DNA of 64,000 nt from the NCBI GenBank assembly GCA_964016885.1, contig OZ024744.1, positions 45,322,001 through 45,386,000 of the forward strand, written 5' to 3'. The position numbers and the translations under genes are program-made. Below the pieces are notes generated by a model. That model worked only from the letters and a program-made list of their open reading frames with translations, did not search any database and had not been told where the DNA came from. The first letter of the stretch is position 1, and each line of letters starts with the position of its first letter. Shown one piece after another: positions 1 to 64,000 of the stretch. This stretch comes from Eledone cirrhosa. Its lineage: Eukaryota.

Positions 1-382
1 TCTATAATTGTCTCATCTTTATTGCTATGAGTGCGTGTTACAACTTGGAAATAAGACATATCTTTTGAAATAATATAATATGTATAATTGGTATTATTTG
101 TTGTAGAATGTGCCAAAAGTAGAAACAATTATTAGTTGTAGAATTGGCGACGAAGTCATTGGTTTTCTGTTCCGAAGTTGAAGTCGCCTGAGAGAGAGTT
201 GCTCTTAATATGTTCACTCCACATGGTGTGGTAAAAATGAAAAGTGGGAGAAGGCAAAATTACATCTTAACTCCTGGACGACTAGCTTTGTAAGAGAATG
301 GGTACTTTCAGTTTCTCAATTTATAGTCTCCATGGGACGTAACTCTCATTAACTCTCCTTCTCACCCCAAGGGGTCACTACA
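1..382 (-). repeat. 3' LTR of Gypsy element 1 (truncated by window edge)
   Basis: Direct-repeat match to ~4958-5330. On - it starts TGTAGTGACCCC and follows a purine-rich PPT-like stretch (GGAGGAACG, ~386-394). Confidence 0.9.
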
Positions 383-592
383 ATACGTTCCTCCAGACGA
401 TAGGCGAACAACCCGAAGGTAATTGTAGCGAACCCGCAAGAATGGGATCAAGGCAAAGGTATGAAAAAGGTATATGCATATACAATACACAAAAAAGACA
501 CTCTATAGTTAAAGAAGACTTTCAACTGTTTAGGAACAAGGTAAAGAAAAGCATGTAATACACAATACAAAAAAGGCTCCATAGTGGCCAGT

Positions 593-1930
593 TCAGATGA
601 AAACTGTTTGACAAAGTCTTTTGGGCCAGTGGACTCTTCGACCAGAACGGGTCGTGGTCTGGTATGTAGGTGAAGGTGGGACAGAAGGAGCAGGTGTATG
701 TACAATAGAGAAAGATGGGAGTATTAGTGGCTCAGGCGTATGAGCGTCTGTGAATGCCCTTTTCAGTCTGTCAACCCAAATTGTCTCTCTGGATCCCTTA
801 ATGTCTACCGTAAAATGTTTGTCAGCACGTGCTAACACATGGTAGGGTCCAGAGTACGGTTCTGTGAGCGGTGGTCTAACAGCGTGGTCTCTGACAAAGA
901 CATGTGTCCACGAGGCAATATCCCTCGGGACTGCAATTTTAATAGTTTGTTTCCTGGTATCCATAGGCGGTAAGTCCTGAAAATATGAGCGCAAACGAGA
1001 TATGTAGGAAAGGGGATCTTGATTAGCAAGATCGACAGGTGCAAGCATTTGCCCATGCAACGCTAGAAGGGCACCATACAATAATTCAGCCGGGGAGAAC
1101 CCAAGGTCCTCCTTTATTGAAGACCGAATTCCTAACAACACAATAGGAAGGTACTCGCTCCAACGTAGAGAGTCTGGATAGGCACGAAGAGCGGTCTTTA
1201 ATTGGCGGTGAAAACGCTCCACAATTCCGTTTGAAGCAGGATAAGATGTGGTCCGAATGCGTTGAGTGCCAATAATTTTTGTTAACTCCGAGAAAAGATG
1301 TAATTCAAATTGCCTACCACGGTCTGTAGCAATTGTGGTTGGCACGCCATAGCGGGCAATCCACGTGTGGGCACGCGCTATTGTGTCGGCGGTAATGTCC
1401 TTTAAGGAGATGGCTTCAGGCCATCGCGAAAAACGATCAATGCAGGTCAAAAGGTAAGAATATCCACTACTGACTGGCCAAGGTCCAACGATATCGATGT
1501 GGATGTGTCGAAAACGAGCATCCGGAGTACTGAAAGTACCAAGTGGAGTCCGGATGTGTCTGTGGACTTTAGATTTTTGACACTGTATACAGGAACGGCA
1601 CCAAGCAATAATTTCGAGCCTCATATTTGGCCAGAAAAATCTCGCCGTTATGAGCTTTACTGTGGCTGAAGATCCTGGGTAAGAAATGCTGTGCAAAGCA
1701 AGGAACACAATTCGACGGTGAGTCTCGGGAACATAAGGTCGTGGTGAATCCGTAGATACATCGCAGAGAATCTGCCTGTCGGTAGTCGACAAGGGCAGAT
1801 ATTTCAGGTTGCAAGTCGCAAATTCGGCTGATGAAGTATCCAACGATTCGAGTGCAGGTTGGTCTGCTGCCAAACGACTTAAATCTATCTCCTGGGATGA
1901 CGAAATCGAGCTGATTGGCAAGCGTGACAA
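593..1930 (-). pseudogene. pol: Gypsy integrase region
   Basis: Degenerate HHCC zinc finger (ALHSISYPG...CIQCQ). DDE core: HIDIVGP, TDRGRQF, NGIVERFHRQLK. GPY/F motif: PYSGPY. Confidence 0.9.
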
Positions 1931-1949
1931 GGCGTCTGCAGCTGTATTT

Positions 1950-3422
1950 AGTGAGCCTGAAATGTGCTGGATATCATTGGTAAACTACGAAATGTAATAG
2001 AGGTCCCTTGTCTCTCTGGGCGAATATATGTCGGCTTTAGCCCTCAAAATGAAGGTCAGACGTTTGTGGTCAATGAAAACCGTAAAATTTCTTCCCTCAA
2101 CAATATGAGACAGATATATGGCTATTTACTCCCGACCAAACGTGTTGTAACGGGTTTCTGCCGGTTTCAGCTTCCTGGAGAAAAATGCCAAAAGTTGTTT
2201 GTGTTCAGCGTTATACTGTTGTAAAACTGCCCCCACAGCGGTATCAGATGCATCGACACAAAGCGAAAGCTTGGCATCGGGTACTGGGTGGGCTAGCAAA
2301 GATGAATTAGCAAGTGTTGTCTTGGCAGTCTGGAAATCTTCGAGTTGTGCTTGTGTCAAGGAAATATCATCATTCTTCTTACGCCGATCTTTCAAAATCT
2401 CGGTAAGGGAAAACAGTAATTTTGCACATTGAAGAACGAAACGACTATAAAAAATGACTAGGCTTAGGAAGTGTCGCAACTGGCGAAGTGAGGTAGGCAG
2501 AGGTAAATCCTGTATAGCCTTAACTCGCTGTGGAAGGGGTCGAATACCCTCGGCGTCGATGATGTCATCTAAAAAATTCAGTGAAGCGGATCCGAAAACA
2601 CACTTTGCGGGATTCACTCGAACGCGGTAATTCTGGAGTCGGCAAAATAAAAGGTTCATGTGACGCATATGCTCTTCTGGAGAGGAACTAACGACGAGAA
2701 GATCATCTATATATGCATAAACGAACTCCAACCCACGAGTGACCTCGTCTATGAACCGCTGAAAAGTGCTAGCGGCATTTCTGAGTCCGAAAGGCATGTT
2801 TAAAAACTCGAAGGATCTGAAAGGAGTCGTAATAGCTGTTTTCGGGATGTCTTACTTCCTGACTGGTATTTGGTGGTAAGCTCGCACTAAATCGAGTTTG
2901 GAGAAAATCTTACAACCCTGCAAAATCATGGAGGTGGGCAATAGGATATCTATCCGGGACTGTCATCGCGTTTGATCTCCTATAATCCCCAATGGGTCTC
3001 CATTCGCCAGAAGTCTTGGGCACCATATGTAACGGGGAAGCCCAAGGACTTGCAGATGGGTGAATAATGCCCAGCTGCGGCATATGGTCGAACTCGGACC
3101 GTGCTGCCTTTAACTTGTCCGCCGGTAAACGACGTGGACGTGAAAATACTGGAGCACTGGTTGTGGAAATAAAATGTTCGGTTGAGTGAGTTGGCTCGGT
3201 AACTCGAACATTTCCATTGATGAGCTCCGGGAACGATTCTAACAACGAATGGTAGGCGTTTCCAGCGGCAGCGATGAAGTAGGTTGGGTTAACTGTTGAA
3301 ACACCGCCTCTTCGGCCCCGAATTGAGAAACCTGTGATGTCATCAACTAGACGTTGGCCTCGGACATCCACAGTCAAGGAGAAATTGTGGAGGAAATCTG
3401 CTCCAAAGATTGGGTATGGCAA
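1950..3422 (-). pseudogene. pol: Gypsy reverse transcriptase/RNase H region, frameshifted
   Basis: [38 protein letters not shown]; RNase H start VDASDTAVGAVLQQ. Confidence 0.9.
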
Positions 3423-3680
3423 GTCAGCGACCGTAAAAATCCATTTAAAATCCTTACGAAGATTTTGGAATTTGAGGGGAAGCGAGATTTGTCTGTACGT
3501 CTTTATAGGCGAGTAGTTAACGGCCTGCAGAGTAACGGATGACTCCGCGGGGCTATCCTTTAGGCCATGGACCGGCCAAATACGACAGAGGCTCCTGTAT
3601 CCACGAGGAAGGCTCTTTCAGACAGGAGGTCCTTGATGAAGAAGTGGCGGTTTGGGTGCTTTACGCTGAGGTCGACTGCC
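3420..3680 (-). pseudogene. Gypsy aspartic protease region
   Basis: The minus strand near 3570-3640 reads [21 protein letters not shown], containing the DTG active site. Confidence 0.8.
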
Positions 3681-3699
3681 GCCCTCAGCGAAACTCTCT

Positions 3700-4552
3700 G
3701 TCGTTTCCCGACTTCACAAAAGAACAAGGCTGTACACAGTGGTTCGCGTTCTCAGCAAAAGGCTCGTGGTGCCAGCATAAATATGAAGCTGGTGACCTGG
3801 GGCGGTGTCTGAAAGAGGTAGATCTACCGCGGCTGCGTGAGCGTGAACGAACATTACCAGAGGCCTACAGCTTCTGTAGCTCCAGTGTGAGTTCTTGAGT
3901 AGCTTTTTGCATAGCCATCATAGCTGCGCTGTCTGCATGAGATGCCGCGCAGGTGGTATGTCCAGGTGTGGCCTGAGCTGGGGGGAGAAACAGTAGCAAG
4001 GGCCTAGCTGCCTCCAGCACCCGTGACCTCAAAAACCTTGTCCGCAGAGAGGGCCAGTTGGTCCACAGAACATGTATCCCTAATGGGGGCAAAAATTGCT
4101 TGAACGTTGGTCGGTAGCCGCGAGAGAAACAACTGCTTCAACATTGCGGTTTCCGCTACCGACCCCTCTGTTAGGTCTTTCATCGGACGTAAGAGGTCCG
4201 ATGGAGTGCCATCCCCGATATGCTCTAAATGGACCAGAGCTCTAAAGCGTTCCTCGGCGGACTGTGCAGTCCGGCTGAGTATTTCCGCCTTCAACGACTT
4301 GTAAGTAGTGTCAGTCAGTGTCTCCAATACGAGATCCTTAATAATTGGGAGAAGTGCTGGAGGAATGGCACTAAGGACGAGGGGACGTTGCTGTGCCTCA
4401 GCGATGTTGTTAGCCTCGAAAAATGCTTCCATTTCAGCGAACCATAATTTCACGTCACCCGTATAAGTAGGGAGAATAGATTGAACTCCCATTGGTGCAA
4501 TCTCAGTAAGCGGCAACATGCGTCTCCGTAAAGAAAAATACTTCGAACCCAA
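3700..4552 (-). pseudogene. gag: Gypsy gag
   Basis: ORF 4004..4552 (WFAEMEAFF...YKSLKAEILSR...LKQLFLSRLP) resembles invertebrate Gypsy gag. It lies between the PBS and the protease. Confidence 0.75.
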
Positions 4553-4830
4553 GGGAAAGAGAAAATAAACCTTCTTGTTTTTGTTTGCTTGTTTGTTTTT
4601 TGATTTTCTTCAATATCCGAAATATTGTATAAGTGAGCGACTAAGCAAACAATGGCATTATCTATACATCTACAGAGAACTTAAAACAAAAACCAACATG
4701 GCGCACGGTTTCGGGCCAAAAAAACTGTCGAAGAAGAAAGCCGCCATCTTGACAACTTCAAAAATTTCACCAAAGAAAAAAAAAACGTCAAACACTTGTT
4801 TTTTTTTAAATGGTATATTTTCCATATACC

Positions 4831-4846
4831 CACGTCTGGGTCACCA
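4831..4846 (-). promoter_or_regulatory. Primer binding site, tRNA-Trp
   Basis: TGGTGACCCAGACGTG differs by 1 base from the complement of the eukaryotic tRNA-Trp 3' end (TGGTGACCCCGACGTG). It sits 3 nt inside the 5' LTR. Confidence 0.85.
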
Positions 4847-4849
4847 CTT

Positions 4850-5330
4850 TAACAAGCATAAAAGTTCATCGATTTTTATTTAGTGTTTACGTTATTTGGT
4901 CATAAATTTAGGAATAAAGTAATTAAATGAGACATGATGAAATATCTCACACGAGTGTCTATAATTGTCTCATCTTTATTGTTATGTGTGTTTGTTACAA
5001 CTTGGAAATAAGTCATACCTTTTGAAATAATATAATATGTATAATTGGTATCATTAGTTGTAGAATTGGCGACGAGGTGAGAGAACAAGTTAGTCTCCAC
5101 ATGGTGTTATTGGTTTTCTGTTCCGAAGTTGAAGTCGCCTGAGAGAGAGTTGCTCTTAATATGTTCACTCCATATGGTGTGGTAAAAATGAAAAGTGGGA
5201 GAAGGCAAAATTACATCTTAACTCCTGGAAGGCTAGCTTTGTAAGAGAGGAGGTACTTTCATGTTCTCAATTTATAGTCTCCATGGGACGTAACTCTCAT
5301 TAAGTCTCCTCGCTCCAAGGGGTCACTACA
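4850..5330 (-). repeat. 5' LTR of Gypsy element 1
   Basis: ~480 bp reading TGTAG...TGTTA on -. Homologous to 1-382. Confidence 0.9.
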
Positions 5331-6610
5331 ACTGTATGCCACACCACACTACAATATACCACACCACAGTATACCACACCACACTATAATATACCACACC
5401 ACACTACAATATACCACACCACAGTACATATTACCACACTACACTGCAATATCAACACCACACCACACTACCACACCCCACGCCACACTACAATATAGAA
5501 AACCACACTACCCTTTACCATATCACATTGGATTGGCAGTATCGATAGAGGGTCTGACGCCATGTCTTGCAGCAAAGAGTTAGGGCCCCTTATAGTCTGA
5601 GTTCAAATCTCGCCGAGGTTAACTTTGCCTTTCATCCTTACGGGGTCGATAAAATAAAGTACCAGTAATACACTGATATAATTGCTGACCTTATGCCAAA
5701 AGTAGAAACAATTACTATGTACCACCCCACACTACAATATACCACACCACATCACACGCCACCATTCCACACCACACCATACTACAGTATACCACACCAC
5801 GCTACATTATACCACACTACACTACAATACACCACACCATACTACAGTATACCACACCACGCTACAATGTACCACCCCACACTAATGATATCACATGACA
5901 CTACACTATACCACACCTCATACAATATAACACACCACACTGCACCACTCCACACTACAAAATACCACACCACACTACAATACAATATACCACACCATAG
6001 TATACCGCATACACTACAGCATACCACAACACACTACAGTATACGTAACCACTCAACACTATACAACACTACACTACAATATACCACACCGTACTACAAT
6101 ACACCACACCACATTATACCTTACTACACTACAATATACCACACCACACTACAATATACCACACCACATTACAAAATACCACACCGTACTACAATATACC
6201 ACACCAGACAACATTATACCTTACTACACTACAATATACCACACCACACTACAATATACCACACCACATTACAAAATACCACACCGTACTACAATATACC
6301 TTACTACACTACAATATACCACACCACACTACATTATACCTTACTACACTACAATATACCACACCACACTACAATATACCACACCACACTACAATGTACC
6401 ACACCACACTACAATGTACCACACCACACTACAATATACCACACCACACTACAATATACCACACCACACTACAATGTACCACACCACACTACAATGTACC
6501 ACACCACACTACAATATACCACACCACACTACAATATACCACACCACACTACAATATACCACACCACACTACACTTCAATAAACGAGACTACACTACAAT
6601 ATACCACACC
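5331..6610. repeat. C/A-rich pentamer-based satellite (20-mer CACACCACACTACAATATAC), interrupted by a SINE
   Basis: Visible tandem repeat; same family as 51120-64000. Confidence 0.95.
5529..5714 (+). mobile_element. tRNA-derived SINE
   Basis: A-box-like TGGCAGTATCG, B-box GAGTTCAAATC, central GCCTTTCATCCTTACGGGGTCGATAAAATAAAGTACCAG, tail GCCAAAAGTAGAAACAATTA. Repeated elsewhere in the window. Confidence 0.9.
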
Positions 6611-6695
6611 ACGCTTTTCCAGCGCGTCTCCCTTGCCGTCGTCCGGGAAAACGCCTTCTCCATTCTGTCCACCGGGGCTGTGGGGAGGCCACCGA
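6611..6695 (+). mobile_element. Extreme 3' end of a CRE-clade non-LTR retrotransposon
   Basis: Encodes LFQRVSLAVVRENAFSILSTG, matching the C-terminus at 7940-8263. Confidence 0.75.
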
Positions 6696-6805
6696 TATGA
6701 TTAACTCACTTATCATTTTATCAGTCAGATACACACATATATATATACTGAATAATTTTTTAAATAATAAAGTTAGTTATTGTTTAGGAAAAAACAAACA
6801 AAAAA

Positions 6806-7220
6806 TAACACTGAACATAAAGTATGTCCCCCACCCGAAAAAGCAGTGGATTCGGCTGCTATTTCTAGCAAGTGGACCATCTCATTAACTAGACTGAGAC
6901 ACATTTCAATATTAAAACAGAACACCCAGACACCTGCAGTGAAACGAAGTTAGTTGTTGTTGAAAATAAACAGGACAGAATAGTTAATTGAGATAGATAT
7001 AAAATCTACTTTACTTCAGTTAGAGAAAGAAAAAGGAATATGATTACTACTAATCATAAAAGTACAAAGTTGTATGTAAACATTAAAAATGAATACCAGG
7101 CTATCGTCCGCCATTACTATCACCATAGAAGTTGAACGCCAAGTGACCAGGGAAGGTGTCGTCTCTTTTTTGACAGAAAATTCTCTCTCTCTCCTCATTC
7201 CATGACAGCCTATTTATCGA
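6806..7220 (-). repeat. Partial solo LTR (family of Gypsy element 2)
   Basis: Homologous to 14914-15476 and 20468-21036. Similarity stops at ...TTCAGTGTTA on -. Confidence 0.75.
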
Positions 7221-7269
7221 AAGCTGGTTATTATTTGCTCAAAGGTTATTATTTGCTCAAAGGAGCGCA

Positions 7270-7545
7270 TATACTGGAGAAGAGAGAGCCCTTCGCCTGT
7301 CCAGTCGTTCGGGGCCTGCTCAAGTTATATGGTCACATCAGGTTTGGCTGACTTGCCGAGGACCTCACTGACGAGTTTCTGACTGGAGGGGGTTGAGGAG
7401 AGATAGGTCAGCAGTGCCAAATCCGAAGCGGATCGAAGGCCGAGGCCACCGAACCTCACTCAAAGCTTCACCTCTTCCCAGTCGGTGCAGTCGAAACTGA
7501 CATTGCAGATGAGTTTTGCACAACGTCGGATGGTGGCTTGAAAGC
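7270..7545 (-). mobile_element. CRE-clade LINE fragment (post-RT region)
   Basis: Reverse complement matches 13670-13925 (TIRRCAKLICNVSFD...). Confidence 0.75.
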
Positions 7546-7909
7546 ATTTGCAATGCCTATATGTCGTGCCTATCTTCGAGTCTTTGACCTTTTTATGGGT
7601 TCTCCATGATTTCATTTCATTAGGACTGCAAGTGAATGTTATAAATATACAGCGCTACCTACTGCTTTTGCATTGAGTACTCCTTCATTATTTAGAGAAT
7701 CTTTTAAAAACGAATACTCTCCGACCTTTAGCTTAGTTTGGTACTGTTTAATATACAATAATCGTTGAAACTCAATTTTGGAATACATATCAACTAAATA
7801 TATTTGGAAAAAATGATTTACATCTTACAATTTTATTCCAAATGATTTAACAGAACTACATAGTTCAGCATAACTTGATCTTTTTACTTCAGTTACAATT
7901 TCTTGTACC

Positions 7910-8684
7910 TCCCTATTCTGAGAATCTCTCTCGCCCTCCCTATCTCTCTGTATGGTGAGCAAATGGGGTCCCACGTGCTGGCCTCCCCACAGCCCCGGCG
8001 GACAGAATGGAGAAGGCGTTTCCACGCAGGATGGCTAGAGAGATGCGCTGGAAGAGCCATTCCATCTTACGAGGCTCACACCGGCGGCTGTGCAGCTCAG
8101 CGCCTATGGCGGTGAGTAGGGAGGTAGCCTTGGGGCCAAGGACACTAGAAGTCTCCACTGCCAAGAGCACGACCGCGAACAGGTCGGAGAACGACCGGTA
8201 CTTGGAGAGCTTGGCCTCCTCATCCCGACGTGCAGCAGAACCTGGGTTAGTCGCAGACTGCACCAGGTTGTGGTTGGAGAAAGTGTCGTTGCAAGTGGCA
8301 TCCCAGAGGAGGGAACAAGAAGATGGTCATACCTTCCGGCCTTTTGCCGTCACCTCGGTTCAGCCCCACCGACTCGAGCTGGGAGGGGAAGCCTGCAGCG
8401 TCCAATCAAATCTTTATGATCTCGTTGGGGGCAGCATGGCATGAAAGGCGGCCGGCACTGTGAAAACAGGAAAACGGGTGGAGGCCGAAATACTCCACGG
8501 TGGATCCACAGCGATATTTGTGTGGCTCGAAGATCAGGAGGCCAAACCTCAGGGAAAGGCCAATGCGCAGGCTATCGTTATCCAGCTGTGTGCCAGTGGA
8601 GAAGGAGGGCATGGCATGGAACCAGTCACCACTGTGGGGTTTTGAGGCCGCGCCAAAACAGGCATGGCGGTGCTGGAAATTCAT
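7910..8684 (-). mobile_element. CRE-clade LINE 3' fragment with restriction-like endonuclease
   Basis: SGDWFHAMPS, CGSTVE...HPFSC...CH zinc knuckle, RP(E)G region, WDATC, LAVETSSVLG, WLFQRISLAILRGNA; frameshifted. Confidence 0.85.
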
Positions 8685-8859
8685 AACATTTACTTTCTCA
8701 ACATATATTCATGAAAATTACTGAAAATCCCAGCATCTGAGGAGTTCTTCCATGTTTGTTTTGGAGAGTTTTCTAACATATTCTGAAATCTCTAAAACAT
8801 AGACTTGTTATTGATTTGATCAGGATCCCTCCATCTCCTCCTCTTCCTCCTTCTCCTTC

Positions 8860-9065
8860 TCCTTCTCCTTATCCTTCTTCTTCTTCTTCCAGTTATTCTT
8901 GTGAGGGTCATGGAGACAGAGTCCTCAATCACGCCTTCCAGAGGTTCCTGTCAGAAGCAACAGAGCTCATGGGTGTTACTTCCCTTAAAACACGTTAACA
9001 TACAAACATAATGTCCTCCAACGTTTGTTTTGTTCTTCCTCGACAATATCCAGCTGGAACTCCTC
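8860..9065 (-). mobile_element. Possible RTE-clade LINE 3' end with (GAA)n tail
   Basis: On - a degenerate RGR..QTL/W segment is followed by a short UTR and a GAA repeat. Confidence 0.35.
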
Positions 9066-9089
9066 TCCGCTGATTTTATGTCTTTGGTC

Positions 9090-11060
9090 CTGTTATTCCC
9101 AGATCCTGAAAGTTGTTTCATGATATTGTAGGTAGATTTACCTACAAAACCTCTTGTTCCAACTTCTATGGTGATAACTTTGAGCCAGAAATTGACTTCC
9201 CCCTGGCTATTGTCCCAACGTATTTTCGGTGTTAAACACGTGCCTCTTCTAGTCTACTGATGCAAGGTGAGTTGAATCAAAATCACATGTTTTGATGAAC
9301 TGGAATGGAGTATGATATCCGGCCTCAAGCCATTCTTTCTGGTGATTTCTAGTTGCTTTACCGATTCGGTGATGTGTGATGTACACACCCAGTCCTCTGT
9401 ACCACCCAGAAGACTCTATTCCCGTGCCCTGTATGATAGAGCTACTCCTGGCCATGATTTTCTGCTCCCTCTCGTGTAGAAGGTTGTTGGAGATTCTGTA
9501 CTGCGGATTTTACATTAGCTATACTTACCTCATGTACGATCACCTTAAGATTGTGTTTCTATGTGTATCTTCCTTGGGCTAGTGCTACTCTGTATTAGGT
9601 CAGAATGTGTTCCACTATCTGTCTACCCTGGCAGAATGGGCACTCAAGGTTATTTGATTTTCCCCACTTCACTAGGTCCACATTCGATGGCAGGATACCA
9701 TAGAGAGATCTGAGGAGTAAATTGAACACAAGATGTGCTATATGTCACACGTCATTCCGAAATACTCTGGATTGCACATTCCCACGTCATCCATTGGCCC
9801 TGTCGATTCTACTGTACTGTCTTCTGGCATCTTCTTCTTTGTTCACCCCGTGTAAAATCATATCTCTCTTCATCTTTTCCCTAGCCTCTTACCCCTCTGC
9901 CCATGAATATGAGTGTGTCCCATATTTTCTTTGCATCTACCGTCTCATAAACTTTCCACTTACTGCCTGCCATCAGCTTTCACCAAATCGCTTTCACGAC
10001 ATTGTCTTGCGAGTCATCAAGCTTGCTCAAGAGCCTTGCTTTACCGACGTTGTATTCCTCAACGATGGCTTTGAGATGTAGCCTCAACTTGGCCTGGCGA
10101 CAGTAGAGTGCAACATCTGTGAGACTTGGTGGGACACCAAACAACTTGTATCCTTGTTGATTTTGACCGTCATAACTTCCACTGTACTGGAGCTAATATC
10201 ATATTTTAGCAGATATCTGAGAAGCTTTGGGATCAACGTAAACTGCAAACACTAAACCACGTGTTTGCTAGAGAAGTCACATTGGTCTATGACATGCAGA
10301 ACTTTTCCAACAACAGCTTGGTTCCGGTTTCTCTTTGGCCTTCAGAGAGTCATTATAATATCTCCCGAGGCTTTTGCTAATACAAATGGTATAGGTTAGA
10401 TTACACAGCCTATTGCTAACCTCTCAATTGATCCAGAAGAACCACATTGAGAACCCATGATAATAGTTCTTTAGCAATTCCCTGATGTTCTTTGGAACAT
10501 GATAGATCTTGAGAGCAAGTTGGATCATCTTGTATGGGATCAAACTGTAGGTACTAGCCAGATCAATCCACACCTCATCAAGATCTCTCTTTAGCAGCTT
10601 TAGTTCTTAGATTGCTTCCCAAACCATTAAGGCATGCTCTGAACAACCAGACTCTCCATGGATGACTCTCCCTTCTGACATGACATATTCAAGTACTTAT
10701 TCTCTGTGAGGTCTCTAGTTAGCCTAGCTGCCATAACAATGAAGAATGTTCTTCCTTCAATGTTCAGATGTGTTTTTGGTCTGAATTGGTTTATCCCGCT
10801 TGAGTTCTGCTCTTTCAGAATGTACATACCTTTTGTTCTCATCTATTGGTCACTGATCTTGAAGCTCTTCCAGGCAGATCTTATCATTTTGTGGAGCAAG
10901 TCAAGGACTCTGGGACATTTCTTGTACAATAGATAGGGTATTACGTTTAGCCCCGGTAATGATTTACCCTTGCTTTCCTAACCACCTTCCTTACTTTACC
11001 CAGAGTTTGGTGGCCTGTCATCGAACGATTCCTCTGGCCCAGAGGGCCACACCAGACCCT
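9090..11060 (-). mobile_element. HERO-like (restriction-like endonuclease) non-LTR retrotransposon, decayed
   Basis: RT N-terminal segment YILKEQNSSGINQFRP..LNIEGRTFF..LTENKY..CQKG. Zinc knuckle LVKWG..ECPFCQG..VEHIL near 9600-9680. Endonuclease end IEVGTRGFVG near 9130-9180. Confidence 0.75.
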
Positions 11061-11061
11061 G

Positions 11062-12155
11062 GTATAATATGTATATATCTAGTGTCTGTATGTGTCTGTT
11101 TATGTATATGTATGTGTATATATGTGTATGTATGTAATATGTATATATTTAGTGTCTGTATGTGTCTGTGTATGTATATGTAGGTGTAGATATGTGTATG
11201 TATGTAATATGTATCTATCTAGTGTCTGGATGTGTCTGTTTATGTATATGTAGGTGTATATAAGTGTATGTATGTAATATGTAACTATCTAGTGTCTGGA
11301 TGTGTCTGTTTATGTATATGTAGGTGTAGATATGTGTATGTATGTAATATGTATATATCTAGTGTCTGGATATGTCTGTGTATGTATATGTAGGTGTAGA
11401 TATGTGTATGTAACATGTAACTATCTAGTGTCTGTGTACGTCTGGTTATGTATATGTAGGTGTAGATATTTGTATGTATGTAATATGTATATATCTAGTG
11501 TCTGTATGTGTCTGTGTATGTATATGTAGGTGTAGATATGTGTATGTATGTAATATGTATATATCTAGTGTCTGTATGTGTCTGTTTATGTATATGTAGG
11601 TGTAGATATGTGTATGTATGTAATATGTATATATCTAGTGTCTGTATGTGTCTGTGTATGTATATGTAGGTGTAGATATGTGTATGTATGTAATATGTAT
11701 ATATCTAGTGTCTGTATGTGTCTGTTTATGTATATGTAGGTGTAGATATGTGTATGTATGTAATATGTATATATCTAGTGTCTGTATGTGTCTGTTTATG
11801 TATATGTATGTGTAGATATGTGTATGTATGTAATATGTATATATCTAGTGTCTGTATGTGTCTGTTTATGTATATGTAGGTGTAGATATGTGTATGTATG
11901 TAATATGTATATATCTAGTGTCTGGATGTGTCTGTTTATGTATATGTAGGTGTAGATATGTGTATGTATGTAATATGTAACTATCTAGTGTCTGGATGTG
12001 TCTGTTTATGTATATGTAGGTGTAGATATGTGTATGTATGTAATATGTATATATTTAGTGTCTGGATGTGTCTGTGTATGTATATGTAGGTGTAGATATG
12101 TGTATGTAATATGTATATATTTAGTGTCTGGATGTGTATGTATATGTATGTGTGT
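11062..12155. repeat. 60-bp minisatellite, ~18 copies, built from TATG/TGTA motifs
   Basis: Consecutive 60-nt lines are nearly identical (e.g. 11521-11820). Confidence 0.95.
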
Positions 12156-12189
12156 TTCTTTGTGACCAGTTTTTTTTTATATGAATTTG

Positions 12190-12519
12190 TCACCAGATAT
12201 TCGCGGGGTTACGTTCCTAGAGCACCCGCGAAGAGTGGAAAACCGCGAATATGGAACGTGGTCCATAAAATCCCTATAAACGTCAAAATATAACGTACAA
12301 TATAATAAAAAAAAGTGGGAGCGTCCAATAGGCCGGCCAATATGGTATAATGTTCTTGATAATTTAGAGTTAAAAATATATATATTGCCACGAAAAAAGC
12401 CATAAAAACATCATGGCAGATATCTACGACTCCGCGAATATACGGTGGTTTCCACAAACAATTATTATTTAGGTTCTCAGGAAAATAACCGCGACCGCGA
12501 ATGTCGGACATACACTGTA
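12190..12519. mobile_element. Tc1/pogo (Tigger-like) MITE, left end eroded
   Basis: Right end ...CCGCGAATGTCGGACATACACTG followed by TA. An inverted match ATTCGCGG lies at ~12199. Subterminal CCGCGAA motifs are repeated. Confidence 0.55.
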
Positions 12520-12823
12520 CTTCAAAATAGTCTGAGCTATGTTTACGGCCAGACTGTGGCACTAATTACCTAAGGACTGGTTTTCAGAGAATAAATGAAA
12601 TATCAGGCTAAATTGTATGACAATTATTTATTTGGAAATGTAAATAATTATATAATATATACAGAACAATGTTATTTTACAAGATTTAAGATAAACTAGG
12701 TGTAGATATAATTAGAGTTGTTTTTAATAGAAAATATAAGTGATTATTTGTACGTGTATCAGAGACCTTTGTCTCCTCATCTACTGATAACTTACCGCTA
12801 TGATTCAACTTGTATTACATTAT

Positions 12824-13012
12824 TGGATTGGCAGTATCGGTAGAGGGTCGGACGTCATGCTTTGCAGCAAAGAGTTACGGCCCTTTATGGTCTGAGTTCA
12901 AATCCCGCCGAGGTTAACATTGCCTTTCATCATTACGGGGTCGATAAAATAAAGTACCAGTAATACACTGGGATAATTGCTGGCATTGTGCCAAAAGTAG
13001 AAACAATTATTA
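12824..13012 (+). mobile_element. tRNA-derived SINE
   Basis: Same family as 5529-5714. Confidence 0.9.
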
Positions 13013-13059
13013 AGAACGTAGTTTTAACACTTCAAGATCCTAGTAGAAGCTAGCTGTAA

Positions 13060-14735
13060 GTATACCAAGCAAGCTTTAGGCGAGATCACGTCATAGAAAC
13101 GTGTCTCTGACGAGCACCCATAACTGACCTTCTAGCTCATCTCCCGTACGGAAGACCCAGTATACACATGTTCGTTGACAAGGTTACTTCCGCTACGGGT
13201 GTCCAACATGGAGACACACTCAGCCCGTCTCTTTTTGCACTGGCAGTTGACCACGTCACACGCTGTCCGGCGTCCTTCAACTTTTGGTTATGAAAAACTC
13301 GACAATGATTGGCTCGGCTGAGACGATAGTTGAAGATCTTCGGCTAATCAGCCTAGCTCCTCGAGATCATCCCACCCATATCCGAGGTGATTAATATTAG
13401 CCACCTGGGAGGCGGAATTCCATGACATCGTACTCAGTATCAATTCCGTCTTGTCCGGTGCTCTCCTAACGCCCAAAGATGCCGCCTGCATTCTCGGCTC
13501 TCCAATTCTCTCGAAATCCATAAGAGAGTGCCTGGAGATCAAGCATGCAAACCTGTGCCTCATCGACCTTACCTTATTGAGAAACTGCTTCGCCCTTCCA
13601 AAATGTCAGTTGACGCTGCGTGGTGCACATTGTTACCCACACACAGATTACCTCGGGGAACTCGATGCTACCATCCGACGCTGTGCAAAACTCATCTGCA
13701 ATGTCAGTTTCGACAACACCAGGTGGGAACAAGTGAAGCTTCCAGCGAGCTTCGGTGGCCTCGACTTCCGATCCGCTTCGGATTTGGCACTGCTGGCCTA
13801 CCTCTCGTCAATCTCCTCTAGTCACATCCTCGTCAGCGAAGTTCTCAGCAAGACAGCCAAATCTGACGTGACCACATAACCAGAGCAGGCCGCGAACGAC
13901 TGAACAGGCGAAGGGCTCTTTGTTTCCCAGTATACAAAGTTCCAAAGTAACTGGGTCGGAATCAAGTGCAGATCTTCCTTCAGCCGGAACGAGTCTGTCT
14001 TCGATCAACACTGCCCCGCTTGCCTCCGATCACTTTCGCAGCCAAACAGCGATACATGGCTCAATTATGTGCTCTCCTCATCAACCAGTACCCTTCTGGA
14101 TGACGAGTGCATACACATCGGTGTGACCCAACGTCTCGGCCGCCACGTGTGGGATTCACATAAATAGTTGTGGGGGCTGTCGTTGGCGAGGGTGGGCTGC
14201 ATCCACTGTCATGCCGCTAGAACGCAGGTCGGTTCTCCCGACATGCCGATCTCAATGACATACTGAGAACGACCCTGGACTCAGCTTCTTTCCCATCACA
14301 ACTGGGGCCAGCAAGCCTCGACCGTGGAGACGGCAAGCGCCCCGACGGAATTACCCTCTTTTCATTCGAAAGAGGTAAATCCCTAATCTAAGACGCTAAA
14401 TGCTGTAATACGTTCGCCGCCACAAACCCCTGTATTTCAGTCCACATTGCAGAGGATAGGAAGACAAGTAAATACCAGGGCTTGTCCGGCCGCTTCCTCT
14501 TTGCACCGGTCACCGTCAAGAACCCCGCCAAGTGGGGTGGCTGTTGCGGCGCTGTTGCTGGCCATTGTCCGCGGAAATGTATTTCCAGTATTGTCCGTGG
14601 TGTGTAGCCCCAACAAAACCTGGCCCCAGACATAAAGCCTATCCCTCTCCCTCTCTTCTGCGACCTCATAATCTTAGTTTTACCCTCCGTTTCCTCTCAT
14701 TTATAGTATTTATAGCCCTTTGTCCTACTTTGATG
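13060..14735 (+). mobile_element. CRE-clade non-LTR retrotransposon, 5'-truncated and decayed
   Basis: RT motif TSATGVQHGDTLSPSLFALAV near 13186-13250; LLRNCFALPK...LPASFGGL; endonuclease region [10 protein letters not shown]...DGKRPDG; C-terminal LAIVRGN. Confidence 0.85.
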
Positions 14736-14913
14736 GGTTTTTTTATGATTCTGGTAGTGGTGGTGGTGCTGGTGGTTGTGGTATTGTTGTTGTTGTTGGT
14801 GGTGTTGTAATTGTTATTAGTGGTGGTTTTACTGTTGTTGTTATTGTTGACGCTAGTGCTGGTTATGTTTAGCTGCAAGTCAACTAAGAACGAGAGTAGC
14901 TTAAAAGGTGTCC

Positions 14914-15476
14914 TAACTGAACATAAAGTGTGTCCCTCACTCGAAAAAGCAGTGGATTCGACTGCTATTTCTAGCAAGTCGACCATCTCATTCACTAGAC
15001 TAAGAAACATTTCAATATTACACTAGAACGCCCAGATATTTAAAGTGAAACGGAGTTAGTTGTTGTTGTTGTTGAAAATAAACAGGACAGAATGGTTAAT
15101 TTGGGTTAGATATAAAATTTACTTCACTTCAGTTAGAAAAGGAAAAAGGAATATGATTATTTCTAATCATAAAAGTACAAAGTTGTATGTAAACATTCGT
15201 AAATGAATACCGCGTTTTTGAAGTTTTATTGAAGATACTTTGTTTTATGTTTTATGCTGAAATAGAAGGTGACAGGTGTCCGTCATTACTATCACCATAG
15301 AAGTTAAAAGCCAAGTGACCAGGGAAGGTGTCGTCTCTTTTGTAACAGAAAATTCTCTCTGTTCCATGACAGCCTATTTACTCTTTGATCAAACATCGAT
15401 GACCTCCTGCTGCGTTCTCTTTCATAGGAATGGCCATGTCAGTGAGAGGAAACGCTGGAACATTTCATTCGCTACA
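14914..15476 (-). repeat. Solo LTR (Gypsy 2 family), left arm of inverted duplication
   Basis: Reverse complement of 20468-21036. On - it starts TGTAGCGAATGAAATGTTCCAGCG. Confidence 0.8.
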
Positions 15477-15491
15477 CACCATCATTAATTC

Positions 15492-15670
15492 GTGGATTGG
15501 CAGTATCGGTAGAGGGTCGGACGCCATGCTTTCCAGCATAGTTACGTCCCTTTACCATCTGAGTTCAAATCCCGCCGAGGTTGACTTTGCATTTCATCCT
15601 TACGGGGTCGATAAAATAAAGTACCAGTAATGCACTGGTAATTGCTGGCCTTGTGCCTAAAGTAGAAACA
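15492..15670 (+). mobile_element. tRNA-derived SINE with TSD ATTAATTC
   Basis: Family match. TSD at 15484-15491 and 15671-15678. Absent from the paralogous arm at ~20455. Confidence 0.9.
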
Positions 15671-15751
15671 ATTAATTCAAGGGAATTAATTTGAAAAAAT
15701 ATAGGGGAAAGAACTTCCATTTGACATTACTTTCTCTGACTACAGTTTAAA

Positions 15752-16300
15752 GCAGCGGTGGCCAACTGGTGGTCCGATAGAAAATGTTGGTGGTCCGCAG
15801 AAAGATTTGGACATTATTTGCAATTTCTATGTCTTATTTATAATGGTTTCTTATATAGGCACAAGGCCAGCAATTTTGGGGGAGGAGAAAGTCGATTAAA
15901 TCGACACTAGTGCGTGATTAGTACTTTATTTTATCGACCCCGTAAAGATGAAAGGCAAAGGTAACCTCGGCGGGATTTGAACTCAGATTATAAAGGGCCG
16001 TAACTCTAAGCTGCAAACCATGGCTTCCGACCCTCTACCTATACTGCCAATCCACTGCCCCATGTCTTATTAATAATAAAACAGAATTAATATTAGGTTA
16101 AAATATATTTTATCGCTCCCCTCCCCTAAGTTTCTCCTCAGTAAAGAACTAACATCCATGAATTTTACATATATGTGTCATCTATCGACAATATGATGCA
16201 TGTATGCTTCAGTATTGTTTCTACCATTACAACAGTCATCCGGCTCCGCAAATACCGATTCTCATCCGATTGTTTTATTTTATTTGGCTTTGATAGCTTT
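15752..16300 (+). mobile_element. One end of a hAT (Charlie/Buster-like) element, interrupted by a SINE; right boundary uncertain
   Basis: Begins CAGCGGTGGCCAAC...GTGGTCCG, a typical hAT TIR start. Preceded by GTTTAAAG, an 8-mer with central TA. Confidence 0.5.
15841..16060 (-). mobile_element. Full-length tRNA-derived SINE
   Basis: Reverse-complement family match starting GGGCAGTGGATTGGCAG. Flanked by the repeat ATGTCTTATT. Confidence 0.9.
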
Positions 16301-16479
16301 GTTTGTTCTTAGATTCCAATGAAATAAACCCATAATGAGTGAGAAAAGCAAGCGACTATATTGCATTTCTTTAGTAATACCAAAGTAACTATTGATAATA
16401 ATAACACTAGTAATACTTCACTTAACCGTGAGTTGATCAATGAATCAGAGCCTCTACAGTCCACGTCAGGCAACAAGAG

Positions 16480-19400
16480 GAAGAACATTCTAACTAGAGG
16501 AGGATTTGGTTCAGATATATCGAGGTCCAATTTCAAACACATAATGTTTCGGTAGACAGGACCAAAATTTCTCCTTTTGTTTGGCCACTTCCCCTTGAAA
16601 TCCTGCAGAAGATCCAGGATTTGCTTACAGCCCCACCAGGTACATACTCATATGCCACCTTAAGGTCCAAACTTGTAAAGCGGACATCCGTCTCTCAGAA
16701 GCACCAGATTAACCAGCTTCTTTATTCGAGGGCGTTAAGTGATAGGAAACCGTTACAGTTCTTAAGACAGTTAAAACAACTGTTGGGAGAGAACACCATG
16801 GAGTCGGCCATCTTGAAACAACTTTTCCTACAAAGGCTGCTGCCTGCAACTCGCGGCATTTTGGCGGACAGTAAAGCATCCATCCAAATCGAGGTGCTAG
16901 CAGATTCAGCTGATAGAATAATGGAGGTAGCAGCACCACGGTCATTTGTGGCCTAAGAGAGACACACACATCCACTAATAAGTTCATTTTCTTCCTCGTT
17001 TTTTCCTTCTTCTCCTTCCTCGTCTTCTGTCTCGGAGATGAGACAAGAGGCACAATTGAACGCACTTATGGCTAAACTGCAGTTACAGCCTCGCAGCAAC
17101 GCCAGCTCATCTCGGCACGATTTACATCAGCGCCCGGGAGACCCGAGCGACCTATCCCTTATGCTATTAACACAGTAAATTCGGTGAAAGGGGCCGTAAA
17201 TACCTATTGCCCTGTTCTTTTAGAAGGGATTCCCGTCATGTTCCGGGTAACGACGTGGCCAGGTACAAACGATGGCAACTATACCTGGCTCTTCCAAATC
17301 TAGCCTCTTGTTCCACATTAGCGACCGATCTACCGGTTTCTGGTGGACACCAGGGTGGAGGTTAGAGTCATACCATCTGCCCTGGTGCCAGGCAGTAGGG
17401 AACCCACAGCAATGCTTCTCAAGGCGCTGAACCACTCTGCTATACCCACATGCGGAGAAAAGTCCTTAACCCTGGATCTTGGGCTCCGCCGAATTTTCCA
17501 GTTGGTTTTTGTCATCGCCAAGTTGTCGACTCCGATGCTAGAAGCGGATTTTCTACTCCATTTTGGCCTCCTGGTGGACGTTAAACACAACAGACTGATT
17601 AATTCCACCACTGGTCTGAATGATCGCGGTATCAGCACAACGGCAGCCTCCCTCAACCTTGTTTTTTTTAAACCAGGCAGTCTGGCAGATACGACGCTAT
17701 TCTGAGCAGGCATCCTGACATCTCAAACCCTATTTTTAACAGTCGGCCGGTGACCCACAGTGTTACGCATCATATCGTGACCGAGGGCCCTCCGGATTCT
17801 GCTAAACCATGGTAACTCGTTCCTGAGCATGCTAAGATCGCTAAAGCAGAGTTCGATCATGTGTTGGAACTGGGCATTGATCGTCTATCCAGTAGCAGCT
17901 GGTCTTCCCCACTTTACATGGTTCCCAGAAATCTGTAAGTGATTGGCGACCGTGTGGAGACTATCGGTTTTTTAGCACACGCAGAAAACACAATAAGTAC
18001 CCGGTACCTCACTGAATCTCTCTGTTACCCTACATGGTGCTAGGATCATTTCAATAATTGACCTCGTGTGGGCGTACAACCAGATTCCTGTTGAACCGGA
18101 AGACATACTTAAAACGGCCATTACAACTCCTTTCGCCCTATTCGAGTTTCTTAGACTGCCATTCGGTTTACGTAATGTTGCATCAACCTTCCAGCGTTTC
18201 ATCGACACAGTAGTACGTGGTTTACCCTACGTCTACTCGTATATTGATGATATGCTGATAGCCAGCACATCCCGTGAGGAACACGAAAGGAACCTACAAT
18301 TGCTTTTCGAGCATTTTTCTTAGTTTGATGTCATCAGCAACCCCAGAAAATGCCTTTTTAGTGTTTCTTCCCTTGATTTTCTGGGACACCACATCGATGA
18401 ACAAGGAATCCGCCCCCCACCACGATAAAATTAAGTCCATTTTAGATTTTCCCACTCCAACGTACCCGAGGAAAGTACGTGAGCTCCTCGGCCTCATAAA
18501 CTTTTACTGCCCATTCATACTTCGTTGTGCAGAGTTTCTCCAGCTGCTAACAGACATCCTAAGGCAGTGCAATCGGAAGAACCAGCTTATCACTTTCGAT
18601 GATGCACAAGCAGCTGCTTTTCTTAAAATGAAGAGGGTCTTGACAGAGTCCACAATGTTGGTTTATCTCAAACCTGACGCACCGCTTTGTCTGTTCGTCG
18701 ATATATTGGATGTCGGGGTCGGTGGCGTCCTCCAACAATGTTTAGACAATGCATGGCAACCAATTTCATTCTTCTCTAGGCGACTCAAACCTGCTGAAAC
18801 AAAGTATAGCACATTCGGTCGGGAATGTTTGGCAGCGTACCTCAGTGTGAGACATTTCCGGCACATGTTAGAAGGTTCTGTGTTTTCTATTTACATGGAC
18901 TATAAACCTCTCACGTACGCTTTATATTCCAAGCCTGACCACCACTCACCTAGAGAAGTGTGTCAAATGGATTTTATATCCCAATATACTACAGATATTC
19001 GCCATATAGACAACTCTGCAGCCGATGCCCTTTCTCGCTAACTCTTGGGTGCACTGCACACCTCTTTTTCCATCAGTCTCCGATATATTGCCAACAGGCG
19101 GATGGGGAGCTCCTGAAACTCCGAAATTCTTCATCTTCTTCCTTGTCTTTCAAACTCCCCCCTCTACTTTTTTCTCCTGGTGGTATTTAGTGTGATGTGT
19201 CTACGGGTCACGCGCGCCCTTAAGTACCTTTAAAGCATCAACGTTCGGTTTTTTTCTGCGCTGCACAACCTATCGAATGGGTCAGACGTTGCGTCCAGTG
19301 TCAAAAGGCAAACATTCACCACGATGTCAGGACTCTTCTCGGAACCTTCGCAACACCAGATACGCGTTTCCAACATATTAACATCGTCGGACCACTGCCT

Positions 19401-20370
19401 CCTGTTAGGGGTTGCACTCAGCTTTTGACCTGTGCGGATAGATTCTCCCGGTGGCCTGAGGTCATTCCCCTTTCCGACACTACAGCTGAATCTATTGCCA
19501 AGGCACTAGCACAGCATTGGATTTCGCGTTATGGCACACCTTCTACCAACACAATGGACAGAAGCGGCCAGTTCGAACCGAACCTTTTTAACAAATTGAC
19601 ACGCCTCCTAGGTTGTAGCCGAATAAATACAACAGCTTATCACCCTACAGCTAACGGTATGGTGGAACGTTTCCATCGGCAATTAAAATCTTCTCTCAGA
19701 GCATATGTCAACAACAACAACTTGTTAGACATTTTACCCCTTATCACTCTTGGAATTCGCTCCACTGTAAAAGAGGGACTCGGTTTTATGCCAGCTGCGC
19801 TGGTTTATGGCACGATATTGGTATTACCCGTCTCAACACCCCGTAGATCCAATGAAGTATATCTATCACCCGTGGACCCACATGGCAAACCTGCCATTTG
19901 TTGCCCCTCGGCCTCAAAGTAACACTATTCAAATTCCATCTGACATACAGCAATGGACAGACGTTTTTGTCAGAAAGGACGCTATCAGAGCTCCTTTGCA
20001 ACCAGGGCCCTACCAGGTACTCAAAAAGACACCCAAGCATTTTATCTTGGACACTGTCAGTGTCTACCGGCTAAAAAAAGCTCGTGTGGATTTCAATGGA
20101 CCCTAACTGTTAGACCAAGTTAACCTAACATCAACGCTCCCACCCACCGGCAATCCTAACTCTGTGCCAACAACATGAACGAGATCCGGTCGACATGTGT
20201 ACTGGCCATCTTCCTATGCCCAATATGTCGAGTAACAGTATCCTCTCTCTCTATTTACAAGGTAAGTAGGTGACAGTTTTTGGTCCGAGGTTATTGGTTC
20301 TCTATTTCACTACCGTTTCGATCTGGGCGGGGAACTAATATGGCGAAAAAATGTTCCAGCGTTTCTTCTG
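16480..20370 (+). mobile_element. Gypsy element 2 internal region (gag-PR-RT-RH-IN), heavily decayed, no 5' LTR, 3' LTR cut after ~30 bp
   Basis: gag ILKQLFLQRLL; PR FLVDTRVEV; [20 protein letters not shown]; RH YSTFGRE..NSAADALSR; IN ANGMVERFHRQLK. PPT GGGCGGGGAAC at ~20325. Confidence 0.9.
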
Positions 20371-20467
20371 TAATCCAGGTTTAAACCGTAGTCAGAGAAC
20401 GTAATGTCAAATAGAAGTTATTTCCCCTACATTTTTTCAAATTAATTCCCTTGAATTGACGATGGTG

Positions 20468-21036
20468 TGTAGCGAATGAAATGTTCCAGCGTTTCCTCTC
20501 ACTGACATGGCCATTCCTATGAAAGAGAACGCAGCGGGAGGTCATCGACCTTTGAGCAAAAATAACCAGCGTTCGATAACTAGGCTGTCATGGAACGAGG
20601 ACAGAGAGAGAATTTTCTGTTACAAAAGAGACGACACCTTCCCTGGTCACTTGGCTTTTAACTTCCTAGATGATAGTAATGACGGACGATAGCCTGCCAC
20701 CTTCTACTTCAGCATAACACATAAAACAAAGTATCTTCAACAAAACTTCAGCAACACGGTATTCATTTACGACTGTTTACGTACTTTTATGATTAGTAGT
20801 AATCATATTCCTTTTCTAACTGAAGTGAAGTACATTTTATATCTAACCGACATTAACTATTCTGTCCTGTTTATTTTCAACAACAACTACTAACCTAGTT
20901 TCACTTTAAATATCTGGGTGTTCTGTTTTAATATTGAAATCTGTCTCAGTCAGTGAATGAGATGGTCCACTTGCTAGAAATAGCAGCCGAATCCACTGCT
21001 TTTTCGGGTGGGGGACACACTTTATGTTCAGTGTTA
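20468..21036 (+). repeat. Solo LTR (Gypsy 2 family), right arm of inverted duplication
   Basis: Its start matches the LTR stub after the PPT at 20339. Ends TGTTA. No clean TSD seen. Confidence 0.8.
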
Positions 21037-21480
21037 GGACACCTTTTAAGCTACTCTCGTTCTTAGTTGACTTGCAGCTAAACAACCAGCACTAGCATCA
21101 ACAATAATAACAACAGTAAAACCACCACTAATAACAACTACAACATTACCACCACCACCACCACTACTACTACTACTACCACCACCACCACCACCACCAC
21201 CACTACCACCACCACCACCACAGTGGCTGATTTAAGGAATAGGGCCCAGTCGGCATTGGTCAGTAAGGAGGCCCCAGAGTGAAAATTAAAGTACCTTCTT
21301 TTCGAGCGAGTATTGAAAAAGTTGTTTTTTTTATTTCCCATTTAGCTACCAATAATCATTAAGAAGACAATTAAATTACAAGTACACTTTATTTGAAACA
21401 AACAAACAGATGTGCTGTACTGTAAACAAATAATAAAGTAATAAAGTTGTATATATGTTAGTCTTTTACACAAATTGCTT

Positions 21481-24132
21481 TTACATGCGCAGACCTCTGC
21501 GAGCTTTAACAGTTGAAAAATGAGTTATAGCGTGGTCCAAGTTTACTGATTTAGTAATTTTGTTTTCAATTGCCAGCAGGGCAAAACTGGATAGCCTCTC
21601 CTGGCCCATCGTTGAACGAAGATAATTTTTAATTCTTCGTAGAACACTGAAAGAGCGTTCCGCACTTGCTATGCTAATTGGTAAAGTGAGAAATAGCCTT
21701 ACCAGAATTTCAAACTCGGGAAAGACATCACACAAGTCATTGTTCGGTAAAAATTTCAGATATGGCATAACCCCACTTTGTTTTAAAGATGCGTTTGGCT
21801 GTGAAAAGTAGAGGCCAATGAAAGAAAAGAGTTCATTTCTGAGTTCCAGTGTGAATTCGTTTGAAAAGTTATCTACCAATGTTGCTACATGTGTTTTTAG
21901 TTCATCATCTGAGCATTTAGCCAGTCGATTTGGACTCAAAAATCCAAAGATTGAAGATATTTTGTTTATTCCTTCAGTTCGGGCTCTCATCTCCCCAATC
22001 ATACTATCCAGTGATTGAAAATAAATTGCAGTGCGATATCTATCTGAAGCAGTAGCTAGTCTTTCAACACCACAAACTTCACCATCCATAATCTTTCTTC
22101 TCCTTACTCGCGTTATTTTAAAATCAGCTTCAGATGCATCAAATCCCACGCCATTCCAGGCTTTCTTTTCCTGATCCACAAATTGTTCAAATTTGTGATC
22201 GCATCTGAGTTCTTCTAATTTATCTGTTGAACGTTCAAAGCACTCAGTCACAAGGAATAAATCAATTGTCTTAGCCTGTAAAAGACGATTAGCTGAATTC
22301 ATATTTTCTAACACTTTGTTCCACCAAAGTAGAGATAGGAAAAAAGTCCAGTCCATTTTCCCTTGCAAATCAGTTGCCTGTTTTACTTCATTTGAGTCAT
22401 GATTTTCTTCTATCAAATCTGCCAGACATTCACTGACATTGTGAAAGTTTCCCAGGAGAGCAGAAACTGCATTATGTCTGGCTGACCACCTTGTCTGAGA
22501 GAGTGATTTCAAGGTTCCGGATCTTGATGAGCCACATATATGCTCATCTTCAACTTCTTCGTCAATTGGATTAGAAATAACCTTCTCAACAGCTTCTAAA
22601 AGATTCTTCTCCTGACTTTTTGCCATATCAAGAAGTTGACTCCAGCGTCTATTTGAATTAACAAAGAAAGCATAGATAGATTGAATGTTATCAAAGAAGC
22701 ATTTAATTTCAACAAGAGGTGGAGGAGTACCACTTTGAGCTGCATGTTCAAGAACTAGATTGAGTTGGTGGGGAGGACAGTGAACATATGGAACAAAAGT
22801 ATTTCCGTCCAGTGCCATATTCTTTTTTAGTAAAGCTTGAACACCACCTAATGCCCCACTCATCACAGATGCTCCATCATATGCCTGTCCTTTAAGATGT
22901 TTGCGCTGCAAGCCAAGTTCTTCAAACAATGCCTTTTCAATGACACTGGTAATACCAATTGCACTAGCATCAAGGACATGATAATATCCAACAAAGTGTT
23001 CTACAATTTCCACTGACTTTTCAAGTCTGTCAATTTTTATAAATCTCAATAGCACCGCCATTTGGTCCTGATGACTTATATCAGTTGTAGAATCAGCAAT
23101 CACAGTGAACAATTTGGCTTCCTTGCAAAGATCAACAATTTTGTCAAGTGTCATTTTTGAAAGAATCTGGACTTGTTCCTCAAAGATAGTTTTGCTCAGA
23201 TATTTGAGTTGTCCCTTGTCCTCAAAATGTTGTTTAAGAATAGGATCGATTGTGCTTATGTGCCTTAATATTGATAAGTACACACCTGGATTATCAGCAT
23301 CCAAGGATTCTCTATGACCTCTTAGTGGCAATCCTAGACATGTAAGTTCTCGTAAAAGTCCGAACTGATGATTAAGAACATATTTCCATTTTTGAACTTC
23401 TGCATCCATTTGTTTTTTCACTGAAACTCCAATGGACATATTCTTAGCGAACTGTTTATAGGCATATACTGCTCTGTGATGAATTTTTGATTGAGAGTGT
23501 TTTTCAATGCTTTTGGAAATGTGCTTCCAATCATTCATACTCTTTGACCATGGCGAGTTTTTGGCCTCTTCATCACCAAATAACCAGCAATGATGGCAGT
23601 AACAATAATTACCTTTGTATGAATAAGCTAGCCAGTATCTGTGTACTCGTTCTTCGAGGGGGTTTTTAAAATTATAGTAACTGCTCTTGAATTTTCTAGA
23701 ATGGATAATGGGATAGTCTCCTGTAGGCATATCATTTTCCAAAGGTTGATAAGCACCCCTTTCAACTAAAATGTTCAAGTAATCTTTCACTTTATTCTTT
23801 CCTGTGTCAAATCGTGCTTTGTCATTTAAAAATGGCATTGAAGCCTGACTAATTTCAGAAAGTTCATTTTCAACTTCAGAAAGAATTATATTTTCTACAG
23901 CAGGTTCAGTCACTTGAGAAGGAAGCACAGGTTCAGCCACTTCAGGAATAGTTTCAGCTTCACCTGTAGATATTGTAGGAATATTTTCTTCTGCAACATC
24001 CTCAATATCTGCACTATGGGGCGCAGAAAAAGTCAATAATCTTTGATTTTTTGCTTTGCCTGCTGATTCCAAATCCTTTTTTCTTTTGAGTGCACGCTTC
24101 TCAGCACCTGATGAAAACTTCTTCTTATTCAT
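21481..24132 (-). CDS. hAT transposase, 883 aa (Tip100/ZMYM1-like: TTF-type zinc finger, DUF4371, C-terminal dimerisation domain)
   Basis: Uninterrupted ORF. WLAYS..CYCHHCWLF...HSQSKIH, LPLRGH, ADSTTD, YDGASVMSG, HCPPHQLNL, TRWSAR, SAERSFSVLRRIKNYLRSTMGQERLS. Confidence 0.95.
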   Translation of the reverse strand: MNKKKFSSGAEKRALKRKKDLESAGKAKNQRLLTFSAPHSADIEDVAEENIPTISTGEAETIPEVAEPVLPSQVTEPAVENIILSEVENELSEISQASMPFLNDKARFDTGKNKVKDYLNILVERGAYQPLENDMPTGDYPIIHSRKFKSSYYNFKNPLEERVHRYWLAYSYKGNYCYCHHCWLFGDEEAKNSPWSKSMNDWKHISKSIEKHSQSKIHHRAVYAYKQFAKNMSIGVSVKKQMDAEVQKWKYVLNHQFGLLRELTCLGLPLRGHRESLDADNPGVYLSILRHISTIDPILKQHFEDKGQLKYLSKTIFEEQVQILSKMTLDKIVDLCKEAKLFTVIADSTTDISHQDQMAVLLRFIKIDRLEKSVEIVEHFVGYYHVLDASAIGITSVIEKALFEELGLQRKHLKGQAYDGASVMSGALGGVQALLKKNMALDGNTFVPYVHCPPHQLNLVLEHAAQSGTPPPLVEIKCFFDNIQSIYAFFVNSNRRWSQLLDMAKSQEKNLLEAVEKVISNPIDEEVEDEHICGSSRSGTLKSLSQTRWSARHNAVSALLGNFHNVSECLADLIEENHDSNEVKQATDLQGKMDWTFFLSLLWWNKVLENMNSANRLLQAKTIDLFLVTECFERSTDKLEELRCDHKFEQFVDQEKKAWNGVGFDASEADFKITRVRRRKIMDGEVCGVERLATASDRYRTAIYFQSLDSMIGEMRARTEGINKISSIFGFLSPNRLAKCSDDELKTHVATLVDNFSNEFTLELRNELFSFIGLYFSQPNASLKQSGVMPYLKFLPNNDLCDVFPEFEILVRLFLTLPISIASAERSFSVLRRIKNYLRSTMGQERLSSFALLAIENKITKSVNLDHAITHFSTVKARRGLRM

Positions 24133-24262
24133 TGTGAGTCAGTCTACAAACAAAATATAAACTAGGTATAGGAAATAATAAAAGGAACTTACCAATTATT
24201 TGTTGCTTACACAATTTTAATGCTTTAATATTTTTAAACTGTGGCCCAATAAAACAAATTAC

Positions 24263-25593
24263 GGCGATATCCAAAAATACCTCCCCCATGCCTAGGGCTA
24301 AATAACTTCGCTGTTCGCTGCTGATATGAGGCTAAATAACTTCGCTGCTGAAATGAGGCTATTCCAACAAATTTACATTCCCTTTTTTTTTAGCCGTTAA
24401 AAGAAATATAGATTTATTTATTTATTTGAAACGTTTTTGTTAGTTTCTTTGTTTTGTTTTTTTGGCGATATTTTTGTTAGTTTCTTGGGGTTTTTTTTAG
24501 TTTCTTTTTTTTTTGGCGTTTTTGCCAGGTTTTTTTTTATAGATTTATTTATTTATTTTTAACGTTTTTGTTAGTTTTTGTTTTGTTTTTATGTCACAAA
24601 CATTGCTCTCCGACGCTCTACCGATAATAGTAAGTATTAGTGGTTGTAATAAAAATGCAATCAAAACGTAATAAATACCTTCACTGATTTCTTTCCTTAT
24701 ATTATCAACAGAAGTTGGTATGTCACCCAAAGTTTCTAATTCCTTCTCCACAGTAAGACAAATATCCATGTGTAGATGAAGAGGATAAGTATGAAAGAAC
24801 AGTCATTGGTAAAGTGTTCTATGAATGTTTTCGAACGAATGAAGAATTTCAGTTTAAAATCAATTTCACTTTAACTTGTTTGGGTATTTTCCATGAATTG
24901 GCATAACTAGCTCCCTGCTAAAGGTGAAATAACATAGTTCTGTTATCTTATAATTGATTTGTATATAAGTTAAAGTGAAATTGATTTTAAACTGAAATTA
25001 TTCATTCGTTCGAAAACATTCATAGAACACTTTACCAATGACTGTTCTTTCATACTTATCCTCTTCAACTACACATGGATATTTGTCTTACTGTGGAGAA
25101 GGAATTAGAAACTTTGGGTGACATACCAACTTCTGTTGATAATATAAGGAAAGAAATCAGTGAAGTATTTATTACATTTTGATTGCATTTTTATTACAAC
25201 CACTAATACTTACTATTATCGGTAGAGCGTCGGAGAGCAATGTTTGTGACATAAAAACAAAACAAAAACTAACAAAAACGTTAAAAATAAATAAATAAAT
25301 CTATAAAAAAAAAACTGGCAAAAAACGCCAAAAAAAAAAGAAACTAAAAAAAAAACAAGAAACTAACAAAAATATCGACAAAAAAACAAAACAATGAAAC
25401 CAACAAAAACGTTTCAAATAAATAAATAAATCTATATTTCTTTTAACGGCTAAAAAAAAGGGAATGTAAATTTGTTGGAATAGCCTCATTTCAGCAGCCA
25501 GCAGCCAGCAGCGAAGTTATTTAGCCTCATATCAGCAGCGAACAGCGAAGTTATTTAGCCCTAGGCATGGGGGAGGTATTTTTGGATATCGCC
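24263..25593. mobile_element. Non-autonomous foldback DNA transposon, Merlin-like
   Basis: Inverted arms 24263-24877 and 24967-25593 with an 89-bp loop. Termini GGCGATATCC...GGATATCGCC. 8-bp TSD CAAATTAC at 24255-24262 and 25594-25601. Confidence 0.85.
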
Positions 25594-25759
25594 CAAATTA
25601 CAATTTTTTTTTTTTTTGCAAGCGCCCAGTCGGCAGGGGCCCAGTCGGCATTTGCGACCTTCGCCACCTGTTAAATCCGCCACTGCACCACCACCACCAC
25701 AAACAACATCAACAACACTGACACAACAACACCACAAACAACAACAAAATAAAGAAATT

Positions 25760-26663
25760 TATTCAGTATACAAAATGTTGTCATTTAATAAAGGAAAAAG
25801 AAAAAAAAGAGATACAAACGAAATGAAGCAACGAACAGAGGGGAAGGATTAAAGAAGGGCAGATCTGACTGTATAGGAAAGTAGGAGAAAGGACTATAAA
25901 TGTTATAAATGAGAGGAAACGTAGGGTAAAACAAAGACTATGAGGTCACGGAAGAGGGAGGAGGGATAGGAGGGATGTCTGGGGTCAGGTGGTGTTTGGG
26001 CTGCACACCGCGGACAAAACTGCAAGGTCATTTCCGCGGACAATGGCCAGCTACACCGCTGCAACAGCCACTCCACCTAGCGGAGCTCCTTCTTCAGAGG
26101 GGCTACTGTTCTGATTTTACGGAGGAGCTTGGCAATACGGGGTCTGATGACGACTGAGTTCTTGACGGTGACCGGTGCAGAGAGGAAGTGGCCAGACAAG
26201 CCCCGGTATTTACTTGTCTTCCTATCCTCTGTATTGTGGGCCGAAATACCGGGGTTTGTGGCCAAAGAAACAAAATAGGGGCGGAGAACGTATTACAGCA
26301 TTTAGCATCTTAGATGAGGGATTTGCCTCCTTCCAATGAAAAGAGGGTAATTCCGTCGGGGCGCTTGCCATCTCTGCTGCCGAGGCTTGCTGGCTCCAGT
26401 TGTGATGGGAAACCAGCTGAATCCAGGGTCCTTCTTAATTTGTCATTGAGATCGGCATGTCGTTCTGGCGACATGATAGTGGATGCAGCCCAAACCCACC
26501 AACAACAGCCCCACAACAGTATTTATGTGAACCCCAAACGTGGAGGCCAGGGCGTTGGGTCACTCAGATGTGTGTGCACTCGTCATCAAGAAGGGTACCG
26601 GTTGATGAGGAGAGCACAGATTTGAGCAATGCATCGCTGTTTGGCTGCGAAACAGATCGGAGA
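25760..26663 (-). mobile_element. CRE-clade LINE 3' fragment (inverted paralogue of 14023-14735)
   Basis: [36 protein letters not shown]; the 3' UTR matches 14600-14730. Confidence 0.85.
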
Positions 26664-26740
26664 CAATATCTTGGACTTCCAACAAAAGTAAAATTACAGC
26701 ACCTACCTAATTCTTGTGCATTGAGTACTCCTTCCTTTAT

Positions 26741-26862
26741 GATCTGAGTTCAAATCCTGTCGAGGTTAACTTTGCCTTTCATCCTTACGGGCTCGATAAA
26801 ATAAAGTACCAGTAATGCACTGAGATAATTGCTGGCCTTGTGCCAAATGTAGAAACAGTTAT
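26741..26862 (+). mobile_element. 5'-truncated SINE
   Basis: Family match from the B-box onward. The corresponding empty site is visible at ~7650-7725. Confidence 0.85.
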
Positions 26863-27031
26863 TTACAGAACCTTTTAAAAGCGAATACTCTTCAACCCTA
26901 AACAAACATACAGCCTCTCGCTCTCTCTCTCTTTCTCTTTCTCGCTCTCTCTGCCTCTTTCTCTCTATTCTCTCTTTCTTCCATGTCCTCATCTCTTTCT
27001 CGCTCTATTTTTCTATATATATATATATATA

Positions 27032-27032
<1 letters not shown>

Positions 27033-27112
<80 letters not shown>
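27033..27112. repeat. (CA)n microsatellite, adjacent to (CT)n and (TA)n tracts
   Basis: Directly visible. Confidence 0.95.
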
Positions 27113-27116
<4 letters not shown>

Positions 27117-27260
27117 TATCTCACTTTGGCAGTGTTGGTGGGAGAGAGCTGTGATAGTAAGAAGAGTACAGACAACAGTGACAGTAGGAGTAAGGTGTGT
27201 GACGTCATAAGATGGACGCTGTGGAAAGTTTTGAGATAGGTGGGTTGGTAGGGAGGTATA

Positions 27261-27500
27261 TCTACTATAGAAGTCCCGTTCTGTCTGTCTGTGTAAAGTA
27301 TTATAACTTGCGTATTGTTCATCGATCTCGCTAAAATGTTACACATTGCCAAAGGAGGATGCGAGACGTGTCAATAACAACTAATTATTGCATAATTGTT
27401 ACTTTCAAAGTGATAATCGCCATGTTTCTAATACTTGTGTGTCTTTGCGTTAAAACATTTCCATTAGAACTGCCGTAAGCAGGAACCCGGCTGAGAAAGA
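27261..27500 (+). mobile_element. Possible Helitron 5' end
   Basis: A^TCTACTATA start followed by (CTGT)n, as in many invertebrate non-autonomous Helitrons. No 3' hairpin-CTAG end identified. Confidence 0.35.
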
Positions 27501-28291
27501 GAAGGAAGTAGAAAGTGCAGAGTAGAAGAGAGAGAGGGACAGAAAAAGAAAGAGAGAGAATGTCTATAGGAGGGAAACAGCGAGAGAAAGAAAGAGACAA
27601 AGAAAGGGGGGGGGGGGGGGAGAGAAAGAGAAGGCTATGTGAGACAAGGGACTGGCAAAATGAGAGAGAAAGAAGAAGCTGTGTGAGAGGGGAAAGAAAG
27701 AGAGAGAGTGAGACAGTAAGTAACCACATGTTGTGAGAAGAGAAGCAGACGACAAGATAAAACATTAAACACGATATTAGAAAAATATTTTTCTAAATAT
27801 GGCAATATGTTATATATACATACATGCATAGATAAATCTACATATACAATTGCATGTGTATAGTAAAGAATATATGTGTATGTACGCATATGAAAACACG
27901 TATACATAAATGAAGGTAGAAGTAAAATACGTATATAGTAGTTGATAGACGACTATATACGCACATATAAATAAGAATATATAGATACATTAAAATATAA
28001 AAATGAAATGGTAAAATAATATAATAAAACGGAAAAAATGAAACGAAATTTCATTTCCCGCTCTTAGTACGGCTGTTAGTTAAATATAAGTATGTACACG
28101 TACATACATATATGTATACAGACGTACAGTAGTATGTATATATATATACATACATGCACCATTATATATATGTACGTATAGATTCACGAAACATTTATTA
28201 TAATGCTCGGTGTGTTTGTAAACAAACATCCCATATTAAGCCGTAGTGTACAGCAACCATCGTTGCTCGTTTGTTCAACACTGACAAAGGA

Positions 28292-28334
28292 ACGCTGTAC
28301 TAGTTTCAAGCTTATTAACTATCGTCAGCAACGT
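28292..28334 (-). ncRNA. Minimal type I hammerhead ribozyme in the inverted block
   Basis: On -: ACGTTG CTGACGA TAGTT AATA AGCTT GAAACTAGTA CAGCGT. Confidence 0.85.
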
Positions 28335-29090
28335 ATACCTTCCTGCCAGATTGTTGAACGTATATACTTACCTTCTGCATATTAACTGCTGCGTAGCCCA
28401 ATTTGCATATTGAGTGGGTTGATCGGCCGGGTGCATCGAAAACGATAAACGGAAAAAATGAAACGAAATTTCATTTCCCACTCTTAGTACGGCTGTGACT
28501 TAAATAGAAGTATGTACCCGTATATACATATATGTATACGGGCGTACAGTAGTATGTATATATATATATATATACATACATGCACACATATATATATGTA
28601 CGTATGGATTCACCGAACATTTATTATAATGCACGGTGTGTTTGTAAACAAACATCCAGTATTAAGCCGTAGTGTCCAGCAATCATCGTTGCTCGTTTGT
28701 TCAACACGTGTACATACTTATATTTAAGTAACAGTCGTACGAAGAGTGGGAAATGAAATTTCGTTTCATTTTTACCGTTTATCGTTTTCGGTGCACCCGG
28801 CCGATTGACCCACTCGATATGCAAATTGGGCTACACAGCCGTTAATATGCATAACGTAAGTATATACGTTCAACAATCTGTATATATATACAACTATGTA
28901 TATACGTGTACATACTTATATTTAAATAACAGCCGAACTAAGAGTGGGAAATGAAATTTCGTTTCATTTTTTCCGTTTATCGTTTTCAGTGCACCCGGCC
29001 GATTAACCCACTCGATATGCAAATTGGGCTACTCAGGCGTTAATATGCATAATGTAGGTATATACGTTCAACAATCTGGCAGGAAGGTAT

Positions 29091-32000
29091 ACGTTGCTGG
29101 CGATAGCTAATAAGCTTGAAACTAGTACAGCATTTCTTCGTCAGTGTTGAACAAACGAGCAACGATGATTTCTGGACACTACGGCTTAATACGGGATGTT
29201 TGTTTACAAACACACCGAACATTATAATAAATGTTCGGTGAATCCATACGTACATATATATATGTGTGCATGTATGTATATATATACATACTACTGTACG
29301 TCTGTATACTTATATGTATGTACATGTACATACTTATATTTAAGTAACAGTCGAACTAAGAGTGGGAAATGAAATTTCGTTTCATTTTTGCAATTTATCG
29401 TTTTCGTTGTACCCGGCCGATTAACCCACTCGATATGCAAATTAGGCTACTCAGCCGTTAATATGCATAAGGTAAGTATATACGTTCAACAATCTGGCAG
29501 GAAGGTATACGTTGCTGACGATAGCTAATAAGCTTGAAACTAGTACAGCGTTCCTTTGTCAGTGTTGAACAAACGAGCAACAATGGATGCTGGACACTAC
29601 GACTTAATACGGGATGTTTGTTCATAAACACACCGAGCATTATCATAAATGTTCAGTGAATCCATACGTACATATATATATGTGTGTGCATGTATGTATA
29701 TATATATACATACTATTGTACTTCCGTATACATATGTTTATGTATGTGTACATACTTATATTTAAGTAACAGTCGAACTAAGAGTGGGAAATGAAATTTC
29801 GTTTCATTTTTTCCATTTATCGTTTTCGTTGCACCCGGCCGATAACCCACTCGATATGCAAATTGGGCTACTCAGCCGTTAATATGCATGAGGTAAGTAT
29901 ATACGCTCAACAATCTGGCAGGAAGGTATACGTTGCTGACGATAGTTATTAAGCTTGAAACTAGTACAGCGTTCCTTTGTCAGTGTTGAACAAACGAGCA
30001 ACGATGGTTTTTGACAGTCCGGCTTAATACGGGATGTTTGTTTACAAACACACCGAACATTATAATAAATGTTCGGTGAATGCATACGTACATATATATA
30101 TATGTCTGTGCATGTATGTATATATATATACATGCTACTGTACGTCTGTATCCATATATGTATGTACGTGTACATACTTATATTTAAGTAACAGCCGAAC
30201 TAAGAGTGGGAAATGAAATTTCGTTTCATTTTTTCCGTTTATAGTTTTGGGTGCACCCGGTCGATTAACCCGCTCGATATGCAAATTGGGCTACTCAGCC
30301 GTTAATATGCATGAGGTAAGTATATACGCTCAACAATCTGACAGGAAGGTATACGTTGCTGACGATAGCTATTAAGCTTGAAACTAGTACAGCGTTCCTT
30401 TGTCAGTGTTGAACAAACGAGCAACGATGGTTACTGGACACTACATCTTAATACGGGATGTTTGTTTACAAACACAACGAGCACTATAATATATGTTCGG
30501 TGAATCCATACGTACATATATATATGTGTGCATGTATGTATATATATATACATACTACTGTACGTCCGTATACAAATATGTATATACCTGTACATACTTA
30601 TATTTAAATAACAACCGAACTAAGAGTGGGAAATGAAATTTCGTTTCATTTTTTCCGTTTATCGTTTTCAGTGCACCCGGCCGATTAACCCACTCGATAT
30701 GCAAATTGGGCTACTCAGCCGTTAATATGCATAATGTAAGTATATACGTTCAACAATCTGGCAGGAAGGTATACGTTGCTGGCGATAGCTAATAAGCTTG
30801 AAACTAGTACAGCGTTCCTTTGTCAGTGTTGAACAAACGAGCAATGATGATTTCTGGACACTACGGCTTAATACGGGATGTTTGTTTACAAACACACCGA
30901 ACATTATAATAAATGTTCGGTGAATCCATACGTACATATATATATGTGTGCATGTATGTATATATATACATACTACTGTACGTCTGTATACTTATATGTA
31001 TGTACATGTACATACTTATATTTAAGTAATAGCCGTACGAAGAGTGGGAAATGAAATTTCGTTTCATTTTTACCGTTTATGTTTTTCGTTGCACCCGGCC
31101 GATTAACCCACTCGATATGCAAATTGGGCTACTCAGCCGTTAATATGCATAAGGTAAGTATATATGTTCAACAATCTGGCAGGAACGTATACGTTGCTGA
31201 CGATAGCTAATAAGCTTGAAACTAGTACAACATTTCTTTGTCAGTGTTGAACAAACGAGCAACGATGGTTGCTGTACATTATGGCTTAATACGGGATGTT
31301 TGTTTACAAACACAGTGAGCATTATAATAAATGTTCGGTGAATCCATACGTACATATGTATATGTGTGCATGTATGTATATATATATACATAGTACTGTA
31401 CGTCTGAATACATATATGTATGTACGTGTACATATTATATTTAAGTAACAGCCGTACTAATAGTGGGAAATGAAATTTCGTTTCATTTTTTCCGTTTATC
31501 GTTTTCGGTGCACCCGGCCGATTAACCCACTCGATATGCAAATTAGGTTACTCAGCCGTTAATATGCATAAGGTAAGTATATATGTTCAACAATCTGGCA
31601 GGAAGGTATACGTTGCTGACGATAGCTAATAAGCTTGAAACTAGTACAGCGTTCCTTTGTCAGTGTTGAACAAATGAGCAACGAATGGTTTTTGACAGTA
31701 CGGCTTAATACGGGATGTTTGTTTACAAACACACCGAACATTATAATAAATGTTCGGTGAATCCATACGTACATATATATATATGTCTGTGCATGTATGT
31801 ATATATATATACATGCTACTGTACGTCTGTATCCATATATGTATGTACCTGTACATACTTATATTTAAGTAACAGCCGTACTAATAGTGGGAAATGAAAT
31901 TTCGTTTCAATTATTCCGTTTATCGTTTTCGGTATACACGTCCGATTAACCCACTCGATATTCAAATTGGGCTACTCAGCCGTTAATATGCATAAGGTAA

Positions 32001-35000
32001 GTATATATGTTCAACAATCTGGCAGGAAGGTATACGTTGCTGACGATAGCTAATAAGCTTGAAACTAGTACAGCGTTCCTTTGTCAGTGTTGAACAAACG
32101 AGCAACGATGGTTGCTGGACACTACATCTTAATACGGGATGTTTGTTTACAAACACGCTGAGCATTATAATAAATGTTCGGTGAATCCATAGGTACATAT
32201 ATATGTGTGCATGTATGTATATATATATACATACTACTGTACGTCCGTATACATATATGTATATACCTGTACATACTTATATTTAAGTAACAGCCGAACT
32301 AAGAGTGGGAAATGAAATTTCGTTTCATTTTTTCCCTTTATCGTTTTCGGTGCACCCGGCCGATTAACCCACTCGATATGCAAATTGGGCTACTCAGCCG
32401 TTAATATGCATAAGGTAAGTATATACGTTCAACAATCTGGCAGGAAGGTATACGTTGCTGGCGATAGCTAATAAGCTTGAAACTAGTACAGCATTTCTTC
32501 GTCAGTGTTGAACAAACGAGTAACAATGGTTGCTGTACACTACTGCTTAATACGGGATGTTTGTTTACAAACACAGTGAGCATTATAATAAATGTTCGGT
32601 GAATCTATACGTACATATATATATGTGTGCACGTATGTATATATATATACATAGTACTGTACGTCTGAATACATATATGTATGTACGTGTACATACTTAT
32701 ATTTAAGTAACAGCCGTACTAATAGTGGGAAATGAAATTTCGTTTCATTTTTTCCGTTTATCATTTTCGGTGCACCCGGCCGATTAACCCACTCGATATG
32801 CAAATTAGGTTACTCAGCCGTTAATATGCATAACATAAGTATATATGTTCAACAATCTGGCAGGAAGGTATACGTTGCTGACGATAGCTAATAAGCTTGA
32901 AACTAGTACAACATTTCTTTGTCAGTGTTGAACAAACGAGCAACGATGGTTGCTGTACATTATGGCTTAATACGGGATGTTTGTTTACAAACACAGTGAG
33001 CATTATAATAAATGTTCGGTGAATCCATACGTACATATGTATATGTGTGCATGTATGTATATATATATACATAGTACTGTACGTCTGAATACATATATGT
33101 ATGTACGTGTACATACTTATATTTAAGTAACAGCCGTACTAATAGTGGGAAATGAAATTTCGTTTCATTTTTTCCGTTTATCATTTTCGGTGCACCCGGC
33201 CGATTAACCCACTCGATATGCAAATTAGGTTACTCAGCCGTTAATATGCATAACATAAGTATATATGTTCAACAATCTGGCAGGAAGGTATACGTTGCTG
33301 ACGATGGCTAATAAGCTTGAAACTAGTACAGCGTTCCTTTGTCAGTGTTGAACAAACGAGCAACGATGATTTCTGGACACTACGGCTTAATACGGGATGT
33401 TTGTTTACAAACACACCGAACATTATAATAAATGTTCGGTGAATCCATACGTACATATATATATGTGTGCATGTATGTATATATATACATACTACTGTAC
33501 GTCTGTATCCTTATATGTATGTACGTGTACATACTTATATTTAAGTAACAGCCGTACTAAGAGTGGGAAATGAAATTTCGTTTCATTTTTTCCGTTTATG
33601 TATTTCGTTGCACCCGGCCGATTAACCCACTCGATATGCAAATTGGGCTACTCAGCCGTTAATATGCATTAGGTAAGTATATACGTTCAACAATCTGGCA
33701 GGAAGGTATACGTTGCTGGCGATAGCTAATAAGCTTGAAACTAGTACAGCGTTCCTTTGTCAGTGTTGAACAAACGAGCAACGATGATTTCTGGACACTA
33801 CGGCTTAATACGGGATGTTTGTTTACAAACACACCGAACATTATAATAAATGTTCGGTGAATCCATACGTACATATATATATGTGTGCATGTATGTATAT
33901 ATATACATACTACTGTACGTCTGTATACTTATATGTATGTACATGTACATACTTATATTTAAGTAACAGCCGTACTAAGAGTGGGAAATGAAATTTCGTT
34001 TCATTTTTTCCGTTTATGTTTTTCGTTGCACCCGGCCGATTAACCCACTTGATATGCAAATTGGGCTACTCAGCCGTTAATATGCATAAGGTAAGTATAT
34101 ACGTTCAACAATCTGGCAGGAAGGTATACGTTGCTGGCGATAGCTAATAAGCTTGAAACTAGTACAGCGTTCCTTTGTCAGTGTTGAACAAACGAGCAAC
34201 GAATGGTTTTTGACAGTACGGCTTAATACGGGATGTTTGTTTACAAACACACCGAACATTATAATAAATGTTCGGTGAATCCATACGTACATATATATAT
34301 ATGTCTGTGCATGTATGTATATATATATACATGCTACTGTACGTCTGTATCCATATATGTATGTACCTGTACATACTTATATTTAAGTAACAGCCGTACT
34401 AATAGTGGGAAATGAAATTTCGTTTCAATTATTCCGTTTATCGTTTTCGGTATACACGTCCGATTAACCCACTCGATATTCAAATTGGGCTACTCAGCCG
34501 TTAATATGCATAAGGTAAGTATATATGTTCAACAATCTGGCAGGAAGGTATACGTTGCTGACGATAGCTAATAAACTTGAAACTAGTACAGCGTTCCTTT
34601 GTCAGTGTTGAACAAACGAGCAACGATGGTTGCTGGACACTACATCTTAATACGGGATGTTTGTTTACAAACACGCTGAGCATTATAATAAATGTTCGGT
34701 GAATCCATAGGTACATATATATGTGTGCATGTATGTATATATATATACATACTACTGTACGTCCGTATACATATATGTATATACCTGTACATACTTATAT
34801 TTAAGTAACAGCCGAACTAAGAGTGGGAAATGAAATTTCGTTTCATTTTTTCCGTTTATCGTTTTCGGTGCACCCGGCCGATTAACCCACTCGATATGCA
34901 AATTGGGCTACTCAGCCGTTAATATGCATAAGGTAAGTATATACGTTCAACAATCTGGCAGGAAGGTATACGTTGCTGGCGATAGCTAATAAGCTTGAAA

Positions 35001-38000
35001 CTAGTACAGCATTTCTTCGTCAGTGTTGAACAAACGAGTAACAATGGTTGCTGTACACTACTGCTTAATACGGGATGTTTGTTTACAAACACAGTGAGCA
35101 TTATAATAAATGTTCGGTGAATCTATACGTACATATATATGTGTGCACGTATGTATATATATATACATAGTACTGTACGTCTGAATACATATATGTATGT
35201 ACGTGTACATACTTATATTTAAGTAACAGCCGTACTAATAGTGGGAAATGAAATTTCGTTTCATTTTTTCCGTTTATCGTTTTCGTTGCACCCGGCCGAT
35301 GAACCCACTCGATATGCAAATATGGGCTACGCAGCCGTTAATATGCATAAGGTAAGTATATACGTTCAACAATCTGGCAGGAAGGTATACGTTGCTGACA
35401 ATAGATAATAAGCTTGAAACTAGTACAGCGTTCCTTTGTCAGTGTTGAACAAACGAGCAACGATGGTTTCTGGACACTACGGCTTAGTACGGGATGTTTG
35501 TTTACAAACACACCGAACATTATAATAAATGTTCGGTGAATCCATACGTACATATATATATATGTCTGTGCATGTATGTATATATATATACATGCTACTG
35601 TACGTCTGTATCCATATATGTATGTACGTGTACATACTTATATTTAAGTAACAGCCGTACTAATGGTGGGAAATGAAATTTCGTTTCAATTATTCCGTTT
35701 ATCGTTTTCGGTATACACGTCCGATTAACCCACTCGATATTCAAATTGGGCTACTCAGCCGTTAATAAGCATAAGGTAAGTATATATGTTCAACAATCTG
35801 GCAGGAAGGTCTACGTTGCTGACGATAGCTAATAAGCTTGAAACTAGTACAGCGTTCCTTTGTCAGTGTTGAACAAACGAGCAACGATGGTTGCTGGACA
35901 CTACATCTTAATACGGGATGTTTGTTTACAAACACGCTGAGCATTATAATAAATGTTCGGTGAATCCATAGGTACATATATATGTGTGCATGTATGTATA
36001 TATATATACATACTACTGTACGTCCGTATACATATATGTATATACCTGTACATACTTATATTTAAGTAACAGCCGAACTAAGAGTGGGAAATGAAATTTC
36101 GTTTCAATTTTTCCGTTTATCGTTTTCGGTATACCCGTCCGATTAACCCACTCGATATGCAAATTGGGCTACTCAGCCGTTAATATGCATAAGGTAAGTA
36201 TATACGTTCAACAATCTGGCAGGAAGGTATACGTTACTGACGATAGCTAATAAGCTTGATACTAGTACCGCGTTCCTTTGTCAGTTTTGAACAAACGAGC
36301 AACGATGGTTGCTGGACACTACGGCTTAATACAGGATGTTTGTTTACAAACACACCGAGAATTATAATATATGTTCGGTGAATCCATACGTAAATATATA
36401 TATGTGTGCATGTATGTATATATATATACATACTATTGTACTTCCGTATACATATATGTATGTATGTGTACATACTTATATTTAAGTAACAGCCGAACTA
36501 AGAGTGGGAAATGTAATTTCGTTTCTTTTTTCCGTTTATCGTTTTCAGTGCACCCGGCCGATTAACCCACTCCATATGCAAATTGGGCTACTCAGCCGTT
36601 AATATGCATAAGGTAAGTATATACGTTCAACAATCTGGCAGGAAGGTATACGTTACTGACGATAGCTAATAAGCTTGAAACTAGTACCGCGTTCCTTTGT
36701 CAGTTTTGAACAAACGAGCAACGATGGTTGCTGGACACTACGGCTTAATACAGGATGTTTGTTTACAAACACACCGAGAATTATAATATATGTTCGGTGA
36801 ATCCATACGTAAATATATATATGTGTGCATGTATGTATATATATATACATACTATTGTACTTCCGTATACATATATGTATGTATGTGTACATACTTATAT
36901 TTAAGTAACAGCCGAACTAAGAGTGGGAAATGTAATTTCGTTTCATTTTTTCCGTTTATCGTTTTCAGTGCACCCGGCCGATTAACCCACTCCATATGCA
37001 AATTGGGCTACTCAGCCGTTAATATGCATAAGGTAAGTATATACGTTCAACAATCTGGCAGGAAGGTATACGTTGCTGGCGATAGCTAATAAGCTTGAAA
37101 CTAGTACAGCATTTCTTTGTCAGTTTTGAACAAGCGAGTAACAATGGTTGCTGTACACTACGGCTTAATACGGGATGTTTGTTTACAAACACAGTGAGCA
37201 TTATAATAAATGTTCGGTGAATCTATACGTACATATATATATGTGTGCACGTATGTATATATATATACATAGTACTGTACGTCTGAATACATATACGTAT
37301 GTACGTGTACATACTTATATTTAAGTAACAGCGGTACTAAGAGTGCGAAATGAAATTTCGTTTCAATTATTCCGTTTATCATTTTCGGTATACACGTCCG
37401 ATTAACCCACTCGATATTCAAATTGGTCTACTCAGCCGTTAATATGCATAAGATAAGTATAAATGTTCAACAATCTGGCAGGAAGGTATACGTTGCTGAC
37501 GATAGCTAATAAGCTTGAAACTAGTACAGCGTTCCTTTGTCAATGTTGAACAAACGAGCAACGAATGATTTTTGACAGTACGGCTTAATATGGGATGTTT
37601 GTTTACAAACACACCGAACATTATAATAAATGTTCGGTGAATCCATACGTACATATATATATATATGTCTGTGCATGTATGTATATATATATACATGCTA
37701 CTGTACGTCTGCATCCATATATGTATGTACGTGTACATACTTATATTTAAGTAACAGCCGTACTAAGAGTGGGAAATGAAATTTCGTTTCAATTATTCCG
37801 TTTATCGTTTTCGGTATACACGTCCGATTAACCCACTCGATATTCAAATTGGGCTACTCAGCCGTTAATATGCATAAGGTAAGTATATATGTTCAACAAT
37901 CTGGCAGGAAGGTATACGTTGCTGACGATAGCTAATAAGCTTGAAACTAGTACAGCGTTCCTTTGTCAGTGTTGAACAAACGAGCAACGATGGTTGCTGG

Positions 38001-39217
38001 ACACTACATCTTAATACGGGATGTTTGTTTACAAACACGCTGAGCATTATAATAAATGTTCGGTGAATCCATAGGTACATATATATGTGTGCATGTATGT
38101 ATATATATATACATACTACTGTACGTCCGTATACATATATGTATATACCTGTACATACTTATATTTAAGTAACAGCCGAACTAAGAGTGGGAAATGAAAT
38201 TTCGTTTCATTTTTTCCGTTTATCGTTTTCGGTGCACCCGGCCGATTAACCCACTCGATATGCAAATTAGGTTACTCAGCCGTTAATATGCATAAGATAA
38301 GTATATATGTTCAACAATCTGGCAGGAAGGTATACGTTGCTGACGATAGCTAATAAGCTTGAAACTAGTACAGCGTTTCTTTGTCAGTGTTGAACAAACG
38401 AGCAACGATGATTTCTGGACACTACGGCTTAATACGGGATGTTTGTTTACAAACACACCGAACATTATAATAAATGTTCGGTGAATCCATACGTACATAT
38501 ATATATGTGTGCATGTATGTATATATACTTACATACTACCGTACGTCTGTATACATATATGTTTGTACGTGTACATACTTATATTTAAGTAACAGCCGTA
38601 CTAAGAGTGGGAAATGAAATTTCGTATCATTTTTTCCGTTTATCGTTTTCGTTGCACCCGGCCGATGAACCCACTCGATATGCAAATATGGGCTACTCAG
38701 CCGTTAATATGCATAAGGTAAGTATATACGTTCAACAATCTGGCAGGAAGGTATACGTTACTGACGATAGCTAATAAGCTTGAAACTAGTACCGCGTTCC
38801 TTTGTCAGTTTTGAATAAACGAGCAACGATGGTTGCTGGACACTACGGCTTAATACAGGATGTTTGTTTACAAACACACCGAGAATTATAATATATGTTC
38901 GGTGAATCCATACGTAAATATATATATGTGTGCATGTATGTATATATATATACATACTATTGTACTTCCGTATACATATATGTATGTATGTGTACATACT
39001 TATATTTAAGTAACAGTCGAACTAAGAGTGGGAAATGACATTTCGTTTCATTTTTTCCATTTATCGTTTACGTTGCACCCGGCCGATTAACCCACTCGAT
39101 ATGCAAATTGGGCTACTCAGCCGTTAATATGCATAAGGTAAGTATATACGTTCAACAATCTGGCAGGAAGGTATACGTTGCTGACGATAGCTAATAAGCT
39201 TGAAACTAGTACAGCGT
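29091..39217 (+). ncRNA. 25 tandem minimal type I hammerhead ribozyme motifs, 43 nt each
   Basis: Starts at 29091, 29509, 29930, 30353, 30773, 31191, 31610, 32034, 32452, 32872, 33292, 33710, 34128, 34552, 34970, 35389, 35813, 36231, 36650, 37070, 37490, 37916, 38334, 38755, 39175. Consensus: stem I ACGTTG/CAGCGT, core CTGACGA, stem II AGCT-AATA-AGCT, GAAA, stem III ACTAGT, cleavage triplet GTA. Confidence 0.9.
29509..29551 (+). ncRNA. Representative intact hammerhead ribozyme; predicted cleavage after 29545
   Basis: ACGTTG CTGACGA TAGCT AATA AGCTT GAAAC TA GTA CAGCGT. Confidence 0.9.
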
Positions 39218-39275
39218 TCCTTTGTCAGTGTTGGACAAACGAGGAAAGATGGTGAAATTATAAAATCAGAAAAAC

Positions 39276-39387
<112 letters not shown>

Positions 39388-39388
<1 letters not shown>

Positions 39389-40322
39389 CGGTATGTACAC
39401 ATTTCTTTTAAGTTTGAATTTACACCAAATTGTGTATGGTTGATTGTATATTTGGTCAGTTTCTACATGCTGTCGAAATGTTGGATAAATACTCTATTGA
39501 GGCCACCGCGAAGAGGCCACTTTCGTTTGTTTGTCGGAGATTTCTTCATAGGAGCCTTTATCCTTATAGCTTGGTCTAATTGATTTTTTTATATGGTTAA
39601 TTATGCTCATTGGCAGAGGAAATTATATATATTTTATTTATTTAATAATTCTATAGACATGATTTATGATATATTGCTCTGATTATTTAATTTATTAATT
39701 CTTCATAGAGCCACATAGTGACCGGTTGTAACATATATAACTTTATGTATATGTGAACCTTTATATTTAATAATCTCCCGTCAGGTTGAGATGCAATTTG
39801 GCGATATTTGGCTGCGCTTTCTAGCAACAAGCCTACCCGCCGTAAGCAACCAATCACATTCTTTCCAACTTGACCACGGCCATATTGTGATTCTAAGCCT
39901 TTTTCGAATCTAATTTTGGCGCGATCGCTTTGGAATACTAAGTGTCTATTTTTGAGTTTGTCTCCTGATGAATCCGAACTCTGTGGATTTCCTATTAATT
40001 GGATATCTAAAAATACGGATGAAACCATGGTCGAGATATAGTTACGGTATGTACACATTTCATCTAAGTTTGAATTTACACCAAATTGTGTATGCTTGAT
40101 TGTATATTTGGTCAGTTTCTACATGCTGTCGAAATGTTGGATAAATACTCTATTGAGGCCACCGCGAAGAGGCCACTTTCGTTTGTTTGTCGGAGATTTC
40201 TTCATAGGAGCCTTTATCCTTATAGCTTGGTCTAATTGATTTTTTTATATGGTTAATTATGCTCATTGGCAGAGGAAATTATATATATTTTATTTATCTA
40301 ATAATTCTATAGACATGATTTA

Positions 40323-40330
<8 letters not shown>
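39388..40330 (+). mobile_element. Non-coding hammerhead-bearing retroelement (Penelope pLTR-like or retrozyme), 656-bp period, ~1.4 copies
   Basis: Direct repeat 39388-39672 = 40044-40330, internal hammerhead, (TA)n on both flanks. Confidence 0.75.
39959..40038 (+). ncRNA. Type I hammerhead ribozyme with extended stem II and palindromic stem III
   Basis: Stem I TGTCTC/GAGATA, CTGATGA, stem II ATCCG...CGGAT, GAAA, stem III ACCATGGT, triplet GTC (cut after 40032). Confidence 0.85.
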
Positions 40331-40368
<38 letters not shown>

Positions 40369-40371
<3 letters not shown>

Positions 40372-42050
40372 AACGAGTAGGACCCCGACGGCTGAGCTCA
40401 AGCCGTTTCGACGGCTAATTCTGGACTAAATGAACATTTTTATCCTGGTATTTGAAAAGCCGAGCTTCTCAGGTGGTAATTCCATATATGGTAAAAGTGA
40501 TTGTCACAAGGATTGGTCAAAAGTTTGTTGTTGAGACATAATAATTCTATCATGGCAATTTGTGGAGGGAAGGGGTAGCTGAACCTGTCAGTAGAAGAAA
40601 GAGGGAGAGGGGGTAGCAGAAACCTAGTCGTGCGTTGATAGTGCCAACTACGGCTGGGCAGGAGGTCAAAGAAGATACTAGGGGGGGGGGGGGTCGAAAC
40701 AATAAGTAAAACAATATGGGGTAAATATATAGAAAAATACCGGGAGTGTTAAAAAATAATTAAGTGTGAAGAAAAAAACAATTTCTGGTTACTACAACCT
40801 TAGGACAGCTATCAAGTCTCTCACTGGTACTGCTAGACTAAAGAAAGGTTTACTAGGTGGGACGGAATTATAATGAGATCCTTTTAAGAGGTATAAGTAA
40901 ACAGCCGATCTCACTTGGAGCTTACTGTCCAGAGCCAACTCTTACACGGGTGGACGCTGTCCGTGCAATTTATGCTCGGAGGAAACTTTACAAATGCTGT
41001 TCTCGACGGACCAACTCCTAAACAAGAAAGATGAACTGGTAACTGCATGTAAACACCGATTGCGTAGGACTTACCTCGCCCTCAAACTCCATAATGACCC
41101 GGGGCGGGGGGGGGGGGGGGGGGGTAGACTGAATTAATTTTCCGTATCAAATTTTACATATACTTCGTACGAGCATTTATGTAGTTTGCACTAGCATTTT
41201 TGTAGCGTGGCGGCACCCTTAGAGATAGTATTAGTATTCTTTTTCGGGATTCTGAATTATTATTTCGTATTAGTTTTTTTGTTTTGTTTTTTGCACTGGG
41301 TGGTTGCCGGCCTTGTGCCTGGGGTAGATACCTTTATTTCGTACTGGTCTCGGGACTCTGATTTATTATTTCGTGGTAGTTTCTTTAGTATTTTGGCCCC
41401 CCACTTGTTGACCCGTCACCGTAAGATATATTCGGCTGTTTACTTGTACCCCTTAAAAGGGTCTCATTATAATTCCGTCCCACCTAGTAAACCTTTCTTT
41501 AGTCTAGCAGTACCAGTGAGAGACTTGATAGCTGTCCTTAGGTTATAGTTACCAGAAATTGTTTTTTTCTTTACACTTAATTATTTTTTAACACTCCCGG
41601 TATTTTTCTATATATTTACCCCATATTGTTTTACTTATTGTTTCGACCCCCCCCCCCCTAGTATCTTCTTTGACCTCCTGCCCAGCCGTAGTTGGCACTA
41701 TCAACCCACGACTGGGTTTCTTCCACCCCCTCTCCCTCTTTCTTCTACTGGCAGGTTCAGCTACCCCTTCCCTCCACAAATTGCAATGATAGAATTATTA
41801 TGTCTCAACAACAAACTTTTGACCAATCCTTGTGACAATCACTTTTACCTTATATGGAATTACACCCTGAGAAGCTCGGCTATTCAAATACCAGGATAAC
41901 AATTTTCATTTACTCCAGAATTAACCGTCGAAACGGCTTGAGCTCAGCCGTCAGGGTCCTACTCGTTCCTATTACCCACTCTACTACCCTAAGTATTGAG
42001 TACTTTGGTGCGTTATGGTCCACCTGGTTCCTTACCACATTTCCTTCGTT
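40369..42050 (+). mobile_element. 5'-truncated Penelope-like element with inverted 5' pLTR
   Basis: 40369-40907 is the inverted copy of 41432-41969. 40909-41100 encodes LTWSLLSRANSYTGGRCPCNLCSEETLQM..LLNKKDELVTACKH, resembling a PLE endonuclease C-terminus. Flanked by (TA)n. Confidence 0.85.
41862..41957 (+). ncRNA. Degenerate hammerhead-like motif in the Penelope pLTR (inverted copy at ~40382-40476)
   Basis: Strong stem III GAA-ACGGCT-TGAGCTC-AGCCGT-C. The core reads CTGAGAA instead of CTGANGA, and stems I and II are imperfect. Confidence 0.45.
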
Positions 42051-42060
42051 ATATATATAT

Positions 42061-42411
42061 ATATAATATAAAACGAAAAATCAGTGATGCATCTAGACTC
42101 AGTTTATTGTGTTTTACAATTGTTTCGCCGGCAGATAGCTCGAGACACGATCATTGTGTGGATCTGTCTGATTCTAGAACTGCGGGTTCTTCGGACACAT
42201 ATAATGCTTTCGGAGCAAATTTTCTCACCGGTGAGAAAATTTGCTCCGAAAATTTACCCCGAAAGCATTACATGTGTCCGAAGAACCCGCAGTTCTAGAA
42301 TCAGACAGATCCACACAATGATCGTGTCTCGAGCTATCTGCCGGCGAAACAATTGTAACACACAATAAACTGAGTCTAGATGCATCACTGATTTTTCGTT
42401 TTATATTATAT
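42061..42411. mobile_element. ~350-bp palindromic MITE/foldback next to (TA)n
   Basis: ATATAATATAAAACGAAAAATCAGTGATGCATCTAGACTC... is mirrored at the right end. Loopless centre GCAAATTTTCTCACCGGTGAGAAAATTTGC. Confidence 0.85.
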
Positions 42412-42769
42412 CACACTCTGCTCTGTAAGAACATAGAGTGCTCAACTGGCATACCGCCTATGGAAGCACCATAGCTACCATTAAACACACACACACATGC
42501 ACACATACACACAAACACACACACACATACATATATATATGTGAAAACGCGTATTGAAACATATATTGTTATAATTTATGATGGGAGGGGAGGGGGTCAT
42601 GCTACCGATTGAAACACACACATACCTGTTGGTTTTCACTTCAATTTATTATAAATTTCCAGTTGGTTCATTTGTAACACTATCTGTGACCTCCTCAGTG
42701 ACTAATTTATTATTTTTCGTCTCTCCTTTGTTTTATCCTACACCATCATGTTTGTGTGTGTTATGTGCT

Positions 42770-43060
42770 CACAACAAAATGAAAGACAAAGGGTCGTCAT
42801 CAAAAGCAGTCAATCTTCTTCTGAGATGAAGGATATAGAAGCCTTCTATGAAGGCATGAGACCTGATCAGTAATAACATGAGAGGGATCTATTTTGTTAA
42901 CAGATAAAAGTGATATTTTTAGACGCTGGAAAGAACACTTTGAAACAGTTTTCAGTTCTCCATCTCTATTGAATCATGATGTCATAAACTCAATTTCTTT
43001 TAGCCTAGAAATACCTGATTTGGACATCAACCCAGTATTTTCCCCACTCTACAATCATAT
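42770..43060 (+). mobile_element. RTE-like LINE fragment
   Basis: LTDKSDIFRRWKEHFETVF, typical of the EN-RT linker. Confidence 0.5.
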
Positions 43061-43699
43061 AGAACATTTATCCTTGCCAAACTCCATTCCTATATCCTTA
43101 GAAAACATGGTAACCAGGTAAATATTTTAATTCATACCATTTATATTCCTGGCATAAACATTCAGGTCATCCACCAATAAGCTATATTTTAGGTTTGTGT
43201 TTCTGTGAAACAACTATATATCTTTCAGACTTCAGAATAACGGACAAAGGGTTTACTGACAGAATAAATATCACAGAAAGCCTGTATTTTGTATACATAC
43301 CCCTGTGATATTCTATTTTATCAGTGACACTATAGTCTCCTTTCTCTGAATTTTAATTCAAGTTAGTGGCCCAGGAAGAAAATACATTTTCTATGGCTTT
43401 GATAATGGTATTTCGGACTTTAGCAAGTGCGAAACACTTGTCGTTTTCCTTCGATTCTTCCTTAACGCTATTGGTGTTGCTGTTGTCGAGTCCAACCATG
43501 TTAATTGTAGCAAATTTTTGCCCGATGAATTCGTAACTTAAAAGGATTTCTCTACGATTTCGAATAAAAGAGGGCTTAAATGAATATCACCAGCAAAAGA
43601 TGAAATTATATAATCAAGGTTGGTAATTGTGGCATTATCATTGGAGATATTATTCATCTTCAATTTCGTGGATAGTTTACTTGGTGAGGAGAATGATTT

Positions 43700-44055
43700 T
43701 TGACACCCTGCAGGACAAAAAACAAAACCTGACAAAGGTTGGAAGAACTCATAAGAGTTAACGGCCATCCAGAATTGTGTAAACATGTGTGCATGTATAT
43801 ATATGTATATATATGTATATACATGTACGCATGTGTATGTATATACGCGGGGACATAAACATAATCGGGCTGGATACCTGATCGCGTGGTTAAACCACTG
43901 GGAGTGAAGGACCCCTAGCTTTTGTCAGGGCATTCTTCTAGGAGAAGGCAACTCAGGAAACTGGGATAACTCTGACATAAAACCTGGGCCTCAGTAATTA
44001 CAGATAATGTTGATCTTTTCTTTTTTTCGGGTTATAGCTACTGTCACTCAGAGAG

Positions 44056-44089
<34 letters not shown>

Positions 44090-44400
44090 TGTATGTATGT
44101 ATGTATGTATGTTATGTCAGGTCACCAATTGGTGCTACTGGTAACATGTATCCCAGTACAACATGTCCCATGGTCGGGTCGTTGGCGACTAAACTGGCAA
44201 CCCCACCAAGGTTTCTTGGTGAGGAGGGTGACTTTGGACATCCTGCAGGACTAAAAACAAAACCTGTCAAAGGGCAAAGGAGCTCTTAAGAGTCAATGGC
44301 CATCCAAAATCACCGGGAGAGATGACCCCTTAGCCTTTGTCAAGGCAGAATTCTAGGAGAAGGAAAACTCTGATATAACACCTGCAACCCTGATGGTATC
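43700..44400 (+). mobile_element. Two degenerate copies of a LINE 5'-UTR-like repeat, split by microsatellites
   Basis: CCTGCAGGAC..AAACAAAACCTG at ~43706 and ~44242; TCTAGGAGAAGG(C/A)AACTC at ~43937 and ~44352. Confidence 0.45.
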
Positions 44401-44723
44401 CAATGATGTTGACTTGTTCTTCTTTTTGGTAAATATCATCTTGGTTAAGAGAGTGGGACTGGCTTTGTGCAGTGCCTTTGCTCACTATAAAAGCTTCACA
44501 GCACAGGCATTGCTTTATATCTGGAGATCTCTCTGCACTTGTCATCACATGGTACCATGGGCCCTGCACTATGTGTCAATAATGGTCACAAGTGTAGTGT
44601 TTGTACCAGAGTTTTCAAGTCGCTGGCTGGACTAAAATGTCACATTCGTTCAGCGCATCGGTAGGGGTTCTCCTACATGGATATAAAGTAGTGACCGTAC
44701 TCGAAAACGAGTTGGCAGCCGCC

Positions 44724-45068
44724 ATGTATGTATGTACGTATGTATGTATGGATGTATGTATGTATGTATGGATGTATGTATGTATGTATGTATGTATGTA
44801 TGTATTATGTTTGTATGTATGTATGTATGTATGTATGTATGTATGTATGTATGGATGGATGTATGTATGTATGTATGTATGTATGTATGTATGTATGTAT
44901 GTATGTATGTATTATGTTTGTATGTATGTATGTATGTATGTATGTATGTATGTATGTATGTATGTATGTATGTATTATGTTTGGATGTATGTATGTATGT
45001 ATGTTTGTATGTATGTATGTATGTATGTATGTATGGACGGATGGATGTTTGTATTTATCTATGTATGT
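44724..45068. repeat. (ATGT)n microsatellite
   Basis: Directly visible. Confidence 0.95.
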
Positions 45069-45959
45069 ATATTCTCTTTCTGTCCATCCACTGCTGTCCA
45101 TCATCATTACCCTCATCATCATCGTTGTCGACATTATTTAACATCTATTTTTCTTGTTAGCAGGATAGTTGAATGTGTCAGCAGAGACCAAGTTAGTACT
45201 TAACATAAGCTTCCTACCTCTCAGATGGGCCAGAGGCTGACATATGTTCTCGCAATCTACCTAGTCCCCTGGGTACATATTAATACCAACACTAGGTAAG
45301 TTGTCATGTCTTTGATATATCATGAGTCTATTTGACTCATTGGCAAGTTTTCTAGCGCTGGATGACTCTCCTTTCACTAACTCCATCACAGAGTTTATTA
45401 GGTGTATATTTGATGTAACAAACAACAGAACATTTGTTGTTCTTTTGCCACAACAGATGAGACCTCTCAAAATAATTTCTTTCTCAAAGATGAAAACTAT
45501 ATTTATACGTACCTTTCTCCATGTATGTCAAAAAAATCGAAGCCTGCACTGAGGTCAGTCCATGGTGCTTCTAGAAGTCTTGAATCCTCGAATCAGCTGT
45601 ACTTATCCGAATTTCTTCCGTTGAACCTTAGCGTCACATCATCTTGGCCATCTTGAAGCACTTTTACCTAGAATTGAAAAAAAACCCAGAAAACAACATA
45701 CAACATTTTCTATTTCATTGGTTGAGATACAGAAATAAAAAAAAATATCGAATCAAGATTGTAATGTACAAAGAAAAACATAGCAATGGTGGTGAAGGAG
45801 TCACTGAGGTGGTGGTTGAGTGTCACTGACTTTTAGATATCTCTTGGTCACAAAGTTAAAAGTAAGAGAACTATGACAAGTTAATGAAGCAGAAAATGTG
45901 AACTACACAACCTGAATATTGTGTGAGACTATGATGGTGTATGTTGAGAGCCATAAGTA

Positions 45960-46113
<154 letters not shown>

Positions 46114-46929
46114 ACTAAAGGTGTCAGCGAGGAAATTAGAGTGTAAGCAAATATAGTTTAGTAGGTGTTTCTGACTCAGGACCAATTATAGCAAGGGAAT
46201 GATAGCAGTCCAGTAACTTACCTTAGTTAAGGTTTAGTGAGAATTGTGAAGGATGATTGTGTCTGTTTCACCTTTATAAGTGAGGACAACATGCTATATT
46301 TGGTCATTTGGCTGAAGTTTGTGCTAAAGATAGTTATGTCAATACTTAAAATACGGAAATAGTCGTTGTTTTGGAAACAACAAAATGCCTATATATGATT
46401 TTGATACATTAGTAAAGTTTTATCAAACAATTAGTGTTATTTCATTCAGTTTCTTGAGTGACGGGGAGAAGCGACATACTAAGGTTGTAGAGTTATGGGT
46501 TTATAGACATTGTTTAAATATTAGCAATGTGTTGCTGTGTCCATGACCAATATATTTCGTTTAAACGATTTGTCACTAGTAAACAGTTACCATAATTGTG
46601 TGCACTTCTTTTGACAAGATTTTTTTATATTGTATCATTGCGTTCTACTACCGTACATATACCTAGAATATGACTGGGTTCAATTAGTTATACTTTCAAG
46701 GGCTTATAAAGAACCCCATTATAGCATATATTATACGATTGAACTAGTTGTTTATAAGAAGATAATTAAATATTTTATAGAGATATTTATATATGTTAAA
46801 TATAACTTCAACATTACTCTAGCTGCTTCGTTCTCAACTGTTTATTAAGCAAACACAATATAAAGCAGTGAATCAAATTTAAACTCATATATATGTATAT
46901 TTGGCAGAGTTGTACTGCTAGAGTACGTG

Positions 46930-48472
<1,543 letters not shown>

Positions 48473-48886
48473 ATAACAGATTAAAGTTTAAGCAAAGAAT
48501 CGCTGCTTTCACCCTTAACGGGATCTTCTGAAACTAACAAAGTCAATCTGTAAACGCAGGACTGGATATTTCAAAAAACGTTGCAACCGGAGGAAGACAG
48601 GAAGACGATACTTTGGTTCGTGGAAACGTTCGCTGGCTAAGAACGGGAAAAAACGAATATAATACGTCATTAATAGGAGCGGTGAAAAACAATTACGCGC
48701 AAAGACAGAACCACGTTTATGGTATAATAGAGGTCGTAGACTAATGTTCTCTTAGGTGGTGCATAGAGACGTTCTCTCTGACTGATCAGCCAGTCTGCTA
48801 ATATGCAAATCAAGCCGATCAGTCAGTGTATATTTTAGAAAATAGCATATATTTTCTCTAGTTCTGACAGTTGGTAGGTGAACAGT

Positions 48887-48936
48887 GAGCTGTACTGATG
48901 AAGGGTGATACCCAGAAACATTAGTGTCTGCAGTTC
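48887..48936 (+). ncRNA. Type I hammerhead ribozyme
   Basis: Stem I GAGCTGTA/TGCAGTTC (8 bp with G.U), CTGATGA, stem II GGGT-GAT-ACCC (A.A at base), GAAA, stem III ACA-TTAG-TGT, triplet GTC (cut after 48928). Confidence 0.8.
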
Positions 48937-50599
48937 TGTTTACATGCCAACACAAGAGCAAGAATGAAGGGTTCATTCTACTGACATGGCTTTAAAAATG
49001 AGGCTTGTTTGCATAATTGCAAATGAATCGAATGTTATTAATATTCGAAAAACTCAGATTACATTTATTGTAATCAGCTATGTAGAGCGAAACATTTTAT
49101 TATTATTATATATATATATAGATAACCGTTATATATATATATATTATTTTCTCCTAGAATTAATAATTAACTAAGCAATTTAATTAGACAATTCTGTTGA
49201 TTGGTTAATTATTTGTGCTTGTTTAATAACATCTGGTTGAGATCTTTTATTCGGAATGTTGAGCGGAAATCATTATTTCCTTAGTTAAAACTTTCAATTT
49301 ACCCGCCAAAAACCGGGGGCTGCTTCCCTTTTTGGAAATAATACGTGACAACGAAATGTTTGAAGGCTGCCTTCTGTAGCGGTCGCATTTAGTTTGTTCA
49401 CACCAGTTTGAGACAGAACGGAATCCCTGTTGATGTAATGAATCCCTTGTTCGATCATGGAATACGACAAGCTTGCGTGTTACGTAAGTTGGATAAATGA
49501 TTTCGGTTTAATAGAAACACTTCGGACGTACATCGTCCGATTTATCCAGCTCTGTTTTTTAACCTGTTAGTTCTTTCGTTACTTTGGTATTGTGTGGTTG
49601 GGTTTTGCCTGCCGCAATGTTCAATTTGTCAAGCTATTTAAACGTATGTTATTACTCTAAGGACCCTTATTGAGTGCTTTGCTAACTCATTCCTATTGTA
49701 GGTCGACTTTGCTTGGCCACAGCCAATGTTTCGATTTTACTAAGTTTCCACTTGTATTTATATATGTATATATATATAACCGTTGAAATAATTAAAATGA
49801 ATAAACGATTTATGCAACACCATCTTTCTTATAGTAAATCGCCATCGTAACTACAGATAGTGTTTTGGTAAAAACAAGAGCAAGCAGGAAAAAGTTCTCT
49901 ACATTCGAAGTGTATATATATATATATATATATATGGATAACAAGTTATCGTTATAGGTAATCCAGTTAGAGGTTGTGAGTACTCTGCGTCGTGGATAGT
50001 TTTAACGTACGGCTTGTTTGACTCAACAAGATGTTTCCATAGTTAGACAGCGAGTTCGCGGGAATTCCTATGTAGGTTATACTTGGAGTAATAATAGTGA
50101 AAGAATGAAGAGTACAACAATGGACTTTATTTCAGGTATTAACAATTGTTTCATTGACCAGGTGAGTCTAGAGGCCGCTAATCGCTCGAGTTGCATCACT
50201 CGATCTCCATTACATTATTTACCTCTGATCAAATCCTCGGAATACAAAAATAATTCATACATGGCAAGATATATATAGAGAAATAGGGTATAATCAAAAC
50301 AATAACATCAATAATAAAATATATATGATAAATAGGTAAAGAAGTTATAGATGTACAAAGTAAAAGATAAGAAAAAAGATACAGTAAAAAAGTAAAAGAA
50401 TGGAAAAATAATAGAAATATAAAGAAATAAGGATAAGTGAGAGCATATAAGTACAGAATATGATAGTGGTGGTGGTGACTAAGTGTCCGTATAAGGATGG
50501 TGTGGTGGATTTAGTGCTAACATGAAAAGTCATATTCGAAACATACATAGATACGTGCAGAGAGTCCGAGGTAGTGACAGATAAAAGAAAAAGCAATAA

Positions 50600-51118
50600 A
50601 TTAGAGATTAATTGGGAGATACTAGTATGAGACCCAAGGGCTAAGGGTGGATGGTGAAGGGAGGTTTGACAAATGTGTGTGGTAAACGTTTTGCTGATTG
50701 TCTTGTCTTAATGCGGTTTCAGGGAGAGAGGGTGGAAGAGATGTTAAGAGATTTATGATCTACTGACCAGTCGATCGCTTGACAGCTAATAGCGGTGTGA
50801 TGGTATATATTCCATACGTTAAAATCCAGGTGGTTCGGTTCTAATTTTGGGATTGCTGGTTCGAATCATGGTGGCTTGAAATTTGTGAACTTGGTAGCTA
50901 TTTTATGCCTACAGAATATTGATCTTTCTATTTTGCTGTTAAGCAGCATCTTATCGTAGCTTAAAATATGGAATAGCTCCATATTTCAAAGTCCGCAGTG
51001 GGACATTCCATTGTGGTATGCCCTTGCTCCCGATAATTTTGACCAGCTAATCCTATATTCCTGGTTTGTGTTTTTAAGCTGCCAGATGTTATTGGCGAGC
51101 ATTGTGGAGTTCTCCAGT
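50600..51118 (-). mobile_element. Penelope-like element 3' fragment; left boundary uncertain
   Basis: On -, 50890-51055 reads ISWSKLSGARAYHNGMSHCGL*NMELFHILSYDKMLLNSKIERSIFCRHK, the same C-terminal motif as 40909-41100. Confidence 0.7.
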
Positions 51119-51119
51119 C

Positions 51120-54100
51120 TACATAATACCACACCACACTACAATATACCAGACTACAATATGCTAATCCATACTGCAATATATCACACTACACTACAAT
51201 ATACCACACCACACTCCATTATACCATATCACACTAAAATATACCACTACACACTACACTATACCACTCCACACTACAATATACAAAACCACGCTACAAT
51301 ATACCACACCATACTACACTAAACCACACCACACTACAATATACCACACCATACTACACTGTATCCCTCCACACTAGAATATACAACATCACACTAAAAT
51401 ATACTACACCATACTGCAATATACCACACCACACTAGAAGACACCATACCACACTGCAATATACCACACCAAACTAAAATATACCACACCACACTACAAT
51501 ATAACACACTACACTACAATATCCCACACCACACTGCAATATACCACACCACACTACAATACACCACACCACACTACAATATACCACACCACACTACAAT
51601 ATACCACACCACACGACAATATATCAAACTAAACTGCAATATACCACACCACGCTACAATATGCCACACCACACTACACTATACCATACCAGACTAGAAT
51701 ATACAAAAACAGACTACAAGATACCACTCCACACTACAATATATCAAACTACACTACAATATACCTCACCACACTACAATATACGACTCCACTTTACACT
51801 ATACCACACCACACTACAATATATCACACTACACTACAATATACCACACCACACTAAAATATAGCACACCACACTACAATTTACCAGATCACACTACAAT
51901 ATATCACACTACACTACAATATATCAAACTACACTACAAAATACCACACCACACTACAATATACTACTCCAATTTACACTATACCACACCACACTACAAT
52001 ATATCACAGTACACTACAATATACCACAACACACTACAATATACCAGACCACACTACACTACAATATATCACACTACACCACAATATACCACTCCACACT
52101 ACAATATATCACACCACACTACAATATACCACACTACATTATATCACACCACATTACTATATATATAACCACAATACAACATATCACACTACACAACAAT
52201 ATACCACTCCATACTACAATATACCACACCACACTACAATATACCACACCACACTACAATATATCACACTACAATATACCACTCAACACTACAATATATC
52301 ACTCTACACTACAACATACGACGCCACATTACAATATACCACACCACACAACAATATATCACATCACACTACACTATATTACATCACACTACAATATACC
52401 ACTCCACACTACAATATATCACACTAGACTACAATATACCACTCAACACTACAATATATCACTCTACACTACAATATACCACACCACACTACAATATATC
52501 ACACTACACTACAATATATCACACTACACTACAATATATCACTCCATACTACAATATACCACACCACACTACAATATACCACACCACACTACAATATATC
52601 ACACTACAATATACTACTCAACACTACAATATATCACTCTACACTACAATATATCACTCCACACTACAATATACCACACTACAATATATCACATCACACT
52701 ATGCTATATCACATCACACTACAATATACCACTCCACACTACAATATATCCCACTAGACTACAATATACCACTCAATACTACAATATATCACTCTACACT
52801 ACAATATACCACACCACACTACTATATACGACTCCACTCTACACTATACCACAGCACACTACAATATATCACACTACACTACAATATACCACACCACACT
52901 AAAATATACCACACCACACTACAATATATCAGACCACGCTACAATATATAACACTACACTACAATATATCACACTAAACTACACTATACCACACCACACT
53001 ACAATATACCACTTCACACAAAAATATACCACACCACACTACACTATACCACTCCACACTACACTATAGCACATCACATTGCAATATACCACACTGCAAT
53101 ATACCACACCACACTGGAATACACAATGCAATACATTATACCACACCACACTAAAATATACCACACCACACTACAATATATCACACTACATTAAAATATA
53201 CCACACAATACTGTAAAATACAACACCACACTACAATACACCACACCACACTACAATATACCACACCACGCTACAATACACAACACTACACTACACTATA
53301 CCATACCAAACTACAATATACCACACCAGACTACAATATACCACTCCACACTACAATATATCAAACTAACTACAATATACCACACCACACTACAATATAC
53401 CACTCCACTCTACACTATACCTCACCACACTACAATATATCACACTACACTACAATATACCACACCACACTAAAATATACCAGAGCACACTACAATATAC
53501 CAGACCACACTACAGTATATCATACTACACTACAATATATCAAACTACAGTATATCAAACTACACTAAAATATACCACACCACACTACAATATACGACTC
53601 CACTCTACACTATACCACACTACACTACACTACAATATACCACACCACACTAAAATATACCACACCACACTAAAATATACCACACCACACTACAATATAC
53701 CAGACCACACTACAATATATCACATTACACTACAATATATCACACTACACTACAATATACCACACCACACTACAATATACGACTCCACTCTACACTATAC
53801 CACACCACACTACAATATATCACACTACACTACAATATACCATACCACACTAAAATATACCACACCACACTACAATATACCAGACCACACTACAATATAT
53901 CATACTACACTACAATATATCAAACTACACTACAATATGCCACACCACACTACAATATACGACTCCACTCTACACTATACCACACCACACTGCACTACAT
54001 TATACCACACCACACTAAAATATATCACACCACACTAAAATATACCACACCACACTACAATATACCACTCCACACTATAATATATCACACCACACTACAA

Positions 54101-57100
54101 TATACAACACCAAACTACTATATATTGAACCACATTACAATATATCACACTACACTACAATATACCACTCCATACTACAATATACCACACCACACTACAA
54201 TATACCACACCACATTACAATATAGCACATCCCACTACAATATATCACATTATAATATACCACTCAACACTACAATGTATCACTCTACACTACAATATAC
54301 CACTCCATACTACAATATATCACATCACACTACATTATATCACATCACACTACAATATACCACACCACACTACAATATATCACACTATACTACAAGATAC
54401 CACTCCACACTACAATATATCAGATTACACTCAATATACCACTCCACAGTACAATATATCACACCACACTACAATAAATCACACTACATTACAATATATC
54501 ACACCACATTACAATATATTACATAACACTGCAATATACAACTCCACACTACACTATACAACTCCACACTACAATATACTACACCACACTAAAATAAACC
54601 ACATCACACTACAATATACCACAATACACTACACTATACCACACCACACTACACTATAGCACATCACATTGCAATATACCACACCACACTGCAATATACC
54701 ACAACACACTGGAATACACAATGCAATACATTATACCACACCACACTAAAATATGCCACACCACACTACAATATATCAGACTACATTAAAATATACCACA
54801 CAATACTGCAAAATACCACACCACACTACAATACACCACACCACACTACAATATACCACACCACGCTACAATACACAACACTACACTACACTATACCATA
54901 CCAAACAACAATATACCACACCAGACTACAATATACCACTCCACACTACACTATATTAAACTACACTACAATATACCACACCACACTACAATAAACCACT
55001 CCACTCTACACTATACCTCACCACACTACAATATATCACACTACACTACAATATACCACACCACACTAAAATATACCAGACCACACTACAATATACCAGA
55101 CCACACTACAATATATCATACTACACTACAATATATCAAACTACAAATATCAAACTACACTAAAATATATCACACCACACTACAATATACGACTCCACTC
55201 TACACTATACCACACCACACTACAATATATCACACTACACTAAAATATACCATACCACACTAAAATATACCACACCACACTAAAATATACCACACCACAC
55301 TACAATATCCAAGACCACACTACAATATATCACACTACACTACAATATATCACACTACACTACAATATACCACACCACACTACAATATACGACTCCACTC
55401 TACACTATACCACACCACACTACAATATATCACACTACACTACAATATACCATACCACACTAAAATATACCACACCACACTACAATATACCAGACCACAC
55501 TGCAATATATCATACTACACTACAATATATCAAACTACACTACAATATGCCACACGACACTACAATATACGACTCCACTCTACACTATACCACACCACAT
55601 TGCACTACAATATACCACACCACACTAAAATATACCACACCACACTAAAATATACCACACCACACTACAATATACCACTCCACACTACAATATATCACAC
55701 CACACTACAGTATACCACACCACACTACTATATATCGAACCACATTGCAATATATCACACTACACTACAATATACCACTCCATACTACAATATACCACAC
55801 CACACTACAATATACCACACCACATTACAATATAGCAAACCCCATTACAATATATCACATTATAATATACCACTCAACACTACAATGTATCACTCTACAC
55901 TACAATATACCACTCCATACTACAATATATCACATCACACTACATTATATCACATCACACTACAACATATCACACCACACTACAATAAATCACACTACAT
56001 TACAATATATCACACCACATTACAATACATTACATAACACTGCAATATACAACTCCACACTACACTATACAACTCCACACTACAATATACTACACCACAC
56101 TAAAATACCACATCACACTACAATATACCACAATACACTACACTATACCACACTACACTATATCACATCATACTACAATATATCACATTACACTACACTA
56201 TATCACAGCACACTACAATATATGGACACTACTCTACACTATACCACTCCATGTTACAATATATCACATCACATTACAATATACCACACCACACTAACAT
56301 ATATCACATCATACTACAATATACGACACCACACTACAATATATCACACCACACCACACTATACCACTCCACACTACACGATACCACACCACACTACAAT
56401 ATACCACTCGACACTACAATATATCGGACTGTACTTCAATATATCATAGCACACTACAATATATCACACTGCACCATACCACTCCACACGACAGTATATC
56501 ACATCATACTACACTATAATATATCACACCGCACTACAATATACCAAACCACACTACAATATACCACACCACACTACAGTAACCCACACTACTATATATC
56601 ACAGCACACTACAATATACCACACCACACTACAATATACCACACCACACAATAAAATATCACTCAACACTACAATATACCACACTATATCACGCCACACT
56701 ACAATATACCACCCCACATTACAATATACCACACTACACTAAAATATACCACACCACACTACAATATATCAAACTACACTGCAATATACCACACCACAGT
56801 ACAATATACCACACCACACGACAATATATCAAACTACACTGCAATATACCATACCACGCTAAAATATACCACACCACACTACACTATACCATACCAAACT
56901 AGATTATACAAAAACAGCCAACAGTATACCAATCCACACTAAAATATATCAAACTACACTACAATATACCACACCACACTACAATATAAGACTCCACTCT
57001 ACACTACAATATACCACACTACAATATATCACACTACACTACAATATACAACACTACACTAAAATATACCACACCACACTACAATTTAGCAGACCACACT

Positions 57101-60100
57101 ACAATATAACACACTACACTACAATATATCAAACTACACTAAAAAATACCACACCACACTACAATATACGACTCCAATCTACACTATGCCACACCACACT
57201 ACAATATATCGCACTACACTACAATATACCACACCACACTAAAATATACCACACCACACTATAATATACCAGACCACACTACACTACAATATATCACACT
57301 ACACCACAGTATACCACTACACACTACAATATATTACACCACACTACAATATACCCCACTACACGATATCACACCACACTACTATATATATAACCACATT
57401 ACAATATATCACACTACACTACAATATACCACTCCATACTACAATATACCACACAACACTACAATATACCACACCACACTACAATATATCACACTACAAT
57501 ATACCACTCAACACTACAATATATCACTCTACACTACAATATACGACGCCACACTACAATATACCACACCACACTACAATATATCACATCACACTACACT
57601 ATATAACATCACACTACAATATACCACTCCACACTAAAATATATCACACTAGACTACAAAATACCACTCAACACTACAATATATCATTCTACACTACAAT
57701 ATACCTCACCACACTACAATATATCACACTACACTACAATATATCACACTACACTACAATATACCACTCCAAACTACAATATATTACTCCATACTACAAT
57801 ATACCACGCCACACTACAATATACCACACCAAACTACAATATATCACACTACAATATACCACTCAACACTACAATATATCACTCTACACTACAATATACC
57901 ACTCCACACTACAATATACCACACCACACTACAATATATCACATCACACTACACCATATCACATCACACTACAATATACCACTCCACACTACAATATATC
58001 ACACTAGACTACAATATACCACTCAACACTACAATATATCACTCTACACTACAATATACCACACCACACTACAATATACGAATCCACTGTACACTATAAC
58101 ACAGCACACTACAATATATCACACTACAAGACAATATACCACACCACACTAAAATATACCACACCACACTACAATATACCAGACCACGCTACAATATATC
58201 ACACTACACTACAATATATCACACGACATTACAAAATACCACACCACTCTACAATATATCGCACTGTACTCCAGTATATATTACCACACTACAATATAGC
58301 ACACTACACTGCACCATACCACTCCACATTACAATATATAACATCATACTATACTATACCACCACACTACAATATATCACACGCACTACAATATACCACA
58401 CCACACTACAATATACCACACCACACTACATTATCCCACACCACACTACTATATATCACACCACACTACAATATACCCAACCACACTATACAAAATCACT
58501 CCACACTACAATATACCGCACCATATCACACCACACTACAATATACCACACTACACTACAATATATTACATCACACTACAATGTACCACACCACACTACC
58601 ATATGCTAATACATATTGCAATATATCACACTACACTACAATATATCACACTAAACTACACTATACCACACGACACTACACTATACCACTCCACACTACA
58701 ATATACCACATCACATTGCAATATACCACACCACACTGCAATATGCCACACCACACTAGTATACACCATACAACACATTATACCACACCACACTAAAATA
58801 TACCACACCACACTACAATATATCACACTACATTACAATAAACCACACCACACTGCAAAATACCACACCACACTACAATACACCACACCACACTACAATA
58901 TACCACACCACGCTACAATACACAACACTACACTACACTATACCATAACAAACTACAATATACCACACCAGACTAGAATATACCACTCCACACTACAATA
59001 TATCAAACTACACTACAATATATCAAACTACACTACAATATACCACACCACACTACAATATACGACTCCACTCTACACTATACCCCACCACACTACAATA
59101 TATCACACTACACTACAATATACCACACTACACTAAAATATACCACACCACACTACAATATACCAGACCACACTACAATATATCACACTACACTACAATA
59201 TATCAAACTACACTACAATATATCACACTACTCTACAATAAACCACTCCACACTACAATATACGACTCCACTCTACACTATACCACACCACACTACACTA
59301 CAATATACCACACCACACTAAAATATACCACACCACACTAAAATATACCACACCACACTACAATATCCAAGACCACACTACAATATATCACACTACACTA
59401 CAATATATCACACTACACTACAATATACCACACCACACTACAATATACGACTCCACTCTACACTATACCACACCACACTACAATATATCACACTACACTA
59501 CAATATACCATACCACACTAAAATATACCACACCACACTACAATATACCAGACCACACTGCAATATATCATACTACACTACAATATATCAAACTACACTA
59601 CAATATGCCACACGACACTACAATATACGACTCCACTCTACACTATACCACACCACATTGCACTACAATATACCACACCACACTAAAATATACCACACCA
59701 CACTAAAATATACCACACCACACTACAATATACCACTCCACACTACAATATATCACACCACACTACAGTATACCACACCACACTACTATATATCGAACCA
59801 CATTGCAATATATCACACTACACTACAATATACCACTCCATACTACAATATACCACACCACACTACAATATACCACACCACATTACAATATAGCAAACCC
59901 CATTACAATATATCACATTATAATATACCACTCAACACTACAATGTATCACTCTACACTACAATATACCACTCCATACTACAATATATCACATCACACTA
60001 CATTATATCACATCACACTACAACATATCACACCACACTACAATAAATCACACTACATTACAATATATCACACCACATTACAATACATTACATAACACTG

Positions 60101-63100
60101 CAATATACAACTCCACACTACACTATACAACTCCACACTACAATATACTACACCACACTAAAATACCACATCACACTACAATATACCACAATACACTACA
60201 CTATACCACACTACACTATATCACATCATACTACAATATATCACATTACACTACACTATATCACAGCACACTACAATATATGGACACTACTCTACACTAT
60301 ACCACTCCATGTTACAATATATCACATCACATTACAATATACCACACCACACTAACATATATCACATCATACTACAATATACGACACCACACTACAATAT
60401 ATCACACCACACCACACTATACCACTCCACACTACACGATACCACACCACACTACAATATACCACTCGACACTACAATATATCGGACTGTACTTCAATAT
60501 ATCATAGCACACTACAATATATCACACTGCACCATACCACTCCACACGACAGTATATCACATCATACTACACTATAATATATCACACCGCACTACAATAT
60601 ACCAAACCACACTACAATATACCACACCACACTACAGTAACCCACACTACTATATATCACAGCACACTACAATATACCACACCACACTACAATATACCAC
60701 ACCACACAATAAAATATCACTCAACACTACAATATACCACACTATATCACGCCACACTACAATATACCACCCCACATTACAATATACCACACTACACTAA
60801 AATATACCACACCACACTACAATATATCAAACTACACTGCAATATACCACACCACAGTACAATATACCACACCACACGACAATATATCAAACTACACTGC
60901 AATATACCATACCACGCTAAAATATACCACACCACACTACACTATACCATACCAAACTAGATTATACAAAAACAGCCAACAGTATACCAATCCACACTAA
61001 AATATATCAAACTACACTACAATATACCACACCACACTACAATATAAGACTCCACTCTACACTACAATATACCACACTACAATATATCACACTACACTAC
61101 AATATACAACACTACACTAAAATATACCACACCACACTACAATTTAGCAGACCACACTACAATATAACACACTACACTACAATATATCAAACTACACTAA
61201 AAAATACCACACCACACTACAATATACGACTCCAATCTACACTATGCCACACCACACTACAATATATCGCACTACACTACAATATACCACACCACACTAA
61301 AATATACCACACCACACTATAATATACCAGACCACACTACACTACAATATATCACACTACACCACAGTATACCACTACACACTACAATATATTACACCAC
61401 ACTACAATATACCCCACTACACGATATCACACCACACTACTATATATATAACCACATTACAATATATCACACTACACTACAATATACCACTCCATACTAC
61501 AATATACCACACAACACTACAATATACCACACCACACTACAATATATCACACTACAATATACCACTCAACACTACAATATATCACTCTACACTACAATAT
61601 ACGACGCCACACTACAATATACCACACCACACTACAATATATCACATCACACTACACTATATAACATCACACTACAATATACCACTCCACACTAAAATAT
61701 ATCACACTAGACTACAAAATACCACTCAACACTACAATATATCATTCTACACTACAATATACCTCACCACACTACAATATATCACACTACACTACAATAT
61801 ATCACACTACACTACAATATACCACTCCAAACTACAATATATTACTCCATACTACAATATACCACGCCACACTACAATATACCACACCAAACTACAATAT
61901 ATCACACTACAATATACCACTCAACACTACAATATATCACTCTACACTACAATATACCACTCCACACTACAATATACCACACCACACTACAATATATCAC
62001 ATCACACTACACCATATCACATCACACTACAATATACCACTCCACACTACAATATATCACACTAGACTACAATATACCACTCAACACTACAATATATCAC
62101 TCTACACTACAATATACCACACCACACTACAATATACGAATCCACTGTACACTATAACACAGCACACTACAATATATCACACTACAAGACAATATACCAC
62201 ACCACACTAAAATATACCACACCACACTACAATATACCAGACCACGCTACAATATATCACACTACACTACAATATATCACACGACATTACAAAATACCAC
62301 ACCACTCTACAATATATCGCACTGTACTCCAGTATATATTACCACACTACAATATAGCACACTACACTGCACCATACCACTCCACATTACAATATATAAC
62401 ATCATACTATACTATACCACCACACTACAATATATCACACGCACTACAATATACCACACCACACTACAATATACCACACCACACTACATTATCCCACACC
62501 ACACTACTATATATCACACCACACTACAATATACCCAACCACACTATACAAAATCACTCCACACTACAATATACCGCACCATATCACACCACACTACAAT
62601 ATACCACACTACACTACAATATATTACATCACACTACAATGTACCACACCACACTACCATATGCTAATACATATTGCAATATATCACACTACACTACAAT
62701 ATATCACACTAAACTACACTATACCACACGACACTACACTATACCACTCCACACTACAATATACCACATCACATTGCAATATACCACACCACACTGCAAT
62801 ATGCCACACCACACTAGTATACACCATACAACACATTATACCACACCACACTAAAATATACCACACCACACTACAATATATCACACTACATTACAATAAA
62901 CCACACCACACTGCAAAATACCACACCACACTACAATACACCACACCACACTACAATATACCACACCACACTGCAATACACAACACCACACTACACTATA
63001 CCATAACAAACTACAATATACCACACCAGACTAGAATATACCACTCCACACTACAATATATCAAACTACACTACAATATATCAAACTACACTACAATATA

Positions 63101-64000
63101 CCACACCACACTACAATATACGACTCCACTCTACACTATACCCCACCACACTACAATATATCACACTACACTACAATATACCACACTACACTAAAATATA
63201 CCACACCACACTACAATATACCAGACCACACTACAATATATCACACTACACTACAATATATCAAACTACACTACAATATATCACACTACTCTACAATAAA
63301 CCACTCCACACTACAATATACGACTCCACTCTACACTATACCACACCACACTACACTACAATATACCACACCACACTAAAATATACCACACCACACTAAA
63401 ATATACCACACCACACTACAATATACCAGACCAAACTACAATATATCACACTACACTACAATAAATCACACTACTCTACAATAAACCACTCCACACTACA
63501 ATATATCACACCACACTACTATACATCGTACCACATTACAATATATCACACTACACTACAATATACCACACCATACTACAATATACCACACCACACTACA
63601 ATATACCACACCACACTACAATATATCACATTATAATATACCACACTACACTACAATATATCAAACTACACTACAATATACCACACCACACTACAATATA
63701 CGACTCCACTCTACACTATAACCCACCACACTACAATATATCACACTACACTACAATATACCACACCACACTAAAATATACCACACCACACTACAATATA
63801 CCAGACCACACTACAATACACTGTATATCACACTACACTACAATATATCAAACTACACTACAATATACCAGACCACACTACAATATACGACTCCAATCTA
63901 CACTATACCACACCACACTATATCACACTATACTACAATATACCACTCCACAGTACAATATATCACACCACACTACAATATATCACACTACACTACAATA
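51120..64000. repeat. C/A-rich pentamer-based satellite (20-mer CACACCACACTACAATATAC) with higher-order repeats
   Basis: Directly visible. Identical ORF translations recur at a 4058-bp offset. Confidence 0.97.

Follow-up and report, generated by a model that had tools for sequence, protein, structure and literature searches.

The window analysed here is a stretch of 64,000 nucleotides from the genome of Eledone cirrhosa (contig OZ024744.1, positions 45,322,001 to 45,386,000), and it holds an array of hammerhead-bearing tandem units built as two arms that meet head-to-head at 28707/28708. The features, in window coordinates and with those that recur in every unit given for one example, are as follows:

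28027..28707, minus strand: inverted arm of 1.6 units, starting at about unit position 222, its outward end at unit position 58, the 3' end of 'tail' type
28328-28298 and 28409, minus strand: hammerhead core and promoter-like box of the inverted arm, one each
28708..39243, plus strand: forward arm; after an incomplete first unit that bears a deletion, 24 full units (418-426 bp each) starting at 28921
29434..29446, plus strand: octamer-containing box of unit 2, matching the -77 box of host U6, U6atac and RNase MRP genes
29476..29483, plus strand: TATA-like element, 42 bp past the box, with a predicted start at ~29507, on the 5' border of the hammerhead
29484..29570, plus strand: extended stem I, which would hold both termini of a cut unit side by side; pairing preserved across subfamilies
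29509..29551, plus strand: type I hammerhead of unit 2 (one of 25), with stem I at 29509-14/29546-51, core at 29515-21, stem II at 29523-34, GAAA, a palindromic helix III stub at 29539-44 and a predicted cut after 29545
30183..30242, plus strand: example 'tail' segment in unit 4, the 59-60 bp between two 3' ends that are fixed genome-wide
39276..39388, no strand: (TA)n tract, 33 bp past the array and of the family's target type

An earlier note had read 28027..39243 as one tandem array of ~420-bp monomers with 25 hammerhead ribozymes on the forward strand. The repeat and the count both hold: TRF gives a period of 418 bp (24.7 copies, 92% matches, 28887-39253; 36% GC), and the motif recurs 25 times on the plus strand, with first core bases from 29097 to 39181. 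The span stands from 28708 onward, whereas 28027-28707 lies on the opposite strand as the inverted arm and bears the 26th hammerhead. The deletion in the first forward unit is internal, near 28880, and the last unit stops at unit position 239, outside both fixed 3' ends, which is a secondary truncation. The stop-to-stop frames within 28027-39243 are all shorter than 150 aa, and an ORF for reverse transcriptase (RT) and GIY-YIG is absent.

All of the type I hammerhead parts described previously are present (6-bp stem I, CUGANGA, U.U, 4-bp stem II and GAAA), and in unit 2 the last base of the GUA triplet is 29545, as claimed; the extension of stem I is likewise real, but runs further than had been proposed, across 29484-29570. 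Overlooked at that stage was helix III: the AC-UA-GU that follows GAAA is a self-complementary hexamer, unable to close a hairpin, and in the minimum-energy fold of a single copy the CUG of the core pairs with UAG instead. As helix III is a palindromic stub of 1-2 bp, cleavage probably requires dimers, with energy prediction putting a double hammerhead at -19.4 kcal/mol and two copies folded singly at -2.6 kcal/mol. The unit from one cleavage site to the next, folded as a circle, is predicted to reach -121.9 kcal/mol (z -7.1), and none of 60 shuffles was equally stable. The core is intact in 17 of the 26 copies, including runs of consecutive units such as 21-25, and altered in the other nine (seven A6G, one G8A and one A14U).

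A check against RF00163, suggested by the earlier note, fails: at the gathering score Rfam returned no match over the whole window, and at E<=10 none of the 68 matches in 29000-30500 was to a hammerhead family, the sub-threshold miRNA matches being rejected as driven by microsatellites. The identification rests on the core, the stems and the conservation of pairs. The caution once attached to the U.U at the base of stem II carries little weight, since the same mismatch occurs in PLE (Penelope-like element) hammerheads of the Eledone cirrhosa genome and in axolotl HHR_Amex2, which is described as cleaving (PMC7229834).

Beyond the window, the exact 31-nt core pattern has 24,749 matches genome-wide and the reversed pattern none, in support of the type I reading that core, stems and GUA already favoured. 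A search pattern that kept helix III but changed stem II matched 10 times, in each case a mutant of the array's own family, and there were no matches in viral contigs. Between subfamilies A and B the hammerhead is 91% identical and the box 100%, against 64% in mid-unit. Across 10 hand-picked and related copies pairing is held in 97.8% of 269 cells and falls to 32-44% when partners are slid out of register. Two pairs are altered on both sides, one of them in stem I (U.G / G.U / A-U); as 260 of 500 shuffles equal a count of two covarying pairs, covariation is modest. Within the array the ribozyme shows no excess conservation (12 alleles over its 43 columns, 140 over the other 377, p 0.42). Copies are dispersed through the genome as monomers to multimers, with a hammerhead in each low-GC tandem unit of the 150-450 bp class and at least two consecutive intact copies, and the family is best read as a non-LTR retrozyme, much as had been surmised.

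How such copies reach new sites is recorded in their ends. A census of 55 insertion loci, sampled via the hammerhead, yielded 100 arms, 72 of which end at two fixed 3' sites 59 bp apart; (TA)n adjoins 65 of these 72. Thirty head-to-head pairs occur in 28 loci, and where both ends are canonical the two arms combine a tail with a no-tail end in 18 of 19 pairs. Truncation at the 5' side of dispersed copies is random. Of the 62 mapped 5' ends none lies at the cleavage site, and five gather weakly at the predicted start (unit positions 165-175, Poisson p 0.025); ends also cluster at 93-94. As truncations do not gather at the cut site, cleaved or circular RNA is not supported here as the template. 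Target-site duplications are unreadable because the flanks are (TA)n. Together with the genome-wide core matches, this end anatomy bears out the earlier proposal that the family spreads in trans as a retroelement.

One could object that a DNA element would serve as well, for Helitron/Helentron-derived and MITE-like elements can seed satellites, and the unit is hairpin-rich and AT-rich with microsatellite stretches, so that a hammerhead-like motif might have arisen by chance. This is hardly credible given that the core is complete and correctly spaced, that the stems are compensated, and that two fixed 3' ends go with random 5' ends and one-sided tails; moreover, no terminal inverted repeat marks both ends, nor are the ends of the CTRR type that is the Helitron end motif.

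The ends of the family instead suggest that PLEs insert its copies. They match the anatomy described for PLEs (PMC8557442) and agree with the report that a purified PLE primes at two sites on both strands (PMC11167929). The Eledone cirrhosa genome is rich in PLEs (10,597 GIY-YIG candidates, 150 of them scored), frames with RT and GIY-YIG are present, and one of its PLE families has two 3' ends ~61 nt apart at (TA)n. Neither an autonomous PLE carrying the array's unit nor homology to a PLE pseudo-LTR was found in 60 GIY-YIG loci of 6 clusters among those candidates. Copies near PLE frames were rejected as autonomous partners, being nested insertions in (TA)n, and a resemblance of the tail to the 3' end of one PLE family was discarded once the two ends of that family had been mapped.

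If PLEs are the mobilisers, the ribozyme might be a mere passenger, derived from a PLE pseudo-LTR and cutting little or not at all, with uncleaved linear read-through RNA as the template and circles irrelevant. The lack of 5' ends at the cut site and their weak cluster at the predicted start would fit, as would the absence of excess conservation within the array; purified anole PLE is reported to use uncleaved RNA and to insert without need of its own hammerhead (PMC11167929), and eight of nine predicted Xenopus dimers are reported to have failed to cleave (10.64898/2026.07.22.740005). We nevertheless regard this as unlikely, since core and pairing are preserved between subfamilies whose mid-unit identity is only 64%, the circular unit folds far better than shuffles, and the extended stem I closes its junction.

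The length of the array has a separate history. It had been called unusually long, which is not borne out: a paralogous insertion (a duplication or an uncollapsed haplotype) with the same flank and the same junction holds at least 102 units, and published hammerhead arrays extend to 62 and 300 units. Nor does it appear to be a single retrotransposition product, as a fresh arm has a median of ~1.1 units. A single event of rolling-circle reverse transcription on a circular unit would agree with the retrozyme model as published (PMC7761336), and some dispersed arms do contain 4-7 or more units, but as the source of the whole array this is very unlikely. Units that differ by ~30 substitutions fall in near-identical, mosaic groups (8/14/17/22; 9/15; 18/19/24). 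Between the window and the paralogue the unit count of the same insertion goes from 25 to at least 102 and the inverted arm from 1.6 to 0.6 units, and A6G, found in 7 of the 26 units of the window, is missing from all 44 motifs read in the paralogue. A one-event origin is thus largely refuted for the present length and possible for the first few units; judged from these sequence comparisons, array length is a product of later growth at the DNA level and not of the original insertion.

Each unit also looks to carry a putative U6-type promoter of its own. The octamer is intact in 21 of 26 boxes on the plus strand, and the predicted start corresponds to about unit position 170 in subfamily A and 162 in B and C. 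Box and TATA are 42 bp apart in subfamilies A and B and 43-45 bp in a second hammerhead family, against 46-48 bp in host genes, so that the block is 5 bp short of host-type spacing. With a wider spacing range, chosen after inspection of the sequence, the block scores 27.8-28.5 bits, compared with 22-27 for host genes each left out in turn, and is equalled by none of 200 shuffles; the box alone is likewise equalled by 0/200. At native spacing the score is not significant, being reached by 11-29 of 200 shuffles. A masked background of 1.0 Mb contained one box and no box with TATA, and the box is absent from all 10 U1/U2 upstream regions searched. The second hammerhead family is otherwise dissimilar, and its best local match to the unit is the promoter block itself (64% over 56 nt, E 0.13).

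Which polymerase would read such a block is less clear-cut. The tail of unit 4 contains a hairpin and a T6 run (30229-30234), and the first run of T4 or longer lies 299 nt past the predicted start (p 0.067 for subfamily A, 0.34 for B and 0.12-0.24 for the second family); a Pol III terminator at the tail was rejected as not significant, and the minus strand is without a T4 run. Every unit has a run of T6-T8, the expected Pol III stop, which multi-unit copies nevertheless cross. TCAG at -56 and TATA at -30 share the register of U1/U2, but a Pol II promoter of snRNA type is not upheld: the element scores 0.7 bits, and the composite is matched by 42-57 of 200 shuffles in A and B and, for the second family, by 2/200 (the copy in the window) and 194/200 (the L048 copy). 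It is retained as a weak hint.

Taken together, we consider it likely that the array goes back to a single insertion of a non-coding retrozyme of non-LTR type, itself non-autonomous, that uses the RT/GIY-YIG protein of a PLE. Firstly, units would be transcribed into multimeric RNA, probably aided by the built-in upstream-type promoter, whose box and TATA would aim the start at the 5' edge of the hammerhead; box and TATA are in the sequence, and activity and choice of polymerase are conjectural. Secondly, adjacent hammerheads would pair through the palindromic helix III into a double hammerhead and cut after GUA, releasing circularisable units of ~420 nt, as predicted structure and amphibian precedent would have it. 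Thirdly, a PLE protein would cut both strands of a (TA)n target and start reverse transcription from two fixed positions within the unit (about 1 and 60), which are 59 nt apart and would each serve one strand, and the two 5'-truncated cDNAs, joined head-to-head, would give one arm with a tail and one without; the signature in the genome is plain and the enzyme is deduced from it. Finally, the short insertion would have grown by local unequal exchange to 25 units here and to at least 102 in the duplicated copy, without selection on the ribozyme, a process proposed from the patterns among units.

Much of this is familiar from metazoan non-LTR retrozymes, which are described as having a type I hammerhead in each low-GC tandem unit of 150-450 bp and no ORF, as dispersing from monomers to multimers with a well-paired predicted circle, and as sharing their genomes with PLEs (PMC7229834; 10.64898/2026.07.22.740005). 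In contrast to the retrozymes of a review that presents them as apparently lacking a promoter (PMC7761336), the Eledone unit contains a U6-like box and TATA, and the link to PLEs comes here from the anatomy of insertion ends and not from pseudo-LTR homology. By description, newt satellite 2 and axolotl Rtz331/Rtz353 also form dispersed tandem arrays (PMC2114352; PMC7229834), with units of 330-350 bp against 420-500 bp here. A weak palindromic helix III that requires dimers is reported for axolotl HHR_Amex1 and U.U at the base of helix II for HHR_Amex2 (PMC7229834), two traits united in one Eledone ribozyme. Against the proposed reading, only one of nine predicted Xenopus dimers is reported to have cleaved in vitro (Li, Clavereau & Pollet 2026, 10.64898/2026.07.22.740005). 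For newt satellite 2 the reported snRNA-type promoter is a Pol II one (PMC2220036), whereas the Eledone box matches that of host Pol III genes and is absent from U1/U2. Schistosoma SM-alpha and Dolichopoda pDo500 are likewise described as satellites bearing hammerheads; SM-alpha is said to be transcribed by Pol III from an internal promoter (PMC2220036), unlike the upstream (type 3) candidate found here. PLEs with a C-terminal GIY-YIG, and MRC1, share with the family 5' truncation, partial tandems, an inverted 5'-truncated copy, a one-ended tail, AT-rich or (TA)n targets and a hammerhead in the repeat, as far as they are described (PMC8557442; PMC11167929; PMC4209133). The Eledone family differs in being without an ORF, in a tail of 59-60 bp against the 30-40 bp described, in having no autonomous relative among the 60 GIY-YIG loci of 6 clusters, and in a hammerhead of canonical type (helix I of 6 bp, helix II of 4 bp) where PLEs have the minimal one.

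Hammerhead satellites have been known since 1987, and the array alone is a further member of that class. For the mobiliser of animal retrozymes, on the other hand, the case made so far relies on co-occurrence and on similarity to pseudo-LTRs (10.64898/2026.07.22.740005; PMC7761336), and here the insertion ends of a ~25,000-copy family can be read directly as PLE target priming, with the two RNA sites named. The combination of PLE-type ends with a U6-like block was not found in the open-access literature searched, and supplements may list the family or the promoter. Box and TATA, retained across the subfamilies as well as in a second family, are a precise, mutable promoter candidate and a possible reason for the tandem form. 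More tentatively, the family may be a self-promoting retrozyme that captured a U6-like promoter in each unit, with its start at the hammerhead's 5' edge and with tail/no-tail pairs that record dimeric PLE priming. As a U6-like promoter lies outside its own transcript, it would be copied only via read-through multimers or circles. If this is true, the need for a multimer or circle explains both the tandem form and the retention of a dimer-gated ribozyme, the strict pairing of tail with no-tail ends records how, in vivo, a dimeric PLE enzyme primed two strands at two RNA sites, and one promoter design is common to two otherwise dissimilar hammerhead families of this genome.

The array at 28027-39243 is probably a copy of a non-LTR retrozyme that was moved by the protein of a Penelope-like element (PLE) and now grows as a neutral satellite. 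In the window, C28:45,322,001-45,386,000 of a 3.0-Gb assembly, TRF places 24.7 copies of its 418-bp repeat at 28887-39253; BLAST with a reference unit (29339-29757, from whose first base unit positions are counted) resolves the layout as follows.

Array units (BLAST of the reference unit) and further hammerhead copies, in window positions unless prefixed
28027-28707, reverse strand: inverted arm, 1.6 units
Forward-arm start, forward strand: first unit, partial, with an internal deletion
From 28921, forward strand: 24 full units
Forward-arm end, forward strand: last unit, cut at unit position 239
48760-49110, forward strand: copy of a second hammerhead family (box 48802-48814; hammerhead 48888-48936)
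C28:45,615,200-45,669,500 (loci L237-L242): second copy of the insertion, matching window 12251-28700 at 94-97% identity

The earlier note's count of 25 forward-strand hammerhead motifs was reproduced, and its tandem array stands for the forward arm; 28027-28707 is instead an inverted arm, and there is one further motif on the reverse strand. No frame of 150 aa was found in the array region. Elsewhere, fragments of LTR elements, a hAT transposase and further satellites occupy the window: disrupted frames of LTR retrotransposons (with RT, RNase H, integrase and DUF7041) at 593-4609 (-) and 16498-19922 (+); a hAT transposase frame of 885 aa at 21481-24138 (-); a 20-bp purine/pyrimidine-skewed satellite with 650 copies at 51126-64000, continuing beyond the window end, and a 44-copy patch near 5720-6612, within 5335-6612; and a 70-bp minisatellite at 11065-12153. 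Directly right of the array a ~280-bp direct duplication (39389-39660, 40043-40320) is visible by eye, with (TA)n beside each copy.

Each unit's motif combines helix I (6 bp), CUGACGA, a U.U, helix II (4 bp, A-rich loop), GAAA, a self-complementary ACUAGU hexamer and GUA; the predicted cut comes directly after GUA, whose last base is 29545 in unit 2. Cervera & de la Pena (PMC4209133) ascribe the same design to most metazoan hammerheads, with helices I and II of 6 and 4 bp and a helix III of 1-2 bp with a small palindromic loop; such hammerheads cleave poorly singly and are active as dimers. By secondary-structure energies only, a single copy prefers a CUG/UAG-pairing fold (-8.1 vs -1.3 kcal/mol for the hammerhead), and two copies give a double hammerhead at -19.4 vs -2.6 kcal/mol, an alternative two-strand fold being slightly lower (-20.7). 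These energies agree with the dimer-active design, and the array hammerheads would be expected to cleave as dimers. Folded as a circle, a unit taken cleavage-to-cleavage reaches -121.9 kcal/mol (z -7.1), and the units may yield circular RNA. The U.U at the base of helix II, formerly raised as a caveat, recurs in axolotl HHR_Amex2 and in PLE hammerheads of the same genome; Rfam, proposed as a check, did not recognise the motif.

Across 10 hand-picked copies from several subfamilies, pairing was kept in 97.8% of 269 cells, with both-sided changes in two pairs (U.G / G.U / A-U in helix I, and one extension pair), against 32-44% for slid partners; because the copies are related, this conservation is supportive and not a probability. 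Single representatives of subfamilies A and B share 91% identity in the hammerhead, 90% in the 3' extension, 100% in the box and 64% at positions 236-330. Against conservation, 9/26 hammerheads within the array carry core changes, and variation in the ribozyme equals that in the remaining unit (p 0.42). In the main rival account, which we consider unlikely, the family moves in the same way with the ribozyme as a passenger.

The further genomic copies previously suggested are plentiful, with 24,749 exact matches to a 31-nt core pattern and none to the reversed control. Insertion ends were taken from 55 loci (17 of 30 earlier loci, overlaps dropped, plus 38 from the first 100 matches listed), all within the first 22 Mb of sequence C1 and located via an intact core, with microsatellite-only matches removed. 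Among 100 arms, 3' ends fell at unit position ~1 (38), ~60 (34), ~49 (4, variants with a broken T run) or elsewhere (24), and (TA)n adjoins 65 of 72 canonical ends. The two fixed ends bound a tail of 59-60 bp, and 28 loci held 30 head-to-head pairs. The tail is on exactly one arm in 18 of the 19 pairs with both ends canonical, the lone exception (L235) having an arm that extends beyond the reference unit; with a duplicated pair in one locus, 17 are independent (~8e-6 at even odds). The 62 mapped 5' ends are scattered across the unit (median arm ~1.1 units), none at the cut site (position 208), with five at 165-175 and five at 93-94, the latter directly before the promoter-like box. A short inverted element at L046:5953-6160, with a 3' hairpin resembling the tail and (TA)n at its end, is perhaps a more distant family.

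Craig et al. (PMC8557442) describe PLEs by the same traits, namely truncated 5' ends, partial tandem copies, inversion of a truncated copy, an often one-ended tail and microsatellite targets. In the work of Frangieh et al. (PMC11167929), a purified PLE cleaved and extended the two strands of its target and took uncleaved RNA as template, on which it initiated at two internal positions delimiting the tail. The genome holds 10,597 GIY-YIG candidates as well as RT + GIY-YIG frames, and one PLE family (L036) has two 3' ends ~61 nt apart. Minimal hammerheads occur in PLE families (L036, L037, L045, L047; L107, L119, L126; L039, L040, L043, L051), all with palindromic helix III stubs and two with a U3-A8 core swap. 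Among 60 GIY-YIG loci of 6 clusters, no autonomous element with the same unit was found. Rather than being an autonomous PLE, the array's family behaves as a non-autonomous one; we infer a PLE enzyme as its mobiliser. On every sequence feature tested, it matches the retrozyme kind.

Units diverge by a mean of 4% from consensus, with ~30 substitutions between units; some are near-identical, 1-4 substitutions apart (8/14/17/22; 9/15), and others mosaic. The same insertion recurs ~276 kb away, its left flank 94-97% identical, lacking the hAT stretch (window ~21190-25680), and its junction the same, with an inverted arm of 0.6 unit and a forward arm of at least 102 units; it may be a duplication or an uncollapsed haplotype. 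A6G occurs in 7/26 units of the window array and 0/44 motifs read in the second copy. The near-identical and mosaic units, the longer second copy and the A6G contrast therefore indicate growth after insertion. Given that copy and published arrays of up to 62 units in coral and 300 in beetle, the claim of unusual length does not hold.

Upstream (5') of each hammerhead lies a box, TATGCAAATT(A/G)GG, followed 42 bp further by GTATATA. Host U6 genes (L148, L149, L150 array) carry this box at positions -76 to -78 and a TATA at position -30, and box and TATA also precede RNase MRP (1/1) and U6atac (1/5). The box is absent from 14 lower-scoring U6 and 4 U6atac loci, many of which lie within microsatellites and look like retrocopies, and from U1/U2 upstream regions (0/10); 1.0 Mb of masked background held one, without TATA. 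On a matrix from the five box-bearing host promoters, which score 22-27 bits when left out in turn, the unit scores 27.8-28.5 bits (0/200 shuffles as high; box alone 0/200). Its box-TATA spacing is 5 bp shorter than the host genes', and the composite score at the native 46-48 spacing was not significant. Host snRNA promoters share a distal motif near -230 to -290 (L148, L149, L150, L176, L177; L056-L067; L162-L165, L195); those of U1/U2 have TCAG at -56 to -58 and a TATA-like element at -30, the octamer box occurring only before U6, U6atac and MRP. An octamer could also be just an enhancer site, and it is repeated in the second family. Judged from sequence, transcription beginning 30 nt after the TATA would start level with the 5' border of helix I in subfamily A; in B and one second-family copy, the start would precede the cut by 47-48 nt. 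Pol III would be expected to stop at the T6-T8 runs of the tail, yet multi-unit copies cross them.

The second family (1,104 exact core matches, some ~440 bp apart in tandem or inverted) has G-C at the base of helix II, a longer helix III and (TA)n flanks; a similar box, a TATA-like element and repeats of octamer-like sites lie upstream. Aligned locally, the two families match best in the promoter-like block (64% over 56 nt, E 0.13); the L048 copy scores weakly on the matrix (17/200 shuffles).

Retrozymes seem to lack promoters, according to one review (PMC7761336), while promoters are reported, second-hand through PMC2220036, for two hammerhead satellites, snRNA-type Pol II in newt and Pol III in schistosome. 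Transcription of this family may start from the block. The supplements of the cited papers could already list the family and, were the block not a promoter, it would simply be another member of the retrozyme kind; its novelty rests on the promoter-like block and the strict asymmetry of the tail.
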